A stretch of DNA of 64,000 nucleotides, from positions 64,720-128,719 of the forward strand of contig JBBQHP010000003.1 in assembly GCA_038324085.1 (NCBI GenBank), given 5' to 3'. The first letter of the stretch is position 1. Each line of letters opens with the position of its first letter. The notes under the pieces were generated by a model, which was not told the origin of the DNA, searched no databases, and saw only the letters and a list, made by a program, of their open reading frames with translations. This document shows positions 1 through 64,000 of this stretch, piece after piece. The stretch is from Burkholderiales bacterium (GTDB lineage Bacteria > Pseudomonadota > Gammaproteobacteria > Burkholderiales > Ga0077523). The translations under genes and the position numbers were made by a program.

Positions 1-169
1 ACAGCCAGAAACGGAAGAAATGACTGGGAATGGGATGTAGATCGAGTGCGCGGTGCGCTTGGTGGCGGTGCAGGAAAATCGTCACGCCGGCGATCGTCAC
101 GTGAGTAAGTCCTAACGCGACAAGCACATACCCCCACCACGGAAGATCGATCAAACCATTGATTATCAT
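1..169 (-). CDS. membrane fatty-acid desaturase, N-terminal 56 codons only (gene runs off the left edge)
   Basis: Hand translation of the reverse strand from ATG at 169 gives MIINGLIDLPWWGYVLVALGLTHVTIAGVTIFLHRHQAHRALDLHPIPSHFFRFWL. This is a TM helix followed by a HRxxxH histidine box, as in acyl-CoA/acyl-lipid desaturases. Not in the ORF track because no stop lies in the window. Confidence 0.55.
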   Translation of the reverse strand, partial: MIINGLIDLPWWGYVLVALGLTHVTIAGVTIFLHRHQAHRALDLHPIPSHFFRFWL

Positions 170-294
170 GAAGACCTCAGGAAGTGAACCGCGTACCCAA
201 TTGTACAGGAACCCGACGTGTGGGTTTACTGACCTGGATCAACGCTGAGTGTCAATATGGGGGCGCAGGTCCGGCAGGCAAGATCAAGCAAGTT

Positions 295-1596
295 TCAGCC
301 CTCTGTATCCGGTAGCGACAGGTCCCGGACGATGCGCACGTCGCGTTGTGGAAACGGTATCTCGATACCCGCGGCTTGGAAGGCCTCGAAGATGCGCAGA
401 TTGAGCTCGGAGCGAAGATTCGCGCGCCCCCCCTCCGGATCGGCGATCCAGATCATGAGTTCGAGATTGATCCCACTGTCCCCAAAGTCTTTGACGAACG
501 CTACCGGTGCCGGCTGCGGCACCACCCGCGGAGAGGCTAGCGCCGCGGACTGCAACGTTTCAAGTGCGAGCCTGAGGTCGGTCGAGTATGCGACCTGTAT
601 CCCCAGGTCGATCCGCGCGAGGCGATCCGAATAGGAATGATTCAGGACAGTTGACGTGATCACGGATTCGTTCGGGATGATGGCCTCGGTCCCGTCATAA
701 CCCTTCACCACCACGTAGCGAGCAGTGAGCCGCGTCACTTCACCGTAGCGATTGTCGATGGTGACCAAATCGCCCAGCTTGATGGAACGGTCCAACAGGA
801 TCGCGAAGCCGCTGACGTAGTTGGCGGCGATCTTCTGCAGTCCGAACCCGAGGCCCACGCCCACGGCACCGCCGAATACCGACAGCACCGTCACGTCGAT
901 CCCCATCAGCGGCAACGCAATCAGCACCGAGAACACGAGGAACACGGCCTTTACCGTCTTCGCGAAGACGACGCGCAGATTCACGTCCAATTGGCTCAGG
1001 GCCATGATCCTGCTTTCGGCCAGACGTCCGACCCACATTGCAAGCAGGATCGTGATCGCAACCGACAACGTGCCCTCGATCACGTTCAGCAGCGAGATGC
1101 TGTGCGCGCCGAGCGGCAATGTGAGCTCGTCGAGCCACGCTCGAATCTGCGGAAGCAGTCCGGTGATGTGCAGGACTGCAACCACCCACATCGTCCAGGC
1201 GATCGCACGCTCGGAACTCTTCAACCAGCCCCCGGGTGCGAATACGTGTCGCAGCACGTAAATCGTGATCCGGATGACCACGAGCGATGAAGACAGCGGG
1301 ATGGCGATGTTGAGCAGGTTGACCGGATGATGGAATTGCAGCGCCCAGCGCCCGACCAGCAGGAGCAACCATCCGATTGCCGGATTCAGCACACGCATGA
1401 GCCCGCCGGTTCCGAGGCGAAACGCGTCTTCACCGGCCTGCGCTTCGGCACGAACCTGGATCAACCGCGGACGTAGCGCGCGCGCGATGAGCCAAGCACC
1501 ACCGAGACACGCCGCGATGATCCCGACCTGCCATACGATCGAGACAGTCTCAATCTCTGAAATCAGCGCTACGAGGAGATTGGGAGGTTGGCTCAA
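295..1596 (-). CDS. mechanosensitive ion channel, MscS family
   Basis: 433-aa ORF with N-terminal TM helices followed by an MscS pore/beta-domain pattern: GLGFGLQKIAANYVSGFAILLDRSIKLGDLVTI...GEVTRLTARYVVVKGYDGTEAIIPNESV. Confidence 0.85.
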   Translation of the reverse strand: MSQPPNLLVALISEIETVSIVWQVGIIAACLGGAWLIARALRPRLIQVRAEAQAGEDAFRLGTGGLMRVLNPAIGWLLLLVGRWALQFHHPVNLLNIAIPLSSSLVVIRITIYVLRHVFAPGGWLKSSERAIAWTMWVVAVLHITGLLPQIRAWLDELTLPLGAHSISLLNVIEGTLSVAITILLAMWVGRLAESRIMALSQLDVNLRVVFAKTVKAVFLVFSVLIALPLMGIDVTVLSVFGGAVGVGLGFGLQKIAANYVSGFAILLDRSIKLGDLVTIDNRYGEVTRLTARYVVVKGYDGTEAIIPNESVITSTVLNHSYSDRLARIDLGIQVAYSTDLRLALETLQSAALASPRVVPQPAPVAFVKDFGDSGINLELMIWIADPEGGRANLRSELNLRIFEAFQAAGIEIPFPQRDVRIVRDLSLPDTEG

Positions 1597-1652
1597 TTAG
1601 ATTATCTAGATCGCATAGGCCGGCTCGGATTCTAGCACCGGCTGAATCGAGC

Positions 1653-2933
1653 TCAGAGCGGACGCGAAAGCACCGCCGCGAAGAAGCCGTCGGTGTCGTG
1701 GAGTGCGGGATTCAAGCGAAGGTAGGGCCCCTCACCGCCGATCGAAATGTCGAAAGCGCGCAGCACGACGTGCGCATCCAGAAGCGACCATCCGGAATGC
1801 TCATCAAGGAAGGCGTCGACTACCGACTCATTCTCTTCCGGCAGCAGACTGCACGTAACGTATACCACCCGTCCGCCTGGTTTTGCCAACCGCGCTGCCG
1901 CGCGCAGTATCGTCGACTGTTTCGCGGTCAGTTCCCGGATCGCTTCCAGACTCATTCTCCATTTAAGGTCGGGATTGCGTCTTAGGGTGCCGGTCCCGCT
2001 ACAGGGTGCGTCCACCAGGACCCGATCGATCTTGCCGGCGAGCCGCTTCACCCGTGCGTCATTTTCTGAATCGATGAGCTGCGGGTGCACGTTCGAAAGC
2101 CCGCTTCGTTTCAAGCGCGGCCGCAAATTCAATAGCCGCTTTTCCGAGGTGTCGAAAGCATAGAGCCGGCCCTCCGATCGCATCGCGGCGCCCAATGCGA
2201 GCGTCTTCCCGCCGGCGCCCGCACAGAAATCGACGACCATCTGATGACGCCGCGCATCGACCAGCAAAGAGACAATCTGACTGCCTTCGTCCTGCACCTC
2301 GACGTGACCACCAGTGATGAGTGCGTGACGCTCCAGGGCCAGCTTGGATTTCAGGCGAACGCCGATCGGAGAAAGCGCTGTCGCGGTCGCCTCTATTCCG
2401 CTCTCGTGCAACGTGGCCAGCACCTCGTCGCGCCGAGTGAGCATCGTGTTTACTCGGAGATCCATCGGTGCGGACGTCAGCAGTTTTCGCGCGAGCGCGA
2501 GTCTGCCTTCCGCGTCGAAAACGGTCCCGAGCCGGTCCCACAGCCAATCCGGCAACGACAAGCGCTGCGCATCAGTTTCCAACGGCTCCCGTGAGCGGAT
2601 CGAAGTCAACCACTCGGCCTCGCCGGGGAAGAGCGATCTTTCCACTGTGCGCAGATTGTGTCCGCCGATGCGTGTAAGGCAAGCGAGCACCAGACGACGT
2701 GGGCCGCGTCCTCCGGCCAGTACCTCGAGCCATCGGAGATTGCGCAGGATCGCGAATACCGTATCCGCGACGAAAGCCCGATCGCGCACCCCCAGCTTCG
2801 TGTTGTCCCGGAACCACGCGCGCAGCGTCGCATCGGCCGGCCGTTCCAGCGGCAAAACCGCGCTCAATGCGTCCACGACGACGCCGATGCGCTGCGGCGT
2901 GAGTTCCGAAGTCATGGGCGAATCCGGCCGCAC
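1653..2933 (-). CDS. RsmB/NOP2/Sun-family RNA cytosine-C5 methyltransferase
   Basis: 426-aa ORF. It carries the SAM motif DFCAGAGGKT and the catalytic Cys motifs DAPCSGTGTLRRNPD and VYVTCSL. Confidence 0.85.
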   Translation of the reverse strand: MRPDSPMTSELTPQRIGVVVDALSAVLPLERPADATLRAWFRDNTKLGVRDRAFVADTVFAILRNLRWLEVLAGGRGPRRLVLACLTRIGGHNLRTVERSLFPGEAEWLTSIRSREPLETDAQRLSLPDWLWDRLGTVFDAEGRLALARKLLTSAPMDLRVNTMLTRRDEVLATLHESGIEATATALSPIGVRLKSKLALERHALITGGHVEVQDEGSQIVSLLVDARRHQMVVDFCAGAGGKTLALGAAMRSEGRLYAFDTSEKRLLNLRPRLKRSGLSNVHPQLIDSENDARVKRLAGKIDRVLVDAPCSGTGTLRRNPDLKWRMSLEAIRELTAKQSTILRAAARLAKPGGRVVYVTCSLLPEENESVVDAFLDEHSGWSLLDAHVVLRAFDISIGGEGPYLRLNPALHDTDGFFAAVLSRPL

Positions 2934-2943
2934 GGCGCCGGAG

Positions 2944-3648
2944 TCATCGGGAGGAATAGGTGATTTTGGTCACCGTGGAATCGAAGGCGGTGCCGTCCTT
3001 CTCCACGATGCGGATGCGTACCGGCAAGCGGTAGTGCGCCAACGATAGCCAGAACTCGAAGCCGCGCTTGTCGTCGGTGTCCTGGATCTTGCGGAAATGA
3101 AGCGTGTCGATCTCGCCCAGTTCTGTGCTGATCCTTTCGCGGCCTTCGAAGCTGAGTTCGTACTCCTGGAGCTTGCGCCCGTCGGTAACGTTCACTCTGA
3201 AGCGTGCCGCCTTGGGCGGTTCGTTGAACACGAACGCGTAGGCGAGGGACGCCTGATCGAGCGTCGAGGCTGGCAACGGTACCTTCTCGACGTTGCCCCC
3301 TTCATCGATCGTGAGTTCGTTGTGGTCCCAGTCGAAAAGTGCGGCATTTGGCGCCTTGCCGGTACGCGTCTGTCGGAACGACAGGGGACGCAACCCCTGG
3401 GGAGTGATCAATCCACGGCTCTCGCGCTGCTCATCCATTCTCTTGAATATGCGGGCGATGCCGACCGTACGCGCCTGCGTGTCGACGCTGTAGGTCTTGT
3501 CGTCGTGCTCGAAGACATCCCGGCCCGTGCCGACGACGATGCCCTTTGCTACCACCGAGACATCCATCTCCACGTGCGTGGGGACCTGGGCCGCGATAGC
3601 TGGCGGTAGCCAGAAGACGAGGCCGAGGATCGCCAGAAAAGTCCTCAC
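2944..3648 (-). CDS. secreted DUF3108-like protein
   Basis: Track ORF is 2944..3666. I prefer GTG at 3648 (GTGA overlap with the purN stop), which gives a signal-peptide-like start VRTFLAILGLVFWLPPAIAAQ. The family name is from memory and unverified. Confidence 0.5.
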   Translation of the reverse strand: MRTFLAILGLVFWLPPAIAAQVPTHVEMDVSVVAKGIVVGTGRDVFEHDDKTYSVDTQARTVGIARIFKRMDEQRESRGLITPQGLRPLSFRQTRTGKAPNAALFDWDHNELTIDEGGNVEKVPLPASTLDQASLAYAFVFNEPPKAARFRVNVTDGRKLQEYELSFEGRERISTELGEIDTLHFRKIQDTDDKRGFEFWLSLAHYRLPVRIRIVEKDGTAFDSTVTKITYSSR

Positions 3649-4274
3649 GTGGGCTCCGGAACGCAAAGCGCGACTCCCTGATCGGCAGGAGCGTCCACGC
3701 GTACGCGCAGTCCGTCGACGCTCAATCGGCCGTCGATGAACCAGCGGACTGCTGCAGGCAGGATGCGGTGCTCCTGCGCCAGCACCCGCGCGGCCAGCGT
3801 TGATTCGGAATCGTCGGCGAGTACCGGTACCGCCGCTTGAGCGATGATCGGTCCGTGATCGAGCGCATCGGTGACGAAGTGCACCGTGCAGCCATGCACT
3901 TTCACGCCCGCCTCGAGCGCGCGACGATGCGTATCGAGGCCGACGAACGCCGGTAACAGCGACGGGTGGATATTGATCAGGTGTCCCGCATAGTGCTGTA
4001 CGAAAGTCGACGTCAAGATGCGCATGAACCCTGCGAGCACCACCAGGTCGGGCCGCTGTTCATCGATGGTTGCGGCGAGCGTGGCGTCGAAAGCGTCGCG
4101 AGTGTCGTGCAAGTGATGGTCTACGACGGCGCTCGTAATACCGTGAGCCTGCGCGAGCCTCAGGCCACCTGCGTCGGGCCGGTTGGCGATCACTGCGACC
4201 ACAGGCAGCCTGGCGGACAAAAGCGCCCCCAGGTTGCTGCCTCGTCCGGAAATGATGACTGCGATACGCGACAC
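3645..4274 (-). CDS. purN: phosphoribosylglycinamide formyltransferase
   Basis: C-terminal 209 aa of ORF 3645..4589: RIAVIISGRGSNLGALL...GFMRIL...INIHPSLLPAF.GL.THRRALEAGVKVHGCTVHFV. Start set to GTG 4274, 8 nt after the purM stop. The upstream part of the track ORF overlaps purM. Confidence 0.9.
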   Translation of the reverse strand: MSRIAVIISGRGSNLGALLSARLPVVAVIANRPDAGGLRLAQAHGITSAVVDHHLHDTRDAFDATLAATIDEQRPDLVVLAGFMRILTSTFVQHYAGHLINIHPSLLPAFVGLDTHRRALEAGVKVHGCTVHFVTDALDHGPIIAQAAVPVLADDSESTLAARVLAQEHRILPAAVRWFIDGRLSVDGLRVRVDAPADQGVALCVPEPT

Positions 4275-4281
4275 AAACCGC

Positions 4282-5328
4282 TCAGCGGACGACGGTCGCT
4301 GCCTGGGAGCCCGTGCGTGGCTCGATCGTTCCGGCCAGCCATGCGCTCTCGCCCGCCGAGTTGAGGTGCGCCACGGAGGCTGCCGCGTGTTCCGCGGAGA
4401 CCACGATGACCATGCCCACACCGCAATTGAACACGCGATGCATCTCTTCGTCGGATACTCGACCTTGCCGCTGGAGCCATTGAAAAACTGCGGGCAGCGT
4501 CCATGATTCGCGATGGAGTACCGCCATCGAACCTGCGGGCAGTATGCGAGGGACGTTCTCAACGAGGCCGCCTCCAGTGATGTGGGCAACTCCTTTGACG
4601 GGGAGGTGGCGCAGCAGTTCCAGGACGGGCTTCACGTAGATACGGGTTGGCGCCAGCAAGGCTTCCCCCAAAGTACGCCCGTGAAAGTCGCCCGACAGGT
4701 CGGCCGCGCTCACCTCCGCGATGCGGCGGATCAGCGAATAGCCGTTGCTGTGCGGCCCGCTGGACGCGAGCGCGATCACGGCATCGCCCGCCACGATCGA
4801 TCGTCCATCGATGATCGCGGATTTTTCCACCGCGCCGACCGCGAACCCCGCGAGATCGTACTCGCCGTCCGGATACATGCCCGGCATCTCTGCGGTCTCG
4901 CCTCCAATCAACGCACAGCCGGCCTGCCGGCAGCCTTCGGCAATCCCGCCTATGACGGCTGCCGCTGTCTCCACGTCGAGCTTTCCACAGGCGAAGTAGT
5001 CGAGGAAGAATAGCGGCTCGGCGCCCTGCACGAGGATGTCATTGACGCTCATCGCCACGAGATCGATGCCAACCGTATCGTGCCGATTCAACTGGAAGGC
5101 GAGCTTCAGCTTGGTGCCGACGCCGTCGGTGCCCGATACGAGAACCGGTTCGCGGAAGCGCCCGGGAACCTCGAACAGTGCGCCGAAACCGCCGATGCCC
5201 GCGAGCACGCCTTCGCGCAAGGTAGCGCGCGCGAGCGGCTTGATGCGTTCGACCAAGGCGTCGCCGGCGTCGATATCGACACCGGCGTCCCGGTAGGATA
5301 GGCCGGCAGCGGGGTGTTCGGAGGTCAC
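4282..5328 (-). CDS. purM: phosphoribosylformylglycinamidine cyclo-ligase (AIR synthetase)
   Basis: 348-aa ORF containing [39 protein letters not shown] and [18 protein letters not shown]. Confidence 0.95.
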
Positions 5329-5449
5329 GTCGATGAAAGGGAGGGATCGTTCGGGTGGCGCGTTCCGGCTGCGAGAACAGCGGGCACCGGAAGAGCGCCG
5401 ATTCTACCCGAACGGTCTCGATGCAGACCGCGTTTGTATAATCCTTTGC

Positions 5450-6139
5450 ATGAAGCAACTCGCGCTCGGCATCATCGAACCGCCTGCACCCACTTTCGAC
5501 AATTTTGTCAGTGGGCGAAACGCGGAATTGCTCGCGGCGTTGCGGAACCAGTGCCAAGGGGACGCCGGAGAACGGATCATCTATATCTGGGGTGTACCTG
5601 GCTGCGGGCGGACGCACCTGTTGGGTGCAATGGCCCAAGCCTTGCTGATCGAGGGCCGACCGGCGGTCTGGTTTCCGGACGCACCGGGCGACGGCTCACA
5701 GTTCGTCCTGGTCGACGACGTGGACTGTCTCGACGATGCGCGTCAGGTTGCGCTGTTTGGCGTCTTCAACGCGGTCCGCGAAGCGGGCGGATGCCTGCTT
5801 GCCGCGGGCAATGTCCCGCCCGCTCAGCTGCGACTCCGCCCCGAGCTGTTGACCCGGCTCGCCTGGGGTCTCGTCTACCACGTCCATTCCCTCGACGACG
5901 ACGACAAGACCGAGGCCCTGGAGCGGCACGCGCAGGCTCGAGGATTGCATCTTCCGACGGAAGTCTCGGCATACTTGTTGCGCCATATCCAGCGGGATCT
6001 GCCGTCGCTGATGGCGATCCTCGACGCACTCGATCAATTTTCGCTCGAGGCGCAACGGCCGATCACCATACCGCTGCTCCGCGAGATACTCCTGTCGGCC
6101 AAGCTGGCAGACGCATCGGTGAAGGAAGGTACCGCTTGA
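5450..6139 (+). CDS. hda: DnaA-inactivating protein Hda
   Basis: Internal ATG 5450 of ORF 5333..6139 gives MKQLALGIIEPPAPTFDNFVSGRNAELLAAL...IYIWGVPGCGRTHLL, a DnaA domain-III-like AAA+ core of typical Hda length (229 aa). Confidence 0.8.
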   Translation: MKQLALGIIEPPAPTFDNFVSGRNAELLAALRNQCQGDAGERIIYIWGVPGCGRTHLLGAMAQALLIEGRPAVWFPDAPGDGSQFVLVDDVDCLDDARQVALFGVFNAVREAGGCLLAAGNVPPAQLRLRPELLTRLAWGLVYHVHSLDDDDKTEALERHAQARGLHLPTEVSAYLLRHIQRDLPSLMAILDALDQFSLEAQRPITIPLLREILLSAKLADASVKEGTA

Positions 6140-6795
6140 AGCTCGCGCTGTTCGATCTCGACAATACCCTGCTCGCCGGCGACAGCGACTTCGAATGGGC
6201 GCAGTTCCTCATCGAACTGGGCGTGCTCGATCGTGAACTCTACGAGTCGCGCAACCAGCAGTTCTACGACCAGTACCGCGCGGGTACGCTCGACATCCAT
6301 GAGTTCCTGGATTTCCAGCTGAAGCCGCTGGCGCGGCATCCCCGTGCGCAACTCGAACGCTGGCATCGCGATTACATGCAGCGCAAGATTCTGCCGATGA
6401 TCACGCGCAAGGCTCGCGACCTCGTGGACAGTCACGCCGCCGACGCGCGGGCGGTCGTCACGGCCACCAACAGCTTCGTCACCTGGCCGATCGTGCGCGA
6501 ATTCGGCATCGATAATCTGGTCGCGACGGATCCGGAAGAGAAGCCTGATGGCGAGTTCACCGGTGGTGTGAAAGGGGTCCCCGCATTCCGCGAGGGCAAG
6601 GTTGCGCGGGTGGAATCGTGGCTTGCGGACCTGGGTCTGGGCTGGACTTCCTTCAAGGAATCCTGGTTCTACAGCGATTCGCTGAATGATCTTCCCTTGC
6701 TCTGCAAAGTGACCAATCCGGTGGCCGTGGATCCCGATGAGACGTTGAAAGAGCACGCGCTCACGAACGGCTGGATGGTGATCAGCCTGCGCTGA
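6136..6795 (+). CDS. HAD-IB family hydrolase (phosphoserine-phosphatase-like)
   Basis: C-terminal 219 aa of ORF 5314..6795. TTG 6136 overlaps the hda TGA. HAD motif I is present (LALFDLDNTLL), with later motifs VVTATNSF and YSDSLNDLPLL. Confidence 0.75.
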   Translation: MKLALFDLDNTLLAGDSDFEWAQFLIELGVLDRELYESRNQQFYDQYRAGTLDIHEFLDFQLKPLARHPRAQLERWHRDYMQRKILPMITRKARDLVDSHAADARAVVTATNSFVTWPIVREFGIDNLVATDPEEKPDGEFTGGVKGVPAFREGKVARVESWLADLGLGWTSFKESWFYSDSLNDLPLLCKVTNPVAVDPDETLKEHALTNGWMVISLR

Positions 6796-6873
6796 CCGGC
6801 AGGGAACTGGTAGCGCCGTGTATACTCCGGCGCTTCGTGAATCGGCCCGATGCCCGCTCACAACACCCTGTAA

Positions 6874-8283
6874 ATGATAAAGAAACTGCTCGACAAAATG
6901 TTTTTCCGCGGGGCTCGGGACAGGCCCGGGAAAGCGCCCCGGGCAGGCGACGAGCCGCGGGCGATCGGCGTGGAAAAGCACGGCGTCAAGCGCGAGCGCA
7001 TCAGTTCATGCGCGCGGAGAGTCACCGAAAGCCTGCAAGGCCGCGGCTATCGCGCCTACGTGGTGGGCGGCGCTGTGCGTGATCTCCTGCTCGACCTCGA
7101 GCCGAAGGACTTCGACGTCGCCACCGACGCAACGCCGGAGGAAGTACAGGGCGCATTTCGACGCTCCCGGGTTATAGGGCGGCGCTTCCGCATCGTCCAT
7201 TGCATGTGTGGCCAGGACACCGTGGAAGTGTCGACATTCCGCGCGCTGCAGGGCAGCGTGGAGGACGATAACCAGGTCAAGGACGAACACGGTCGGCTGT
7301 TGCGCGACAACGTGTTCGGGTCCCAGGCCGAAGATGCCCTGAGGCGAGATTTCACAGTCAATGCGCTCTATTACGATCCGGCCACCGAGCAGATCCTGGA
7401 CTACTGCGACGGCGTGAAGGATCTCGACGCCCGCGTGCTGCGCATGATCGGGGATCCGAGCGAGCGCTATCGCGAGGATCCCGTCCGCATGCTGCGTGCC
7501 GTGCGTTTGTCGGCGAAACTGGGCCTGGCCATCGAACGTGGTACGCAGGCACCCATCACCGCAATGGCCCCGCTGCTGCAGAATGTTCCGGCCGCCCGGT
7601 TGTTCGAGGAAATGCTGAAGCTCCTGTTGAGCGGTCATGCGGTGGATTGCATCACGCGGTTGCGCGAACTGGGCCTGCATCACGGGCTGTTGCCGCTACT
7701 GGACGTGATCCTGGAACAGCCGCTCGGAGAACGCTTCGTCATGCTCGCATTGAAGCGCACGGACGAACGCATCCGGCAGGAAAAGACTGTGTCGCCCGGC
7801 TTCCTGTTCGCTGCGCTTTTGTGGCACGAAGTCCTTGCCGCCTGGAAGCTCGCACAGGACCGCGGCATGCCGCCCATACCGGCGCTGCACGAGGCGATGG
7901 ACGAGGTGCTCTCGTCCCAGGCCGAGAAGATTTCGATCCCGCGCCGCTTCGGCACCGACATGAAAGAGATCTGGCTGCTGCAGTGGCGCTTCACGCAACG
8001 CTCCGGCAAGCGGCCCTGGCGGGTGCTGGAGAGTCCGAAATTTCGTGCCGCATACGATTTTCTGCTGCTCCGGTGCGAGAGCGGAGAAATCGACGTCGAG
8101 GTCGGCCAATGGTGGGGTCGGTTCCAGGATGCCTCTGCCGAAGAACGTGAACTCCTGCTTCTGGCGCCGGAGAAGGGCGCGGCCACGGGCCGCAAGCGCC
8201 GCCGTCGGCGGCGCGTCAAGCGCGAGGACGGCGAGTCCGAGACCGATGCGGCCGGTGAGCAACTGGTCGATCCGGAACCGTGA
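6874..8283 (+). CDS. pcnB: poly(A) polymerase I
   Basis: 469-aa ORF containing YVVGGAVRDLLL..PKDFDVAT, RRDFTVNALYYD and an Arg-rich C-terminal tail. Confidence 0.9.
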   Translation: MIKKLLDKMFFRGARDRPGKAPRAGDEPRAIGVEKHGVKRERISSCARRVTESLQGRGYRAYVVGGAVRDLLLDLEPKDFDVATDATPEEVQGAFRRSRVIGRRFRIVHCMCGQDTVEVSTFRALQGSVEDDNQVKDEHGRLLRDNVFGSQAEDALRRDFTVNALYYDPATEQILDYCDGVKDLDARVLRMIGDPSERYREDPVRMLRAVRLSAKLGLAIERGTQAPITAMAPLLQNVPAARLFEEMLKLLLSGHAVDCITRLRELGLHHGLLPLLDVILEQPLGERFVMLALKRTDERIRQEKTVSPGFLFAALLWHEVLAAWKLAQDRGMPPIPALHEAMDEVLSSQAEKISIPRRFGTDMKEIWLLQWRFTQRSGKRPWRVLESPKFRAAYDFLLLRCESGEIDVEVGQWWGRFQDASAEERELLLLAPEKGAATGRKRRRRRRVKREDGESETDAAGEQLVDPEP

Positions 8284-8306
8284 CCGTGCTCGCGTGAGGA
8301 GTACCG

Positions 8307-8951
8307 ATGCAGCTTCCTGAGCGCCTGCGCTACATCGCTGTCGAGGGGCCGATCGGGGCGGGCAAGACCAGCCTCGCGCGAAAGCTGTCCGAAGCGCTCG
8401 AAGCCGAACTCATGCTCGAGGATCCCGACACCAACCCCTTCCTCCCGCTGTTCTACGACGATCCCGGGCGGCACGCGCTGGCGACGCAATTGTTTTTCCT
8501 GTTCCAGCGCGCGGATCAGGTGCGCGAGCTGCGCCAGACCGATCTTTTCCGTCGTGTCACGGTAGCGGATTTCTGCTTCGAGAAGGACACGCTGTTCGCG
8601 CGACTGACGCTCGCCGATGACGAGTTCGAGCTCTATCAGAAGATTCACTCGTACCTGGCGCCGCTCGCCCCGACGCCCGATCTCGTGATCTACCTGCAAG
8701 CAGCGCCCCGCATTCTGGCTGAACGCGTACGGCGCAGGGGCATCCCCTACGAGCGCAACGTCGCCGAGGGCTACCTCGCGCGTCTCGCGGATTCGTATAG
8801 CCGGTACTTCCACGACTACTCGGCGGCGCCCGTGCTGGTCGTCAACAGCGAGCGCCTCAACTTTGTTGATAAGCCCGAAGACTTTGCGTTACTGTTGCGC
8901 CGCATCACGGAGATGCGAGGCAGTCGCGAATACTTCAACATCGGCGGCTGA
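8307..8951 (+). CDS. deoxynucleoside kinase family protein
   Basis: 214-aa ORF with P-loop YIAVEGPIGAGKTSLARKL and dNK-like DRSIFxD-equivalent and RRGIPYER segments. Confidence 0.7.
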   Translation: MQLPERLRYIAVEGPIGAGKTSLARKLSEALEAELMLEDPDTNPFLPLFYDDPGRHALATQLFFLFQRADQVRELRQTDLFRRVTVADFCFEKDTLFARLTLADDEFELYQKIHSYLAPLAPTPDLVIYLQAAPRILAERVRRRGIPYERNVAEGYLARLADSYSRYFHDYSAAPVLVVNSERLNFVDKPEDFALLLRRITEMRGSREYFNIGG

Positions 8952-8974
8952 GACCGATCAGGGAGATAGAACGG

Positions 8975-9802
8975 ATGTACACGAATCCGTCAGGAGAAAA
9001 AGTGAAGACCGGGCGCATCACGCTTGCCCACTTGCGGAAGAAGCAGGGCGAAGGGGAGCGACTCACGATGGTCGCCTGCTACGATGCGACGGCGGCCGCG
9101 GTGGTCGAAAACGCAGGTGTCGAGATCATCCTGGTGGGAGATTCCCTCGGCATGCTGGTGCAAGGCGCCGAATCGACGCTGTCGGTGAGCATCGAGGACG
9201 CCGTGTATCACACCCGTTGCGTGGCGCGCGGGGCGCAGCGCGCCATCGTGCTTGGCGACATGCCGTTCGGCAGTTACCAGGCGAGCCCGCAGCAGGCGTT
9301 CGAGAACGCCTCGAAGCTGATGGCAGCCGGTGCGCACATGATCAAGCTCGAAGGCGGGGGAGTCATGGCCGAGACGGTGGCATTTCTGTCCGCGCGAGGG
9401 ATTCCCGTGTGTGGACATCTGGGGCTCACGCCACAGTCGGTAAATGCGCTGGGCGGATTCAAGGTGCAAGGCAAGACGGAGGATGCCGCCCAGCTAGTGA
9501 TCGAGGATGCGAAGCGGATCGAGGCCGCGGGTGCCGTGATGATCGTATTCGAGGCCATACCCAGTGCGCTCGGCAAGGCGGTCACCGAGGCGTTGTCGAT
9601 TCCGACCATCGGCATCGGCGCCGGCCCGGATTGCTCGGGCCAGATTCTGCTGCTCTACGACATGCTGGATTTCTTCCCGGGCCGAAAGGCCAAGTTCGTG
9701 AAGAACTTCATGGCGGGCGCCGGCAGCATCCAGGCGGCGGTCGAGAGCTTCGTGCGCGAAGTGAAGTCCGGCACCTTTCCCAGTCCGGAATACTGCTACT
9801 GA
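8975..9802 (+). CDS. panB: 3-methyl-2-oxobutanoate hydroxymethyltransferase
   Basis: 275-aa ORF containing MVACYDA, ILVGDSLGMLVQG, KLEGG and PVCGHLGLTPQS. Confidence 0.95.
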   Translation: MYTNPSGEKVKTGRITLAHLRKKQGEGERLTMVACYDATAAAVVENAGVEIILVGDSLGMLVQGAESTLSVSIEDAVYHTRCVARGAQRAIVLGDMPFGSYQASPQQAFENASKLMAAGAHMIKLEGGGVMAETVAFLSARGIPVCGHLGLTPQSVNALGGFKVQGKTEDAAQLVIEDAKRIEAAGAVMIVFEAIPSALGKAVTEALSIPTIGIGAGPDCSGQILLLYDMLDFFPGRKAKFVKNFMAGAGSIQAAVESFVREVKSGTFPSPEYCY

Positions 9803-9856
9803 TCGCGCCGACCGGCGTCGCGCCTGGCGGCGCCGGTTTCACCGCATCCCGATTCC

Positions 9857-10693
9857 ATGGAAATCCTCCGCACGATTCCAGAGTTGCGCGCCCGCTTGAA
9901 TCGCGAATCGGCGATCGCGCTCGTCCCGACGATGGGCAATATCCACGACGGCCACCTGAGCCTGGTACGCATCGGGCTGGAGCGGGCGCCGTTCGTCGTC
10001 ACGAGCATCTTCGTCAACCGGCTCCAGTTCATCCAGGGCGAGGATTTCGACAAGTACCCGCGCACCTTCGCGGACGACTGCGAAAAACTCGAGGCCGCTG
10101 GCAATTGTGTGGTGTTCGCCCCGGACGAGGGCCAGATGTACCCTGAGCGGCAGGTTTTCATCGTGGAGCCGCCGCAGATCGCGAACAAGCTCGAAGGCCG
10201 GTTTCGTCCCGGTCATTTCCGCGGCGTTGCTACGGTCGTGTTGAAATTGTTCAACATGGTCCAACCCCAGGTGGCCGTGTTCGGAAAGAAGGATTATCAG
10301 CAGCTCTCGATCATCCGGCACATGGCCGACCAGCTTGCGCTGCCGCTGTCGATCATCCCGGCCGAAACCGTCCGCGCGCCGGACGGCCTGGCCCTGTCGT
10401 CCCGCAATCGCTACCTGAGCGCCGAGGAGCGCAATGAAGCGCCGCGGCTCAACGAAGCGCTACGTCAGGTGCAGGTCGCAGTCGAGTCCGGCGATCGCAA
10501 TTTCGAAGCGCTCGAGTTTGCCGCCGATGCGCTGTTGGCTCGCCATCGCTGGCACGTGGACTATGTCGTCGTGCGCAGTCGGCGCTCGCTCATGCAGCCG
10601 GAAGCCGACGAGCGCGAACTCGTGGTGCTCGGTGCCGCCAAGCTCGGCCAGACGCGACTGATCGACAACCTCGAAATCACGTCGCCGGCATGA
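9857..10693 (+). CDS. panC: pantoate--beta-alanine ligase
   Basis: 278-aa ORF containing LVPTMGNIHDGHLSLV, FVNRLQF, FRPGHFRGVATVV and VFGKKDYQQL. Confidence 0.95.
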   Translation: MEILRTIPELRARLNRESAIALVPTMGNIHDGHLSLVRIGLERAPFVVTSIFVNRLQFIQGEDFDKYPRTFADDCEKLEAAGNCVVFAPDEGQMYPERQVFIVEPPQIANKLEGRFRPGHFRGVATVVLKLFNMVQPQVAVFGKKDYQQLSIIRHMADQLALPLSIIPAETVRAPDGLALSSRNRYLSAEERNEAPRLNEALRQVQVAVESGDRNFEALEFAADALLARHRWHVDYVVVRSRRSLMQPEADERELVVLGAAKLGQTRLIDNLEITSPA

Positions 10694-11709
10694 CCCGCGC
10701 GGCACCGTTTCCGTTCTCCGCCATCGTCGGCCAGGACGAGATGAAGCTCGCGCTGTTGATCGCGGCGGTCGATCAGAGCGTGGGCGGGGTGCTGGTATTC
10801 GGTGATCGCGGCACCGGCAAGTCGACTGCGGTGAGGGCGCTGGCCGCCCTGCTGCCACCGATGCGTGCCGTGGTCGGATGCCCGTATGGTTGCGATCCGG
10901 AAAGAACGGCTGGATTGTGCGACGCGTGTCGTGACGGCAAGCCCAGGAGTGCAATGGTGCCGGTCCCGGTGATCGATCTGCCGCTCGGTGCCACCGAGGA
11001 TCGGGTGGTCGGCGCGCTCGACCTCGAGCGTGCGCTGACTCAGGGGGTGAAGGCGTTCGAACCGGGGCTGCTCGCGCGGGCGCACCGCGGATTCCTCTAT
11101 ATCGACGAGGCGAATCTGCTCGAGGATCACCTGGTCGATCTGCTGCTCGACGTGGCGGCATCAGGCGAGAACGTGGTCGAACGTGAAGGCCTCTCGGTGC
11201 GCCACCCCGCCCGTTTCGTGCTGATCGGCAGCGGCAACCCGGAAGAAGGCGAACTGCGTCCCCAATTGCTCGATCGTTTCGGTCTTTCCCTCGAGGTGAA
11301 GACTCCGGACGATCTCAAGCTGCGCGTGGAAGTCGTCCGTCGTCGCGATGCCTACGAACGTGATCCGGCAGCGTTCTGCTCGAAGTGGAAGAACGAAGAG
11401 GCGAAGGTGCGTCGCCGTCTGGTCGCAGCGCGCGAGCGCCTGGCTGCAATCGAGGTACCCGATAGCGCGCTCGAGCGCGCAGCCGAGCTGTGCATTCGAC
11501 TCGGCACCGATGGTTTGCGTGGCGAGCTCACCTTGATGCGCGCTGCGCGCGCACTCGCCGCGCTCGATGGCGACGCTGCTGTCGGTGACGCACACCTCAA
11601 GCGCGTGGCGCCGCCGGCGTTGCGACATCGTCTGCGTCGCAATCCGCTCGACGATGCCGGATCCACCATGCGTGTCGAGCGCGCGATCGCGGACCTGTTC
11701 GGCGCGTGA
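10690..11709 (+). CDS. bchI: magnesium chelatase ATPase subunit I
   Basis: 339-aa ORF with the canonical N-terminus PFPFSAIVGQDEMKLALL and Walker A GDRGTGKST. The ATG overlaps the panC TGA (ATGA). Confidence 0.95.
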   Translation: MTRAAPFPFSAIVGQDEMKLALLIAAVDQSVGGVLVFGDRGTGKSTAVRALAALLPPMRAVVGCPYGCDPERTAGLCDACRDGKPRSAMVPVPVIDLPLGATEDRVVGALDLERALTQGVKAFEPGLLARAHRGFLYIDEANLLEDHLVDLLLDVAASGENVVEREGLSVRHPARFVLIGSGNPEEGELRPQLLDRFGLSLEVKTPDDLKLRVEVVRRRDAYERDPAAFCSKWKNEEAKVRRRLVAARERLAAIEVPDSALERAAELCIRLGTDGLRGELTLMRAARALAALDGDAAVGDAHLKRVAPPALRHRLRRNPLDDAGSTMRVERAIADLFGA

Positions 11710-13481
11710 ACGCGCGCGGCAACGGCGAGGGCAGCGTCTGGGCCGACGCGGTGCTCGCCGGCTTGCTCGTCTCGATCGATCCAGCCGGTCTTGGCGGCGT
11801 GGCGCTCCGAGCCCGTGTCGGCCCCGTGCGCGAGCGCTGGCTCGCGACGTGGCGTGCGCGGCTTGCGCGCGATGTGCCTGTCAGACCGGTTCCGTTGCAT
11901 GTCCCGGACGGGCGCCTGCTGGGCGGTCTCGATCTGACTACAACCTTGCGCGCAGGACGCCCTGTTGCCGAGCGCGGCATCCTGTCCGAGGCGAACGGCG
12001 GCTACATCGTGCTCGCCATGGCCGAGCGCCTCACCGGCGCCGTTGTCGCAAGAGTGACGGCAGCGCTCGATTGCGGCGAAGTCGTGATCCAGCGCGATGG
12101 GCTGGCGCTGCGGTTGCCGGCGGCATTCGGCGTGATCGCGCTGGACGAGGGCGCAGAGCCGGACGAGCGGCCGCCCGGTGGACTCCTCGATCGACTGGCG
12201 TTCCACGTCGATCTCGAAGGCGTGAGCGTGGGCGACCTGGGGGCGACGAACGAGGATCCGATCGAGATCACGATGGTGCGCGCTCGACTGAAGGACGTGC
12301 GGATCGACGACAACGTGCTCGAGGCCTTGACTGCCACGGCCATGACACTCGGCATCGCGTCACTGCGCGCCGTTTCGCTGGCCGCGCGCGCCGCAACCGC
12401 GTTGGCTGCCTTGAATGGTCGCGCCCGGGCTGACGAGCACGATGCCGCGACTGCGGCCCGACTCGTGTTTGCCGCCCGGGCGACACGCCTGCCCGCGCCG
12501 CCTCTGGAAGATGAACCGAACGATGAGCACCCGGAGGAATCCGAATTCGACTCCGCGGGGGATGATCCGGAAGACGAATCCCGGGACACCGACAGGCCGC
12601 TGGAGGACATCGTGCTCGCCGCCGCGCAGGCTGCCATTCCCGTTGCCTTGCTCGCACAGCTCGGGCGTCGCGACGGGGCGACCGGGCAGAGCCGTGCCGG
12701 GGGGCGGGCCGGTGCGATGCAGAAGGCGCGGCGCCGCGGCCGGCCGGCCGGTACGCTGCGGGGTGAACCGCGCGGTGGTGCGCGTCTCGACCTGGTGGAG
12801 ACCTTGCGTAGCGCTGCCCCATGGCAAGGATTGCGGCGCCGTGAAGCCGGTCGGGAAACGGTATTCGCGCGCATCGACGTTCGGCCCGAAGACTTCCGCG
12901 TTACCCGCTTCAAGCAGCGGGCGCAAACCACGACGATCTTCGTCGTTGATGCTTCCGGGTCGTCCGCCCTGAATCGGTTGGCGGAAGCGAAAGGCGCGGT
13001 CGAATTGCTGCTCGCCGAGTGCTATGTCCGGCGCGACCAGGTAGCGCTGATCGCGTTTCGCGGCCCGGGTGCGGAGCTGTTGTTGCCGCCGACGCGCTCG
13101 CTCGTGCGCGCGAAACGCAGCCTCGCCGCGCTACCGGGCGGTGGCGGCACGCCGCTCGCAGCCGGGATCGATGCGGCGGTGGCCCTGGCCGATCTGGTGC
13201 GTCGCCGCGGCGACACGCCCACCGTGCTCGTCTTCACCGACGGGCGCGCGAACGTCGCTCGGGGCGGCAAGCCGGGACGGGCTGACGCCGAAAGCGATGC
13301 GCTCGGTGCGGCACGCCAATTGCGCCTTGCAGGTTTGTCCGCGGTCCTGCTCGACACTTCACCGCGCCCTCACCCGGAGGCGGAAAGACTGGCACGCGAG
13401 ATGGGTGCCCGCTATATGCCGCTGCCACGGGCGGATGCGGCGACCCTTTCGGTCGCGATCCGCACTTCGGTCGGCGAATAG
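11706..13481 (+). CDS. bchD: magnesium chelatase subunit D
   Basis: 591-aa ORF with a degenerate AAA+ N-domain, an acidic Pro-rich linker (EDEPNDEHPEESEFDSAGDDPEDE) and a C-terminal vWA domain with MIDAS DASGSS. GTGA overlap with bchI. Confidence 0.9.
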   Translation: MNARGNGEGSVWADAVLAGLLVSIDPAGLGGVALRARVGPVRERWLATWRARLARDVPVRPVPLHVPDGRLLGGLDLTTTLRAGRPVAERGILSEANGGYIVLAMAERLTGAVVARVTAALDCGEVVIQRDGLALRLPAAFGVIALDEGAEPDERPPGGLLDRLAFHVDLEGVSVGDLGATNEDPIEITMVRARLKDVRIDDNVLEALTATAMTLGIASLRAVSLAARAATALAALNGRARADEHDAATAARLVFAARATRLPAPPLEDEPNDEHPEESEFDSAGDDPEDESRDTDRPLEDIVLAAAQAAIPVALLAQLGRRDGATGQSRAGGRAGAMQKARRRGRPAGTLRGEPRGGARLDLVETLRSAAPWQGLRRREAGRETVFARIDVRPEDFRVTRFKQRAQTTTIFVVDASGSSALNRLAEAKGAVELLLAECYVRRDQVALIAFRGPGAELLLPPTRSLVRAKRSLAALPGGGGTPLAAGIDAAVALADLVRRRGDTPTVLVFTDGRANVARGGKPGRADAESDALGAARQLRLAGLSAVLLDTSPRPHPEAERLAREMGARYMPLPRADAATLSVAIRTSVGE

Positions 13482-13494
13482 CAGGGGCTCCCTC

Positions 13495-14388
13495 GTGCCG
13501 GAGGGCTTGCGCTGGGATCTCGAAGGTCGCGACTGGCCCAATCGTGCGGCCAGTCGTTTCGTGCATGCGGGCGGCCTGCGCTGGCACGTTCAGGTAGCCG
13601 GCACCGGCCCCGGAATCCTGCTGGTGCATGGAACCGGCGCTGCATCCCATTCGTGGCGAGCCGTTCTGCCGCTGCTCCAGCGACGTTTCACGGTCGTGGT
13701 GCCGGATCTGCCAGGACATGGATTCACCGAGGCACCGCCTGCTGCGCGCCTGTCGATGCCCGGCATGGCCGAGGCCCTGCATGCGTTGCTGCAGACCTTG
13801 CGTATCAGTCCGGTCGTGGCTGTCGGAAACTCCGCGGGTGCAGCCATTGCTGCGCGCATGAGCCTCGACGGGCAATTGGCGCTCGCCGGATTGGTGAGTG
13901 TGAACGGGGCGTTGCTGCCGTTGCGCGGCCTGCCCGGGCATCTGTTCTCGCCGATGGCGCGATTGCTGGCCGCAAGCTCGCTGGTGCCGCGCCTGTTCGC
14001 GTGGCGCGCGGCCGATCGCGTGGTCGTCGAGCGCCTGGTACGGGGCACGGGGTCGACTCTCGATGCGGTCGGGATCGAACTCTATGGGCGACTGATCCGC
14101 AATCCCGCGCACGCGGCGGCCACGCTCGACATGATGGCGCACTGGGACCTGCGGCCGCTGGAACGTGACTTGCCCCGGTTGCAGCCGAAGTTGATGCTGG
14201 TCGTGGGCACCAATGACCTCACCGTGCCGCCCGCGGAAGCGCGACGGGTGCAACAACTCCTGCCGGCAGCCACACTGGTCCCGCTGGCCGGCGCCGGGCA
14301 CCTGGCGCACGAGGAGCGACCGCGCGAGGTGGCCGAACTGATCGCCGATCTGGCGGACACTGCGGAGGTGCCGACGACTTCCGCGTGA
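13495..14388 (+). CDS. bchO: alpha/beta-hydrolase, magnesium-chelatase accessory protein BchO
   Basis: C-terminal 297 aa of ORF 13069..14388. GTG 13495 lies just after the bchD stop. Contains LLVHGTGAASHSW and the nucleophile elbow GNSAGA. It sits in the position after bchID that is typical of bchO. Confidence 0.8.
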   Translation: MPEGLRWDLEGRDWPNRAASRFVHAGGLRWHVQVAGTGPGILLVHGTGAASHSWRAVLPLLQRRFTVVVPDLPGHGFTEAPPAARLSMPGMAEALHALLQTLRISPVVAVGNSAGAAIAARMSLDGQLALAGLVSVNGALLPLRGLPGHLFSPMARLLAASSLVPRLFAWRAADRVVVERLVRGTGSTLDAVGIELYGRLIRNPAHAAATLDMMAHWDLRPLERDLPRLQPKLMLVVGTNDLTVPPAEARRVQQLLPAATLVPLAGAGHLAHEERPREVAELIADLADTAEVPTTSA

Positions 14389-14418
14389 ACGACGAAGGCT
14401 GGTACACTTCGTCCAGTC

Positions 14419-15951
14419 ATGTTGACAATCGATGTGTCGTGTAATGCTGTCACTTCCCCTCGCCCGCGCAAACCGCATGCGGTCGTGATCGGCAGTGGGT
14501 TCGGTGGACTGGCCGCGGCAGTGCGCCTGGGAGCGCGGGGCTATCGCGTGACGGTGCTGGAAAAACTCGACGCGCCGGGCGGTCGGGCCTACGTGTATCG
14601 CCAGGATGGCTTCACCTTCGATGCCGGCCCGACCATCGTCACCGCCCCGTTTCTGCTCGAAGAGCTCTGGGCCTTGTGCGGCAAGCGCCTGGCCGACGAC
14701 GTCGAGTTGCGGCCGGTCACGCCGTTCTATCGCATCCGCTTCCACGATGGCGCGGTGTTCGACTATTCCGGCAATCCTGCTGCCATGCGCGCCGAAGTCG
14801 CCCGGTTCTCTGAGGCCGATGTCGCGGGGTACGAGAGATTCATGAAGGCGAGCGAAGAGACCTACCGCATCGGCTTCGAACAACTCGGGCACGTGCCCTT
14901 CGGCTCGTGGATCGACATGCTGAAGGTGCTGCCGGACTTGATGCGCCTGGAAGGTTTTCGCACGGTCTACGGCATGGTGGCGAAGCACATCCGCGACGAA
15001 CGGTTGCGCACGGTGCTCAGTTTCCATCCGCTGCTGGTCGGGGGCAATCCGTTCACCACGACATCGGTCTACAGCCTGATCGCGTATCTCGAGCGCCGCT
15101 GGGGCGTGCATTTCGCGATGGGTGGCACCGGCCAGTTGGTGCGAGGACTGGTCGGTCTCATCGCCGGGCAGGGCGGCACGCTGCGCTGCGACAGCGAAGT
15201 CACCAGAATCACCGTCAAGGACCGGACCGCCACCGGGGTGACCCTCGCCTCCGGAGAGCACATTCCCGCGGACATCGTCGTTTCGAACGCCGATCCGGCG
15301 TGGACCTATCGCTACCTGCTCGCGGCGGAAGAACGGCACCGCTGGACCGATCAGCGCATCGAACGCGCGCGCTATTCCATGAGCTTGTTCGTGTGGTACT
15401 TCGGCACGAAGCGCCGCTATCCGGATGTTCCCCACCACACGATCCTGCTGGGGCCGCGGTATCGCGAGCTCCTGAGTGACATCTTCGAGCGGAAGCTGCT
15501 CGCCGAGGACTTCAGCCTGTATCTGCACCGGCCCACAGCGACCGACCCTTCGCTCGCGCCCGAAGGCTGCGATGCGTTCTACGTGCTCTCCCCGGTGCCG
15601 CACCTGGACAGCGGTACTGATTGGGAAGCCACGGCGGAAGCATACCGCCAGAAGCTTTCGCGCTACCTGAGCGAGACGCTGTTGCCCGACCTCGAAGCCA
15701 ATGTCGTGACTTCCCGCGTGCTCACGCCGCAGGACTTCCAGGACCGGCTGCTTTCCTATCGCGGCGCGGCATTCGGCATGGAACCCGTGCTCACACAGAG
15801 CGCGTGGTTCCGTCCGCACAATCGCAGCGAGGACGTGGAGCGCCTGTACCTCGTGGGCGCCGGCACGCATCCGGGAGCGGGGCTGCCCGGTGTCATTTCC
15901 TCCGCCCGCATACTCGATACGGTGGTGCCCGATGCAACAGTCTTCGCCTGA
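14419..15951 (+). CDS. crtI: phytoene desaturase
   Basis: 510-aa ORF with FAD fold VVIGSGFGGLAAAVRL and FDAGPTIVTAP, and the C-terminal motif LYLVGAGTHPGAGLPGV. Confidence 0.9.
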   Translation: MLTIDVSCNAVTSPRPRKPHAVVIGSGFGGLAAAVRLGARGYRVTVLEKLDAPGGRAYVYRQDGFTFDAGPTIVTAPFLLEELWALCGKRLADDVELRPVTPFYRIRFHDGAVFDYSGNPAAMRAEVARFSEADVAGYERFMKASEETYRIGFEQLGHVPFGSWIDMLKVLPDLMRLEGFRTVYGMVAKHIRDERLRTVLSFHPLLVGGNPFTTTSVYSLIAYLERRWGVHFAMGGTGQLVRGLVGLIAGQGGTLRCDSEVTRITVKDRTATGVTLASGEHIPADIVVSNADPAWTYRYLLAAEERHRWTDQRIERARYSMSLFVWYFGTKRRYPDVPHHTILLGPRYRELLSDIFERKLLAEDFSLYLHRPTATDPSLAPEGCDAFYVLSPVPHLDSGTDWEATAEAYRQKLSRYLSETLLPDLEANVVTSRVLTPQDFQDRLLSYRGAAFGMEPVLTQSAWFRPHNRSEDVERLYLVGAGTHPGAGLPGVISSARILDTVVPDATVFA

Positions 15952-16984
15952 GCGCGCTTCGGATCTCGCCGCGTGCGGCGCGTTGCTGCGGAATGGATCG
16001 CGCACGTTCTTCACAGCCTCGCTGCTGCTGCCCAGACGGGTGCGCGAACCGGCCAGCGCGCTGTACGCTTTCTGCCGGCTCGCCGACGACGCGGTGGATC
16101 AGGGCGATGGCGGACCGAGGGCGCTTCGCCAACTGCGCGAACGCCTTGCTCGCGTCTACGAGGGCCGACCTTTGCCGATCGCAGCCGATCGCGCGCTCGC
16201 CGAAGTCGTGGCGCGGTTCGCAATCCCGCGCGCGTTGCCCGAGGCACTGCTGGAAGGTTTCGAATGGGATGCCGCCGGTCGCCGCTACGACGATCTCGCC
16301 GGCGTCCTCGATTATTCAGCGCGCGTCGCCGGAACGGTGGGCGCGATGATGAGCGTGCTGATGGGCGCTCGCGCCCCCGACGTGCTGGCTCGCGCCTGCG
16401 ATCTCGGTGTCGCCATGCAGCTGACCAACATCGCACGCGACGTCGGCGAGGACGCGCGTGCCGGGCGCCTCTACCTTCCGCTGTCATGGTTGCGGGAAGC
16501 CGGCATCGACGACAAGGCGTGGCTCGCTTCGCCGACCTATTCCGCCGCGCTCGGGACCGTCGTGCAGCGACTGCTGGACGTGGCCGATGCGTTGTACGAA
16601 CGTGCCGGGGCCGGCATCGGCCGCTTGCCGCTCGCAGTGCGTCCGGGCATGCATGCGGCACGCTTCGTCTATGCCGAGATCGGGCGCGAAGTCGAACGAC
16701 GCGGGCTCGATTCGGTGAGCGCCCGAGCGATCGTTTCCGGGCAACGCAAGCTCCTGCTCGTTGCCCGCGCCATGGCCGAATCCGGAAGAGTGCGAAGGCC
16801 CATGCCGCAGGAGCAGCTCGACGCGACCCGTTTCCTCGTCGAAGCCGTGGCTTCCTCCGCTCCACCGCTGGAGCGCACGCGGCGGTCGTTGAATGGCTAC
16901 GGCGTCTGGGTCGTCGAACTGTTCACCCGGCTCGAACACGTCGACCGCCACCATGGCCTTCAGCGCCAGGATGGCGTCGGTTAG
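15932..16984 (+). CDS. crtB: phytoene synthase
   Basis: ATG 15932 within ORF 15890..16984. Asp-rich motifs FCRLADDAVD and ARDVGEDARAGRLYLP are present. It overlaps the crtI end by 20 nt. Confidence 0.9.
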   Translation: MQQSSPERASDLAACGALLRNGSRTFFTASLLLPRRVREPASALYAFCRLADDAVDQGDGGPRALRQLRERLARVYEGRPLPIAADRALAEVVARFAIPRALPEALLEGFEWDAAGRRYDDLAGVLDYSARVAGTVGAMMSVLMGARAPDVLARACDLGVAMQLTNIARDVGEDARAGRLYLPLSWLREAGIDDKAWLASPTYSAALGTVVQRLLDVADALYERAGAGIGRLPLAVRPGMHAARFVYAEIGREVERRGLDSVSARAIVSGQRKLLLVARAMAESGRVRRPMPQEQLDATRFLVEAVASSAPPLERTRRSLNGYGVWVVELFTRLEHVDRHHGLQRQDGVG

Positions 16985-16990
16985 CCGCCG

Positions 16991-17134
16991 GTGTCGGGCA
17001 ACGTTCTGTTCCTGCTGGAGTTGTTGTCCGGTTCGGGAATCGTGCTCGGCATCGCGATCTGGGAACTGATCAGTCTGAAGCGTGATCGCCGGCGGCGGGA
17101 GCAGGACGAGCGCGGCGTTGGCGATCAGCGCTAG
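16991..17134 (+). CDS. candidate 47-aa single-TM protein (below the ORF-track size cutoff)
   Basis: Hand translation from GTG 16991 gives VSGNVLFLLELLSGSGIVLGIAIWELISLKRDRRRREQDERGVGDQR. This is a hydrophobic helix followed by a basic cluster. Third-position GC is about 81% (38/47 by hand). Its TAG shares the CTAG at 17131..17134 with the crtC stop. No convincing SD. Confidence 0.3.
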   Translation: MSGNVLFLLELLSGSGIVLGIAIWELISLKRDRRRREQDERGVGDQR

Positions 17135-18081
17135 CGGGATGCTCGGGCCCGTCGCGGCATCCGGAACGGCAGCAGCATGCGCACCCATCCCGAGCGGAAA
17201 CGATCGAGCGACAGACTCTCGTGCATTGCGGTGACCGGCCGCTCGAGCAGGCAAGTCCGGACCATCGAGCGAGCGTAGAACGGCGTGTCCTCCAGCGTTC
17301 GCAAGACTTCCGGCCGTTGCGGGCCGTCGGCGCGCGTGGAGCGTTCCACGCGCCATATGGCACCGGGCTTGAGCTGCGCGCGTGGTGGCGGCACGAATTC
17401 CTCGACCGCACCGGCGGGGGTACACCGCAAGGCCAGCGAGAACTCCTCGCCATCCCGCCGCATGACGTCATAGAGCACCACGGTCGCTTCCGGCAGCGCG
17501 GCGCGCGACCAGTCCCAGCGCACGAAGTCGCGCTCGAGCGGCGCGTCACCGGCGTTCGAATCGAGATAGCCGGGCCCGGTCCAGCGCAGGCCTGGGCGAT
17601 CGAGCATCACCTCCACACGCGAACACGGTGCGAGCGGCGACCAGCGTTGTCGACCCGCGGCATCGAGCGCAAAGGTGCGACCGGTCGGCGTGGACGGATG
17701 CAGCCGCACCACGCCGCGGATCCTGGCGGGCAGCGGTGCGGTGATCTCGTCGATGCGCACGACCAGTGCGGTGCCGTCCCACGTCATGGCGCTGGGCCCG
17801 ATTTCGAGCGAGGTGGCCGTTCGGTGTAGCGCCGCGCGCGAGCGTTCGGTGAGTGCCCAGCGTTTGCCGCCGTCGCCATAGAGCGCGACGTTGAGTGCGC
17901 AGAAGTTCTCGGGATCGCCGTCACCACGGGCCCTGGCCCGCGCGTAATAGGGCGAGAACACGTTGCCGACGAAGGCGATGATCGTGAGGCCGTGGCGGCC
18001 GTCGTCGCTCATGGCGTCGATGTACCACCAAGCGTAGCCGTCGCGCGCGATCGGGCGATCGAAATCAAACCGCACGCGCAT
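17131..18081 (-). CDS. crtC: carotenoid 1,2-hydratase (hydroxyneurosporene synthase)
   Basis: ORF 17131..18195 with start set to ATG 18081: MRVRFDFDRPIARDGYAWWYIDAMSDDGRHGLTIIAFVGNVFSPYY. It overlaps the crtD end by 17 nt. Confidence 0.85.
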   Translation of the reverse strand: MRVRFDFDRPIARDGYAWWYIDAMSDDGRHGLTIIAFVGNVFSPYYARARARGDGDPENFCALNVALYGDGGKRWALTERSRAALHRTATSLEIGPSAMTWDGTALVVRIDEITAPLPARIRGVVRLHPSTPTGRTFALDAAGRQRWSPLAPCSRVEVMLDRPGLRWTGPGYLDSNAGDAPLERDFVRWDWSRAALPEATVVLYDVMRRDGEEFSLALRCTPAGAVEEFVPPPRAQLKPGAIWRVERSTRADGPQRPEVLRTLEDTPFYARSMVRTCLLERPVTAMHESLSLDRFRSGWVRMLLPFRMPRRARASR

Positions 18082-19573
18082 CCTCCAGCAGCGCCTTCGC
18101 GGCGAGACGGCCCGACAAGGCGGCCATGGGCACACCGGGACCGGGATGCACGCTGCCGCCCGCGAGATAGAGACCGGGTAGACGCGTGCGCGCATCGGCG
18201 CGCTGGAACGACGCGTTCCAGCCGTGCGATGCGCGCCCGTACAGCGCGCCGCCGGTACCGGGAAAAAGGCGCTCGAAGTCGGCCGGCGTGGTCACGACGC
18301 AATTCGTCTGCGTGCGGTCCACGTGCAGCCCGCAACGCGCGAGCACACCGAAAGCATGCTCTTCTGCGCGGCTGATCTCGTTTGCGTCGAATGCACGTAC
18401 GTCCCCGAGCGCAGGAGCATTGACGAGGCACAAAAGCCGTTCCGGCCCCGAAGTCGTCGCGATTTCGCGGTCGCCACGATCCTGCGCACAGACATAGACG
18501 GTGGGTTCGGCGGGGATCTGCCCGCGTTGGAAGATCGCTTCGAACTCGGCGGGATAGTCGCGCGAGAAGAACACGTTGTGCCGCTGCAAGGGAAAGCCCT
18601 CGGTGCGCGCAGCCACCGCCCAGGTGACGGCGGACAGCGAGCGGGCGCCGGGAGCCAGGGGGGTCGCGGCGGGCGCGATGCCGGCCCCCAGCCTTCCCGC
18701 CGCGACCGCGGCGACATCTGCGTTCACGATCACCGCGTCCGCATCGATGTGTTCCCCCGATGCCAGCCGAAGGCCTGTCGCCCGTTCGCCGTGCGTGACC
18801 ACTTCAGCGACTTCTGCCCCATAGCGGAACGTGGCGCCACGCGCCGTAGCGAGGGTCGCGAGGGCGAGCGCGATCCGGTGCATGCCCCCCTCCACGAGCC
18901 AAACGCCCTCCTGCTCGACGTGCGCGACCAGCATCAGCGTCGCCGGTGCCTGAAACGGAGACGAGCCGCAATAGGTCGCATAGCGACCGAACAGCTGCCG
19001 CAGGCGCGGATCGTGGAAGTGTTGCCCGAGCGCACGCCAGAGCGTGGTGAAGGGGCTGATCCGCCACAGGTCGCCCAGCCCCTTCATTCCGGCGGTGCGG
19101 GTCAGGCCGAGCGGGCTGGGCCGGGCCGACCGAATGAACGGGCCCTCGAGCGTCCGATAGACCGTGCGCGCCCTGGCGCTGAACTCGAGGAAGCGCCGCG
19201 CCTCGCCGGCGCCCGCGAACGCGCCGATCGCATCCGCGGAGCGCCCGAGGTCTGCGTACAGGTCGAGCCGCTCCGTCCCGCTCCACGCGTGACGTGCCAG
19301 CACCTCTGCTCGGCGCAGCTCGAGGTGATCGGATAAGACCGCGCCAGCGGTAGCGAAGATCTCGTCGAACACCCAGCGCATGGTGAGGACCGTCGGACCG
19401 GCATCGATCCTGGCTGCGGCGATCGGCGTCTCGCGCATCTTGCCGCCGGGCGCCTGCGCCTGCTCCAGCACGACGACCTCGAAACCCCGCGCCGCCAGTT
19501 CGAGCGCCGCGACGAGGCCGCCTATCCCCGCGCCGACCACCGCCACGCGACGGTTGCGCACGCCGAGCGTCAA
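18065..19573 (-). CDS. crtD: hydroxyneurosporene/methoxyneurosporene desaturase
   Basis: 502-aa ORF (TTG start) with FAD fold VAVVGAGIGGLVAALEL. It is a CrtI-family paralogue sitting next to crtC. Confidence 0.85.
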   Translation of the reverse strand: MTLGVRNRRVAVVGAGIGGLVAALELAARGFEVVVLEQAQAPGGKMRETPIAAARIDAGPTVLTMRWVFDEIFATAGAVLSDHLELRRAEVLARHAWSGTERLDLYADLGRSADAIGAFAGAGEARRFLEFSARARTVYRTLEGPFIRSARPSPLGLTRTAGMKGLGDLWRISPFTTLWRALGQHFHDPRLRQLFGRYATYCGSSPFQAPATLMLVAHVEQEGVWLVEGGMHRIALALATLATARGATFRYGAEVAEVVTHGERATGLRLASGEHIDADAVIVNADVAAVAAGRLGAGIAPAATPLAPGARSLSAVTWAVAARTEGFPLQRHNVFFSRDYPAEFEAIFQRGQIPAEPTVYVCAQDRGDREIATTSGPERLLCLVNAPALGDVRAFDANEISRAEEHAFGVLARCGLHVDRTQTNCVVTTPADFERLFPGTGGALYGRASHGWNASFQRADARTRLPGLYLAGGSVHPGPGVPMAALSGRLAAKALLEDARAV

Positions 19574-19618
19574 TCCGGCAGGACCGGGGCAAGCTTGCGT
19601 TGACGGGTCCGGGGCATG

Positions 19619-19662
19619 TGTCTATATTACATGACAGTAGTAAATGACATGTATAGATTACA
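19619..19662 (+). promoter_or_regulatory. crtD/crtE divergent control region: PpsR/CrtJ-type palindrome plus candidate crtE promoter
   Basis: Located in an AT-rich island. Perfect TGT-N12-ACA at 19619..19636. One-mismatch TGA-N12-ACA copies lie at 19632..19649 and 19645..19662 (13-nt phasing). -35 ATGACA at 19631..19636, 17 nt, then -10 TAGATT at 19654..19659. Confidence 0.6.
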
Positions 19663-19687
19663 CACTCACAATCCAAGGAGACACCGC

Positions 19688-20584
19688 ATGGACGCCATGA
19701 TGCGAGTCGAACAGGCCCTGGCCCTGGCCATCGAGCAGAATCTTGCAGCGGCGGTCGCGCAGACCGAGGCGCCCGGGTCCCCGCCCCGATTGGCACAGGC
19801 GCTCCGTTACGCCGTGTTCCCCGGCGGCGCACGAGTGCGGCCCCGCCTGTGTCTGGCGGTGGCCTGCGCCTGCAGCGAGGACGACACGGGAGTCGCCGAC
19901 GCCGCCGCCGCCGCCATCGAACTGCTCCATTGCGCATCGCTGATCCATGATGATCTGCCGTGTTTCGACGACGCGCCGACCCGGCGCGGCAAGCCGTCCG
20001 TGCACCGTGCCTTCGGTGAGCGCCTCGCAGTGCTCGCGGGCGATGCCTTGATCGTACTGGCGTTTCAGACGCTCGCGCGCGGCGTCTCGACCTCGCCCCA
20101 TCGGCTTGCGCCCCTGGTCATGATCATCAGCCGAGCGGTCGGGATGCCCATGGGCATCGTCGCCGGGCAGGCCTGGGAATGCGAACCGCATGTGGGGCTC
20201 GCCGACTACCAGCGGGCAAAGACGGGATCGCTGTTTGCCGCCGCCACGGTGGCGGGCGCGACGGCCGCCGGATTTCCCGAACCGGGACAGTGGCGCACCC
20301 TCGGCGAATGTCTGGGCGAAGCCTTCCAGGTGGCCGACGATCTGCGCGACGTGGTCTCCGATCCCATCGAGCTGGGCAAACCGACCGGACGCGACGCGGC
20401 CCTCGGGCGACCGAGCGCCGTGCACGACCTCGGCATGAGCGGGGCGCAGGAGCGCTTCGAGTATCTCGTGGCGACTGCGGTCGATTCGATTCCCGCGTGC
20501 TCCGGGGCGGAGGGACTGCGCGCGCTGATCACCGCCCAGGCCGGGCGCTTCCTGCCCAAGGAGCTGGTCCGCCGCGCGGCCTGA
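19688..20584 (+). CDS. crtE: geranylgeranyl diphosphate synthase
   Basis: ATG 19688, preceded by AAGGAG, within ORF 19616..20584. Contains FARM LIHDDLPCFDD and SARM FQVADDLRD. Confidence 0.9.
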   Translation: MDAMMRVEQALALAIEQNLAAAVAQTEAPGSPPRLAQALRYAVFPGGARVRPRLCLAVACACSEDDTGVADAAAAAIELLHCASLIHDDLPCFDDAPTRRGKPSVHRAFGERLAVLAGDALIVLAFQTLARGVSTSPHRLAPLVMIISRAVGMPMGIVAGQAWECEPHVGLADYQRAKTGSLFAAATVAGATAAGFPEPGQWRTLGECLGEAFQVADDLRDVVSDPIELGKPTGRDAALGRPSAVHDLGMSGAQERFEYLVATAVDSIPACSGAEGLRALITAQAGRFLPKELVRRAA

Positions 20585-20665
20585 GGGTGCGAGTCCTCGC
20601 TCTCATCGTTCACGTGATCCGTCCTTGCGGCGTCCAGCACAGGTGGGCGAGCGAGAGGGGGCGGA

Positions 20666-21964
20666 TTGCGCAGCGGAGGGACGCCAGTGCAGGCGCTCGA
20701 TCGAAATCACTTCGCGGTCTTGCACGCCGTCCGGCGCCTCGCCGGCCGACGGCGGATCACGTTCAGCCGGGCTCACGCTGAGGCGCCCGACGGTTCGGCG
20801 GCGCGTACGACACGAGTGGACGCGACGTTGACATGGTTGGAACGCTGGCTCGCGCAACGCGACCGATTGCTCGCGAATCCGCGCTTCCGGCGCTGGGCGG
20901 CGGCGTTCCCGTTCACCCGTCCGATCGCCCGACGCCGCGCCCGTGAACTGTTCGACCTGTGCGCAGGCTTTGTCTACACCCAGGTGCTGCTCACATGCGT
21001 GCGCCTCGATCTGTTCGAGAAGCTCGCCGCCGGCCCACACAGCGCCGCCGCGTTGGCGACGAAACTGGGTTTGTCTGCGGACGCGACCTCCCGTCTGATG
21101 GCGGCCGCCATTTCGCTTCGATTGGTGGAACGGCGGGGAGACCGCTTCGCCCTCGGGCCTCTCGGCGCGCCCATGGTCGGCAATGCCGCGATCGTCGCGA
21201 TGGTCGAGCACCATGCGTTGTTGTACGCCGATCTGCACGATCCAGTGGCCCTGCTGCGCGGCGCAGGCCCGCGGACAGGGCTGGCGCAATACTGGTCGTA
21301 CGCCAATGCCGAGCGACCGGACGAACTGGAAGCGGAACGGGTGGGCGCGTACACGCGACTGATGTCCGCTTCGCAAACCCTGGTTGCCGACGAGATCCTC
21401 GATGCCTATCCCATGCGGAGGCACCGTTGCCTGCTGGACGTCGGCGGCGGAGACGGGACTTTCCTGCTTGCGGCCGCAGCGCGCTCGCCCACGCTTCGCG
21501 TGACGCTCTTCGACCTGCCGGCCGTTGCCGAACGGGCACGAGCCCGGTTCGCCGCCGCCGGAATCGCCGATCGTGCGCGCGCCGTGGGCGGCAATTTTCA
21601 CGCCGAGCCCCTGCCCTCGGGCGCAGACATCGTCGCGTTGGTCAGGGTCATCCACGATCACAACGACACCGAGGCGCTGGCCCTGCTTCGCGCTGCGCGC
21701 CGGGCCCTGCCTCCGGGCGGAACCCTGTTGCTGGCGGAACCCATGGCGGATACCCCCGGGGCCGAGGCGATGGGCGGCGCCTACTTCGGTTTCTACCTGC
21801 TGGCAATGGGCCAGGGGCGGCCCCGGACGCCGTCGGAGCTCGGGGGAATGCTGCATGCAGCCGGCTTCGGGCGGATCCGTCCGGTGGCGACGCATCTGCC
21901 GCTGCAGACCCGTTTGCTGGTCGCGCAGGCCATGACCGATCGACATACTGTTAAGAAGTATTGA
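20666..21964 (+). CDS. crtF: hydroxyneurosporene O-methyltransferase
   Basis: Contains LANPRFRRWAAAFPFTRPIARRRA, the SAM motif LLDVGGGDGTF and LLLAEPM. The start is uncertain: GTG 20816 is an alternative to 20666. Confidence 0.85.
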   Translation: MRSGGTPVQALDRNHFAVLHAVRRLAGRRRITFSRAHAEAPDGSAARTTRVDATLTWLERWLAQRDRLLANPRFRRWAAAFPFTRPIARRRARELFDLCAGFVYTQVLLTCVRLDLFEKLAAGPHSAAALATKLGLSADATSRLMAAAISLRLVERRGDRFALGPLGAPMVGNAAIVAMVEHHALLYADLHDPVALLRGAGPRTGLAQYWSYANAERPDELEAERVGAYTRLMSASQTLVADEILDAYPMRRHRCLLDVGGGDGTFLLAAAARSPTLRVTLFDLPAVAERARARFAAAGIADRARAVGGNFHAEPLPSGADIVALVRVIHDHNDTEALALLRAARRALPPGGTLLLAEPMADTPGAEAMGGAYFGFYLLAMGQGRPRTPSELGGMLHAAGFGRIRPVATHLPLQTRLLVAQAMTDRHTVKKY

Positions 21965-21992
21965 CACTTCTATGAGTACGAGTAGACTGACA
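21949..21992 (+). promoter_or_regulatory. bchC promoter with PpsR/CrtJ-type operator
   Basis: Perfect TGT-N12-ACA at 21949..21966, overlapping the crtF stop and containing -35 TTGACA (21961..21966). 16 nt separate it from -10 TAGACT (21983..21988). A one-mismatch AGT-N12-ACA at 21975..21992 lies over the -10. Confidence 0.6.
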
Positions 21993-22042
21993 TTCATGGA
22001 CACTCAGCAATACACGGCGGGCTCGAACCCGGGCCCGACACA

Positions 22043-22996
22043 ATGAGTCCTGCGTTGAACACGTTGGCCGTTGTTCTCCAGGCGCCCGAGCAACTGGTAT
22101 TGAGCCGGCTACCCTTGACCGCCCCGGAAGAGAACGACGTCGTCGTCGATATCGAATGGAGCGGCATCAGCACTGGGACCGAGCGGCTGCTCTGGTCCGG
22201 GCGCATGCCGCAATTTCCGGGAATGGGCTATCCGCTCGTGCCGGGATACGAATCGGTCGGCCGCATCTCGGCCGTCGGCGCCCGAGCCAACGCGCAGGTG
22301 GGCGATCGCGTCTTCGTGCCGGGCGCCCGTTGCTTCGGCGACGTGCGCGGTTTGTTCGGCGGCGCCGCGGCGCGTCTGGTCGTTCCCGGAGACAAGGCCG
22401 TGCGCTTCGATGAAAGCCTGGGCGAACGCGGCGTCCTGCTGGCACTCGCAGCAACTGCATTTCACGCCGCGGCAGCCGAAGGAGCGGATCAACCCGACCT
22501 CATCGTCGGTCACGGTGTGCTCGGTCGTCTTCTGGCCCGGCTCGCCGTGGTCGCCGGCACCGAGCCACCGGTGGTGTGGGAGCGCAATCCCGATCGCGCG
22601 GCCGGCGCAGAAGGCTACCGCGTACTCGATCCGGCCGACGATCCGCGGCGCGACTATCGAGCCATATACGATGTCAGCGGCGATCCATCCCTGCTCGACA
22701 CTCTCATCGCTCGCCTCGCTCCCCGAGGCGAGATCGTACTTGCCGGGTTCTACAGTGAGCCGCTCGCGTTCACTTTCCCGCCCGCGTTCATGCGCGAGGC
22801 GCGCATCCGCGTCGCCGCCGAATGGCGCGAATCCGACCTCGTCGCGGTCAAGGCGCTGGCCGAATCCGGCCAGCTGTCCCTCGATGGTCTGATCACCCAT
22901 CGCTGCGAAGCCGGGGACGCCGATGCTGCCTATCGCACTGCGTTCAGCGATCCCGCCTGCCTCAAGATGATTCTCGACTGGAGATCCACGTCATGA
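22043..22996 (+). CDS. bchC: 3-hydroxyethyl bacteriochlorophyllide a dehydrogenase
   Basis: 317-aa ORF, MDR-family, containing VVVDIEWSGISTGTERLLWSGRMPQFPGMGYPLVPGYESVGRI. Confidence 0.95.
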   Translation: MSPALNTLAVVLQAPEQLVLSRLPLTAPEENDVVVDIEWSGISTGTERLLWSGRMPQFPGMGYPLVPGYESVGRISAVGARANAQVGDRVFVPGARCFGDVRGLFGGAAARLVVPGDKAVRFDESLGERGVLLALAATAFHAAAAEGADQPDLIVGHGVLGRLLARLAVVAGTEPPVVWERNPDRAAGAEGYRVLDPADDPRRDYRAIYDVSGDPSLLDTLIARLAPRGEIVLAGFYSEPLAFTFPPAFMREARIRVAAEWRESDLVAVKALAESGQLSLDGLITHRCEAGDADAAYRTAFSDPACLKMILDWRSTS

Positions 22997-24012
22997 CCTC
23001 GCTCGCCGGCAATTCCATCGCGGAACCGATCCGGTTCAGTCAGCGTGAGACCTTGCGCGCCGAAGCCGCGATCGAGCCCGATCCGGTCCCGACCGCGGCG
23101 CCCACCAAGACCACGCAGATCATCGCGATCTACGGCAAGGGCGGCATCGGCAAGAGTTTCACCCTCGCCAATCTGTCGTACATGATGGCGCAACAGGGCA
23201 AGAAGGTACTGCTGATCGGCTGCGACCCGAAGAGCGACACCACCAGCCTGCTGTTCGGCGGCAAGGCGTGCCCGACGATCATCGAGACCTCGTCGAAGAA
23301 AAAGCTGGCCGGCGAGCACGTCGCCATCGGTGATGTCTGCTTCAAGCGCGACGGCGTGTTCGCGATGGAGCTCGGTGGGCCCGAAGTGGGTCGCGGCTGT
23401 GGCGGCCGCGGCATCATCCACGGTTTCGAGACGCTGGAGAAACTCGGCTTTCACGACTGGGGCTTCGACTACGTGCTGCTCGATTTCCTCGGCGACGTCG
23501 TCTGCGGCGGCTTCGGCCTGCCGATCGCACGCGACATGTGCCAGAAGGTGATCGTGGTCGGATCGAACGACCTGCAGTCGCTGTACGTCGCGAACAATGT
23601 CTGTTCGGCCGTCGAGTACTTTCGCAAGCTGGGCGGCAATGTCGGCGTCGCCGGACTGGTCATCAACAAGGACGACGGCACCGGCGAGGCCCAGGCGTTC
23701 GCCGAACACGTCGGCATTCCCGTACTGGCGGCGATCCCCGCGAACGAGGACATCCGGCGCAAGAGCGCCAACTACGAGATCATCGGCCGGCCGGGAGGCC
23801 AGTGGGCGGCGGTGTTCGAGGAACTCGCGACCAACGTCGCGGAAGCGCCGCCGCTGCGGCCCACGCCGCTCTCGCAGGATGGTCTGCTCGGGTTGTTCTC
23901 CGGCGACGCGGTCGGGCGCAACGTGGTGCTCGAACCCGCGACCCTCTTCGACATGGTCGGCAGAAGCGAAATCGAGCACAAGTCGCTCGAGGTCGTCTAC
24001 GACGCAGCGTGA
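22993..24012 (+). CDS. bchX: chlorophyllide a reductase iron protein subunit X
   Basis: ATG 22993 (ATGA overlap with the bchC stop) within ORF 22822..24012. Contains [29 protein letters not shown] and CGGFGLP. Confidence 0.95.
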   Translation: MTSLAGNSIAEPIRFSQRETLRAEAAIEPDPVPTAAPTKTTQIIAIYGKGGIGKSFTLANLSYMMAQQGKKVLLIGCDPKSDTTSLLFGGKACPTIIETSSKKKLAGEHVAIGDVCFKRDGVFAMELGGPEVGRGCGGRGIIHGFETLEKLGFHDWGFDYVLLDFLGDVVCGGFGLPIARDMCQKVIVVGSNDLQSLYVANNVCSAVEYFRKLGGNVGVAGLVINKDDGTGEAQAFAEHVGIPVLAAIPANEDIRRKSANYEIIGRPGGQWAAVFEELATNVAEAPPLRPTPLSQDGLLGLFSGDAVGRNVVLEPATLFDMVGRSEIEHKSLEVVYDAA

Positions 24013-24016
24013 TGCG

Positions 24017-25690
24017 ATGAACGCGAAGACTCCGTCCGAACTGCTGACGCCCGCGCCCGGCGCAGAAATCGTCTACGACGGCGCCGGCGCCGCGCCGATG
24101 ACGAACGACGGCGACCGCGCATCATCCGAAAGAAGGACCATTCCCATCGCGGTCGCGGGTGCGGCCGCGAACCCACCCACTGTCGCCGCCGAGGCGTCCC
24201 TGGTGGACTCCGGTGATGGTACCGGCTGCCATTCCGGCAAGGAGCAGATGCTGGCTGCGGCATCGGTGTCTGCCAACAGCGCGACATTGCAGCGCTATGC
24301 GGCCGACTATCCGCTGGGCCCCCATGACCAGCCCCAGAGCATGTGCCCGGCGTTCGGCAGCCTCAGAGTGGGCCTGCGCATGCGGCGCACGGCCACCGTG
24401 CTGTCGGGCTCGGCCTGTTGCGTATACGGACTTACCTTCACGTCGCATTTCTATGGCGCCAAGCGCAGCGTCGGCTACGTGCCGTTCAATTCCGAGACGC
24501 TGGTCACCGGCAAGCTGTTCGAGGATATCCGGGAAGCCGTGTTCAAGCTGGCCGACCCGGCGCTCTACGACGTCGTGGTGGTGACGAACCTGTGCGTCCC
24601 GACGGCCTCCGGCGTGCCGTTGCGCCTGTTGCCGAAGGAGATCAACGGCGTGCGCATCATCGGCATCGACGTGCCCGGCTTCGGCGTGCCGACCCACGCC
24701 GAAGCCAAGGACGTCCTTGCCGGCGCGATGCTGCACTACGCGCGGACCGAGGCCGAACAAGGTCCCGTTGCGGCGCCGCGCAACGGCGTCAGCGACCGGC
24801 CCACAGTGACCTTCCTGGGTGAGATGTTTCCCGCCGATCCGGTCGGCATCGGCATGATGCTCGAGCCCCTCGGGCTCGCAGCCGGCCCGGTCGTGCCGAC
24901 GCGCGAATGGCGCGAGCTTTATGCGGCACTCGATTGCGCCGCCGTGGCCGCCATCCATCCTTTCTACACCGCATCGATGCGCGAATTCGAAGCCGCGGGC
25001 AGATCCATCGTCGGATCGGCTCCCGTGGGCTACGACGGCACTGCGGCATGGCTCGATGCGATCGGCGCTGCATGCGGTGTCGCGCGCGACAAGGTGGACG
25101 CCGCCAAGAACAAGGTCCTCCCGGCGATCCGTGGCGCGCTGGAGCGAATGCCGATCAAGGGCAGGGTGACGCTGTCGGGATACGAAGGCTCCGAATTGCT
25201 GGTGGCGCGGCTGCTCATCGACAGCGGGGCAGACGTGCGCTACGTGGGCACGGCTTGCCCGCGCACACGCTGGTCCGACCCGGATCGCGAATGGCTGGAA
25301 GCGAAGGGCGTGCGCGTCCAGTACCGCGCCTCGCTCGAGCAGGATCTCGCGGCCATGGCGGAGTTCGAACCTGATCTCGCGATCGGCACCACGCCCGTGG
25401 TCCAGGCGGCCAAGGAGCGCGCGATTCCAGGTCTGTATTTCACCAACCTCATCTCGGCTCGCCCGTTGATGGGTGTCGCCGGTGCCGGCTCTCTCGCCCA
25501 GGTGATCGGCGGCGCACTTGCGAACAAGGCCCGCTTCGACACGATGCAGGAATTCTTCACCGGCGTCGGCGAAGGGTTCTCCGCCGGCATCTGGGAAGAT
25601 GTGCCGAAGGATCGGCCGGAGTTCCGCGCCGCGTATCGCAAGCAACTCGACAAGCTTGCCCGGAAAAGCAAGACGGAGGAGCCCGTCTGA
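24017..25690 (+). CDS. bchY: chlorophyllide a reductase subunit Y
   Basis: ATG 24017 within ORF 23597..25690. Contains [48 protein letters not shown]. The roughly 68-aa Ala/Gly/Pro-rich N-terminus makes the exact start uncertain. Confidence 0.9.
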
Positions 25691-25821
25691 TGGCCGGTCA
25701 GTCCCTCATGCACGGAAACGGTGGCGCGCAGCCGACGTTCGCCACGTTCCGATTCCCGCTTACGACGAACGCGCGCGCTCGGCGCGCCGAGGCCACCGAT
25801 CTGGGGAGCGCGACGTGCTAG
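25690..25821 (+). CDS. candidate 43-aa ORF bridging bchY and bchZ
   Basis: The ATG overlaps the bchY TGA (TGATG) and the TAG lies 4 nt into bchZ. Translation: [43 protein letters not shown]. Hand counts give GC3 about 84% against GC1 63% and GC2 65%. I recognised no family. Confidence 0.25.
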
Positions 25822-27269
25822 TCAACGATCACGATCGCGCGGGCGGATACTGGGGCGCGGTCTACGTTTTCACCGCGCTGAAGGGGTTGCAGGTCATCAT
25901 CGACGGTCCCGTCGGTTGCGAGAACCTCCCGGTGACGTCGGTGCTGCACTACACCGATGCGCTGCCGCCGCACGAGTTGCCGATCGTGGTCACGGGCCTG
26001 GGCGAAGAAGAACTCGGACAGCACGGCACCGAAGGCGCGATGAAGCGCGCGCACAAGGTGCTCGATCCGGACCAGCCCGCGGTGGTGGTGACGGGGTCCA
26101 TCGCCGAGATGATCGGCGGCGGCGTGACGCCCGAGGGCACCAACATCAAACGCTTCCTGCCCCGCACCATCGACGAGGACCAGTGGCAAAGCGCCAATCG
26201 CGCGCTCTTCTGGCTCTGGAGCGAGTACGGCCTGAAGAAGATCCCGGCGCACAAAGCGCGCGCGCCGCAAGAGAAGCCGAGAGTGAACATCGTCGGGCCG
26301 AGCTACGGCTACTTCAACATGCCATCCGACCTCGCGGAGATGCGCCGCCTGGTCGAAGGCATCGGCGCCGAAGTGAACATGGTATTCCCGCTCGGCAGCC
26401 ACATCGCGGATGTGGCGAAGCTCGCGAACGCCGACGTCAACGTCTGCATGTACCGCGAATTCGGCAGGATGCTGTGCGAGGCGCTGGAGCGTCCCTACCT
26501 CCAGGCGCCGATCGGCCTGCACAGCACGACGAAGTTCCTGCGCACGCTGGGTGATCTGCTCGGCCTCGATCCCGAGCCGTTCATCGAGCGCGAAAAGCAC
26601 ACGACCATCAAGCCGCTGTGGGATCTGTGGCGCTCGGTGACGCAGGATTTCTTCGGCACGGCGAGCTTCGCCATCGTCGCCAACGAAACCTATGCCCGAG
26701 GCATTCGTCATTTCCTCGAAACCGAGATGGGCCTGCCGTGCGCCTTTTCGTTTGCGCGCCGCCCCGGCGTCAAGCCCGACAACGATGCGGTGCGCCAGGC
26801 GCTGAAGGACAAGCCGCCGCTGGTCCTGTTCGGCAGCTACAACGAGCGGATGTACTCGGCGGAACTGGGCGGGCGTTCGATGTACATCCCGGCATCCTTT
26901 CCCGGCGCCATCATCCGGCGGCACACCGGTACGCCGTTCATGGGTTACGGCGGTGCCACCTACCTCGTGCAGGAAGTGTGCAACGCGCTGTTCGATGCGC
27001 TGTTCAACATCCTTCCGCTCGGCACCGATCTCGATCGGGTGGACGCGACGCCGGCCCGGCTCGCGCCCGCGGGCGAACTGCCGTGGGACGCGGAAGCGCA
27101 CCAATTGCTGGCGCGGCTGGTCGAGACCCAGCCGGTTCTGGTGCAGATCTCCGCTGCCAAGAGAATTCGCGACCTCGCCGAGCGCGATGCCCGCAGCGCG
27201 GGAGAAATGCGCGTCACACAGGAACGGGTCGCGCGTTCCCGCACCGCGATCGAAGGAGCCATGGCATGA
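25815..27269 (+). CDS. bchZ: chlorophyllide a reductase subunit Z
   Basis: GTG 25815 (GGGGAG upstream) within ORF 25518..27269 gives [62 protein letters not shown], matching the N-terminus I remember for BchZ. Confidence 0.9.
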
Positions 27270-27338
27270 ACACTACGCCGCGCTCCGCAGTGAACGAATT
27301 CAAGGTTTCGCCCGGTCGTGTCGGGCGGAAAGTGCGTC

Positions 27339-27358
27339 GTGACGCCTGTCTGCGTCAC
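27339..27358 (+). other. hairpin in the bchZ-pufB leader
   Basis: GTGACGC-ctgtct-GCGTCAC, extendable to about 11 bp using flanking cgtc/ggcg. It lies 65 nt upstream of pufB. Confidence 0.4.
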
Positions 27359-27422
27359 GGCGGTTCCCGCCGCGGGCAGTTTCTGCGGCAACGGCCGGAA
27401 GGCCTATCTGGAGGCTAGTTAT

Positions 27423-27575
27423 ATGGCTGACATGCAAAGAAGCGGCTCGCTGTCGGGGCTGACGGAGGACGAAGCCAAGCAGTTTCACGGCATCTTCGTG
27501 ACCAGCTTCATCGTGTTCACGGTGATCGCAATCGTCGCGCACATCCTGGCGTGGAGCTGGCGCCCCTGGTTGTAA
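27423..27575 (+). CDS. pufB: light-harvesting 1 beta polypeptide
   Basis: ATG 27423 (GGAGG upstream) gives [50 protein letters not shown]. It has the canonical beta motifs, including AH..AW.WRPW. Confidence 0.9.
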
Positions 27576-27604
27576 CCGGGCGCTGCCTCGAGGAGGGCTC
27601 GCAA

Positions 27605-27829
27605 ATGTCTGACGGACGAAACCAATCGCTACCGGCGCTCGCGCAGAACGGGTCGAACGGGTTCGGCGTCATCTTCTTGTCGAGCTTCATCGTCTTTCTG
27701 CTGGTGGCGCTGTTCGCGCAGACATTCGCGCTGCAGTGGCGGACCTGGTTTCCCGGGGCCGAGGGGGAAAGGTCGATGATCGGAGGCGTGAAGACGGCGG
27801 TCTACACCTTTATGTCGCATCTGTCATAG
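27605..27829 (+). CDS. LH1 beta-like paralogue lacking the BChl-ligating His, with a C-terminal extension
   Basis: ATG 27605, 7 nt after GAGGAGGG, gives MSDGRNQSLPALAQNGSNGFGVIFLSSFIVFLLVALFAQTFALQWRTWFPGAEGERSMIGGVKTAVYTFMSHLS. It aligns gap-free with PufB residues 21-50 (14/30 identical). GC3 is about 82%. The stop lies inside the pufA SD. Confidence 0.6.
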   Translation: MSDGRNQSLPALAQNGSNGFGVIFLSSFIVFLLVALFAQTFALQWRTWFPGAEGERSMIGGVKTAVYTFMSHLS

Positions 27830-27841
27830 GAGACGAGAAAC

Positions 27842-28024
27842 ATGTGGAGAATCTGGCTTCTGTTCGATCCGCGCAGGTCGTTGGTTGCGCTGTTCACGTT
27901 CCTGTTCGTGCTGGCGTTGCTGATCCATTTCATTCTGTTGAGCAGCGACAAGTACAACTGGATCGAGGGTTCGAAGGCGCACGGCGGCGGAACACCGCCC
28001 GCGGTGCCGGCGGCCCAGAAATAG
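27842..28024 (+). CDS. pufA: light-harvesting 1 alpha polypeptide
   Basis: [43 protein letters not shown]... carries the canonical alpha motifs IW..FDPRR and A..IH..LLS....NW. AGGAGA SD. Confidence 0.9.
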
Positions 28025-28042
28025 CCTGTTCGCGCTCGCAAA

Positions 28043-28088
28043 GGGTGGCGGACGGACGGGAGTCGATACTCTCACGCGTCCGCTGCCC
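28043..28088 (+). other. intercistronic pufA-pufL stem-loop
   Basis: The outer 12-bp stem pairs 28043..28054 with 28077..28088 (two G-U pairs). There is a 3x3 internal loop. The inner 6-bp stem pairs 28058..28063 with 28068..28073 around the CGAT tetraloop. Confidence 0.6.
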
Positions 28089-28141
28089 TGAGTGCCTAGA
28101 CGAGTCGGCCCGCCAAGGGGCGCCCGAAGGAGGAGGCAGCG

Positions 28142-28963
28142 ATGTCGATGCTCAGCTTTGAAAGGAAGTACCGCGTTCGAGGTGGAACGCTGCTCGGGGG
28201 AGACCTGTTCGATTTCTGGGTCGGGCCGTTCTACGTGGGCTTCTTCGGGGTCACCACGGCGTTCTTCGCATTGCTCGGCACCGCGCTGATCGTATACGGC
28301 GCAGCGATCGGACCGACCTGGAATATCTGGCAGATCAGTATCGCCCCGCCGGACCTGAAATACGGACTCGCGTTCGCACCGTTGAAGGAGGGCGGGCTCT
28401 GGCAGCTCATCACCTTCTGCGCGGTCGGATCGTTCTGCTCATGGGCGCTGCGCGAGGCCGAGATCTGCCGCAAGCTCGGCATCGGCTACCACGTGCCCGT
28501 CGCGTTCGGTTTCGCGATCCTCGCCTACGTGACGCTCGTCGTGTTCCGGCCCCTGCTCCTGGGCGCCTGGGGCCACGGTTTTCCCTACGGAATACTGAGC
28601 CACCTCGACTGGGTCTCGAATACCGGTTACCAGTACCTGCACTTTCATTACAACCCGGCGCACATGATCGCGGTGAGCTTCTTCTTCACCACGACTCTCG
28701 CGCTGTCGCTCCACGGCGCGTTGATCCTCTCGGCGACCAGTCCGGCGAAGGGCGAGCCGATGAAGACCCCGGAGCACGAGAACACGTTCTTCCGGGACAC
28801 GATCGGCTACTCCATCGGACCCCTCGGAATCCATCGACTCGGCCTGTTCCTCGCGCTGAGCGCGGTGTTCTGGAGCGCGGTCTGCATCATCATCAGCGGA
28901 CCTTTCTGGACGCGCGGCTGGCCGGAGTGGTGGGGTTGGTGGCTCAACCTGCCGATCTGGTAA
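28142..28963 (+). CDS. pufL: photosynthetic reaction centre L subunit
   Basis: 273-aa ORF containing [33 protein letters not shown] and [22 protein letters not shown]. Confidence 0.97.
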
Positions 28964-28989
28964 CGAGAACCAAAAACTAGGGGACCACC

Positions 28990-29967
28990 ATGGCGGAATA
29001 CCAGAACATTTTCACGCGCGTGCAGGTTCGTGGACCTGCCTATGCCGGCGTGCCGCTCGGCCGCGGCGCCTATCGCCGCGACGGCAAGCCGTTCTTCGTG
29101 CACCTGCTCGGGCGGCTGGGCGATGCGCAGGTCGGACCGATCTATCTCGGCTGGACCGGCATCGCGTCGCTGATCTGCGGCTTCATCGCGTTCGAGATCG
29201 TCGGGCTCAACATGTTCGCTTCGGTCAACTGGGACCCGGTGCAGTTCGCGCGGCAGCTGTTCTGGCTCGGTCTGGAACCGCCGGCGCCCGAGTACGGGCT
29301 GCACATACCGCCGTTGCGACAGGGCGGATGGTGGCTCATGGCCGGGATGTTCATGACGGCGTCGGTCCTGCTGTGGTGGACGCGCATGTATCGGCGGGCC
29401 AAGGCGCTCGGCATGGGCACGCACGTGGCCTGGGCGTTCGCGTCCGCCATCTGGCTCATGCTCGTGCTCGGCTTCATCCGCCCGCTGCTCATGGGCAGCT
29501 GGAGCGAGGCAGTGCCGTTCGGCATCTTCCCGCATCTCGACTGGACCGCGGCGTTCTCGATCCGCTATGGCAACCTGTTCTACAACCCGTTCCACATGCT
29601 CTCCATCGCGTTCCTGTACGGGTCGGCGCTGCTGTTCGCGATGCACGGCGCGACGATCCTCGCGGTCAGCCGGTTCGGCGGTGATCGCGAACTCGAGCAG
29701 GTGGTCGATCGCGGCACAGCTTCCGAGCGGGCCGCATTGTTCTGGCGCTGGACCATGGGCTTCAACGCGACGATGGAATCGATCCATCGCTGGGCGTGGT
29801 GGTTCGCGGTGCTGACGCCGCTGTGCGGCGGCATCGGCATCCTGCTGACCGGCACCGTGGTGGACAACTGGTACCTGTGGGCAGTCAAGCACCACGTGGC
29901 GCCGGCGTATCCGTCGGTCTTTCCCCCGGCCATCGATCCGGCCGCGCTGAGCGGGGTGGCCAAATGA
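28990..29967 (+). CDS. pufM: photosynthetic reaction centre M subunit
   Basis: 325-aa ORF containing [16 protein letters not shown] and [44 protein letters not shown]. Confidence 0.97.
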
Positions 29968-29987
29968 ACGGTTCGGGGAGGTTCGTG

Positions 29988-31355
29988 ATGCATACCAGCG
30001 CACGCCGACTCGGCGGGGTATTCGCCTTGGGGCTCGCCGCCCTGCTCGTCGGTTGCGAACGGCCGCCGACCGAGACCGTACAGCGCGGCTACCGGGGCAC
30101 GGGAATGGTCGAGGTCTACAACCCGCGCACGATCGACAAGCAGCAGGAGGCGAACAAGGTGCCGGAGCCCATCCCGGCGGCGGCGCCCGGCGGCCCCTCT
30201 GCGGCGTCGACGTTCAAGAACGTGAAGGTGCTGAACGACCTCTCGGCCGCCGAGTTCACGCGCGTCATGGTGGCGATCACGAGCTGGGTCTCGCCGAAGG
30301 AAGGCTGCGCGTACTGCCACCAGGGTGCGGATTTCGCCGACGACTCGCTCTACACGAAGGTGGTCGCACGACGCATGCTGGAGATGACGCGCCACATCAA
30401 CGCAGACTGGAAAAATCACGTCGCCGAAACGGGTGTGACCTGCTATACGTGTCACCGCGGCCAACCGGTGCCGCAGAACGTCTGGTTCACCGATCCGGGA
30501 CCGAGGATGGCCAAGGGTCTCGCGGGCGGACTGGGCGAGCAGAACCTGCCCGCCGCAGAGGCCGGACTCGCCGCCCTGCCGCACGATCCGCTGTCGCGCT
30601 TCCTCGTCAAGGACAATCCCATCCGCGTCGTATCCGGCCATGCCTTGCCCACCGAGGGCGGGAAGTCGATCCCGCAGACGGAGTGGACCTATGCGCTGAT
30701 GATGTACATGTCCGAGTCGCTGGGGGTCAACTGCACGTATTGCCACAACAGCCGATCCTTCGCGCAATGGGAAACGAGCAGTCCACCGCGCACGACTGCG
30801 TGGTACGGCATCAGATTGGCGCGTGATCTCAACACGGCGTACCTGGAACCGTTGAGCTCGATCTTTCCGAAAGGGCGCCTCGGCCCGCTCGGCGATCCGC
30901 CCAAGGTCGGTTGCGGTACCTGCCATCAGGGCGTCTACAAGCCTTTGTACGGAGCGACGATGGCCAAGGATTATCCGGAACTCGGACCGGGTCACGGCGC
31001 ACCTGCCCCCGAACCGGAGAAGACCTCGGATGCGGCCGATGCCCCTGGCGTGCTCGGCAAGATCCTGTTCGAAACCGGCAGCCGGAACCTCGATGCGGAC
31101 AACCTGAAGGTGATCGACGAGGTCGCTCGCCAGTTGCAGGGCGACGCGGCACTCAACATCGCGATCTCGGGCTACGCCGATAAGAGCGGCAATGCGGACA
31201 AGAACCTGGAACTCGCCAAACAGCGCGCCTTCGCGGTTCGGGACGCGTTGAAGACCGCCGGCGTCCACGAGGACCGGATCGAGCTGAAGAAGCCCGCGTT
31301 CGTGATCGGCGCCGCGCAGGCTGATTCGCGTCGGGTGGACATCGTCACCCAATAG
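29988..31355 (+). CDS. pufC: reaction-centre tetraheme cytochrome c subunit with a C-terminal OmpA-like domain
   Basis: ATG 29988 (GGGGAGG 7 nt upstream; alternative ATG 29964 overlaps the pufM stop). Lipobox LAALLVGC. Four CxxCH motifs (CAYCH, CYTCH, CTYCH, CGTCH). A Pro/Ala linker is followed by an OmpA_C-like segment at about 31047..31352. Confidence 0.9.
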   Translation: MHTSARRLGGVFALGLAALLVGCERPPTETVQRGYRGTGMVEVYNPRTIDKQQEANKVPEPIPAAAPGGPSAASTFKNVKVLNDLSAAEFTRVMVAITSWVSPKEGCAYCHQGADFADDSLYTKVVARRMLEMTRHINADWKNHVAETGVTCYTCHRGQPVPQNVWFTDPGPRMAKGLAGGLGEQNLPAAEAGLAALPHDPLSRFLVKDNPIRVVSGHALPTEGGKSIPQTEWTYALMMYMSESLGVNCTYCHNSRSFAQWETSSPPRTTAWYGIRLARDLNTAYLEPLSSIFPKGRLGPLGDPPKVGCGTCHQGVYKPLYGATMAKDYPELGPGHGAPAPEPEKTSDAADAPGVLGKILFETGSRNLDADNLKVIDEVARQLQGDAALNIAISGYADKSGNADKNLELAKQRAFAVRDALKTAGVHEDRIELKKPAFVIGAAQADSRRVDIVTQ

Positions 31356-31382
31356 CGCACTGATTCCACGCAAGTGTCCGCT

Positions 31383-31410
31383 GAAGGGCGGCCCGCCAGG
31401 GTCGCCCTTC
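31383..31410 (+). terminator. strong hairpin 28 nt after the pufC stop (terminator or 3-prime stabiliser)
   Basis: GAAGGGCGGCCC-gcca-GGGTCGCCCTTC forms a roughly 12-bp stem including one G-U pair, followed by ATTCATCT (only a weak U-tract). Confidence 0.5.
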
Positions 31411-31840
31411 ATTCATCTGGGCGGGGGCGCGGGGGGTATCGACGAGCGGCCTCCGCATGTCGGCATGCAGGACAACCCGGCGGCTCGCGCGGGTCATCAC
31501 CGGCAGGCGAAGGCCGGATCGACACGTCGCACTTCGGTGCCGCCGCGTGATGCGATGGCGCCAGGCCGGATCGAACCGCCGACGTGGCAGCGAAGCGCGC
31601 CCCGACGCAGTTCGACCGGCCCGTTCCGGACGTCCGGTTCAGGCGTTCTCCCGGTTGGAACTGTGTCGCCGGCTGAGCGGGATATCGGCCGGTACCCGCC
31701 ACCATCGCCGATCCGATACGCCGATCCGTGCACCGCGGCGAATCGCGGTGCAGTGCCGGGTCTGCCGTACCGCCCGCGCCCCCGGTTCCCGGTGAATCAG
31801 ATGAGTACGCAGGCGCCTGGCTAAGCCCCAGTTCGCTGTC

Positions 31841-31885
31841 GTCCCGGCGGGGCAGGATCCCGGGACTCGTTCTCTATTCGTTACC
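31841..31885 (+). terminator. second hairpin plus T-rich tail at the end of the post-pufC non-coding region
   Basis: GTCCCGG-12 nt-CCGGGAC (31841..31866) is followed by TCGTTCTCTATTCGTT. The T-rich side is on the plus strand, so the orientation fits a plus-strand transcript rather than puhE. Confidence 0.35.
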
Positions 31886-31909
31886 TATCGGCGACGGCCG
31901 GGGGCGACG

Positions 31910-32698
31910 TTACCGGGCGTCGCGAGAGCGCAGCCCCCAGCTCCACAACGCGGTGGTCGGCAACGGCAACACCATGAACCAGTGTTCGAGGATCGCCAGC
32001 GACAGCAAGGTGGCGGCGAGGGTCAGGCTCGCAGTGTCGAAGGCGCTCGCCGTGGGCGCGGCGGCTTCGGTCCACAGAATGCCCGCGAGGATGGTCGCCA
32101 CGGTCACGGATATCGGGAACAGCAGGTTCATCGGCCGCTTCAGGAAGAAGCTGCGCAGGTAGCGCAGGCGCTCGGGCAGGAACTCCTCGCCCAGGTTGCG
32201 CACGCCGAGGAAAAGATTCAGCTTGGCGCTCAGGCGCATGACCCAGAGGATCATGAAGGTCCAGGTGCCGACCTGGTTCGGGGCGCCGTCCGTCAACAGG
32301 ACGACGATCATTGCCGCCACGACGATGGCCAGCTCGTGATAGGCGATGGCTTGCACAGCGTGCAGGAAGCGTTGCCACTCGTTGCTGCCCGGCGGCGAAG
32401 CCGAGGTTCGCGGACCGGTGACGTAACCCAGCAGGAACGCGGTCTCGACCCAGCCCCAGATCAGCACGGCGCAGGTGAACGCACAGTAGGCGCCGGTGAC
32501 CGTGGCGCTTTCGCTGCTGCGATCCAGCCCGATCAGCGCGAGCAGCGCCAGGCAGGTGGCCCCGAGCATGCTCCAGCCGAACGTGCGCCGCGGCAGGCCG
32601 TCGAGAAACAGGATCGCCCCGGTGGTGAACCACCAGACGAACATTGCGTACAGCGCGGGCAATCCGTAGTCGATCATGCGAGCTCGATACCAGAGCAC
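31910..32698 (-). CDS. puhE: photosynthetic complex assembly protein PuhE
   Basis: 262-aa polytopic membrane ORF directly after acsF, containing MIDYGLPALYAMFVWWFTTGAILFLDGLPRRTF. The start is either GTG 32698 or ATG 32677. Confidence 0.8.
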   Translation of the reverse strand: MLWYRARMIDYGLPALYAMFVWWFTTGAILFLDGLPRRTFGWSMLGATCLALLALIGLDRSSESATVTGAYCAFTCAVLIWGWVETAFLLGYVTGPRTSASPPGSNEWQRFLHAVQAIAYHELAIVVAAMIVVLLTDGAPNQVGTWTFMILWVMRLSAKLNLFLGVRNLGEEFLPERLRYLRSFFLKRPMNLLFPISVTVATILAGILWTEAAAPTASAFDTASLTLAATLLSLAILEHWFMVLPLPTTALWSWGLRSRDAR

Positions 32699-32702
32699 CC
32701 GT

Positions 32703-33806
32703 CTACCAGGCCGGGGCCATCAGCACTTGTTGCGGGATGGTGTTGTGCTTCATCGGCAGCACATAGAGCCGCGCGAAGGTCGCGGCGCCGGCCGCGGCCA
32801 GCCCGACTCGCTTCAACCGTCCGACAACACCCCCGCGCGCCTTGGCCGCTTCCGTGGCCACCGCGATGCGGCGCAACCGCTCCAGGCCGGCGCGGAACTT
32901 CGGATTGTCGATGTCCAGTTCCACCGGGAACACCTGCCGGGCGATCTCGGAAGTGATCCGGAACACCTGGTAGTCGTACTCCGTGGAATCGAGTCCGAGC
33001 GCGGTATGCAGTTCGGGTCGGGTGTGGTCGCGCACGAACATCGTCGCGTACACGGCGAGCAGGAAGAAACGGATCCAGAGCTTGTTGTGCCCACGAAGCA
33101 GTTTCGGGTCGGCGCGCATCAGCAGCGCCAGCGCCTCGCCGTGACGGAACTCGTCGTTGCACCAGCGGTGGAACCACTTGAAGATCGGATGGAACCGGTG
33201 CTCCGGATGCCGCTCGAGCTGGCGATAGATGGATATGTAGCGCGCGTAGCCGATCTTCTCGGAGAGGTAGGTCGCGTACAGGATGAACTTGGGCTGGAAA
33301 TACGTGTACTTCTTCTCGCGCTTGAGGAAACCCAGGTCGACCGCCACGTCGAAATCCCGCAGGGACTGGTTGATGAAGCCGGCGTGGCGCGATTCGTCGC
33401 GGGCCATGAAACCCATCAGCTTCTTGATGTCGGGATTGGAGACGTTCTTCTCGATCTCCTTGTACAGCACGCAGCCCGAGAATTCGGACGTCACCGACGA
33501 GATCAGGAAGTCGAGGAATTCGCGATGCAGCGGCGCCGGCAGCTCGCGGATCTCCGCGGTGAACTCCGGGGTGCGCTTGAAGTGATCGTGATTGTTGTCG
33601 CCCTCGAATTCGAGCAGCAGGCGGTCCCATTCGGCGCGCACGCCGCTCACGTCCATGCGGTTCATCGCCGCGAAGTCCGTGGTGTAGAAGCGCGGGCTCA
33701 GCATGGTGTCCTGCTGCGCGCGCACGGTGGCGTCGTCGGAGCTCGCGATCACGTCGGCGGTGGTGTCCATGGTGTCTTCCTTCGATGTTGTCGCCGCGTT
33801 GTTCAT
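32703..33806 (-). CDS. acsF: aerobic Mg-protoporphyrin IX monomethyl ester oxidative cyclase
   Basis: 367-aa ORF containing [13 protein letters not shown], with di-iron ExxH motifs in [18 protein letters not shown] and DEFRHGEA. Confidence 0.95.
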
Positions 33807-34267
33807 CCGCTCTTGCCGGGTACGGGAAGCAGTCGTGCGAACACGCCTGCATTGGTCGGTCCGAACGCCTCCAGATCGACGCGGCGACCGGTGGTCGGGT
33901 CCATCAAGGTGAGGCGACCGTCAGCGTGGGCGACCAGACGAAACGCCTGCTCCGGTCCGATGCCCTGGCGGTGGCGCTCGCGTGCCAGGCCGCGGAGCGT
34001 GCCGCGGAGAAATCCGTTCGTGCCCGGAGCGACGGTATCGACGAGTGACCCGTCGCGAGCCGCGAGCACGACGATGCTGCCGTCGGAGCGGTCCTCGAAT
34101 CGGAGTTCGGCCTCGCTGATCGCGGGTGAGTCGGCGACCTTCGTGGTTTCCATTCCGGTCAGGCGTACCGCGGTGACGCCGAGCAGCGCGACGCCAACGA
34201 GCAGCGCAGCCCCGATGAGGGGCCCGCGCGGGAACGAAGCGGTGCGGAACGGAAATGAATCACTCAT
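33803..34267 (-). CDS. puhC: photosynthetic complex assembly protein PuhC
   Basis: 154-aa ORF with one N-terminal TM helix and [20 protein letters not shown]...[26 protein letters not shown]. Its stop overlaps the acsF start (ATGA). Confidence 0.85.
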
Positions 34268-34280
34268 GTCGGTCTCCTGA

Positions 34281-34955
34281 TCATTGTGCCGCAGCGAACG
34301 GTCCCGACCGGCCGGCGATCTGGGGCGCGGTTTCGTTCGCGACTGCCACCAGCCGGGCGCTGCCGCCCGCGGCAGCGGCGAGGGCGTGCGACAGGATCCC
34401 CGCCACGCGCGCGGCGTCGGGAACGCCGCGCAACATCGGCTCCGGACGCTTCAGGTGCCAGGGACGGGCGTGGGGCCACAGGTGCAGGTAGGCGATGCGG
34501 TCGTCACCGCCGAGCGTGAGCGGGATGTCGCCGCTGCCGTCCGGCCAGACCTTCAGACCGGCGGAACCGACCGTCTTGAAAGGCACGTTGAACGTGACCG
34601 TCAGCACGATGCCGATGCGCATGACCAGCCGCTGGCTCGTGATCGTGTACCAGGTCGTGCGACTGGTGAGCCAGGCGAGCAGGCACATCATCCCGATCGC
34701 GAACGAGGCCACCGCGATCAACGCGGTCGATCCGATCAGCGCCTGGAACGCGCCGACGCCGTCGGCGATGTTCGACACGACGCGGATGGCGAGCAGCGCC
34801 GCGAAGTAGATCGCGATCTTGCGCACGTGGAAGGCACGCACCGCCAGACTGGTCCAGCGCGGCGCCCCTTCCCACAGGACGCGTTCGTTGGTCGGGAGCG
34901 GTTCCGGCAGGCCGCCCCGCTCCAGTTGCTCCATCTCTGCTTCGTGGTGGTTCAC
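34281..34955 (-). CDS. puhB: photosynthetic complex assembly protein PuhB
   Basis: Within ORF 34281..35219. GTG 34955 overlaps the puhA TGA (alternative ATG 34934). Contains LPEPLPTNERVLWEGAPRWTSLAVRAFHVRKIAIYF and YTITSQRLVMRIGI. Confidence 0.85.
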   Translation of the reverse strand: MNHHEAEMEQLERGGLPEPLPTNERVLWEGAPRWTSLAVRAFHVRKIAIYFAALLAIRVVSNIADGVGAFQALIGSTALIAVASFAIGMMCLLAWLTSRTTWYTITSQRLVMRIGIVLTVTFNVPFKTVGSAGLKVWPDGSGDIPLTLGGDDRIAYLHLWPHARPWHLKRPEPMLRGVPDAARVAGILSHALAAAAGGSARLVAVANETAPQIAGRSGPFAAAQ

Positions 34956-35719
34956 AGGAACGGCTCCGCACGGGACGGATCGGCGTAGAGCGTCCCGCCA
35001 CCGTAGTAGGCGACGATCTTCTCTTCTTCCAGGAAGGTCACCTGATCGGGATTCTTGAGACCCGGAACGTCGTTGAAGTGCCGCGCCATGATCGAGCGCA
35101 CCTTCACCATGCCGTTGCGTCCGCTGCTCACCTTGGCGAAGGGCGCAGGCAGCAGCACTGTCCTGCCGTAGGCATCGACCTCGAAATAGCGGATCAGCGT
35201 TTCGGACAGATCCACCCATACGTCGCTCACCTTGCCCGCCACGAGGCCGTCGGCGCCCACGACCGGCATGCCGCGCGGATCGGGATCGCCCGAGGCGAGC
35301 GAGTAGCTCGGCGCGCTGCGCAGCGGGACGATCTTGGGCCGACCGTCGACCGTCAGGTCCGGCGTGTCGGCGCGCATGGCGTAGGCACCCGGGCCGACGC
35401 CGGCGAGCATCGGGTCGCCGTTCGGCTCCAGCGGGGCGCCCGGCCAGGGTCCCACGGGGGTCGCGTTGACCGGGCGGCCGTCGCGAATGTCGTTCGGCGC
35501 ACTGAAGGTGCCGCCGTGCGGCAGCACGAAGGTCTTGGGTTGCGGGATCGCGGGGAAGCCCTGGACGCGAATGCTACCGGAGCGGTCGGATTCGAGCGGG
35601 TAGCCCTCGCGCTTGTTTTCGCGGTGCAGGTAATAGATCAGCCCCGCAAAGAACAGCCAGAACGCGTAGAGCGCGAGTTGCGCGACATCGAGGTACTGGG
35701 TTATGGCGCCGGTTTGCAT
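34952..35719 (-). CDS. puhA: photosynthetic reaction centre H subunit
   Basis: ATG 35719 (GGGAGG SD) within ORF 34952..36037. Contains MQTGAITQYLDVAQLALYAFWLFFAGLIYYLHRENKREGYPLE and a C-terminal PRC-barrel-like region. Confidence 0.95.
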   Translation of the reverse strand: MQTGAITQYLDVAQLALYAFWLFFAGLIYYLHRENKREGYPLESDRSGSIRVQGFPAIPQPKTFVLPHGGTFSAPNDIRDGRPVNATPVGPWPGAPLEPNGDPMLAGVGPGAYAMRADTPDLTVDGRPKIVPLRSAPSYSLASGDPDPRGMPVVGADGLVAGKVSDVWVDLSETLIRYFEVDAYGRTVLLPAPFAKVSSGRNGMVKVRSIMARHFNDVPGLKNPDQVTFLEEEKIVAYYGGGTLYADPSRAEPFL

Positions 35720-35747
35720 AGCGTGACCTCCCTTGAAGAATTGGTTC

Positions 35748-37181
35748 TCAGCCTGGAAATTCCGCCAGGCCGAAGCGCGATGGCGACTGCGCCTGGGTTG
35801 CATGACGCGCCCGCACGAGCGGTCCGATTGCCACCAGGGTCGCGAACAGCAATGCGATCTCGATGTGATAGACGACGCTGTAGCCGACCGACGGGCCGGA
35901 CAGCGCCGCGCCAAGCATGCCTTTCGAGGCCAGCCCCGAGACGACATCCCGGATGGCACCGCCGAATGCGATGGACAGCCCGGCCGCGGAAGCCTGGACG
36001 GCACCCCAGGCGCCCAGGGCCAGCCCGTTGCGGCCATCGTGGCGCAGTGCCATTGCCGCCGTGAGCGTACCCACCGCGAACAGACCGCCGCCGAAACCGA
36101 TCATCACCGTACCGATGCGAAACATGAACGCCGATTCGATCGGCGCGGCGAAGATCACCGCCGCGAAGGCGAACGTGCCGACCAGTGCCCCCATCGCGGC
36201 GAGGCGGTGCGGATCGGAGCCCTCGGACAGCTTGTGTGCCGCGATGGTGAAGCCGACCAGGCTGCCGGCGGCGAGCAGCGCGGTGAGCAGGCTGGTCGCA
36301 CCGACGCCTAGATGCAGGATCTGGCCGCCATAGGGTTCCAGCAGAATGTCCTGCATGCTGAAACCCGCGGTGCCGAGCCCTACCGCGACGAGCAGGCGCA
36401 CCGGTTTGCTCGAACGCTTGAACGTGCGCCAGGCGTCGCGGAAGCGCGCCTCATGTTTGCCAGGCTCAACATGCTTCGCGTGCCGCGGCTCCTGCTTCCA
36501 CAAGGCGAGCAGGTTGAGTCCCATGGTTGCCATCGCCGCGCCCTGGATGACCTGGATAAGATGGACATTGGTGAAATCCGCCAGCAGCGCGCCGAAGAGC
36601 AGCGAACTGACGACCATCCCAAGCAGCAGCATCACGTAGAGGAGCGCGACGACGCGTGGACGCGACTCCTCGGTCGCGAGGTCCGTCGCAAGCGCAAGCC
36701 CCGCGGTCTGGCTCGTGTGCATGCCCGCTCCGACCAGCAGGAATGCGAGCGCCGCGCCCACCTGGCCTATTTCCGCCGGCCCGTGTCCCTTGCCGGTCAA
36801 CACCAGCAGCGCGAAGGGCATGATCGCGAGGCCACCGAACTGCAGCAGTGTGCCCATCCAGATGAACGGAACGCGGCGCCAGCCCAGCACCGAGCGGTAG
36901 GTATCGGAGCGATAGCCGATCAGGGCCCGGAATGGCGCGAACAGCAGTGGCAGCGAAACCATCAGCGCCACGACCCAGGCGGGCACACCCAGCTCGACGA
37001 TCATCACGCGATTGAGGGTCCCGTTGAGCAATGCCGCCGCCATGCCCACCGATACCTGGAACAGCGCCAGGCGCAGCAGGCGGCCGAGCGGCAATTCGGG
37101 CGTGGCTGCATCGGCGAACGGCAGGAATTGCGGGCCCAGGCGGATCCAGGTGCGGGCAAGGGTGTCGTTGAGGCGGCTCAT
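35748..37181 (-). CDS. lhaA: PucC/LhaA-family MFS protein (LH1 assembly)
   Basis: ATG 37181 within ORF 35748..37856. Contains LRLALFQVSVGMAAALLNGTLNRVMIVELGVPAWVVALMVSLPLLFAPFRALIGYRSD. About 12 TM helices. It lies between bchM and puhA. Confidence 0.85.
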   Translation of the reverse strand: MSRLNDTLARTWIRLGPQFLPFADAATPELPLGRLLRLALFQVSVGMAAALLNGTLNRVMIVELGVPAWVVALMVSLPLLFAPFRALIGYRSDTYRSVLGWRRVPFIWMGTLLQFGGLAIMPFALLVLTGKGHGPAEIGQVGAALAFLLVGAGMHTSQTAGLALATDLATEESRPRVVALLYVMLLLGMVVSSLLFGALLADFTNVHLIQVIQGAAMATMGLNLLALWKQEPRHAKHVEPGKHEARFRDAWRTFKRSSKPVRLLVAVGLGTAGFSMQDILLEPYGGQILHLGVGATSLLTALLAAGSLVGFTIAAHKLSEGSDPHRLAAMGALVGTFAFAAVIFAAPIESAFMFRIGTVMIGFGGGLFAVGTLTAAMALRHDGRNGLALGAWGAVQASAAGLSIAFGGAIRDVVSGLASKGMLGAALSGPSVGYSVVYHIEIALLFATLVAIGPLVRARHATQAQSPSRFGLAEFPG

Positions 37182-37198
37182 GCGTCGGTCATCCTCGG

Positions 37199-37924
37199 CT
37201 AGGCGTGCATCTGCGCCCATTGCGAACAGGCATTCGACAATTCCAATGCCTGGGACGTGTAGAAGCCGGTCGCGATCCGTTCGGTGCGGCCGACCTGCCA
37301 GCCCGAGAGACCAGGCTCGCCGGCCAGGCGGCGGCGCAGCGCGGACGCGCCGACCGGTTCGATGGCGGGTGCGCGATTGCCGCGCGGGAACAGGCGGCCG
37401 ATCGCGTGCATCACGGCCAGTGGCGGGGTTCTCGGCGCGAAGGTGAACAGCACTGAGTCGCTGGTGCGCGCGGCGAGGCTCGTCAGCACGCGAACGACAT
37501 CGGTGGCGTTGTAATGGATCAGCGAGTCCATCGCGACGACGTGGTCGAAGCGGCCGAGCGCGGCATCGAGCAGATCGCCCACCAGGAAGCGTACGCTGCC
37601 GCGACCCAGGTCGGCCGGCAGGCGCTCGCGCGCGAGTTGCACCAGGGTCGGGGAGAGATCGATCGCGACCACTTGCGCACCGCGCCGCGCGGCTTCCACG
37701 GACAGCGCGCCGGTGCCGCAACCCGCGTCCAGCAGGCGCAGTCCGGACATGTCCGCCGGCAGCCAGGACAGCAACGTGCTGCGCATGCGGTCGCGGCCCG
37801 CGCGCACGGTCGCGCGGATGCCGCTCACCGGCGCATCGGACGTGAGGCGCTTCCACGCGTCGACCGCCGTGCGGTCGAAGTAGGTCTGGAGCTGGCCGCG
37901 TCGCTGCAGGTAGGAAGTGGTCAT
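37199..37924 (-). CDS. bchM: Mg-protoporphyrin IX methyltransferase
   Basis: 241-aa ORF containing YLQRRGQLQTYFDRTAVDAWKRLTSDAPVSGIRATVRAGRD and the SAM motif LLDAGCGTGAL. Confidence 0.95.
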   Translation of the reverse strand: MTTSYLQRRGQLQTYFDRTAVDAWKRLTSDAPVSGIRATVRAGRDRMRSTLLSWLPADMSGLRLLDAGCGTGALSVEAARRGAQVVAIDLSPTLVQLARERLPADLGRGSVRFLVGDLLDAALGRFDHVVAMDSLIHYNATDVVRVLTSLAARTSDSVLFTFAPRTPPLAVMHAIGRLFPRGNRAPAIEPVGASALRRRLAGEPGLSGWQVGRTERIATGFYTSQALELSNACSQWAQMHA

Positions 37925-37928
37925 GGTG

Positions 37929-42638
<4,710 letters not shown>

Positions 42639-42667
<29 letters not shown>

Positions 42668-44255
42668 ACAGCGTGTCTACTGTGATGGTGACGAGACCGC
42701 GTTCGACGGCGAAGCGCTCGGTGTTGCGGCGCGCCTTGCCGCGCACGAAGAACGGAATCTTCTTCAGTTCCTTCTCGCCGTCGGGCGTCCATTGCGGCAG
42801 TTCGCCCGCAGTGGCGTCGGTGGCGACCTGCTCCGCCGGCTCCGGCGCCGCGATCGTCTCGGGCGGCGCCGTCTTGCCGGCATGCGACAGATGCGAGGCC
42901 GGCGCTTCATCGTTGAACTCGAAGTCGCCACGGAACATCTGCAGCAGATGTTCCTCGAGGCCCATGACGAGCGGATGCACCCAGGTATCGAACAACACGT
43001 TCGCGCCTTCGAAGCCGTACACCGGGCTGTAGCGGGCCGGCACATCCTGGACATGGATCGGCACCGAGATGACGGCGCACGCGATGCCGAGGCGCTTGGC
43101 GATGTGGCGTTCCATCTGCGTGCCGAGCACCAGTTCCGGCGACGCCGCGGCGATCGCCTGTTCGACCTCCAGGTAGTCGTCGGCGATGAGGGGTTCGACG
43201 CCGTACTTGGCGGCCGCGTCGCGCACGTCGCGCGCAAACTCGCGGCTGTAGGTGCCGAGACCCACCACGGTGAAGCCCATCTCCTCGGTCGCGATGCGGG
43301 CCGCGGCGATGGCGTGGGTGGCATCCCCGAAGATGAACACGCGCTTGCCGGTGAGGTAGGTCGAGTCGACCGAGCGCGCATACCACTGCATGCGCGATTG
43401 CGAACCGTCGAGGCGCGCCACCCCCGGATGTTCACGGTCGAGGACCGGCGCCGGATCGACGCCGGCGAGTTGCGCGACCTCGGCGATGAACTCGCGCGTG
43501 GCGCCGAGTCCCATCGGGATGGTCCTGGTGAAGGGCATGCCGAACGTGCGCTGCAGCCATGAGGCGGTGGTGCGCGCAACCTCCGGATAGAGGTCGACAT
43601 TGAAGTCCGCCTCGGGAAGGCGCTTCAGGTCGGCGGGCGAGGCGCCGAGCGGAGCGACGATGTGGACGTCGATGCCGAGCTGGTCGAGCAGGCGGCGGAT
43701 CTCGACGATGTCGTCGCGGCAGCGGAAGCCGAGCACCGTGGGGCCGAGCAGATTGGCGCGCGGCCGGCGGTCGGCGGGTCGTTCGAGCCGCGGGGTGCCG
43801 GGCGCGGGGATGCGATCGGCGAGCAGGGTGCGCACCATCTGGTACAGGGTCTCCGCCGCACCCCAGTTCTCTTTCTTGGTGTAGGCGGGCAGTTCGAGCG
43901 GGATCACCGGTACCGGCAGGTTCATGCCCCGCGCCAGTGCGCCCGGCTGGTCCTGGAGCAGCTCGGCGGTGCAAGACTCGCCAACGAGCATCGCCTGCGG
44001 CCGGAAGCGCTCGTAGGCCTCGGCCACCGCAGTCGTCACCAGCCCGGCCGTGTCGCCCCCCAGGTCACGCGCCTGGAACGTGGTGTAGGTCACGGGCGGG
44101 CGCTTGTCCTGGCGCTCGATCATCGTGAACAGCAGGTCGGCGTAGGTGTCCCCCTGCGGCGCGTGCAGGACGTAATGCACTTCGCGCATCGAGGTGGCGA
44201 TGCGCATCGCGCCCACGTGAGGGGGGCCTTCGTAGGTCCAGAGCGTCAGTTGCAT
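42639..44255 (-). CDS. bchB: light-independent protochlorophyllide reductase subunit B
   Basis: ATG 44255 within ORF 42639..44450 gives [48 protein letters not shown]. Confidence 0.95.
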
Positions 44256-44265
44256 CGTGGCGTCC

Positions 44266-46170
<1,905 letters not shown>

Positions 46171-46286
46171 TTACACATCGGCCACTGGAGCCCTACGTCG
46201 CCCAACGTGCGTTCAACTTGCATCCGACAGGTCAAGGAGCCGACAATGCGTACGCAGAAAGTGTCAGCAGCAGGCAAACCAGGTCA

Positions 46287-46304
46287 TGTAGGGCAAATCA
46301 CACA
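46287..46304 (+). promoter_or_regulatory. isolated TGT-N12-ACA upstream of ppaA
   Basis: TGTAGGGCAAATCACACA lies 56 nt before ATG 46360, in a stretch with non-coding-like GC3 (about 49%). Could be a chance match. Confidence 0.3.
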
Positions 46305-46359
46305 CAACGAATGCCCACGGGGTACCAACCCCCGTTCTCGCTTGGGAGGGAGAGAACTG

Positions 46360-47244
46360 ATGGATAGGTTGAATAGGCTGACCGGAAACTGGACCGGCTT
46401 GGGTAGCGCGGGCGGCGTACGCCTGGAGCGCCGCGACAAGGCGGATCCACGCGACGGTTCCGCGGTCCATGTGGAACAGTTGTTCCGGACAATCGAGACG
46501 GAAATCATCCCGCGCCTGATGCTCGCGCACACGCCGCAGCGGGCGTGTCCGAGCGTGCCCGAAGTCGATGGCACCGGCCCCGACGTTGAAACCGTCCATG
46601 AATTCACCAGGCTGGTCGTGGAGCAGGACGGCGAGGTCGCGGCGGCCTACGTCGAGGCCTTGCGGGCGCAAGGAACGCCGCTGGAGGCGATCTACCTCAA
46701 GCTCATCACACCGGCGGCGCACCGGCTCGGCGAATTATGGGAAGCGGACCTGTGCGATTTCACCGAGGTGACCGTGGGCTTGTGGCGGCTCCAGCAAGTG
46801 CTTCGCGGGCTGAGTGCCGCCTTTCGCGACGAGCAACCCCAGGCGTCTACCGGCCGGCGGATATTGCTGGTCCCCTCCCCGGGCGAGCAGCACATCCTCG
46901 GCCTCATCATCGTCGGCGACTACTTCCGGCGCGAAGGGTGGGATGTGTGGGGCGAGCCTCCGGCCACCAGCGGCGACCTGCCCGATATCGTGCGGCACGA
47001 GTGGTTCGACGTCGTCGGCCTGTCCGTTGGCTGCGAGGTCCATGTCGACAAGCTCGCAGCGGAAATTCGCGCGATCCGCCATGCGTCCTGCAACCAAGAC
47101 GTTGCAATCATGGTCGGAGGGCCACTGTTCATCAAATATCCCGAGTTGGTGGCGCAGGTGGGGGCAGACGCCTCCGCGCGCGATGGACGCGAAGCAGTGC
47201 AGCAGGCGGCCAGCCTGACTGAACCGGGGGCCAGACGCATTTGA
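46360..47244 (+). CDS. ppaA: B12-binding-domain regulator PpaA/AerR
   Basis: ATG 46360 (GGGAGGGAG SD) within ORF 46207..47244. The B12-binding pattern is PGEQHILGLIIVGDYFRREGWDV...VVGLSV...IMVGGPLF. It sits immediately upstream of ppsR. Confidence 0.8.
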   Translation: MDRLNRLTGNWTGLGSAGGVRLERRDKADPRDGSAVHVEQLFRTIETEIIPRLMLAHTPQRACPSVPEVDGTGPDVETVHEFTRLVVEQDGEVAAAYVEALRAQGTPLEAIYLKLITPAAHRLGELWEADLCDFTEVTVGLWRLQQVLRGLSAAFRDEQPQASTGRRILLVPSPGEQHILGLIIVGDYFRREGWDVWGEPPATSGDLPDIVRHEWFDVVGLSVGCEVHVDKLAAEIRAIRHASCNQDVAIMVGGPLFIKYPELVAQVGADASARDGREAVQQAASLTEPGARRI

Positions 47245-48725
47245 AAACGCGGCAGGGCGGCGATGCCGAATTGGTACGTCGGGATGCGGATCTGGGTGCG
47301 TTTCCGGTGAAACATTTCGAAGCGCCAAAGAAATCACTGGGCGGGCTCGACCCCGAGGCTGCCGCGACGTTGATTGCAGCGACCACGGACGTTGCGCTGG
47401 TGCTCGATCGCCAGGGTGTGATCAGGGATCTCTCGTTCGGCAGTGCCGAGATGTCCGCCGAGGGCTACGGCAGCTGGATCGGCCAGTCGTGGGTAGACAC
47501 CGTCACGCCGGACAGCCGGTCGAAAGTCGAGGCGCTCCTGCGCGAGGCCGCGGCGAACACCGCGACGCGCTGGCGCCATGTCAACCATCCTTCCGCGAAA
47601 GGCGCGGACGTTCCGGTGCTGTACTCGGCCATCCAGGTGGGCAAGGACGGCGGCATGGTGGTCGTGGGGCGCGACCTGCGCGCCGTTGCCGCCCTGCAGC
47701 AGCGGCTCGTATCCGCGCAGCAGTCGATGGAGCGCGACTATTGGCGACTGCGCCATGTGGAGACCCGCTATCGGCTGCTGTTCGAGATGGCGTCCGAGGC
47801 CGTGCTGATCGTCGATGCCTCGTCGATGCGCGTCGTCGAAGCCAATCCCGCCGCCGGTGAGTTGCTGGGCGAGACGGTCAAGCGCATCGTCGGTCGCGCC
47901 TTTCCCGACGGGTTCGACGCCGAGAGCACCCAGGCCGTGAAAGCCGTGCTGACGGCCGTCAGATCGGCCGGTCGCAGCGACGAACTGCGAGTCCGACTCG
48001 CATCGGGCAAAGGCGAATTCCTGCTCGCGGCCTCGTTGTTCCGCCAGGAGAACAATTCGTTCTTCCTGGTGCGGCTGGCACGCCAGCAGACCGGGGCGAG
48101 CACGGCGAGCGTCCCGAAGCGCAAGTCCATGCTGCTCGAACTGGTCGAGAACGCGCCCGATGGCTTCGTCGTGACCGATCCTTCCGGGCGGATCCTGACC
48201 GCCAACCGGGCGTTCATCGATCTCGCGCAGATCGCCACGGAAGATCTCGTGCGAGGCGAAACGCTCGAGCGCTGGCTGGGTCGACCGGGGGTCGACCTGA
48301 AGGTGTTGATCTCGAACCTGCGGCAGCACGGTTCGGTACAACTGTATGCGACGACCCTGCTGGGTGAGTTCGGTACCGCGACCGACGTGGAGATCTCCGC
48401 GGTTTCGGTGCCCCAGGCCGAAGAGCCCTGCCTTGGGTTCACCATTCGCAACACCGGCCGCCGGCTGATGGCGGACCCGCGCGCGGGTCGGGAGCTGCCC
48501 CGGTCCGTGGAGCAACTCACCGAGCTGGTCGGCCGTGTGTCGCTGAAGGACCTCGTGCGCGAGTCGACCGATCTCATCGAGCGTCTGTGCATCGAAGCCG
48601 CGCTGGAGCTGACCGGCGACAACCGCGCTTCGGCTGCGGAAATGCTCGGCTTGAGTCGCCAGAGCCTGTACGTCAAGCTGCGGCGATACGGGCTGGGCGA
48701 TCTCGCTTCGGAAGAAGGTCGCTGA
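47241..48725 (+). CDS. ppsR: photosynthesis gene repressor PpsR/CrtJ
   Basis: 494-aa ORF (TTG start overlapping the ppaA TGA). It has repeated PAS segments, the Q-linker LVSAQQSMERDYWRLRHVETRYRLLFE and the C-terminal Fis-type HTH CIEAALELTGDNRASAAEMLGLSRQSLYVKLRRYGL. Confidence 0.9.
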   Translation: MKTRQGGDAELVRRDADLGAFPVKHFEAPKKSLGGLDPEAAATLIAATTDVALVLDRQGVIRDLSFGSAEMSAEGYGSWIGQSWVDTVTPDSRSKVEALLREAAANTATRWRHVNHPSAKGADVPVLYSAIQVGKDGGMVVVGRDLRAVAALQQRLVSAQQSMERDYWRLRHVETRYRLLFEMASEAVLIVDASSMRVVEANPAAGELLGETVKRIVGRAFPDGFDAESTQAVKAVLTAVRSAGRSDELRVRLASGKGEFLLAASLFRQENNSFFLVRLARQQTGASTASVPKRKSMLLELVENAPDGFVVTDPSGRILTANRAFIDLAQIATEDLVRGETLERWLGRPGVDLKVLISNLRQHGSVQLYATTLLGEFGTATDVEISAVSVPQAEEPCLGFTIRNTGRRLMADPRAGRELPRSVEQLTELVGRVSLKDLVRESTDLIERLCIEAALELTGDNRASAAEMLGLSRQSLYVKLRRYGLGDLASEEGR

Positions 48726-48798
48726 AGCCGGAATTGGCGCGCCGCTGTCGCTGCCGGCGGCGTGCGCGCAGAACGTCGATCGGCGTGTGTCCTGAATG

Positions 48799-48842
48799 TG
48801 TAACTTCTGATTGACATTTAATACTGTCATCTGTAGTTTTCA
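48799..48842 (+). promoter_or_regulatory. bchG promoter with PpsR/CrtJ-type operator
   Basis: Perfect TGT-N12-ACA at 48799..48816 contains -35 TTGACA (48811..48816). 17 nt separate it from -10 TAGTTT (48834..48839). A one-mismatch TGT-N12-TCA at 48825..48842 lies over the -10. Confidence 0.6.
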
Positions 48843-48846
48843 GTGC

Positions 48847-49764
48847 ATGGCACGCACTGCGATGACAGTAGCAATGGGGGCTCGTCCGGCGCCGGCGGCG
48901 GTGTTGGAATTGCTGAAGCCGATCACGTGGTTTCCACCGATGTGGGCGTTCGGCTGCGGGGTGGTGTCCGCCGGCGTGCCCCTTGCGGGGCGATGGTCTC
49001 TGATCGTGCTCGGCATCCTGCTCGCTGGGCCGCTCGTGTGTGCAACCAGTCAGGCGGTCAACGACTGGTTCGACCGCCATGTCGATGCCATCAACGAGCC
49101 CGGGCGACCGATCCCGTCCGGGCGGATCCCCGGTCTGTGGGGCCTCTGGATCGCCATTGCATGGACTGCGCTGTCGCTCGCCGTCGCGCTCGCATTGGGT
49201 CGATGGGTGTTCGGTGCCGCCGTGCTCGGTCTCGCACTCGCCTGGGCGTACAGCGCACCGCCGCTGCGGCTCAAACAGAACGGCTGGTGGGGAAACGCGG
49301 CGTGCGGGCTGTGCTACGAAGGGCTCGCCTGGATCACGGGCGCCGCAGTGATGGCGGGGGGGGCCATGCCGGATGGGCGCATCCTGCTGCTCGCCGCGCT
49401 CTACAGCATCGGCGCTCACGGCATCATGACCTTGAACGATTTCAAGGCGATCGAGGGCGATCGGCGCATGGGCATCGGCTCGTTGCCGGTGCGACTCGGC
49501 ATCATGAATGCCGGACGCGCCGCTTGTCTTTTCATGGCGGTGCCGCAATTCGTCGTGGTGGCACTGCTGTGGGCGTGGGATCGACCCTGGCACGCCGCCG
49601 GTGTCGGCGTGCTGCTTGCGGTACAACTCGGGCTGATGGCGCGCTTTCTGCCGCGACCGAGCGAGCGTGCGCTCTGGTACAGCGCGATCGGCATCAATTT
49701 CTTCGTGCTCGGCATGCTGGTCAGCGCGTTCGCCGTGCGTGGGATCGGGCCGGTGGCCCAATGA
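48847..49764 (+). CDS. bchG: bacteriochlorophyll synthase
   Basis: ATG 48847 within ORF 48811..49764. UbiA-family motif NDWFDRHVDAINEPGRPIPSGRI, plus LELLKPITWFPPMWAF. Confidence 0.95.
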   Translation: MARTAMTVAMGARPAPAAVLELLKPITWFPPMWAFGCGVVSAGVPLAGRWSLIVLGILLAGPLVCATSQAVNDWFDRHVDAINEPGRPIPSGRIPGLWGLWIAIAWTALSLAVALALGRWVFGAAVLGLALAWAYSAPPLRLKQNGWWGNAACGLCYEGLAWITGAAVMAGGAMPDGRILLLAALYSIGAHGIMTLNDFKAIEGDRRMGIGSLPVRLGIMNAGRAACLFMAVPQFVVVALLWAWDRPWHAAGVGVLLAVQLGLMARFLPRPSERALWYSAIGINFFVLGMLVSAFAVRGIGPVAQ

Positions 49765-49786
49765 TCGGCCGCCCCGCGGCTCCGGG

Positions 49787-51136
49787 ATGAGCGCCTTGCC
49801 GCTGGGATGGATCGGCATCGTCCGGCTCGGCCTGGTACAGGCCGCGCTGGGCGCCGTCGTCGTGCTCACGACCTCGACGCTCAACCGGGTCATGGTCGTC
49901 GAACTGGCGCTGCCGGCGATCGTGCCGGGAGTGCTCGTCGCGCTGCATTACCTGATCCAGGTGATGCGGCCGCGTCTCGGTCACGGCTCGGACGCCGGGG
50001 GCCGGCGCACGCCGTGGATCGTCGGCGGCATGGCCGTGCTGGCGCTCGGCGGGATCGCGGCCGCCGTTGCGACCGCGTGGATGGCCACCAATCCGGTGGC
50101 GGGATTGATCCTGGCGGTGGTGGCCTTCGCGGCGATCGGGGTCGGGGTCGGGGCGGCGGGCACCGCGCTGCTCGTGCTGCTCGCCAAGCGCGTCGCGGAA
50201 CCGCGTCGCGCGGCTGCGGCAACGATCGTGTGGATGATGATGATCGTGGGTTTCGCAATCACCGCGCTGCTTGCCGGACACCTGCTCGACCCGTTCTCGC
50301 CGGCCCGGTTGGTGGCGGTCACGACGGCCGTCTCCACAGTCGCCTTCGTGCTCGCGCTGATCGCCGTCCGGGGCGTCGAGGGCGGCGCCGCACTCGCGGA
50401 TGCACGGATCGCGGCGCGCGCCAAGCTGCCGTTCCGGGACGCATTGCGGGAGGTCTGGGCCGAACCTCAGGCGCGACGCTTCACGATCTTCGTGTTCGTC
50501 TCGATGCTCGCCTACAGCGCGCAGGATCTGATTCTCGAGCCCTTTGCCGGGACCGTGTTCGGGTTGACGCCGGGCGAATCGACCCGCCTCTCGGGCGTGC
50601 AGCATGGTGGCGTGCTGGTCGGAATGGTGCTGGTGGCGCTCGCGGGCAGCGCCGGCGCCGGCCACCGCTTCGGCTCGCTGCGGGCCTGGACGATCGGTGG
50701 GTGTCTCGCATCCGCCGTGGCCTTGCTCGGGCTGGTCGCCGCCGCAATTGCGGGCCCCGCATGGCCATTGCGCGAATCGGTGTTTGCACTCGGCATCGCG
50801 AACGGGGCATTCGCCGTGGCTGCGATCGGATCGATGATGGGGCTGGCTGGTGCCGGGCGCGAAGCGCGCGAAGGCGTCCGGATGGGATTGTGGGGTGCGG
50901 CCCAGGCTGTCGCCTTCGGTCTCGGCGATCTCGTGGGCACGGCCGCGAGCGACATCGCGCGCCAACTGCTCGGGTCTCCGGCGAGCGCGTACGCAGTGGT
51001 GTTCTGTGCCGAGGCTATTGTTTTCGTTTACGCCGCCGTGCTCGCGGTGCGCGTCGGGCAGGTCGGCGCGCAGACCGCGCGCGCGGCCCCGGTGCCACAG
51101 GGTGGCGGTGTTCTTGCGCAGGGCGGGAGAGGATGA
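49787..51136 (+). CDS. PucC-family (BCD) MFS protein between bchG and bchP
   Basis: ATG 49787 within ORF 49667..51136. Contains IVRLGLVQAALGAVVVLTTSTLNRVMVVELALPAIVPGVLVALHYLIQVMRPRLGHGSD. It is a paralogue of lhaA. Confidence 0.85.
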   Translation: MSALPLGWIGIVRLGLVQAALGAVVVLTTSTLNRVMVVELALPAIVPGVLVALHYLIQVMRPRLGHGSDAGGRRTPWIVGGMAVLALGGIAAAVATAWMATNPVAGLILAVVAFAAIGVGVGAAGTALLVLLAKRVAEPRRAAAATIVWMMMIVGFAITALLAGHLLDPFSPARLVAVTTAVSTVAFVLALIAVRGVEGGAALADARIAARAKLPFRDALREVWAEPQARRFTIFVFVSMLAYSAQDLILEPFAGTVFGLTPGESTRLSGVQHGGVLVGMVLVALAGSAGAGHRFGSLRAWTIGGCLASAVALLGLVAAAIAGPAWPLRESVFALGIANGAFAVAAIGSMMGLAGAGREAREGVRMGLWGAAQAVAFGLGDLVGTAASDIARQLLGSPASAYAVVFCAEAIVFVYAAVLAVRVGQVGAQTARAAPVPQGGGVLAQGGRG

Positions 51137-52335
51137 TGATCATGGCCGAGACAGAATGTTTTGATGCAGTGGTAGTGGGCGGGGGGCCGGCGGGCGCGAC
51201 GGCTGCGGCCGATCTCGCGCGCATGGGTCACTCGGTGTTGCTGCTCGATCGGGAGGGTCGCGTCAAGCCGTGCGGCGGCGCAATTCCACCGGCCCTGATC
51301 GACCAGTTCGAGATTCCCGATGCGCTGCTGGTGGCGCACGTCACGTCCGCGCGCATGATTTCACCCAAGGGGGCGGAAGTGGATATGCCGATCGATGGCG
51401 GCTTCGTCGGCATGGTCGATCGCGAAGTCTTCGACGAATGGCTCCGCCAGCGCGCTGCGGCCGCCGGTGCCGCGCGGCGGACGGGTATTTTCGAGCGCAT
51501 CACCCGCGAATCCGATGGAACGACGAGCGTCCACTTTCGCAGCAAGGCCGAGCGCGGGAATGCCGCGACCGTGCGCGCGCGGGTGGTGATCGGCGCCGAC
51601 GGCGCCACCTCGATGGTCGCCCGGCAGGAGATTGCCGGGGCCGATCGCATGCGCTACGTCTATGCCTACCATGAGATCGTGCGCTCGCCCGCGGACGGCC
51701 AAGGCAAGTTCGATGGGCAGCGGTGCGACGTGATCTATCGCGGCGAGTTGTCGCCCGATTTCTACGGCTGGGTGTTTCCGCATGGCGCTACGACCAGCGT
51801 AGGCACGGGCACGGCGAATCGCGGCTTCTCGATCCGCAATGCCGCAACCGCGCTGCGCCGTGCCAGCGGACTGGAAACAGCGGAGACCCTCCGGCGCGAA
51901 GGCGCTCCGATCCCGATGAAACCGCTCCCCCGGTGGGACAATGCGCGCGATGTCGTGCTCGCCGGGGATGCCGCCGGCGTCGTTGCACCTGCGTCGGGCG
52001 AAGGCATCTTCTATGCGATGACCGGGGGCAGACTCGCCGCGGAGGCTGCCGGCCAGTTCCTTCGAACCGGCGATGCTCGCGCGCTCGCGACAGCGCGCAA
52101 GCGTTTCATGAAGGCCCACGGCAGGGTGTTCTGGGTGCTCGGCATCATGCAGCGCTTCTGGTACGCGAGCGACAAGCGGCGTGAGCGTTTCGTGAGCATC
52201 TGCAGGGATCCGGACGTCCAGATGCTTACCTGGCAGGCCTACATGCACAAGCGGCTGGTGCGCGCGAAGCCCATGGCGCACATGCGCATCTTCTTCAAGG
52301 ACCTCGCCCACCTCGTGGGCATCGCATCGCCCTGA
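51133..52335 (+). CDS. bchP: geranylgeranyl diphosphate/bacteriochlorophyll reductase
   Basis: ATG 51133 (ATGA overlap with the upstream stop; alternative ATG 51142) within ORF 49807..52335. FAD fold FDAVVVGGGPAGATAA and LLLDREGRVKPCGGAIP. Confidence 0.95.
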   Translation: MMIMAETECFDAVVVGGGPAGATAAADLARMGHSVLLLDREGRVKPCGGAIPPALIDQFEIPDALLVAHVTSARMISPKGAEVDMPIDGGFVGMVDREVFDEWLRQRAAAAGAARRTGIFERITRESDGTTSVHFRSKAERGNAATVRARVVIGADGATSMVARQEIAGADRMRYVYAYHEIVRSPADGQGKFDGQRCDVIYRGELSPDFYGWVFPHGATTSVGTGTANRGFSIRNAATALRRASGLETAETLRREGAPIPMKPLPRWDNARDVVLAGDAAGVVAPASGEGIFYAMTGGRLAAEAAGQFLRTGDARALATARKRFMKAHGRVFWVLGIMQRFWYASDKRRERFVSICRDPDVQMLTWQAYMHKRLVRAKPMAHMRIFFKDLAHLVGIASP

Positions 52336-52392
52336 CGATACCACCCGCGCCGTCTCCGGCGCGGGCGTGCGATTCGCCATACCATCCGCGCG

Positions 52393-53679
52393 GTGCCCAT
52401 ACTTCCGCCCGACCACCCGGAACGACACCTCCTCTCCGACGAGGTGCATGCCCGCCCGCCCGAGGCCGTCGAGACGCCGGCCCTGGCGACCTATGCCGCG
52501 ATCCTCGTGGATCACGACGAGCGTGAACGCGAGCGTGCCCACGTCGCCGCGCTGTGCGAGCGCTTCGACGTCGTGCCGCCCACGAAGAGCGCCACGCATT
52601 TTGCCGCGACCCTGGGCGCGCTGCGCTTCAAGTGGGAACGCCACGGCGAGTTCTCCGGCTATACGTTATGCGTCGCCGGCGAGAGCTCGCGGCCGTTCGG
52701 TGAACCTGCGGCCGGGCATCTGCCCCCGGGTTGGCTGGCCGGAATCCCCGGGCGCACCATCGCTGCCGCGCACGCCAAGCTCGTCGCCAGCGACGGCGGC
52801 CCGCCCGATGCGACACTGCTCGCGGAGCATTTCGAGGGCAACGTCGTGGTGGGCGCCGCCATCGGTGACGGCGCCGGCGTCGCATACACCGATTTCCGTA
52901 CGCACGACGACGGCTGCACCCGGTTTCTCGTGTTCGACCACAACTTCACGCCGCGCCAGGCCGGCCGCATGTTGCAGCGCCTGTTCGAGATCGAAGCCTA
53001 TCGGATGCTGGCCCTGCTCGCACTGCCGATCGCGCGCCGCCAGACTCCCCGCATCCTCGAGATCGAGCGATCGCTCGCGATGCTCACGGACAATATTGCG
53101 GGGGAAAGCGGCGATGACGAGCAGCTGTTGGGCGAGCTGACCAAGCTCGCAGCGGAGATCGAGAGCGGGCTCGCGGCGAGCCAGTTCCGTTTCGGTGCGG
53201 GCCGCGCCTACCACGACCTGGTGAGCACGCGCATCTCGGAACTGCGTGAACTTCGCATTCCCGGAATGCAGACCATCGAGGAGTTCATGGCGCGGCGCCT
53301 GAGTCCCGCCATGGCGACCTGCGCGTCCGGCTCGCAGCGGCTGCGTGACCTGTCCGAGCGCGTCGCCCAGGCGAGCAACCTGCTGTCCACCAGAGTCGAC
53401 ATCGCGCGCGAAAAGCAGAATCAGTCGCTGCTTGCATCGATGGAGCGGCGGGCGCGCCTGCAGTTGCGGCTCCAGCAAACCGTCGAAGGTCTGTCGGTCG
53501 CGGCGATCACCTACTACGTGGTCGGCCTGGTCGCGTATGGAGCGAAGGCACTGTACACGGCGGGGTTGCCGGTGATACCCGATGTCGCAGTTGGCATTGC
53601 GATCCCCGTTGTCGTGATTTTCGTTGCATTGGCATTGCGCCGCGCGCGGCGCCGGATCGGAGAACGCAACAATGGCTGA
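52393..53679 (+). CDS. DUF3422-like membrane-anchored protein
   Basis: 428-aa ORF (GTG start). It has a soluble N-domain starting PPDHPERHLLSDEVHARP, a coiled-coil-like middle and two C-terminal TM helices followed by RRARRRI. The family name is from memory and unverified. Confidence 0.55.
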   Translation: MPILPPDHPERHLLSDEVHARPPEAVETPALATYAAILVDHDERERERAHVAALCERFDVVPPTKSATHFAATLGALRFKWERHGEFSGYTLCVAGESSRPFGEPAAGHLPPGWLAGIPGRTIAAAHAKLVASDGGPPDATLLAEHFEGNVVVGAAIGDGAGVAYTDFRTHDDGCTRFLVFDHNFTPRQAGRMLQRLFEIEAYRMLALLALPIARRQTPRILEIERSLAMLTDNIAGESGDDEQLLGELTKLAAEIESGLAASQFRFGAGRAYHDLVSTRISELRELRIPGMQTIEEFMARRLSPAMATCASGSQRLRDLSERVAQASNLLSTRVDIAREKQNQSLLASMERRARLQLRLQQTVEGLSVAAITYYVVGLVAYGAKALYTAGLPVIPDVAVGIAIPVVVIFVALALRRARRRIGERNNG

Positions 53680-53693
53680 CCGGACGGCACGCG

Positions 53694-53972
53694 ATGGGTG
53701 AGTTGTTCGTTTCCGGGCGTATCGTGGACCTGATCCTCGGGTTCACGGCGCTGGAGGGTATTGCGCTCGTGACATACCACCGCATGACGCGGCGCGGCCT
53801 CGATAGCGCCGAAGTGCTGAGCATGTTGTTGCCGGGAGTCTGCCTGTTGCTCGCATTGCGTTTCAGCATGACCGGCGCGTGGTGGGGTTGGATCGCAACG
53901 AGCCTGTTCGCATCGCTCGTGACCCATCTGGCCGACCTGGGACGCCGACACGCGCGCACGGGGGTGCAATAG
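53694..53972 (+). CDS. small hydrophobic protein (about 3 TM), unknown function
   Basis: 92-aa ORF starting 15 nt after the previous stop. GC3 is about 80% by hand count. No family recognised. Confidence 0.45.
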   Translation: MGELFVSGRIVDLILGFTALEGIALVTYHRMTRRGLDSAEVLSMLLPGVCLLLALRFSMTGAWWGWIATSLFASLVTHLADLGRRHARTGVQ

Positions 53973-54061
53973 TTCCCGGAGAAACCTCGCAAACGCTAGA
54001 ATATCGGACAAGAGTCGCCGGATCGTCGGGCGGACACAGCAGTACGCGCCATGGAACCGAC

Positions 54062-55162
54062 ATGATTGGAATGAATATCCCGCAGCCCGACATCACGCTC
54101 CATCTGGACATGGATGGCGTGATCCAGGATGCAACGCTGTCGCGCGCCCTGCCGCAGGAGGATCTCGATTGCTGGATCGGTCGCCCGTGGTTCGAGACGG
54201 TGGCCGAGGACGTGACCGACAAGGTGAAGCGCCTGGTGGAAGATTCGCGCTGGATGCGTGTGTCCGGCTTCCGTCAGATCACGCAGCGTTTCCCGAGCGG
54301 GCGCGAGGCCCTGATCGAGTACGCGACCATCCGACTGGGCGGGCGGGGTGGCCTGATCGCGATCGGGCGGAATCTCCAGGCGGTCGCGGAACTGCAGACC
54401 CGGCTGGTCGAAGCGCAGCAATCGATGGAGCGCGAATACTGGAAGCTGCGCGAAGTCGAGACCCGCTATCGTCACCTGTTCGAGAATTCCGACGAGGCGG
54501 TGATCCTGGTCAGGGCGGCGAATCTGCGCATCCTCGAGGCAAATCCGGCCGCGACGCGCGCGCTGGGCGGCGCGGGCCCGGAAGGCGGCGCTGCCCGGGT
54601 GGTGCTACACGATGTGATCCCCGAAGACCGCGAGGCCTTCCAGGCGATGCTCGAACGCGCTCGTCAGCAGGGCAAGTCGACCGGGATTCTCGTGCGACTG
54701 GGCTCCGACCAGCAACCGTGGCTCGTGCGCGCATCGCTGCTGGCTTCCGAGACCGGCCAGCTGTTCCTGCTTCAGCTCGCGCGCGCGGGTGTCGCCGGTC
54801 CGGTCCCGAATCGCACCGCCCAGGTATCGATCGAGGATCTCGTGGAACGCAGTCCGGATCCGTTCGTGGCGATCGACCGGGAAGGGGTCATCATGCGATG
54901 CAACCTTGCGTTTCGCGCACTGGTGGGCATCGATGTCGCGGGATCCGCTGCCGGCGAGCACATCGAGCGCTGGTTCGCCTGCCCAGTCAGCGATTTCGCC
55001 ACGCTTTTGACCACTGTCCAGGCTCGCGGGATGGTGCGCAACATTCCGATCTCGCTTCGCGGAGATGGCGGCGCCGAGAAGAAATTCGAGATATCTGCCG
55101 TGGGCAATTCGGATACCGAGCCGCAATACTACGGCGTATTGCTTCGGGACCGAGGCGAGTGA
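54062..55162 (+). CDS. PpsR-like PAS-domain protein lacking the C-terminal HTH
   Basis: ATG 54062 within ORF 53879..55162. It is collinear by eye with PpsR, including LVEAQQSMEREYWKLREVETRYRHLFE. It ends right after the last PAS segment, 31 nt before bphP. Confidence 0.75.
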   Translation: MIGMNIPQPDITLHLDMDGVIQDATLSRALPQEDLDCWIGRPWFETVAEDVTDKVKRLVEDSRWMRVSGFRQITQRFPSGREALIEYATIRLGGRGGLIAIGRNLQAVAELQTRLVEAQQSMEREYWKLREVETRYRHLFENSDEAVILVRAANLRILEANPAATRALGGAGPEGGAARVVLHDVIPEDREAFQAMLERARQQGKSTGILVRLGSDQQPWLVRASLLASETGQLFLLQLARAGVAGPVPNRTAQVSIEDLVERSPDPFVAIDREGVIMRCNLAFRALVGIDVAGSAAGEHIERWFACPVSDFATLLTTVQARGMVRNIPISLRGDGGAEKKFEISAVGNSDTEPQYYGVLLRDRGE

Positions 55163-55193
55163 ACCCCGGGAGAACCCTGGTTTGTCCTCCCCC

Positions 55194-57350
55194 ATGTTCC
55201 CGGCGACGCTGTTCGGGCAGGCCGACCTTTCCAACTGCGAACGGGAGCAGATCCATCTGGCGGGGTCAATCCAGCCCCATGGCGCGCTGCTCGTGGTTCG
55301 CGAAGCGGACTTCGTCGTTGTCCAGTCGAGCGCGAACGCGCAGGAATTCCTCGCGCACCCCGACGCTCTCGTCGGGCGCTCGCTCGAGGAACTCGGTGGA
55401 GACCTCCTAGCACGCCTCCGCCCCCTCCTGAGTGGACCGCTCGGGGACATTCCCGTCGCCGTACGCTGCCGGGTCGGGAGCCCGGCAGTCGATTTCGACT
55501 GCCTGATGCACCGGGCGCCCGGGGGCGAACTGGTCATCGAACTGGAGCGCACCGGCGCCCCGATCGATCAGTCCGGACAATTGCAGGAAGCGTTGCAGAC
55601 GATTCTCGCCGCATCGTCGCTGCGCGAGCTGTGCGACGAAGCGGCGAGGGTGTTCAAGAACATCACAGGCTACGACCGCGTGATGATCTATCGCTTCGAC
55701 GAGGAAGGCCACGGCGAGGTCTTTTCCGAGCGCCGGCAGCCAGGTCTGGAACCCTACCTGGGCAATCACTATCCTGCCTCGGACATCCCGCAGATCGCGC
55801 GCCGCTTGTACGAGCGCAATCGGGTCCGCGTTCTGGTGGATGTGGAGGATACCTCCGTCCCGCTGGTGCCGCGCCAGGTCACCGGCCGCGAACTGGACAT
55901 GTCGCTGTGCTTCCTGCGCAGCATGTCGCCGGTGCACACCCAGTACCTGAAGAACATGGGTGTGCGGGCGACCATGGTGATGTCGCTGATGGTCGGCGGC
56001 AGGCTCTGGGGCCTCGTCGCATGCCATCACTATGTCCCGCGGATGGTGCACTACGAGATCCGGGCGGCGTGCGACCTGCTGGCAGAAGCGGTGGCCACGC
56101 GCATCGCGGCCCTCGAGAGCTTCGTGCAGGCGCACGTCGAGTTGCAGGTGCGTCGGCTGGAACAGCGCATGGTCGAGGCCATAGCTCGCGACGGCGACTG
56201 GAAAGGCGCCCTGTTCGACGATCCGCGATCCCTGCTCCAACCGCTCGACGCGAGCGGAGCGGCGCTGCTGTTCGAGGGGCAGGTGCTCACGGTCGGCGAG
56301 GTGCCGGGCACCCAGGAGTTGCGCGAAATAGGACGCTGGTTCGATCAGAAACCGCGCACCGCGGTGCTCGCCACCGCATCGCTCGGCATCGACGCACCCG
56401 AGTTCAGCCTGCTGGCATCGGTGGCAAGCGGCATGATCGCGGCGCCGGTGTCGAATGCCCAGGGGGAATACCTGCTGTGGTTTCGTCCGGAGCGCGTGCG
56501 CACCGTGACCTGGGGCGGCAATCCGTTCAAGCCATTCGTCGTCGGCAACGACCCGTCGGAACTGTCGCCGCGCCGCTCGTTCGCGCAGTGGCACCAGGTC
56601 GTCGAAGGCACGTGCGATCCGTGGACCCTGGCCGATCTGACGGCAGCGCGCCTGATCGGCGAGTCGGTCGCCGACATCGTGCTCCAGTTTCGATCCGTGC
56701 GGATGTTGATCGCGCGCGACCAGTTGCTGCAGGTGAGCAGGCAGGTGGAAATCTCGGAGCAGCCCATCGTCATTGCCGATGCCGACGGCCGCATCCTGCT
56801 CACCAACGTTTCCTTCGACCGGATGCTGGGCGCGGACCGTTCGAGACTCGAGTCACTGCACGATCTTGATTCCTGTCTCGCCTACGATGCCAGTGCGGGT
56901 CAACCGTTGCGCGATCTGCTGGAGCATCGCCGGCCGTGGCGGGGCGAGGTCACGCTCGCCGACGGCACCGACGGGATGAAGTCGCTGCTGGTCCGTGCCG
57001 ATCCCGTGTTCGCCTCGGCGAATCGCTCGCTTGGATTCGTGATCGGCTTCGTCGACCTGACCGAGCGCAAGGCGGCCGAGGCCGCCCGCCGGCGATTCCA
57101 GGACGATATCGTCAAGCAGTACCGGCCCGTGAACGTCCGCCTGGATTCCGATTCCGACGTGGTCTACCGCAATCTGCTGTCGTCGATCGTGGGCAATGCG
57201 CAACTGGCGGCGATGGAGATCACCGATGGCGTGGACGTGGCCAAGATGCCGGACATGCTCGAGAGCGTACAGGCTTCGGTTCATCGCACGGCCGAACTGC
57301 TCGGCCAACTCATCCGGCGCTCGACGGGTGTGGCGGGCCGCGACGAGTAG
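55194..57350 (+). CDS. bphP: bacteriophytochrome with PAS plus helical (non-kinase) output
   Basis: ATG 55194 within ORF 55065..57350. Biliverdin Cys in LSNCEREQIHLAGSIQPHGALL. GAF motifs RVMIYRFDEEGHGEV, YPASDIPQIARRLY and SPVHTQYLKNMG. A PHY region is present. I saw no HisKA or HATPase motifs. Confidence 0.9.
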   Translation: MFPATLFGQADLSNCEREQIHLAGSIQPHGALLVVREADFVVVQSSANAQEFLAHPDALVGRSLEELGGDLLARLRPLLSGPLGDIPVAVRCRVGSPAVDFDCLMHRAPGGELVIELERTGAPIDQSGQLQEALQTILAASSLRELCDEAARVFKNITGYDRVMIYRFDEEGHGEVFSERRQPGLEPYLGNHYPASDIPQIARRLYERNRVRVLVDVEDTSVPLVPRQVTGRELDMSLCFLRSMSPVHTQYLKNMGVRATMVMSLMVGGRLWGLVACHHYVPRMVHYEIRAACDLLAEAVATRIAALESFVQAHVELQVRRLEQRMVEAIARDGDWKGALFDDPRSLLQPLDASGAALLFEGQVLTVGEVPGTQELREIGRWFDQKPRTAVLATASLGIDAPEFSLLASVASGMIAAPVSNAQGEYLLWFRPERVRTVTWGGNPFKPFVVGNDPSELSPRRSFAQWHQVVEGTCDPWTLADLTAARLIGESVADIVLQFRSVRMLIARDQLLQVSRQVEISEQPIVIADADGRILLTNVSFDRMLGADRSRLESLHDLDSCLAYDASAGQPLRDLLEHRRPWRGEVTLADGTDGMKSLLVRADPVFASANRSLGFVIGFVDLTERKAAEAARRRFQDDIVKQYRPVNVRLDSDSDVVYRNLLSSIVGNAQLAAMEITDGVDVAKMPDMLESVQASVHRTAELLGQLIRRSTGVAGRDE

Positions 57351-57371
57351 CCGGGCCGACGACCCTCGGTT

Positions 57372-58091
57372 TCAGCTCCGGGCGGCTTCCCGTACTGCGA
57401 TCGAGAGCTCGATGTTGCAGCGAAAGGCGGCTTCGGCCTCCGCGATCAAGGCCGCCTCGTCCGCGACCGCGCCGGCGGCCCGCTCCAGCGCCCGGCGGTA
57501 ACCGTCCTTGAACTCCGGGAGGTTCGCGACGCCCGCGAATTCGTAGAACCGGAGCTGATGCGGCGCCAAGGCGAGCGATCGGGTCAGCAATCGTCGCAGG
57601 ACCTGTCCGCCGCTCAGATCACCGAGATAGCGGACGTATGCATGCGCGAGCAGGCGCGTACCGTCACCTTGCGCGGCGGCAGCAATCAGCGCGGCGTAGC
57701 GCGTGGCGGAGGCGAGAACGCCCAGGTCGTCCTGCCACCGCGAACCGTGCAGGGCAGTCAGATCGGACTCCAGCGCGGCGGCACGGAACACGGTCGGTAG
57801 CGCGATCCCGCGCATCCCGGGCGAATGGCGATGGTGCTCGAGCCCGAGTTCGAGCTCGCGATAGGCCGGTAGCAGATTGCGTAGCAGCATCACATAGCCG
57901 GCCCGGTCGGCCCGCCCCTGGAGCAGGTCGCAAACGATTCCCGATCGCTCCGCCTCGCCGTGTAGCGCCCGGGTGCCCTCGCGGAGTGCATCCATGATTC
58001 CCGGCCTGGGCTCCGCCCGGTCCGAATCGCGTGGCGTGTCGGTGATCATCGCCGGGGATCCGGTGTCGCCCTGCGCGGTGCTGTCATCCAT
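57372..58091 (-). CDS. bphO: heme oxygenase (biliverdin-producing)
   Basis: C-terminal part of ORF 57372..58742. Contains MDALREGTRALHGEAERS (proximal His context) and AHAYVRYLGDLSGGQVL. The start is uncertain: ATG 58091, 58049 or 57995. 58091 lies 9 nt after the upstream stop. Confidence 0.8.
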   Translation of the reverse strand: MDDSTAQGDTGSPAMITDTPRDSDRAEPRPGIMDALREGTRALHGEAERSGIVCDLLQGRADRAGYVMLLRNLLPAYRELELGLEHHRHSPGMRGIALPTVFRAAALESDLTALHGSRWQDDLGVLASATRYAALIAAAAQGDGTRLLAHAYVRYLGDLSGGQVLRRLLTRSLALAPHQLRFYEFAGVANLPEFKDGYRRALERAAGAVADEAALIAEAEAAFRCNIELSIAVREAARS

Positions 58092-58099
58092 GCCGGCCG

Positions 58100-59623
58100 C
58101 TATCCGCGCACCACCGGAAAAGTCACCGCGATCGCCCACGCGAAGGCGACCGCATTCGCGATCGCACCGGGCAGCGGATGGTTCGTGCGGCGCCACGCCC
58201 AGTGGGCAATGAGACCGTAGATCACGAAGAACGCGAGTATCGCGGGCACGATGATGACGAGAAAGAAGAGCTTGCCCGGATTGAGTGCAATCGCGATTGC
58301 GAGCGAGAGCAGGAACAGGATCTTGGTGAGTGCATAGGCACCGCGCGGGGCTTCCAGTCCCCGGGTGAGGCGCGCATCGGCGAGGAAATAGGGGATGGTG
58401 CCGACCAGCATGGCGGCGAATAGTGGCAGGCGGGTGGCGCCGGGCAGGAACGCGCTCACGTAACGGTCGAGCGGCAGCGCGATCGCGAGGACGCTGAACG
58501 CCGTGACCGCGAGAACCGCCAGTGCGAGCGCATCGCTGGAGACGCGTTCGATCGGCGCGTACGGCCGGGTCCGTCGTCTCGACGTCAGCCACAAGCCCGC
58601 GAACGTCAACAGACCATACAGCCCGAAGTGACAGACCAGGTAGTCTCCGAGCAACAGCCGCAGGAAATGGGTCGGGAGCTGCCAGAGAATGAGCGGTGTC
58701 AGCACGGCCGGTGCGATCGCGACCGGGAGCAGTTCGCGCCAAGTGAATCCGTCGCCGAACGGCAGCCGCGCCACCACCGGCAAGCGTTGCGACAGCGGAT
58801 GCGCAAGCGCCACGATGCCGAGGAACAGCAGGGCAAGCCAGCGCCCGCGCGTGCCGACGAAGCCTTCGGATTGCCTCGAGAACACCTGGTTCATCCAGGA
58901 AATCACCTCATTGATGCTGTCGCGGCTGTACAGCACGCCGATATGCTCGACCCCGGCCGCGAACGCGAACCGTCGCGCCGTTCCGTTGGCGATGCTGCCG
59001 TACGTCACGCCGGGTTCCGCCACGCCGCCCGCCGCCATGCCTGCGATGCGGCGGCCTTCGTCGCTGAACATCGACGGTTCCAGCGCGCCGATGATCACGA
59101 GCAGATTGCGCGGGCGCTCCGCGGTCACGTCGTGCGAATAGAGCGACACGCCGACGGTCGCACTCACCTCGGGGTGGTCGATGGCATAGCGCACGACCGT
59201 CTCGGACGCCATCGAATGTCCGAGCAGCGCGAGGCGCCCGTCGGTGCCGGGGAGGGACCGCGCGTGCTCCACCACCGCATCCAGGGCGGCGAGCAGTGCC
59301 TGGCCGGCGAGCGCGTAGTCTGCCAGGCCCCCGGCAAGTGGCGTGGGATTGCGCCCGTGTCCGGGAAAATCGAAGGTGACGGCGACGTAGCCGTTGCGTG
59401 CGAGGGAGATCGCGAACGGCTGCATCAGTTGCTGCGAACCGGCGAAACCGTGGGCGATCACGATCACGGGCGCTCGTTCGGCCGACGCGGGCCGGAACAC
59501 GGTGACCGGGATCGTACCGACGCGATCGCGCACGATCTCGATCCCCGTGGTGGCGCTCTCCAGGCGCCAAAGCGCCAGGACGATCGCAAACACGGCGGCG
59601 AGTGCTACGTACGGAAATCGCAT
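58100..59623 (-). CDS. membrane-anchored alpha/beta-hydrolase fused to a polytopic membrane domain
   Basis: 507-aa ORF. It has an N-terminal anchor, then VIVIAHGFAGS...FDFPGHGRN...LLGHSMASE (nucleophile elbow), then about 7 predicted TM helices. Confidence 0.6.
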   Translation of the reverse strand: MRFPYVALAAVFAIVLALWRLESATTGIEIVRDRVGTIPVTVFRPASAERAPVIVIAHGFAGSQQLMQPFAISLARNGYVAVTFDFPGHGRNPTPLAGGLADYALAGQALLAALDAVVEHARSLPGTDGRLALLGHSMASETVVRYAIDHPEVSATVGVSLYSHDVTAERPRNLLVIIGALEPSMFSDEGRRIAGMAAGGVAEPGVTYGSIANGTARRFAFAAGVEHIGVLYSRDSINEVISWMNQVFSRQSEGFVGTRGRWLALLFLGIVALAHPLSQRLPVVARLPFGDGFTWRELLPVAIAPAVLTPLILWQLPTHFLRLLLGDYLVCHFGLYGLLTFAGLWLTSRRRTRPYAPIERVSSDALALAVLAVTAFSVLAIALPLDRYVSAFLPGATRLPLFAAMLVGTIPYFLADARLTRGLEAPRGAYALTKILFLLSLAIAIALNPGKLFFLVIIVPAILAFFVIYGLIAHWAWRRTNHPLPGAIANAVAFAWAIAVTFPVVRG

Positions 59624-59944
59624 CTAACCGGACGTGCGAGTGTTCGAATCCGCGTCGGAATCCGTGTCGGCGTGGCCGTCACGGGTTAACGCGCAGTCGA
59701 TTCGCGCGCTTCTGCTTTCGCGCGTGCCAGCGAAGCGCCCGTGGCATCGATTGCCTTCTCGACGCGCTCGAGCCCGATGCCGCGACCCCCGATCGGCGGT
59801 CCGGCGGAATCAACACCGCACAACCGCGACCCTGGGTCGGTCGCGCGGGAAGCGGCCGTCGATCCGTCGCCCCGGGCAGTGTTGCGCGTGGCGCGGGCAC
59901 GTGCCGGGTGGTCCGGTGTTGCCTGCCCTTGAAGGTGCACGTTT

Positions 59945-60247
59945 CTAGTCCCGGTTCCGGTTGTTCGGTGCCGCCCGCTCGGGTGCAGTGCCTTGATAGT
60001 TCGACCCCTGCGAGTAATCTGCCTTGCCATCACCGCCGTCGTGATTCTGCGGGCGCATGCGCATCTCGTTCGCCTTCAGGTCCTGGCGGGTGAGCTTCTT
60101 CTCCTGTCGCGTACCGGTCTTCTCGCACGGCTCCTGCGAGTAGACCACCGCGTTCGACTTGTCGCGGCACTTGTACACGGCCGCCTGCGCTGCGGGCACC
60201 AGCAAGACCGCAGCGAGCAGCATCATCGTTGTGCACCTCATGTCCAT
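59945..60247 (-). CDS. DUF4124-like secreted small protein
   Basis: ATG 60247 within ORF 59945..60430. It has the signal peptide MDMRCTTMMLLAAVLLVPAAQA followed by VYKCRDKSNAVVYSQEPC, then a low-complexity tail. Confidence 0.55.
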   Translation of the reverse strand: MDMRCTTMMLLAAVLLVPAAQAAVYKCRDKSNAVVYSQEPCEKTGTRQEKKLTRQDLKANEMRMRPQNHDGGDGKADYSQGSNYQGTAPERAAPNNRNRD

Positions 60248-60275
60248 ATCGTCTCCGCGTCCGCCGTGACGGCGT

Positions 60276-61901
60276 TCAGGTTCCCGGCAGCTTGTGGGCC
60301 TTGAAGTCTTCCCGCAGCTTGGTCTTGAGCAGCTTGCCGGTCGCAGTGTGCGGGAGTTGGTCGACGAAGACCACGTCGTCGGGTATCCACCATTTGGCGA
60401 CCCTGCCTTCGAAAAACTTGAGCAGCTCATCGCGATCGACCGCGATGCCGTCCTTGCAGCGCACGATCAGCAACGGACGTTCGTCCCATTTCGGGTGTGC
60501 GATCCCGATCACCGCCGCCTCGGCCACGCCGTGGTGTCCCATGGCGGCGTTCTCGAGATCGATCGAGCTGATCCATTCGCCGCCCGACTTGATCACATCC
60601 TTCGAGCGGTCGGTGATCTGCATGAAGCCGTCGGCGTCCAGCGTTGCCACGTCGCCGGTGGGAAACCATCCGTCGTGCAGCGGATCGCCGCCTTCACCCT
60701 TGAAATACTCGCTGCAGATCCACGGCCCGCGCACCAGCAGGTTGCCGAAGGCCTTGCCATCGCGCGGCAGCTCGGCACCTTCGTCGTCGACGATCTTCAT
60801 GTCCACGCCGTAGATGACGCGCCCCTGCTTGTTCTGGATCGCGTCGCGCTCGCTCTTCGGGAGTGCCAGCTGACAGTTCTTGAACGTGTTGACGGTACCG
60901 AGCGGACTCATCTCGGTCATGCCCCAGGCATGCAGCACCTGGACGCCGAATTCGTCCTCGAAACTGCGGATCATCGCCGGCGGGCAGGCCGAACCGCCGA
61001 TGATGGTGCGCTTCAAGGGACCGAAATCGAGCTTGTTGCCTTTGACGTGCGCCAGCAGGCCGAGCCAGATCGTCGGCACGCCCGCGGATACGGTGACGGC
61101 TTCCTGCACGAACAGTTCATGCAGGCTCGCGCCGTCGAGCTGGGCACCGGGAAACACCAGCTTCGCGCCGACCATCGGGGCGCTGTAGGGCAGGCCCCAC
61201 GCATTGACGTGAAACATGGGCACGACCGGCAGCACGACGTCGCGCGCAGACAGATTGAGCGCGTCGGGGAGACAGGCCGCGTAGGCGTGCAGGATCGTGG
61301 AGCGATGACTGTAGAGCACGCCCTTCGGATTGCCCGTGGTCCCGGATGTGTAACACAGCGACGAGGCGGTGTTCTCGTCGAGCGCAGGCCAATCGAACTG
61401 GTCGGAGTGGCCGTTGACGAGATCTTCGTAGCACTTCAACTCGAGGCTCGACGACGCCGGCATATGCGCCTTGTCGGTCATCAGCACCCAGTGCCGCACG
61501 CCCTTGGCAAGCGGTGCCAGCTTCTCGACCAGTGGCAGGAAACTGAGGTCGAAGAACACACAACGATCTTCGGCATGCGCGATGATGTAGGCGATCTGTT
61601 CCGGGAACAGACGCGGGTTGATGGTGTGGCACACGGCGCCGCTGCCGGACACCGCGTAGTAGATCTCGAAGTGGCGAAAACCGTTCCAGGCAAGCGTGCC
61701 GACCCGTTCGGTAGGCTTCACGTCGAGCGCCCGCAGCGCATTGGCGAGCTGCCGGGATCGCCGGTGCGCTTCGGTGTACGTATAGCGATGAATGCCGCCT
61801 TCGACCAGTCTGGACACTATCTCGGTGTCGCCGTGATAGCGGTCGGCATGCCGGATCAGCGCCGTGATATTGAGCGGCGTGTTCATCATCAGACCGTGCA
61901 T
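60276..61901 (-). CDS. long-chain fatty-acid--CoA ligase (AMP-dependent synthetase)
   Basis: ATG 61901 (GGGAG SD) within ORF 60276..62009. AMP-binding motifs LCYTSGTTGNPKGV, YGMTE-like WGMTEMSP, TGD in WFPTGDVA and DRSKDVIKSGGEWIS. Confidence 0.85.
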   Translation of the reverse strand: MHGLMMNTPLNITALIRHADRYHGDTEIVSRLVEGGIHRYTYTEAHRRSRQLANALRALDVKPTERVGTLAWNGFRHFEIYYAVSGSGAVCHTINPRLFPEQIAYIIAHAEDRCVFFDLSFLPLVEKLAPLAKGVRHWVLMTDKAHMPASSSLELKCYEDLVNGHSDQFDWPALDENTASSLCYTSGTTGNPKGVLYSHRSTILHAYAACLPDALNLSARDVVLPVVPMFHVNAWGLPYSAPMVGAKLVFPGAQLDGASLHELFVQEAVTVSAGVPTIWLGLLAHVKGNKLDFGPLKRTIIGGSACPPAMIRSFEDEFGVQVLHAWGMTEMSPLGTVNTFKNCQLALPKSERDAIQNKQGRVIYGVDMKIVDDEGAELPRDGKAFGNLLVRGPWICSEYFKGEGGDPLHDGWFPTGDVATLDADGFMQITDRSKDVIKSGGEWISSIDLENAAMGHHGVAEAAVIGIAHPKWDERPLLIVRCKDGIAVDRDELLKFFEGRVAKWWIPDDVVFVDQLPHTATGKLLKTKLREDFKAHKLPGT

Positions 61902-62251
61902 GGATCGGACTCCCGTTGGAAAAAAAATCGGCGTGCGAGGACGTACGATTGTAGCCGGAGCCTTGCGCCAGTGGCTGTGCCGCACGATTCGCTGCGGTGC
62001 AATATGCAAACCGCGGGCGGCCCTTCTCGTTTACACGGGTGGGTCGATGGGGCAGAATCGGCCGCTATTGCCGGCAGATGCAACGCCGTGTCGCGCGGAC
62101 TGGACGAGCGCTGGGCCGATGCACCGAGCGAGGGACACAGCGTCGACCACAGCACGCGCTGTCATCGTTTGGGACTCCGCAACCGTTGACTACAAGACCG
62201 GTGGACCAATCCGCCGGCATCCAAGAAAACGATTCAATGGGAGGTATGGAC

Positions 62252-63508
62252 ATGATGAAGCTTCGGCTGCGTGCCGTCGTTCTGTGCGGGCTGACTTTGC
62301 TGGCGTGCGCGATGCCGGCGATGGCGGACAACGTTCTCAAGATCGCCTATCTCGAGGGTCTCTCGGGGCCCTTCGGCAACGTCGGTGAAGTGGGACTGCG
62401 CCATCTGCAGTTCGCCGCGGAGCGCATCAACGCGAAAGGCGGGGTGCTCGGACAGCAGATCGAAGTCGTGCCCTTCGACACCAAGACCAGTCCGCAAGAG
62501 GCGCAGCTGGTGTTCAAGCAACTGGTCGACCAGGGCATCCGCTACATGATGCAGGGCAACGGTTCCTCGGTGGCGCTGGCCCTGTCGGACGCGCTCGCGA
62601 AGCACAATCGGCGCAATCCCGATCAGACCGTGCTGTACATGAACTACGGCGCCGTCGATCCCTCGCTCACCAACGACAAGTGCAACTACTTCCATTTCCG
62701 CTTCGACGCCGACGTGGACATGAAGATGCAGGCGCTGACCAACTACATGGCCGCGCAGAAGGACATCAAGAAGGTCTACCTGATCAACCAGGATTATTCC
62801 TTCGGCCAGTCGGTTGCCAAGGCAGCGCGAGCAATGCTCACCAAGAAGCGCCCCGATATCGAGATCGTCGGCGACGACCTGCATCCGCTCGGCAAGGTCA
62901 AGGATTTCGCGCCCTACGTCGCCAAGATCAAGGCGTCGGGGGCCGACTCGGTCGTCAGCGGCAACTGGGGCAACGACATCGCGCTGCTGATCAAGGCCGC
63001 GAAGGACGCCGGTCTCAAGGCTGATTTCTATACCTACTACGCCGGTGGGCTCGGCACGCCGCCGGTCATCGGGGAAGCCGGCGTCGGTCACCTGAAACAG
63101 GTGACCGTGTTTCATTCGAACATCGGCGGCAGCGGCACCGTCGCCATGGTCGAGGCCTACCGCAAGCGCTTTGCCGATTCATCGGACGATTTCTACTGGA
63201 CCAGCATCATGAACGCGATGGAGATGCTGACCCGCGCCATGGAGAAGGTGAAGTCCACCGATCCGGTCAAGGTCGCCAAGGCGATGGAGAACATGAAGAT
63301 CGACACCATCACCGGCGAAGTCACGATGCGTGCGGACAATCACCAGGCGCTGCAGGCGATCTTCGTGTCGACTTTCTCCAAGGCCAACGGCAAGGACGTG
63401 AAGTTCGACGTCGAGCGCACCGGCTTCGGCTTCAAGACCGATGCCCGCATCGAGGCGAAGGACACCGTGCTGCCGACGACCTGCAAGTTCGAGCGGCCGA
63501 AGGGCTAG
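62252..63508 (+). CDS. ABC transporter substrate-binding protein, Leu/Ile/Val-binding (LivK) family
   Basis: ATG 62252 (7 nt after GGGAGG) within ORF 61997..63508. Signal peptide MMKLRLRAVVLCGLTLLACAMPAMA followed by LKIAYLEGLSGPFGNVGE. Confidence 0.85.
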   Translation: MMKLRLRAVVLCGLTLLACAMPAMADNVLKIAYLEGLSGPFGNVGEVGLRHLQFAAERINAKGGVLGQQIEVVPFDTKTSPQEAQLVFKQLVDQGIRYMMQGNGSSVALALSDALAKHNRRNPDQTVLYMNYGAVDPSLTNDKCNYFHFRFDADVDMKMQALTNYMAAQKDIKKVYLINQDYSFGQSVAKAARAMLTKKRPDIEIVGDDLHPLGKVKDFAPYVAKIKASGADSVVSGNWGNDIALLIKAAKDAGLKADFYTYYAGGLGTPPVIGEAGVGHLKQVTVFHSNIGGSGTVAMVEAYRKRFADSSDDFYWTSIMNAMEMLTRAMEKVKSTDPVKVAKAMENMKIDTITGEVTMRADNHQALQAIFVSTFSKANGKDVKFDVERTGFGFKTDARIEAKDTVLPTTCKFERPKG

Positions 63509-63588
63509 CGCCAGACGACCAACGCGGAAAGGGGCGCCCGATGGACGCCCCTTTCGTTTGACCAAGGCCTCGTGGGAGCCAGAAGCGC

Positions 63589-64000
63589 GTGGAATTCTTC
63601 CTGGTGACATTGCTGAACAGCCTGTCCTACGGACTGCTGCTGTTCATGTTGTCGAGCGGCCTCACGCTGATCTTCAGCATGATGGGGGTGCTGAATTTCG
63701 CGCATGCGAGCTTCTACATGCTGGGCGCCTATTTCGCCTACCAGACCAGCGTCTACCTGGGGTTCTGGCCGGCGCTGGTCGTGGCGCCTTTGCTCGTCGC
63801 GCTGTGCGGTGCGGTTACCGAGCGCTACGGGTTGCGCACCGTGCACCGCTACGGCCACGTGGCCGAACTGCTGTTCACTTTCGGCCTCGCCTACATCATC
63901 GAGGAGGTGGTGCACCTGATCTGGGGGCGGGCGCCCGTGCCCTACCGCATTCCGGACGTCCTCGACTTCTCCGCGTTCTCGATTTTCAGCACCCTCTACC
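63589..64000 (+). CDS. branched-chain amino acid ABC transporter permease (LivH-like), 5-prime fragment
   Basis: Hand translation from GTG 63589 gives (M)EFFLVTLLNSLSYGLLLFMLSSGLTLIFSMMGVLNFAHASFYMLGAYFAY.... Open to the window end, so it is absent from the ORF track. Confidence 0.7.
   Translation, partial: MEFFLVTLLNSLSYGLLLFMLSSGLTLIFSMMGVLNFAHASFYMLGAYFAYQTSVYLGFWPALVVAPLLVALCGAVTERYGLRTVHRYGHVAELLFTFGLAYIIEEVVHLIWGRAPVPYRIPDVLDFSAFSIFSTLY

Follow-up and report, generated by a model that had tools for sequence, protein, structure and literature searches.

A conserved paralogue of the LH1 beta polypeptide without the bacteriochlorophyll-ligating histidine is encoded between pufB and pufA in phototrophic Burkholderiales

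The window analyzed here, a 64,000-nt stretch of DNA from a Burkholderiales bacterium, contains a puf operon in which an ORF of 74 codons lies between the LH1 beta gene pufB and the LH1 alpha gene pufA. We gave this beta-like ORF and the family of its orthologues the working name X. The features of the locus are, from 5' to 3':

27423–27575, + strand: pufB, genuine LH1 beta of 50 aa with His40, ending in WRPWL without a tail (Pfam LHC E = 3.4e-13; NCBIfam pufB 85.8 bits, cut-off 61)
27590–27597, + strand: Shine-Dalgarno (SD) sequence of X, GAGGAGGG, 7 nt 5' of the ATG, read directly
27605–27829, + strand: X, beta-like ORF of 74 codons with ATG at 27605 and TAG at 27827–27829, probable orthologue of ORF2/ORF74
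27605–27661, + strand: N-terminus of X, residues 1–19, presumed cytoplasmic, variable, the beta motif SLSGLTxxEAxEFH gone
27653–27745, + strand: transmembrane helix of X predicted by AlphaFold2, residues 17–47, with the conserved stripe F24, F28, L32, A35, A38, Q39
27719–27721, + strand: CAG codon of Gln39 of X, at the position of the BChl-Mg ligand His in LH1 beta
27737–27748, + strand: W45-R46-T47-W48 of X, the periplasmic-side beta signature (W+6, R+7, W+9) that is kept
27752–27826, + strand: tail of X, residues 50–74, PGAEGERSMIGGVKTAVYTFMSHLS, predicted as a loop followed by a short helix (59–71)
27827–27833, + strand: TAGGAGA, in which the stop codon of X overlaps the SD sequence of pufA, read directly
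27842–28024, + strand: pufA, LH1 alpha of 60 aa (Pfam LHC E = 1.2e-17; NCBIfam pufA 78.2 bits, cut-off 35)
28029–28095, + strand: G+C-rich stem-loop between pufA and pufL (minimum free energy −61.6 kcal/mol for 28022–28141, z = −2.9)
28142–29967, + strand: pufL (28142–28963) and pufM (28990–29967), reaction-center subunits, downstream in the same operon

The G+C content at the third codon positions of X is 0.82 (61/74), versus 0.53 and 0.47 in the other two frames, a pattern identical to that of pufB, pufA, and pufL. The original prediction had described a 74-codon ORF between pufB and pufA with a third-position G+C content of about 82%, an SD sequence 7 nt before the ATG and a TAG within the pufA SD sequence TAGGAGA; the coordinates, both signals, and the count were borne out. 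Further downstream, pufC follows pufL and pufM, and the PufL protein of the window matches L chains of the PDB with scores of up to 528 bits. The stem-loop between pufA and pufL is likely the 3' boundary or a stabilizer of an abundant pufB-X-pufA mRNA segment, and a structure of this strength 3' of pufA agrees with such a segment being stable. On the other side of the locus, only 153 nt separate bchZ from pufB. An "ORF1" was also sought upstream of pufB in the window, where we found an overlapping 129-aa ORF (26953–27342) with no family match.

X is similar to the PufB protein encoded next to it. Residues 20–49 align without gaps to PufB 21–50 with 14 of 30 positions identical, as predicted, and BLASTP lengthens the alignment to 18 identities in 45 residues (40%, E = 1e-11). 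All of the top-scoring PDB chains are LH1 beta polypeptides, with E values down to 9e-18 for the X profile. Together with the BLASTP result, they support the initial proposal of a beta-polypeptide paralogue. The differences from PufB that had been pointed out were all confirmed: His40 is replaced by Gln39 and His22 by Gly21, WRPW has become WRTW, and a 25-residue tail follows WRTWF. Curated models place X outside the known families: it has no match to the Pfam LHC family (PF00556) at E ≤ 1, scoring 9.8 bits at E = 1.3 for a cut-off of 23, and it reaches 18.7 bits with the NCBIfam pufB model (NF040862), whose cut-off is 61. Judging from these alignments, X derives from LH1 beta by duplication and is a predicted single-span membrane polypeptide. 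In the AlphaFold2 model computed from the family alignment, the helix spans residues 17–47, with a block-mean pLDDT of about 88 over residues 21–40 and of 57–58 at both ends; it is followed by a loop formed by PGAEGERS and then, in a tail modeled with low confidence, by another short helix (59–71). Comparison of this model with the PDB by Foldseek gave one meaningless match, as expected of a low-confidence single helix.

The gene has been reported before. In the puf operon of Rubrivivax gelatinosus, two extra ORFs of unknown function were described, one of which, ORF2, is located upstream of pufA (Nagashima et al. 1994, as cited in PMC12817894). The more recent study notes that the conserved His is missing from ORF2 and compares this protein with alpha polypeptides only (PMC12817894, 2025). 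In Roseateles depolymerans, ORF74 (RD2015_RS05155) lies between pufB (RS05150) and pufA (RS05160) (PMC10037100, 2023). An earlier study found that the major 1-kb puf transcript carries pufA, pufB, and ORF74 together (Suyama et al. 2002, as cited in PMC10037100). The same three genes showed the largest changes under carbon starvation, being the three most induced loci, with an increase of about 500-fold for the transcript (PMC10037100). We found members of the X family in congeners of these bacteria, namely Roseateles terrae (WP_088452153.1, 74 aa), Roseateles puraquae (WP_088484634.1, 74 aa), and several metagenome-assembled genomes (MAGs) of Rubrivivax sp. X shares with ORF2 and ORF74 its position and strand between pufB and pufA, with ORF74 the length of 74 codons and with ORF2 the missing His; in these respects, nothing essential differs. 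Based on position, length, the missing His, and the congeneric sequences, we consider X of the window to be another orthologue of the published and uncharacterized ORF2/ORF74. The gene is not new, having been reported for about 30 years as an anonymous ORF. The original statement that no puf operon with this arrangement had been described does not hold, since later papers trace ORF2 to 1994 and ORF74 to 2002. The proposed co-expression with LH1 is supported by the 1-kb pufB-ORF74-pufA transcript of Roseateles (PMC10037100). X is a real, functional, and expressed gene, the transcript data being those of the Roseateles orthologue.

Relatives of X are encoded in about 525 genomes, as estimated by a scan with one genome per species. 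The best 80 of these 525 loci belong nearly all to Burkholderiales, with Roseateles terrae, Pelomonas cellulosilytica, Ideonella sp. A 288, Piscinibacterium candidicorallinum, and strain AAP99 among the cultured carriers. The gene order bchZ-pufB-X-pufA-pufL-pufM was found in all 80 of these fetched loci. An intact X, free of frameshifts, occurs at the same position and with a similar length in 81/81 loci and has exactly 74 codons in 54 of them. The distance from its stop codon to the start of pufA is 11–13 nt in 55/79 loci, and PufB is devoid of a tail (47–50 aa) wherever X is present. Searching a large protein collection with the sequence identified 33 relatives of 65–78 aa that are 51–95% identical to X; a profile search retrieved many more. 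An orthologue in MAG OZ257154.1 is 96% identical, the window itself representing an uncultured Burkholderiales lineage, and identity with the R. terrae orthologue is 58% over aligned residues 10–74. Two apparent natural PufB-X fusions (P0034 and P0084) resemble gene calls that were merged, the PufB C-terminus being corrupted and the topology implausible. The translation signals of the three genes differ. A core SD motif of 4 nt or more is present ahead of 46/79 X genes versus 76/78 pufB and 79/79 pufA genes; the SD of X is weak or absent in the other 33/79 loci and strong in the window and its closest relatives. Judged by SD strength, translation of X in many lineages probably falls below that of alpha and beta, which would fit with a sub-stoichiometric synthesis.

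Loss of the ligand His, first noticed in the window, is a fixed trait of the family. Among 80 orthologues, the ligand position is occupied by Gln in 69, Gly in 6, Lys in 3, Thr in 1, Ser in 1, and His in none, whereas 78/78 PufB proteins have His. In the wider family, this position can be Q, S, R, A, T, G, L, I, E, N, C, or K. Residues F28, A35, W45, R46, P50, G51, A52, and V66 are invariant in the 80 orthologues; W48 is conserved in 79/80, F24 is nearly invariant, and V62, Y67, F69, M70, and S71 are conserved in at least 94% each. Alignment with the PufB proteins of the same genomes shows that A-4, A-1, W+6, R+7, and W+9, numbered relative to the His position, are kept, as they are in LH1 beta, and that X, like beta, has a single transmembrane helix with one conserved stripe (F24, F28, L32, A35, A38/Q39). 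In contrast, L+2 and W+4, both invariant in PufB, are free to vary in X, and the PufB-invariant motif SLSGLTxxEAxEFH with His-18 is absent or variable, the mean column entropy of the N-terminus being 2.86 in X versus 0.68 in PufB. As the beta-type stripe and the W-R-x-W signature are retained, X would pack in a beta-like manner against an alpha chain and the periplasmic interface. Conversely, X would bind the beta-side BChl non-canonically if at all, because His is never present, the surrounding residues are relaxed, and the ligand position accepts Gly, Ser, Thr, or Lys and, in the wider family, Arg, Ala, Leu, or Ile. The loss of the Mg-ligating His, the second His, and the N-terminal motif, combined with the maintenance of one helix face and of W-R-x-W, fits with beta-type packing in a polypeptide lacking the canonical beta-BChl site.

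Database searches also gave relatives of the C-terminal tail. The top PDB matches to X are His-bearing beta chains with long C-terminal extensions, 8z81_B (beta1 of Halorhodospira halophila, with the tail ...WRPWIPGAEGYGSVIEGV...), 9m8m_B, and 7xxf_B (beta of Rhodopila globiformis), and the alignments reach into the tail. An exhaustive HMMER search of 1.8 billion representatives returned 274 clusters at E ≤ 1e-3; among the best 150 of these 274, 33 bear the His and are ordinary tail-bearing beta chains whose tails read PG.EGY.S...GVK.A....LP.... The view of the tail of X as an add-on is therefore unsupported: by sequence comparison, it is an ancestral feature, homologous to the extension at the C-terminus of tail-bearing beta chains in the LH1 of other Proteobacteria, such as 8z81_B, 7xxf_B, and 9m8m_B. 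In true beta chains, this tail is not seen in cryo-EM maps, which was attributed to "truncation and/or disorder" (PMC11802735). The tail is more conserved than the helix and is the most constrained part of X.

Selection was estimated by pairwise dN/dS (Nei-Gojobori, medians) in 75 genomes, using the same genome pairs for the three genes. Median values are 0.31 for X, 0.22 for PufB, and 0.29 for PufA, with most pairs close to saturation at synonymous sites; values of 0.12–0.26 for X among the four closest genomes agree with these medians. Within X, dN/dS is about 0.81 for residues 1–19, 0.33 for the transmembrane segment, and 0.15 for the tail. The original prediction had proposed following dN/dS and the fate of Gln39 and of the tail across orthologues, and these analyses revealed purifying selection overall (0.31), Gln in 69/80 sequences and a highly conserved tail. 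It had also considered that X might be a decaying duplicate. That X falls below the curated LHC and pufB thresholds and that its first 19 residues evolve almost neutrally would suit a decaying pufB duplicate or a chance ORF devoid of function. However, a decaying duplicate is excluded because the ORF is intact in 81/81 loci, with a fixed position and length and no frameshift, and because dN/dS values of 0.31 overall and 0.15 in the tail indicate purifying selection. With, in addition, relatives encoded in about 525 species genomes and the transcription and induction observed in Roseateles, we consider the absence of function virtually impossible.

The exhaustive search revealed further His-less groups. 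One subgroup has Leu in place of W+9 (...WRxLLPGAE...) and the same pufB-X-pufA arrangement. A second subfamily, which we call Arg-type (...ARxLPxxWRPWP...EAKAAAxTFxPFAFMG), has Arg at both His positions, and its gene is flanked by bchZ and by a pufB that encodes a tail. Named carriers are Gammaproteobacteria MAGs, including Woeseiaceae, as well as Geminicoccaceae and Algihabitans albus; a solved complex was sought for these carriers and none was found. The occurrence of both Gln-type and Arg-type genes indicates that ligand-less beta paralogues are recurrent in puf operons. We considered a scenario of duplication, degeneration, and complementation, in which the tail lost by PufB would have been retained by X. 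PufB in all X loci is in fact without a tail, yet many phototrophs lack both the tail and X, and Arg-type genes occur next to a pufB that encodes a tail, so that this scenario is at best lineage specific and was rejected.

Several small polypeptides associated with LH1 offer points of comparison. No PDB chain belongs to the X family according to sequence and profile searches, and we found no Burkholderiales RC-LH1 structure, Rubrivivax included, in the PDB or in the literature searched, the closest solved reaction centers coming from other groups. We found no proteomic detection of X. Like PufX of Rhodobacter, protein W of Rhodopseudomonas palustris, and protein-Y/U, X is a small single-helix polypeptide encoded alongside LH1, and its proposed role in ring interruption or quinone access would be analogous. 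The pufX gene follows pufM, that of protein W lies elsewhere than in the puf operon, and, unlike X, neither of the two proteins is beta-derived. X is not a PufX, as its gene lies between pufB and pufA, and the PufX family is absent from its Pfam matches and PufX chains from its PDB matches at E ≤ 10. Protein-Y/U is likewise missing from the Pfam and PDB matches, and the NCBIfam search gave no similarity to PufQ, PufX, protein W, or gamma either. Similarly, the chains of protein W (6Z5S W) and of the gamma polypeptides (6ET5, 7XXF) are absent from the PDB matches to X at E ≤ 10 in the sequence search and at E ≤ 1 in the profile search. The gamma or gamma-like polypeptides of Blastochloris viridis, Rhodopila globiformis, and Halorhodospira halochloris are, as proposed for X, pigment-free small transmembrane helices at the beta ring, but they are much shorter, are not beta-like, and are not encoded between pufB and pufA. 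Like X, PufQ of Rhodobacter spans the membrane once, measures about 75 aa, and has its gene in the 5' part of the puf operon, without itself being a light-harvesting subunit. X was rejected as a PufQ, since no Pfam PufQ match was obtained at E ≤ 10 and pufQ occupies the bchZ-pufB interval upstream of pufB rather than the position of X. A further point of comparison is chain 8k5o_4 of the H. halochloris RC-LH1, a divergent member of the beta family with a long C-terminal extension (105 aa) that is present in one copy among 16 standard beta chains. This match is distant (E = 3e-5 to the X profile), and the protein belongs to another lineage and is encoded at another gene location.

Our preferred reading, to which we give a probability of about 40%, is that X is a subunit of the LH1 ring that takes the place of a beta polypeptide next to PufA, in low copy number and without the canonical BChl. 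X would occupy a beta-type position against PufA, and the resulting alpha/X unit would lack the beta-side bacteriochlorophyll or hold it weakly. Such a unit could form a pigment-poor seam allowing the passage of quinone and quinol, or mark the start or the closure of the ring, and the conserved periplasmic tail would fix X to a neighboring protein surface. The original proposal of a subunit that could open or gate the ring is similar and plausible. This arrangement is suggested by the homology to beta, the conserved synteny, the purifying selection, and the retained helical stripe. It also agrees with the tight spacing of 11–13 nt to pufA, the transcription with pufBA in Roseateles, and the weaker translation signals in 33/79 loci, and 8k5o_4 is a precedent for a special beta-type position in the ring. 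Extra or variant single-helix polypeptides are known at special LH1 positions in the case of PufX, protein W, and the multiple alpha/beta types of Chromatiaceae. Against it, X is encoded on the abundant pufBA mRNA segment and not with pufLM, as is pufX, whose product is present once per reaction center, and its SD sequence is strong in the window. The AlphaFold2 model of the tail is of low confidence. The absence of the homologous tail from cryo-EM maps of beta suggests that it may act before or during assembly (PMC11802735), and Gemmatimonadota, which acquired a related gene cluster, lost the ORF2-type ORF and kept LH1 (PMC12817894).

The main rival, possible although we rather doubt it, is an assembly or pigment-delivery factor: a beta mimic that pairs transiently with newly made PufA, or loosely holds BChl, and is absent from the mature complex, comparable to helpers of the PufQ/LhaA type or to the cyanobacterial one-helix Hlips aiding photosystem assembly. 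The most constrained segment of X (dN/dS of 0.15) corresponds to one missing from mature structures of true beta, which suggests a role before assembly, and stable pigment binding is not the conserved function, given that G, S, T, K, R, A, L, or I can stand at the ligand position. The location directly upstream of pufA, with a gap of 11–13 nt, would suit co-translational pairing; the abundance of the pufBA mRNA and the presence of the second His-less subfamily in the pufQ slot upstream of pufB point the same way, and to our knowledge the earlier biochemistry of R. gelatinosus LH1 described no third polypeptide. However, X has no sequence relation to PufQ or to any known assembly factor. We know of no LH assembly factor that is beta-like, and all structurally characterized extra paralogues of the alpha/beta type that we are aware of, as illustrated by 8k5o_4, are ring components. 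That Gln39 itself ligates the BChl Mg, giving alpha/X units with a normal or spectrally shifted BChl pair, seems unlikely. Gln is found in 86% of the Burkholderiales orthologues, the BChl-pocket residues A-4, A-1, W+6, R+7, and W+9 are invariant, and in other proteins the Mg of (bacterio)chlorophyll can be ligated by an amide side chain; but 11/80 orthologues have Gly, Ser, Thr, or Lys, the Arg, Ala, Leu, and Ile of the wider family cannot ligate Mg, and the pocket residues L+2 and W+4, invariant in PufB, are unconstrained in X. Even less probable is a stoichiometric third LH1 polypeptide, with about one X per alpha-beta pair lying between or outside the beta chains, as gamma does in B. viridis or the gamma-like polypeptide in R. 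globiformis. The 1-kb transcript shared with pufB and pufA, together with the strong SD sequence in the window and its closest relatives, would favor it, whereas about 40% of the lineages have a weak SD or none and X bears no similarity to gamma polypeptides. In classical LH1 preparations of R. gelatinosus, a stoichiometric polypeptide of 8 kDa would probably have been noticed. Sequence data alone cannot separate the ring-subunit, assembly-factor, Gln-ligand, and third-polypeptide readings.

The exit of quinol from a closed LH1 ring and the nucleation and closure of this ring are long-standing questions that have been answered case by case, by PufX, protein W, gaps, or pores. No betaproteobacterial core complex is known to be among the solved structures. 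Our analysis adds that an anonymous ORF encodes a selectively maintained and ligand-less polypeptide, derived from beta, in essentially every puf operon recovered with X. Its critical part is the periplasmic tail that is common to the precursor forms of true beta chains, and X also bears on the function of the beta C-terminal extension. A farther-reaching reading, possible but in our view less likely than not, is that the LH1 ring of phototrophic Burkholderiales (more than 500 species-level genomes) contains a dedicated BChl-free subunit derived from beta and anchored by its ancestral tail; this would represent a third, independently evolved answer to quinone access or ring closure after PufX and protein W. 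If this were true, the recurrent His-less beta paralogues, Gln-type here and Arg-type in Gamma- and Alphaproteobacteria, would mark a general and overlooked class of antenna-derived "blank" subunits. Relatives of X are named "hypothetical protein" at NCBI and are automatically annotated as "LH1 beta chain" in JGI and UniRef, a name that is misleading for X.

The window segment 14419..44450 is a typical photosynthesis gene cluster, in which the following features were located.

Features of the photosynthesis gene cluster (window coordinates)
within 14419..44450, one on the plus and one on the minus strand: two phytoene-desaturase-like genes
within 14419..44450, plus strand: bchY, bchZ and the puf operon
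22822..24012, plus strand: bchX
28029..28095, plus strand: long G+C-rich stem-loop, directly 3' of the pufA stop codon
29964..31355, plus strand: pufC, reaction-centre tetrahaem cytochrome (lipobox LLVGC; CytoC_RC domain, aa 32-340)
31910..32698, minus strand: puhE-like DUF3623 gene
32703..33806, minus strand: acsF-like rubrerythrin-fold gene
34952..36037, minus strand: puhA
37199..37924, minus strand: bchM
38879..42667, minus strand: bchH
42639..44450, minus strand: bchB-like gene

The beta-like gene lacking the BChl-ligating His, X, is preceded by a strong Shine-Dalgarno sequence in the window (27590..27604) and in its closest relatives (L001-L004). Among the relatives' puf loci carrying X (L001-L080), this signal is weak or absent in 33 of 79, a figure possibly inflated by start-codon assignment in the variable N-terminus, whereas those of pufB and pufA are nearly always strong. 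The 120-nt intercistronic region after pufA, which contains the stem-loop, has a folding energy of -61.6 kcal/mol (z = -2.9). In Rhodobacter, mRNA-stabilising hairpins follow pufA, and the window stem-loop resembles them. A consensus scan of window 27200..28200 found neither a sigma-70-like promoter nor an intrinsic terminator.

Only 153 nt (27270..27422) separate bchZ from pufB; the window therefore has no counterpart of the 'ORF1' reported upstream of pufB in R. gelatinosus. A GTG at 27318, in frame with pufB, would lengthen this gene by 35 codons, and is probably not used as its start. Roseateles depolymerans carries an additional small gene, 'ORF77' (RD2015_RS05175), between pufM and pufC (PMC10037100). 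There is no space for such a gene in the window (29967..29985), because the start of pufC adjoins the end of pufM.

The wider-family search also revealed a further group of His-less beta-like proteins, a second subfamily with Arg at both His positions and a tail of the form ...EAKAAAxTFxPFAFMG.

Genes of this Arg-type subfamily (locus coordinates)
L081, 1195..1425
L085/L086, 5001..5240
L087, 326..562

They lie between bchZ and a pufB encoding a tail-bearing beta polypeptide. In Rhodobacter, the bchZ-pufB slot is the place of pufQ; despite this common location, the Arg-type protein has no similarity to PufQ. Its named carriers comprise Gammaproteobacteria MAGs, Woeseiaceae, Geminicoccaceae and Algihabitans albus. 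Genes for heme oxygenase and a bacteriophytochrome come after the puf operon in L085/L086.

Within the X family itself, one subgroup (...NWRSLLPGAEG...VYTVISQLS) carries Leu nine residues after the BChl-ligand His position, where Trp is otherwise invariant. Its gene order is pufB-X-pufA, as elsewhere in the family.

X genes of the Leu subgroup (locus coordinates)
L083, 598..837
L084, 438..677

Public gene calls join PufB and X in a single product in two protein records, P0034 (131 aa) and P0084 (132 aa). The PufB C-terminus is corrupted in both (...WQPWGFSSQQ..., ...WRPGCSKQ...), so the most likely explanation is a frameshift or an artefact of gene calling rather than a real two-helix protein.

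The window PufC also carries a linker rich in Ala, Pro and Glu, and at its C-terminus an OmpA-family domain (PF00691, aa 368-441, E = 1.4e-13). The presence of this domain suggests that the reaction-centre cytochrome is tethered to peptidoglycan. Among the 63 informative Burkholderiales loci, the extension is absent from 33, as in Roseateles terrae and Pelomonas, and present in 30.

What the first reader, a model, noticed from the sequence alone, without database searches (positions are those of the whole stretch)
30975..31355. Reaction-centre cytochrome PufC carries a C-terminal OmpA-like peptidoglycan-binding domain
PufC has the expected lipobox (LAALLVGC) and four CxxCH haem motifs, but the ORF continues well past the cytochrome. 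First comes a Pro/Ala linker, PELGPGHGAPAPEPEKTSDAADAP (about 30975..31046). Then comes a roughly 100-residue segment (31047..31352): KILFETGSRNLDADNLKVIDEVARQLQGDAALNIAISGYADKSGNADKNLELAKQRAFAVRDALKTAGVHEDRIE...SRRVDIV. This follows the OmpA/MotB/Pal C-terminal pattern (F...S..L, I.G..D..G, N..L[SA]..RA..V, RRV[DE]I), including the Asp and Arg positions that contact peptidoglycan in that family. From memory, PufC proteins are about 330-370 aa with no such domain, whereas this one is 455 aa. Inference: the periplasmic tetraheme subunit, and therefore the RC-LH1 core, could be tethered to the cell wall as well as lipid-anchored.
Basis: partly seen in the sequence, partly recalled or inferred. 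Interest (0 to 1): 0.6.

Follow-up and report, generated by a model that had tools for sequence, protein, structure and literature searches.

The report
Reaction-centre cytochrome with cell-wall-binding domain
The four-haem cytochrome of this bacterium's photosynthetic reaction centre really does end in a conserved OmpA-type cell-wall-binding domain, a design shared by about a quarter of phototrophic Burkholderiales, barely noted in the literature, and likely to leash the photosystem to peptidoglycan.

Summary
pufC (29988..31355, +) is one uninterrupted 455-aa ORF. It has a lipobox signal peptide, a PufC tetrahaem domain (PF02276, E 8e-144; four CxxCH), a 22-aa Pro/Ala/Gly linker and an OmpA-like domain (PF00691, 51.5 bits against a cut-off of 27.2). 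The domain alone folds confidently (pLDDT 88) as beta-alpha-beta-alpha-beta-beta. It superposes on Pal, OprF, A. baumannii OmpA, MotB and YfiB (TM 0.7-0.8). Asp398 and Arg413 sit at the family's two peptidoglycan-contact positions.

It is not an artefact. 116 of the 120 closest protein clusters carry the same fusion, an independent assembly spans the junction, and dN/dS of the domain (0.15) matches that of the cytochrome (0.12).

It is not unique either. 9 of 32 PufC-bearing genomes in an even sample of the order are fused, including cultured strains. The domain comes in two lineages (Asp type and Ser type) and has been gained, swapped and lost repeatedly. Close congeners carry deletion scars that keep only the last ~10 codons.

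The only mention I found is one passage in a 2025 preprint, which calls such fusions rare and possibly gene-model errors. Peptidoglycan binding is inferred, not shown. This is a new variant of a known kind, of moderate interest.

The parts
29988..31355 (+). pufC, whole gene including the stop codon. It encodes a 455-aa reaction-centre tetrahaem cytochrome fused to an OmpA-like domain, and is the last gene of pufBALMC.
   Evidence: ORF and translation. Pfam and NCBIfam matches. A GGGGAGG Shine-Dalgarno sequence lies 6 nt upstream of the ATG at 29988.
29988..30056 (+). Lipoprotein signal peptide, residues 1-23, with lipobox LLVG|C. Cys23 is the predicted lipid-anchored first residue of the mature protein.
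   Evidence: Read from the sequence. Cys23 and Glu24 are invariant in 34 aligned fused homologues.
30057..30983 (+). Tetrahaem cytochrome domain, residues 24-332. The CxxCH motifs lie at 30306-30320, 30441-30455, 30732-30746 and 30912-30926.
   Evidence: PF02276 E 7.7e-144 and NF040706 at 473 bits. Best PDB matches are reaction-centre cytochrome subunits.
30984..31049 (+). Pro/Ala/Gly/Glu-rich flexible linker, residues 333-354 (GPGHGAPAPEPEKTSDAADAPGVL...).
   Evidence: AF2 pLDDT is below 50 for residues 337-353. Sequence is poorly conserved, at 53% identity to G007. Across 114 fused homologues the linker median is 21 aa, with a range of 12-79.
31050..31352 (+). OmpA-like domain, residues 355-455. 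The Pfam match covers 31065-31286.
   Evidence: PF00691 at 51.5 bits. The AF2 model has pLDDT 87.9 with a beta-alpha-beta-alpha-beta-beta topology. Foldseek against the PDB returns Pal, OprF, A. baumannii OmpA, MotB and YfiB at probability 1.0 and TM 0.68-0.79. dN/dS is 0.146.
31179..31181 (+). Asp398 codon (GAT), at the family's canonical peptidoglycan (m-DAP)-contacting Asp position in 'GYAD398KSG'.
   Evidence: It aligns with the D of GYTD/GHTD in YiaD and A. baumannii Pal. 89 of 116 fused homologues keep Asp and 26 have Ser.
31224..31226 (+). Arg413 codon (CGC), at the canonical Arg of the 'N..L[SA]..RA' motif. It lies 15 residues after Asp398, the same spacing as in E. coli OmpA D241/R256.
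   Evidence: The residue is invariant in alignments A1 and A2 and aligns with the R of 'QRA'/'RRA' in solved OmpA-like domains.
31383..31410 (+). GC-rich hairpin (GAAGGGCGGCC...GGTCGCCCTTC) followed by a T-rich stretch. It is the probable puf operon terminator.
   Evidence: Read from the sequence. The hairpin is conserved downstream of pufC in congeners G007 and G020.
28142..29967 (+). Context: pufL (28142..28963) and pufM (28990..29967), immediately upstream. pufA is at 27842..28024.
   Evidence: ORF translations with typical L and M subunit sequences. PF00556 antenna-protein hits fall at window positions about 27471 and 27842.

Best explanation
pufC here encodes a genuine three-part periplasmic protein. 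It has an N-terminal lipid anchor (Cys23), the tetrahaem cytochrome that docks on the RC L/M subunits and re-reduces the special pair, and an OmpA-like domain on a ~22-residue flexible Pro/Ala linker. The most likely mechanism is that the OmpA-like domain binds the peptide stem (m-DAP) of peptidoglycan non-covalently through Asp398 and Arg413, as in Pal, OmpA, MotB and YiaD. The RC-LH1 core in the cytoplasmic membrane would then be leashed to the sacculus. The expected consequences are reduced lateral mobility, placement of the photosystem in flat, wall-apposed membrane, and/or a cytochrome subunit held more firmly on the RC. The module is accessory, not essential: it is gained, swapped and lost among close relatives. 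Shown here: the architecture, the fold, the conserved contact residues, purifying selection and the distribution. Inferred: peptidoglycan binding in vivo and its consequences for the photosystem.
For: - Domain calls: PF02276 plus PF00691, both above their gathering scores, and a PufC equivalog match.
- Fold: the AF2 model of residues 341-455 has pLDDT 87.9. Foldseek top hits are all peptidoglycan-binding OmpA-like domains, including the DAP-bound A. baumannii OmpA entry 3td5.
- Contact residues: Asp398 and Arg413 align with the family's canonical Asp and Arg. Arg413, Asn406 and Gly395/401 are invariant in fused homologues.
- Purifying selection: dN/dS against congener G007 is 0.146 for the OmpA domain and 0.116 for the cytochrome domain.
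- Not an artefact: 116 of the best 120 clusters at 90% identity carry the fusion. An independent Logan contig spans the junction with no differences. No split or adjacent module gene occurs in 56 loci with short PufC.
- Topology is workable: inner-membrane-anchored proteins with OmpA-like domains on linkers are an established class (YiaD is the best PDB profile hit, and MotB also matches). The same module is fused to other periplasm-facing inner-membrane energy proteins, namely CoxB in G050 and an H+-PPase.
- Precedent: the module profile also hits the C-terminal extension of Gloeobacter PSI PsaB (7f4v chain aB, E 1e-7). That extension was hypothesised to anchor PSI to peptidoglycan (PMC11565984).
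Against: - No binding data exist for this or any fused PufC.
- About a quarter of fused homologues (type B, 26 of 116) have Ser at the canonical Asp position, so peptidoglycan binding may not be universal in the class.
- The module is dispensable. Sister lineages G018-G020 deleted it and kept an intact PufC, and most PufCs lack it.
- The C-terminal third of the Pfam model (positions 77-98) is not matched. This part is shorter than in canonical domains, although RRVDI is kept.
- The analogous Gloeobacter PsaB extension was not resolved in the PSI structure (PMC11565984), so even the precedent is unproven.
- The cytochrome part of the full-length AF2 model was poor (pLDDT about 40-70), so I could not measure whether the linker reaches the wall.
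- Fusion shows no association with absence of a second (LH2-like) antenna gene pair: 6 of 9 fused genomes have one, against 12 of 23 unfused.
Confidence: 0.68

Rival explanations
1. The fusion is real, but the OmpA-like domain does not bind peptidoglycan. Instead it would act as a protein-protein module, for example by docking a soluble electron donor, binding an envelope partner in the way Pal binds TolB, or promoting RC-LH1 self-association.
For: Type-B fused PufCs replace the canonical Asp with Ser yet are conserved. The last part of the canonical Pfam profile is not matched. OmpA-like domains such as Pal and YfiB do have protein partners, as in the TolB/Pal and YfiB/YfiR complexes among the Foldseek hits.
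Against: The window's protein is type A, with both canonical contact residues and the invariant Asn/Arg motif. No conserved partner gene lies next to pufC: the downstream region is 554 nt of non-coding sequence followed by a puhE-like gene on the opposite strand. The same module sits on unrelated host proteins (CoxB, H+-PPase, YidB-like, DUF937). That fits a generic ligand such as peptidoglycan better than a specific protein partner.
Confidence: 0.2
2. The domain is removed after translation, so the fusion only co-expresses or co-exports a small peptidoglycan-binding protein with the reaction centre. The functional RC would then carry an ordinary PufC.
For: The linker is flexible, Pro/Ala-rich and poorly conserved, which makes it a plausible protease target. 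The Gloeobacter PsaB extension was not seen in the PSI structure (PMC11565984).
Against: No conserved cleavage motif appears in the linker across homologues. Stand-alone versions of the module carry their own membrane anchor (the 181-aa TM+OmpA protein in G011), which suggests the module works while anchored. For Gloeobacter PsaB the extension was reportedly detected by mass spectrometry in purified PSI (PMC11565984).
Confidence: 0.07
3. Artefact or decaying relic. Either an assembly or gene-calling error joined pufC to a neighbouring OmpA-family gene, or the extension is a neutral remnant with no function.
For: The window comes from a metagenome-assembled genome. The 2025 preprint raised inaccurate gene models as a possibility for Puf-OmpA fusions (10.1101/2025.09.22.677880). 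Close relatives have lost the domain.
Against: The same in-frame architecture occurs in 116 of the 120 nearest clusters, which come from JGI, ENA, NCBI and Logan assemblies. It also occurs in complete genomes of isolates such as Piscinibacterium candidicorallinum LMG 29480, and a single-contig congener, G007, has it too. An independent contig spans the junction. dN/dS is 0.146 at dS of about 1.2. No split form is found in any of 56 short-PufC loci.
Confidence: 0.02

Closest known systems
Canonical RC-bound tetrahaem cytochrome PufC (for example Blastochloris viridis 1PRC/1DXR, Thermochromatium tepidum 3WMM, Allochromatium 8WDU/7VRJ)
   Same: Residues 24-332 match the full PufC profile. The protein has four CxxCH motifs and an N-terminal lipobox Cys, and the gene sits directly after pufM.
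   Different: All 23 distinct PufC-type chains in the PDB are 311-405 aa and end in at most a short or low-complexity tail. None has an OmpA-like domain. This protein adds a 22-aa linker and a ~100-aa folded OmpA-like domain.
Gloeobacter violaceus photosystem I PsaB C-terminal extension (7F4V chain aB; proposed peptidoglycan anchor)
   Same: A core photosystem subunit of a membrane that faces the cell wall carries a C-terminal OmpA-like module on its periplasmic side. The PufC-module profile hits PsaB residues 751-862 at E 1e-7. The same tethering hypothesis was proposed for it (PMC11565984, citing Inoue et al. 2004).
   Different: The photosystem type differs (type I, oxygenic) and the host subunit is a membrane-integral core protein, not a peripheral cytochrome. 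The case is confined to Gloeobacter and is likewise unproven: the extension is not resolved in the structure.
Inner-membrane-anchored OmpA-like proteins: YiaD, MotB/PomB, TssL, YfiB
   Same: A membrane or lipid anchor, a flexible linker and an OmpA-like peptidoglycan-binding domain. YiaD is the best PDB profile hit (E 2.7e-15) and MotB and YfiB are among the Foldseek hits. The canonical Asp and Arg are kept.
   Different: In those proteins the OmpA-like domain is the main periplasmic part and anchors a stator, a secretion baseplate or a signalling lipoprotein. Here it is appended to a redox protein of a photosystem.
Pal (peptidoglycan-associated lipoprotein)
   Same: Pal gives the best structural matches (5n2c, 2hqs, 1oap, 4g4w; TM 0.72-0.78). 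The 'GYAD..G' motif resembles Pal's 'GHAD/GHTDERG'.
   Different: Pal is an outer-membrane lipoprotein of the Tol-Pal system. The NCBIfam Pal equivalog scores only 40 bits against a cut-off of 125, so this protein is not a Pal orthologue.
Puf-OmpA fusions noted in bioRxiv 10.1101/2025.09.22.677880 (section 3.4, Fig. 10E)
   Same: It is the same phenomenon: PufM or PufC homologues carrying an OmpA-like domain.
   Different: That paper reports a few examples, calls them relatively rare and could not exclude gene-model errors. Here the PufC fusion proves common in Burkholderiales, real, selected, of two module lineages, and repeatedly gained and lost.

Membership tests
PufC (photosynthetic reaction-centre cytochrome c subunit; PF02276 / NF040706) | Full-length match to the family profile above the curated cut-off | tested here: met
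   PF02276 scores 479 bits against a cut-off of 22.4, covering profile positions 1-309 of 310. The NF040706 equivalog scores 473 bits against a cut-off of 150.
PufC (photosynthetic reaction-centre cytochrome c subunit; PF02276 / NF040706) | Four CxxCH haem-binding motifs | tested here: met
   CAYCH at 107-111, CYTCH at 152-156, CTYCH at 249-253 and CGTCH at 309-313. In the 34-sequence alignment the Cys of all four motifs and the His of three are invariant.
PufC (photosynthetic reaction-centre cytochrome c subunit; PF02276 / NF040706) | Encoded in the puf operon directly after pufM, and exported with an N-terminal anchor | tested here: met
   pufL, pufM and pufC are contiguous at 28142..31355. 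The lipobox is LLVGC23.
PufC (photosynthetic reaction-centre cytochrome c subunit; PF02276 / NF040706) | Binds the RC and donates electrons to the special pair | not testable with these tools
   Inferred from orthology only.
OmpA-like / OmpA_C peptidoglycan-binding domain (PF00691) | Profile match above the gathering score | tested here: met
   51.5 bits in the full protein and 55.4 bits for the isolated tail, against a cut-off of 27.2. Only profile positions 1-76 of 98 are covered.
OmpA-like / OmpA_C peptidoglycan-binding domain (PF00691) | The beta-alpha-beta-alpha-beta-beta fold of the family | tested here: met
   AF2 gives pLDDT 87.9 with elements E15-20, H30-45, E51-58, H63-83, E91-93, E97-99 and E109-114. 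Foldseek against the PDB gives 122 hits at E<=1e-3; all 50 best shown are OmpA-like domains (Pal, OmpA/OprF, MotB, YfiB, PorE), and those of ranks 1-22 have TM 0.68-0.79.
OmpA-like / OmpA_C peptidoglycan-binding domain (PF00691) | Conserved Asp and Arg that contact m-DAP (E. coli OmpA D241/R256; A. baumannii OmpA D271/R286, numbering from my own knowledge) | tested here: met
   D398 and R413 lie 15 residues apart and align with the D of G[HY]TD and the R of xRA in YiaD, A. baumannii Pal and PA0833. In type-B fused PufCs the Asp is replaced by Ser.
OmpA-like / OmpA_C peptidoglycan-binding domain (PF00691) | Actual non-covalent binding to peptidoglycan | not testable with these tools
   This needs a sacculus pull-down or a muropeptide-binding assay.
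Pal (TIGR02802 / PRK10802) | Equivalog-level match and outer-membrane lipoprotein architecture in the tol-pal operon | tested here: not met
   40.3 bits against a cut-off of 125, and 25.6 bits against a cut-off of 261. The domain is C-terminal to a cytochrome in the puf operon.

The most novel reading that the evidence does not exclude
Peptidoglycan leashing may be a general, modular strategy for energy-converting complexes of the cytoplasmic membrane. One family of portable OmpA-like modules, in two lineages, has been grafted repeatedly onto the periplasmic ends of RC cytochrome PufC, cytochrome oxidase subunit II, an H+-pyrophosphatase, PufM in other phyla (per the preprint), and PsaB in Gloeobacter. 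In carriers such as this bacterium the RC-LH1 core would then be physically immobilised on the sacculus. That would fix where photosynthetic units sit and keep them out of membrane invaginations or vesicles.
Probability: 0.3. Interest if true: 0.72.

Novelty: new variant of a known kind. Interest (0 to 1): 0.5.

Why it matters
Models of purple-bacterial photosynthesis treat RC-LH1 as a complex that diffuses freely or packs in the membrane. The periplasmic cytochrome is pictured as projecting into empty periplasm. A conserved wall-binding domain on that cytochrome would add a mechanical link between photosystem and sacculus. That link would bear on photosystem mobility, membrane architecture and the retention of the easily lost cytochrome subunit. 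About 28% of PufC-bearing genomes in a sample of Burkholderiales have the domain.

The idea can be tested directly. Cultured carriers exist: Piscinibacterium candidicorallinum LMG 29480, strain AAP99, Hydrogenophaga luteola KCTC 42501, Azohydromonas sediminis and Variovorax rhizosphaerae. Natural deletion variants within one genus provide ready-made comparisons. The result also corrects the one published remark that such fusions are rare and may be gene-model errors. Finally, it ties in with the long-untested Gloeobacter PsaB anchor hypothesis.

Tried and rejected
- **Assembly or gene-model artefact: rejected.** The fusion is conserved in 116 of the 120 nearest clusters, isolates with complete genomes carry it, and an independent contig spans the junction.
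- **Read-through of two adjacent genes: rejected.** None of 56 short-PufC loci has a module gene within about 4 kb.
- **Fused PufC marks phototrophs without peripheral antenna (a proxy for no intracytoplasmic membranes): not supported.** 6 of 9 fused genomes and 12 of 23 unfused genomes have a second antenna gene pair. The window's own genome has only pufBA.
- **Single origin of the fusion: not supported.** The cytochrome-domain tree needs 15 changes by parsimony, of which at least 4 are forced by well-supported branches. Module types A and B are interleaved on that tree.
- **Fusion outside the order.** In a phylum-wide even sample of 401 genomes only 2 of 16 PufCs were fused, and both lie in the window's own order. 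A long PufC in another class (G594) turned out to have an acidic low-complexity tail, not an OmpA domain. The sample is small, so earlier notes claiming fusions in other orders are neither confirmed nor excluded.
- **Linker reach.** The full-length AF2 model was meant to show whether the linker reaches the wall, but its cytochrome part is too poorly predicted without haems (pLDDT 40-70).
- **Literature.** Searches for PufC with OmpA or peptidoglycan, 'tetraheme cytochrome' with OmpA-like, and 'cytochrome subunit' with OmpA found only the passing mention in one preprint.
- **Read-level check.** Only Logan contigs, not raw reads, were available for the source metagenome, so this is an independent assembly and not independent data.
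Full report
**1. What is in the sequence**

The finding lies at the 3' end of pufC. The ORF list and translation give one uninterrupted frame, 29988..31355 (+), 455 aa, directly after pufL (28142..28963) and pufM (28990..29967). A GGGGAGG Shine-Dalgarno sequence lies 6 nt upstream of the ATG at 29988. An in-frame ATG at 29964 overlaps the pufM stop and would add 8 residues; a 463-aa version is in the protein collection.

The protein starts with a lipoprotein signal peptide (…LAALLVG|C23) and has four CxxCH motifs at 107, 152, 249 and 309. After '…AKDYPEL' it continues into a Pro/Ala/Gly/Glu-rich stretch and then about 100 further residues. Downstream lie a GC-rich hairpin (31383..31410), about 500 nt without a convincing ORF, and a puhE-like gene and acsF on the minus strand.

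**2. Is the C-terminal segment an OmpA-like domain?**

Yes, on three lines of evidence.

- **Profile match.** Pfam gives CytoC_RC for residues 24-332 (E 7.7e-144) and OmpA PF00691 for residues 360-433 (E 1.4e-13, 51.5 bits, gathering score 27.2). The isolated tail scores 55.4 bits. NCBIfam calls the protein a PufC equivalog (473 bits, cut-off 150). It lists sub-threshold matches of the tail to YiaD, PdsO, YfiB, Pal, TssL and MotB models, so the tail is OmpA-like without being an orthologue of any named family.
- **Predicted fold.** With 33 homologous tails as the alignment, AlphaFold2 folds residues 341-455 at mean pLDDT 87.9 into beta-alpha-beta-alpha-beta-beta. Foldseek against the PDB returns 122 hits at E<=1e-3. 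All 50 best hits shown are OmpA-like domains: Pal from several species, OprF, A. baumannii OmpA with bound DAP peptide (3td5), MotB, YfiB, YiaD and PorE. The best of them have TM-scores of 0.68-0.79.
- **Contact residues.** In profile alignments to solved domains, the window's 'SGYAD398KSGNADKN406LELAKQR413AFAV' lines up with 'GYTDSTG…N..LSQQRA' of YiaD and 'GHTDERG…N..LGERRA' of Pal. Asp398 and Arg413 are 15 residues apart, as are D241 and R256 of E. coli OmpA. These are the residues known to hold the m-DAP moiety of the peptide stem (my knowledge of the A. baumannii OmpA and Pal structures).
- **Caveat.** The last quarter of the Pfam model is not matched. The segment between the last helix and 'RRVDI' is shorter than in canonical domains.

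**3. Is the fusion real?**

Yes.

- The word-indexed search of 5.8 billion proteins returned 7,848 PufC relatives. 116 of the best 120 clusters (54-76% identity, median 457 aa) carry the OmpA motif, and Pfam's precomputed annotation agrees.
- These come from JGI, ENA, NCBI and Logan assemblies. They include isolates or complete genomes: Piscinibacterium candidicorallinum LMG 29480, Beta proteobacterium AAP99, Hydrogenophaga luteola KCTC 42501, Azohydromonas sediminis and Variovorax rhizosphaerae.
- The window comes from a sediment metagenome. Logan's independent contig from that run crosses the cytochrome/OmpA junction with no differences at about 14x depth.
- Against the fused orthologue of congener G007 (78% identity), dN/dS is 0.116 for the cytochrome, 0.146 for the OmpA domain and 0.19 for the linker, at dS of about 1.1-1.2. 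The extra domain is therefore as constrained as the cytochrome.
- None of 56 loci with a short PufC encodes the module separately within about 4 kb, so this is not a fused gene model of two neighbours.

**4. How common is it, and how did it arise?**

*Frequency.* In an even sample of 301 genomes of the window's GTDB order, 32 have PufC and 9 of those are fused, spread over four families. Named relatives identify the order as Burkholderiales/Betaproteobacteria. In a phylum-wide even sample of 401 genomes, 16 have PufC. Only 2 are fused, both in the same order. One long PufC elsewhere (G594, 566 aa) has a hyper-acidic low-complexity tail instead.

*Within the window's genus.* Only G007 shares the fusion, and 15 other PufC-bearing congeners have short PufCs. 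A maximum-likelihood tree of the cytochrome domain (90 sequences) places the window and G007, both fused, as successive outgroups to the short forms G018-G020 (clade support 100). Overall the tree needs 15 gain/loss events, at least 4 of them forced by well-supported branches.

*Deletion scars.* The short congeners still carry traces of the lost domain.

| Genome | C-terminal sequence |
|---|---|
| G020 | …YPELGGGHAAPEKKSDAGTGA-RAERQRTNVARQ* (the linker plus a diverged copy of the last ~11 codons) |
| G019 | …GGAHAAAK* followed in frame by PDSPVPRVDIIVQ* |
| Window | …ADSRRVDIVTQ* |

The DNA alignment confirms that the last ~30 nt and the terminator hairpin are homologous. In this genus, therefore, the domain was ancestral and was deleted in one sub-lineage, and the short PufC that remains keeps an open reading frame.

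*Two module lineages.* Type A, which includes the window, reads 'G[YF]AD[KR][TS]G…KPEFVIGGA..[DE][AS]RRV[DE]'. Type B reads 'GYHSASG…KP…EAN..GED..ARRVEV' and has Ser at the Asp position. Of the 116 clusters, 89 have Asp and 26 have Ser. On a module tree, A and B separate once (support 99). On the cytochrome tree they are interleaved, with A and B as sisters at support of 95 or more in two places. So the module has been acquired or exchanged more than once.

*Other host proteins.* A profile of the module, searched against 1.84 billion representatives, finds 54 proteins at E<=1e-30. Many are small, with the module at the C-terminus. Others are fusions to YidB-like and DUF937 domains and to an H+-pyrophosphatase. 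In G050 of the same order the module (42% identical) follows COX2_TM+COX2+cytochrome c, that is, cytochrome oxidase subunit II. In G011 it follows a single TM helix.

**5. How it most likely works**

*Established parts.* PufC is a periplasmic subunit held on the cytoplasmic membrane by its lipid anchor and by the RC. OmpA-like domains bind peptidoglycan non-covalently. Inner-membrane proteins such as MotB, YiaD and TssL reach the wall through flexible linkers.

*Inference.* The 22-residue Pro/Ala linker (family median 21, interquartile range 18-25, range 12-79) lets the domain reach the sacculus from the cytochrome, which itself projects several nanometres into the periplasm. That would leash RC-LH1 to the wall. 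Plausible consequences are restricted diffusion or positioning of photosynthetic units in wall-apposed membrane, and firmer retention of the cytochrome.

*Limits.* Because the module is lost without loss of pufC, it must be an accessory, condition-dependent benefit and not a core requirement. I could not verify the geometry, because the haem-free AF2 model of the cytochrome part is poor. A proxy test of the idea that tethering goes with a lack of peripheral antenna or intracytoplasmic membrane showed no association.

**6. Comparison with what is known**

- No solved RC cytochrome has such a domain.
- The closest conceptual precedent is the C-terminal extension of Gloeobacter violaceus PsaB, which my module profile detects in PDB entry 7F4V (E 1e-7). 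It was proposed to anchor PSI to peptidoglycan but is not resolved in the structure (PMC11565984).
- Full-text searches found a single mention of Puf-OmpA fusions. It is bioRxiv 10.1101/2025.09.22.677880, section 3.4 and Fig. 10E, which reports a few PufM and PufC homologues with an OmpA-like domain. It calls them relatively rare and cannot rule out inaccurate gene models.
- Public annotations call these proteins simply 'PufC'.
- Earlier notes of this scan describe the same fusion in other genomes. I used them only as leads: to look for the passing mention, and for the PsaB precedent, which I then verified independently.

**7. Verdict**

Peptidoglycan tethering is likely (about 0.68) but untested.

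The gene is one member of a sizeable, essentially uncharacterised class of PufC variants in Burkholderiales, so it is a new variant of a known kind and not a unique oddity. Interest is moderate (0.5). The class is surprising to photosynthesis specialists, directly testable in cultured strains, and linked to a possibly general habit of leashing membrane energy complexes to the wall. However, it is a domain fusion visible in domain databases and has already been glimpsed in one preprint.

Noticed in passing
L095 701..2218 (+) = G050:C137, same order: Cytochrome c oxidase subunit II (COX2_TM + COX2 + a cytochrome c domain) carries the same Ala/Pro linker and OmpA-like module at its C-terminus. 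The protein is 505 aa, the module is 42% identical to the PufC module, and PF00691 scores 54.9 bits. It is a second inner-membrane redox complex with a putative wall tether.
   Followed up: partly
P0170 (586 aa, metagenomic representative): A membrane H+-pyrophosphatase (PF03030, E 4e-177; N-terminally truncated record) ends in a type-B-like OmpA module. Other close module relatives are fused to YidB-like (PF20159) and DUF937 (PF06078) domains. This suggests a promiscuous, portable module family.
   Followed up: partly
L094 2520..3065 (-) = G011:C28, same genus: A stand-alone 181-aa protein with one N-terminal TM helix, an Ala/Pro/Gly linker and an OmpA module 48% identical to the PufC module. 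It occurs in a congener whose PufC is short, and is a possible donor type for the fusion.
   Followed up: partly
L006 about 2490..2560 (G019) and L008 about 1395..1520, minus strand (G020): Deletion scars in congeners. G019's pufC has a TAG stop after '…AAAK', followed in frame by PDSPVPRVDIIVQ*. G020's pufC keeps the linker fused to a diverged copy of the last ~11 codons. Both retain the terminator hairpin.
   Followed up: yes
L104 118..1818 (-) = G594:C1, another class of the same phylum: A 566-aa PufC with an uncleaved N-terminal TM helix and a ~190-aa hyper-acidic (D/E/A/T-rich) low-complexity C-terminal tail. The congener G568 has a 382-aa PufC without it. This is a different and unexplained kind of PufC extension.
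   Followed up: no
window 31356..31909: About 550 nt between the pufC stop and the puhE-like gene contain no convincing ORF. The pufC terminator hairpin at 31383..31410 is conserved in congeners. An earlier first-reader note flags this tail as structured non-coding sequence. I did not examine it further.
   Followed up: no
window 27471..28024 and the whole genome G000: Only one antenna gene pair (pufBA) is present in the 100%-complete genome, and no LH2-like pucBA. This is an LH1-only phototroph with acsF next to the puf operon, a pattern typical of aerobic anoxygenic phototrophs.
   Followed up: partly

What the first reader, a model, noticed from the sequence alone, without database searches (positions are those of the whole stretch)
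54062..55162. PpsR paralogue without a DNA-binding domain, directly upstream of a bacteriophytochrome
The ORF is collinear by eye with the real PpsR at 47241..48725. For example, LVEAQQSMEREYWKLREVETRYRHLFENSDEAVILVRAANLRILEANPAATRALG matches LVSAQQSMERDYWRLRHVETRYRLLFEMASEAVLIVDASSMRVVEANPAAGELLG. Likewise FEISAVGNSDTEPQYYGVLLRDRG matches VEISAVSVPQAEEPCLGFTIRNTG. It stops right after the last PAS segment. The roughly 75 C-terminal residues of PpsR that carry the Fis-type HTH (AALELTGDNRASAAEMLGLSRQSLYVKLRRYGL) have no counterpart. Only 31 nt separate its TGA from the bphP ATG (55194), so there is no room for a frameshifted HTH remnant. Established knowledge: in Rhodopseudomonas palustris and Bradyrhizobium, a full-length PpsR paralogue next to a bacteriophytochrome is controlled by direct protein contact. 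Inference: here the phytochrome partner cannot bind DNA. It may act as a light-controlled decoy or anti-repressor that hetero-oligomerises with the DNA-binding PpsR.
Basis: partly seen in the sequence, partly recalled or inferred. Interest (0 to 1): 0.7.

Follow-up and report, generated by a model that had tools for sequence, protein, structure and literature searches.

The report
Phytochrome partner PpsR without DNA-binding domain
At the end of a photosynthesis gene cluster, the regulator gene normally paired with a far-red light sensor has lost its DNA-binding domain yet is conserved under selection, so light must control these genes by protein-protein contacts not yet described.

Summary
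ORF 54062..55162 (366 aa) is a PpsR/CrtJ paralogue that covers N-PAS, Q-linker, PAS1 and PAS2. It stops 3-4 residues after the last PAS2 strand. It has no Fis-type HTH, no HTH remnant in any frame, and no spare residues for a cryptic DNA-binding domain.

The stop is not an error or a recent pseudogene. Fourteen orthologues from uncultured Burkholderiales end at the same alignment column, form one clade and keep the same gene order (aerR-ppsR-bchG-lhaA-bchP-orf-shortPpsR-bphP, then hmuO). Whole-gene dN/dS is 0.10-0.29. N-PAS, Q-linker and PAS1 are tightly constrained (0.05-0.17). PAS2 is relaxed (0.40).

The closest full-length relatives (56-60% identity) also sit directly upstream of a bphP. 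The protein therefore derives from the phytochrome-linked PpsR2 type. The adjacent BphP is an RpBphP1 orthologue, and its HOS output helices are its most constrained part (dN/dS 0.06).

Other HTH-less PpsR-like genes sit next to BphP1-type genes in several distant lineages.

Best explanation (inferred, not shown): it remains the light-state-specific partner of BphP and acts on the single DNA-binding PpsR by protein contact. I found no paper describing this. I rate it a new variant of the BphP1-PpsR2 switch.

The parts
54062..55162 (+). Short PpsR (sPpsR), 366 aa: N-PAS (about 1-103), Q-linker helix (about 104-142), PAS1 (about 143-243), variable linker (244-255), PAS2 (256-363). No HTH.
   Evidence: ORF, BLASTP, Pfam, TIGR02040; matches the RsPpsR deltaHTH construct 4HH2, chain residues 28-381 of 384. 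AF2 model, pLDDT 79.8, last strand at 356-363. Foldseek top hit is 4HH2 over 363 columns; dN/dS.
55163..55193 (+). 31-nt spacer between the sPpsR stop and the bphP start. It contains a weak 5-bp hairpin (55166..55180). The genes are probably co-transcribed.
   Evidence: In orthologous loci the spacer is -4 (an overlap of stop and start codons), 19 or 26 nt.
55194..57350 (+). BphP1-type bacteriophytochrome, 718 aa: PAS2-GAF-PHY, then PAS9, then a two-helix HOS output. No histidine-kinase domain.
   Evidence: Pfam; 849 bits to RpBphP1 4GW9 over residues 6-628. HOS motif conserved; dN/dS is 0.13 for the photosensory core, 0.25 for PAS9 and 0.058 for HOS.
57372..58100 (-). Heme oxygenase (hmuO/bphO), convergent with bphP. 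It supplies the biliverdin chromophore. The true start lies inside the longer mechanical ORF 57372..58742.
   Evidence: PF01126, E 2e-49. The same position is occupied in L001, L002 and L004.
53694..53972 (+). Conserved small hydrophobic ORF (92 aa, no Pfam family) immediately upstream of sPpsR. It is part of the cassette.
   Evidence: 54-71% identical to the ORFs at the same position in L001, L002 and L004, and 53% identical to the ORF upstream of a full-length bphP-linked ppsR in L010.
47241..48725 (+). Full-length AerR-linked PpsR (494 aa) with a Fis-type HTH. It is the only HTH-bearing PpsR in the window and the presumed DNA-binding target or effector of the system.
   Evidence: HTH_8 at 446-483. 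TIGR02040, 565.8 bits over profile positions 1-442.; dN/dS of 0.02-0.06 in the N, Q, PAS2 and HTH segments (PAS1 0.15, linker 0.43).
46207..47244 (+). AerR/PpaA-type B12-binding co-regulator upstream of ppsR. The true start is probably further downstream, because orthologues are 294-296 aa.
   Evidence: B12-binding and B12-binding_2..
48799..48816 (+). TGT-N12-ACA palindrome (PpsR-type operator) upstream of bchG. Further copies lie at 46287 (aerR), 21949 (upstream of bchC) and 19619 (crtE start). None lies upstream of sPpsR, bphP or hmuO.
   Evidence: 10 matches against 5.1 expected by chance.

Best explanation
sPpsR is a functional derivative of the phytochrome-linked PpsR2-type repressor that cannot bind DNA. 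It keeps the N-PAS/Q-linker/PAS1 module. In Rps. palustris PpsR2, a Q-PAS1 fragment within that module is enough for light-dependent binding to BphP1. In Rba. sphaeroides PpsR, the same module forms the dimer interface.

sPpsR is probably co-expressed with a BphP1 orthologue whose HOS output helices are intact.

Proposed mechanism:
1. Far-red and red light switch BphP between Pfr and Pr.
2. One state binds sPpsR.
3. The pool of free sPpsR versus BphP-bound sPpsR then modulates the only DNA-binding PpsR of the cluster (47241..48725). It does so through PAS/Q-linker contacts, either as mixed oligomers or by blocking tetramer formation.
4. This changes occupancy of the TGT-N12-ACA operators at the bchC, crtE, aerR and bchG promoters.

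Shown here: the architecture, the loss of the HTH, a single origin for the clade, purifying selection concentrated on N-Q-PAS1 and on the BphP HOS domain, and conserved adjacency to bphP (operon organisation is inferred from -4 to 31 nt spacers).

Inferred only: BphP-sPpsR binding, the sPpsR-PpsR contact, and the sign of the light response.
For: Architecture and HTH loss.

Single conserved truncation point and a monophyletic clade of 14 proteins.

Conserved gene order, with -4 to 31 nt between sPpsR and bphP.

Purifying selection. Whole-gene dN/dS is 0.10-0.29. By domain it is N 0.11, Q 0.05, PAS1 0.17 and PAS2 0.40.

Origin. The closest full-length relatives are also directly upstream of bphP and hmuO. 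Bradyrhizobium has the same order ppsR1-bchG-MFS-bchP-cycA-ppsR2-BrBphP (PMC10569730).

The phytochrome. BphP scores 849 bits against RpBphP1. Its HOS domain has dN/dS 0.058, the lowest of the protein. The HOS motif is shared with BphPs that pair with full-length PpsR.

Published support.
- The Q-PAS1 fragment of RpPpsR2 is sufficient for the BphP1 interaction (review PMC8707292).
- RsPpsR without its HTH still forms dimers and tetramers, with Kd about 0.9 uM (PMC3949515).

PAS2 dimer-contact residues D266, S345 and R362 (equivalent to Rs D279, S358, R375) are invariant in the clade.

A full-length PpsR coexists in every photosynthesis-cluster locus that carries a short form: the window, L001, L002, L004, L016 and L020.
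Against: No interaction was or could be tested here.

The Q-linker and PAS domains of sPpsR are no closer to the local PpsR than those of full-length PpsR2-type proteins (72% vs 73% in Q, 34% vs 30% in PAS1, 38% vs 47% in PAS2). Nothing therefore points to a specially evolved heteromer interface.

PAS2, which mediates tetramer contacts in RsPpsR, is the relaxed domain.

Heteromers of PpsR1 and PpsR2 have not been reported in Bradyrhizobium or Rps. palustris, to my knowledge.

One related short form (P0279; L014, L015) lies outside any visible photosynthesis cluster. Two others (L018, L019) show no full-length ppsR in the few kb available. A PpsR-independent output is therefore possible.

The SAXS model of the RpBphP1-RpPpsR2 complex places the contact between HOS and the PpsR2 HTH (PMC6899989). 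If that model is right, this protein could not bind BphP in that way.
Confidence: 0.45

Rival explanations
1. sPpsR is a titration decoy for the phytochrome rather than for PpsR. In this model BphP in its active state acts directly on the full-length PpsR through that protein's own Q-PAS1 region. sPpsR competes for the HOS output, which buffers BphP and sets a threshold or sharpens the light response.
For: Q-PAS1 alone suffices to bind BphP1. The Q-linker is 72% identical between sPpsR and the local PpsR. For Rps. palustris it has been stated that BphP interacts with either or both PpsR proteins (PMC10569730). Close coupling of the two genes (spacers of -4 to 31 nt) would suit a partner made in fixed proportion to BphP. 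PAS2 relaxation fits a protein that only needs its Q-PAS1 face.
Against: The N-PAS domain is not part of Q-PAS1 yet is strongly constrained (dN/dS 0.11). A pure decoy would need only Q-PAS1. There is no evidence that a BphP1-type protein binds the AerR-linked PpsR type.
Confidence: 0.2
2. The BphP-sPpsR pair has a PpsR-independent output. sPpsR would be an adaptor to another partner, for example AerR or an unidentified regulator. Alternatively it could modulate BphP itself, for example its dark reversion or oligomeric state.
For: HTH-less PpsR-like, bphP and hmuO genes occur together in a locus with no photosynthesis genes nearby (L014, L015). They also occur directly beside AerR-like B12-binding genes without a visible full-length ppsR (L018, L019). 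The short-form arrangement recurs in lineages only 32-50% identical to each other.
Against: Only 8-10 kb on each side of those loci could be read, so a PpsR or a photosynthesis cluster elsewhere in those genomes is not excluded. In the window's own clade the pair is always at the end of the photosynthesis cluster, with a full-length PpsR about 5 kb upstream.
Confidence: 0.2
3. sPpsR is a decaying remnant with no function. The HTH was deleted and the remaining sequence simply has not yet degraded.
For: sPpsR evolves 2-3 times faster than the full-length PpsR and bchG in the same genomes. Its PAS2 dN/dS of 0.40 is about 7-fold higher than in the paralogue.
Against: The reading frame is intact and has the same end point in 14 orthologues that have diverged to dS of about 0.6-1.0. 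dN/dS is 0.05-0.17 over N-Q-PAS1, and even PAS2 is below 1. The partner BphP, including HOS, is under strong constraint. The same architecture recurs in distant lineages.
Confidence: 0.05
4. The stop at 55160 is a sequencing or assembly artefact, and the gene is really a full-length ppsR2.
For: None was found.
Against: Only 31 nt separate the stop from bphP, and no HTH-coding sequence exists in any frame. The same end point occurs in independent assemblies, including the complete chromosome OZ257154.1.
Confidence: 0.01

Closest known systems
PpsR2 of Rhodopseudomonas palustris and Bradyrhizobium (the repressor paired with RpBphP1 / BrBphP)
   Same: Same gene position: downstream of bchP, directly upstream of a BphP1-type phytochrome, with a heme oxygenase next to it. 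Same N-PAS/Q-linker/PAS1/PAS2 body. The closest full-length relatives, at 56-60% identity, have exactly this context. The partner BphP is an RpBphP1 orthologue.
   Different: The C-terminal linker and Fis-type HTH, about 90 residues, are completely absent. The protein therefore cannot be a DNA-binding repressor. PAS2 is under relaxed constraint. The host is an uncultured Burkholderiales bacterium, not an alphaproteobacterium.
Engineered truncations: RsPpsR deltaHTH (PDB 4HH2) and Q-PAS1 from RpPpsR2 (an optogenetic partner of BphP1)
   Same: The natural protein ends within a few residues of the 4HH2 construct boundary, and 4HH2 is its best match in both sequence and fold. The engineered forms show that the HTH is dispensable for oligomerisation and for BphP1 binding.
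   Different: The engineered forms are laboratory constructs. This is a naturally selected gene kept alongside a separate full-length PpsR.
AppA and AerR, the protein anti-repressors or co-regulators of PpsR/CrtJ
   Same: Both are photoreceptor-linked proteins that do not bind DNA and that control PpsR by direct contact. AppA binds the Q-linker and prevents tetramer formation. This is the type of mechanism proposed here.
   Different: They are unrelated in sequence and fold (BLUF/SCHIC and B12-binding domains). sPpsR is itself a PpsR paralogue, and the light sensor, BphP, is a separate polypeptide.
Dominant-negative PAS or HLH proteins of eukaryotes, such as IPAS (a HIF-3alpha isoform), Id proteins and plant microProteins. 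This comparison rests on my own knowledge and was not tested here.
   Same: Each is a paralogue or isoform that keeps the oligomerisation domains and lacks the DNA-binding or activation part. Each works by forming non-productive complexes with the full-length factor.
   Different: The comparison is an analogy only. They have no homology beyond the PAS fold, and heteromer formation by sPpsR is not demonstrated.

Membership tests
PpsR/CrtJ transcriptional regulators (NCBIfam TIGR02040) | N-PAS, Q-linker helix, PAS1 and PAS2 body, with a score above the family cutoff | tested here: met
   301.8 bits against a cutoff of 275.4, covering profile positions 4-360 of 442; the sequence and the AF2 fold match PpsR structure 4HH2 over the whole length.
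PpsR/CrtJ transcriptional regulators (NCBIfam TIGR02040) | C-terminal Fis-type helix-turn-helix (Pfam HTH_8) | tested here: not met
   no HTH_8, even at E 0.1; the protein ends 3-4 residues after PAS2; no HTH-coding remnant in any frame; no unassigned residues.
PpsR/CrtJ transcriptional regulators (NCBIfam TIGR02040) | Sequence-specific binding to TGT-N12-ACA operators and repression of bch, crt and puf genes | not testable with these tools
   Binding is expected to be impossible without the HTH. The operators are present in the window at 19619, 21949, 46287 and 48799 and are presumably served by the full-length PpsR.
BphP1-PpsR2 far-red light switch (Rps. palustris / Bradyrhizobium type) | ppsR paralogue immediately upstream of bphP, with a heme oxygenase adjacent, inside the photosynthesis gene cluster | tested here: met
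   The same order is reported in Bradyrhizobium.
BphP1-PpsR2 far-red light switch (Rps. palustris / Bradyrhizobium type) | Phytochrome with a PAS9 and two-helix HOS output instead of a histidine kinase | tested here: met
   no kinase domains; 849 bits to RpBphP1 (4GW9); the C-terminal HOS motif is conserved. HOS dN/dS 0.058.
BphP1-PpsR2 far-red light switch (Rps. palustris / Bradyrhizobium type) | The partner retains the Q-PAS1 region, which suffices for BphP1 binding | tested here: met
   Q-linker is 92% and PAS1 79% identical within the clade, with dN/dS of 0.05 and 0.17.
BphP1-PpsR2 far-red light switch (Rps. palustris / Bradyrhizobium type) | The partner is itself the DNA-binding repressor that BphP releases from DNA | tested here: not met
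   There is no DNA-binding domain. This is the point at which the system departs from the known switch.
BphP1-PpsR2 far-red light switch (Rps. palustris / Bradyrhizobium type) | Physical interaction between BphP and its partner that depends on the Pr state | not testable with these tools
   This needs purified proteins or a two-hybrid assay under 740-780 nm versus 640-680 nm light.
Dominant-negative or anti-repressor paralogue (functional class) | Keeps the oligomerisation interface, lacks the DNA-binding domain, and coexists with the full-length factor | tested here: met
   Dimer-contact residues D266, S345 and R362 are invariant.
Dominant-negative or anti-repressor paralogue (functional class) | Forms heteromers with the full-length factor and alters its DNA binding | not testable with these tools
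   No complex prediction or assay was available. There is no sign of interface convergence.

The most novel reading that the evidence does not exclude
HTH-less PpsR proteins are a recurrent and possibly convergently evolved class of PAS-only signal adaptors. They would couple BphP1-type (HOS-output) phytochromes to gene regulation without binding DNA themselves. In phototrophic Burkholderiales they would act as light-gated dominant-negative subunits of the single PpsR repressor. That could invert the sign of far-red control relative to Rps. palustris: light-activated BphP sequesters the poison subunit, and PpsR repression is restored in the light, which would suit aerobic phototrophs. The natural pairing would also show that the HOS output recognises the Q-PAS1 face and not the HTH, which would settle the conflict between the SAXS model and the Q-PAS1 data.
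Probability: 0.3. Interest if true: 0.75.

Novelty: new variant of a known kind. Interest (0 to 1): 0.62.

Why it matters
The BphP1-PpsR2 pair is the textbook case of a phytochrome that controls transcription by binding a repressor. It is also the basis of widely used near-infrared optogenetic tools.

Here nature has removed the repressor's DNA-binding domain while keeping both genes under selection, and it has done so in several lineages. This has four consequences:
1. The output of HOS-type phytochromes does not require the partner's HTH. This bears directly on two competing structural models of the complex.
2. Light control of photosynthesis genes in these Burkholderiales must pass through an extra protein-protein step. 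That step is most likely heteromerisation with, or competition for, the single PpsR. Such a regulatory layout has not been described for PpsR/CrtJ systems.
3. Automatic annotation labels these genes 'transcriptional regulator PpsR', which is misleading.
4. The natural short partners, together with their co-evolved BphPs, offer a ready-made set of compact near-infrared interaction pairs.

Tried and rejected
Cryptic or split DNA-binding domain: rejected. Pfam and NCBIfam at E 0.1, tblastn with five HTH regions against the window and five orthologous loci, and an AF2 model with Foldseek all account for every residue as PAS domain or Q-helix.

Sequencing error or recent pseudogene: rejected, because the end point is conserved and dN/dS is well below 1.

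Autoregulation by PpsR: no TGT-N12-ACA site lies upstream of sPpsR, bphP or hmuO. The only nearby match (53384) is inside the DUF3422 coding region and is probably chance.

Promoter scan of 52-59 kb: no sigma-70-like promoter was found. The terminator-like hits are weak and not informative.

Interface convergence between sPpsR and the local PpsR: none was seen.

Literature: six full-text searches, combining PpsR, PpsR2 or PpsR-like with phytochrome, truncated, lacks, HTH, Burkholderiales or Gammaproteobacteria, found no description of a natural HTH-less PpsR. The library lacks many subscription-journal papers, so this is absence of evidence only.

Number of independent HTH losses: a neighbour-joining tree places the short lineages next to different full-length proteins. 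It has no support values and the sequences are highly diverged, so I do not commit to a number.

Not attainable. I could not obtain a species-level taxonomy of the window's organism beyond 'Betaproteobacteria / Burkholderiales MAG'.

Many other apparently short hits in the representative search are frameshifted or contig-end fragments and were discarded.
Full report
1. OBSERVATION

The ATG is at 54062 and the TGA at 55160-55162. The next gene starts at ATG 55194 after a 31-nt spacer and lies in another frame.

BLASTP against the PpsR at 47241..48725 gives 37% identity over 368 residues (E 2e-70). Short-ORF residues 10-365 align collinearly with PpsR residues 50-406. Pfam finds only PAS domains in the short ORF. 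The long paralogue has HTH_8 at residues 446-483. The NCBIfam equivalog model for PpsR/CrtJ (TIGR02040) scores 301.8 bits, above its 275.4 cutoff, but matches only profile positions 4-360 of 442.

tblastn with the C-terminal 90-95 residues of five PpsR proteins finds only the full-length PpsR's own HTH (48444..48701). There is nothing after the short ORF, elsewhere in the window, or in five orthologous loci.

An AlphaFold2 model (mean pLDDT 79.8) shows three PAS domains and a long helix at 105-142, and ends with the last PAS2 strand at 356-363. Its best Foldseek match, over 363 columns, is PDB 4HH2, 'PpsR without the HTH motif'. By sequence, the protein matches that construct's chain residues 28-381 of 384.

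The refutation criterion 'a cryptic DNA-binding domain' was tested and not met.

2. THE STOP IS GENUINE AND THE GENE IS UNDER SELECTION

A search of 5.8 billion proteins returned twelve closest hits at 65-100% identity. All are 362-386 aa and lack HTH_8. From 61% identity downward, hits are 439-480 aa and carry HTH_8.

In an alignment, all short proteins end at the same column, 3-4 residues after a conserved LLR motif. With two more from genome contigs, they form a single clade of 14 in a neighbour-joining tree. The sources name them only as Burkholderiales or Betaproteobacteria MAGs. One lies on a complete 5.29 Mb chromosome, OZ257154.1.

Gene order is conserved in every locus long enough to judge. 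bchF is divergent, then come aerR, full-length ppsR (483-494 aa with HTH_8), bchG, lhaA, bchP, a roughly 100-aa ORF, short ppsR and bphP, with a convergent heme oxygenase. The spacer between short ppsR and bphP is -4, 19, 26 or 31 nt.

Nei-Gojobori dN/dS values (pairwise range, or per-segment mean) are as follows:

| Gene or domain | dN/dS |
|---|---|
| Short gene, whole | 0.10-0.29 |
| Full-length PpsR, whole | 0.02-0.11 |
| BphP, whole | 0.08-0.18 |
| BchG and BchP | 0.07-0.15 |
| Short gene, N-PAS | 0.11 |
| Short gene, Q-linker | 0.05 |
| Short gene, PAS1 | 0.17 |
| Short gene, inter-PAS linker | 0.71 |
| Short gene, PAS2 | 0.40 |
| Full-length paralogue, PAS2 (same genomes) | 0.06 |
| Full-length paralogue, HTH region | 0.02 |

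Mean pairwise identities tell the same story. Within the short clade they are 87% (N), 92% (Q), 79% (PAS1) and 60% (PAS2). In full-length relatives PAS2 is as conserved as N and PAS1.

The HTH was therefore lost once in this clade. The gene has been kept since then, over dS of about 0.6-1.0. Constraint is concentrated on N-Q-PAS1. PAS2 is relaxed but not neutral. Its dimer-contact residues (D266, S345 and R362, equivalent to Rba. sphaeroides D279, S358 and R375) remain invariant.

3. WHAT IT DERIVES FROM

The short protein is much closer to foreign full-length PpsRs (56-60%) than to the PpsR in its own cluster (37%). Three of those relatives were examined, and each sits directly upstream of a PAS2-GAF-PHY-PAS phytochrome. 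One is also followed by a heme oxygenase (L010). Another is embedded between puh and puf genes (L011).

This is the PpsR2 position of Bradyrhizobium and Rps. palustris. The published order there is ppsR1, bchG, MFS, bchP, cycA, ppsR2, BrBphP (PMC10569730). The window therefore has the Bradyrhizobium/Rps. palustris layout, with the PpsR2 slot filled by an HTH-less derivative.

The neighbouring phytochrome is an orthologue of RpBphP1 (849 bits to 4GW9 over residues 6-628). It has no kinase domain. Its C-terminal PAS9 and two-helix HOS region carries the same motif (NAQLAAMEITDGVD...P.MLESV.ASV.RTAELL) as BphPs paired with full-length PpsRs. In the genomes with the short partner, HOS is the most constrained part of BphP: dN/dS is 0.058, against 0.13 for the photosensory core and 0.25 for PAS9. 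The output module is thus still in use.

4. NOT UNIQUE

An exhaustive HMMER search of 1.84 billion cluster representatives, followed by an HTH profile filter and context look-ups, revealed further complete HTH-less PpsR-like proteins next to a BphP1-type gene and a heme oxygenase:

| Protein(s) | Length and identity to the window protein | Context |
|---|---|---|
| P0147 clade | 377 aa, 50% | Same betaproteobacterial-type cluster order; 4-nt overlap with bphP (L016, L017) |
| P0290/P0293 | 366 aa, about 34% | Pseudomonadota MAG cluster that also has aerR, a full-length ppsR and pucBA (L020) |
| P0279 and six relatives | 364-381 aa, none with HTH_8 | One locus shows no photosynthesis genes nearby (L014, L015) |
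| P0280 | 371 aa | Beside Mg-chelatase genes (L013) |
| P0261 | 381 aa | Preceded by an AerR-like B12-binding gene (L019) |
| P0260 | 407 aa | Myxococcaceae MAG protein with a degenerate tail (L018) |

All of their BphPs have the PAS9-HOS end. In a neighbour-joining tree these lineages sit next to different full-length proteins, which suggests repeated loss. The tree has no support values, so I leave the number of losses open.

5. MECHANISM

Three published facts frame the inference:
- RpBphP1 in its Pr state binds and inactivates RpPpsR2, and the single Q-PAS1 fragment suffices for that binding (PMC8707292).
- Rba. sphaeroides PpsR without its HTH still forms dimers through N-Q-PAS1, and tetramers through PAS2-Q-linker contacts, with Kd about 0.9 uM. 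AppA regulates PpsR by binding the Q-linker (PMC3949515).
- A SAXS-based model instead places the BphP1-PpsR2 contact between HOS and the PpsR2 HTH (PMC6899989).

The natural HTH-less partners, kept together with a highly constrained HOS, favour the Q-PAS1 view.

My best explanation (confidence 0.45) has three parts. First, sPpsR is still the state-specific partner of BphP. Second, it cannot touch DNA. Third, it passes the signal on by contact with the only HTH-bearing PpsR of the cluster, either as a poison or adaptor subunit or by interfering with tetramerisation. That PpsR's operators are present at the expected promoters: 19619 at crtE, 21949 before bchC, 46287 at aerR and 48799 before bchG.

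The sign of the response cannot be deduced. If free sPpsR poisons PpsR, sequestration by light-activated BphP would restore repression. If BphP pulls mixed complexes off DNA, light would de-repress, as in Rps. palustris.

Evidence that tempers this model:
- There is no interface convergence with the local PpsR.
- The tetramerisation domain, PAS2, is relaxed.
- Some short forms lack a visible PpsR or photosynthesis cluster nearby.

Rivals: a decoy that titrates BphP away from PpsR (0.2); a PpsR-independent output or a modulator of BphP (0.2); a functionless remnant (0.05); an artefact (0.01).

6. COMPARISON WITH KNOWN SYSTEMS AND NOVELTY

sPpsR passes the body-plan part of the PpsR/CrtJ definition and fails the HTH part. 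It should not be filed as a transcriptional regulator, which is how sources annotate it.

It meets the synteny, BphP-type and Q-PAS1 criteria of the BphP1-PpsR2 switch. It fails the criterion that the partner is the repressor. Functionally it resembles the engineered deltaHTH and Q-PAS1 fragments and, by analogy, anti-repressors such as AppA.

Six full-text searches found no description of a natural HTH-less PpsR, although subscription-journal literature is only partly covered. I rate it a new variant of a known kind, with interest 0.62. It would be a real surprise to specialists in PpsR and phytochrome signalling. It also makes the HOS-target question directly testable. The mechanism, however, remains inferred.

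Noticed in passing
window 52393..53679 (+): A DUF3422 gene (Pfam E 1e-166) lies between bchP and the small-ORF/sPpsR cassette. It is present only in this window and absent at the same position in L001, L002 and L004. It looks like a lineage-specific insertion into the photosynthesis gene cluster.
   Followed up: partly
window 53694..53972 (+); L001 9631..9939; L010 1261..1614: A conserved small hydrophobic ORF (92-117 aa, no Pfam family) lies immediately upstream of the phytochrome-linked ppsR. It occurs both in loci with the short PpsR and in one with a full-length PpsR (53% identity). It appears to be an unannotated member of the ppsR2-bphP-hmuO cassette.
   Followed up: partly
window 19619, 21949, 46287, 48799: TGT-N12-ACA palindromes lie at the crtE start, upstream of bchC, in the aerR upstream region and just before bchG. 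These are the expected PpsR targets. None lies upstream of sPpsR, bphP or hmuO. The window holds 10 matches against 5.1 expected by chance.
   Followed up: partly
window 55166..55180 (+): A weak 5-bp GC hairpin followed by a T-rich stretch sits inside the 31-nt spacer between sPpsR and bphP. Orthologous loci have spacers of -4 to 26 nt, so the hairpin is probably not a conserved terminator.
   Followed up: partly
L013, L014/L015, L016/L017, L018, L019, L020: Further HTH-less PpsR-like genes (364-407 aa, 32-50% identical to the window protein) lie directly upstream of BphP1-type (PAS9-HOS) phytochromes, with a heme oxygenase adjacent. They occur in distant lineages, including a Myxococcaceae MAG and Pseudomonadota MAGs. 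One locus (L014/L015) has no photosynthesis genes nearby.
   Followed up: partly
L019 2116..2922 and L018 1148..1933: An AerR-like B12-binding gene lies next to the HTH-less PpsR-like gene, with no full-length ppsR in the stretch available. This hints that AerR-type proteins may be partners of the short forms.
   Followed up: no
window 58100..59623 (-): A 507-aa alpha/beta-hydrolase lies just beyond hmuO. Its C-terminal half looks strongly hydrophobic and probably spans the membrane (not tested). The gene is also present in L001 and absent in L002 and L004. Its Pfam hits include a very weak chlorophyllase match (E 0.08).
   Followed up: no
window 53879..54061 (+): The mechanical ORF for sPpsR extends 61 codons upstream to GTG 53879 and overlaps the small ORF. 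Some database gene calls carry similar N-terminal extensions (P0002, P0004 and P0012, at 384-386 aa). Conservation starts at ATG 54062.
   Followed up: yes
window 10690..58100: The window holds a nearly complete photosynthesis gene cluster. It runs from bchI (10690) and bchD through crt genes, bchC, pufLM (28142..29967), the large 38879..42667 ORF presumed to be bchH, and bchF-N-B. It continues through aerR, ppsR, bchG, lhaA and bchP to bphP and hmuO. Housekeeping genes flank it: pcnB and panBC on the left and an acyl-CoA synthetase on the right.
   Followed up: partly
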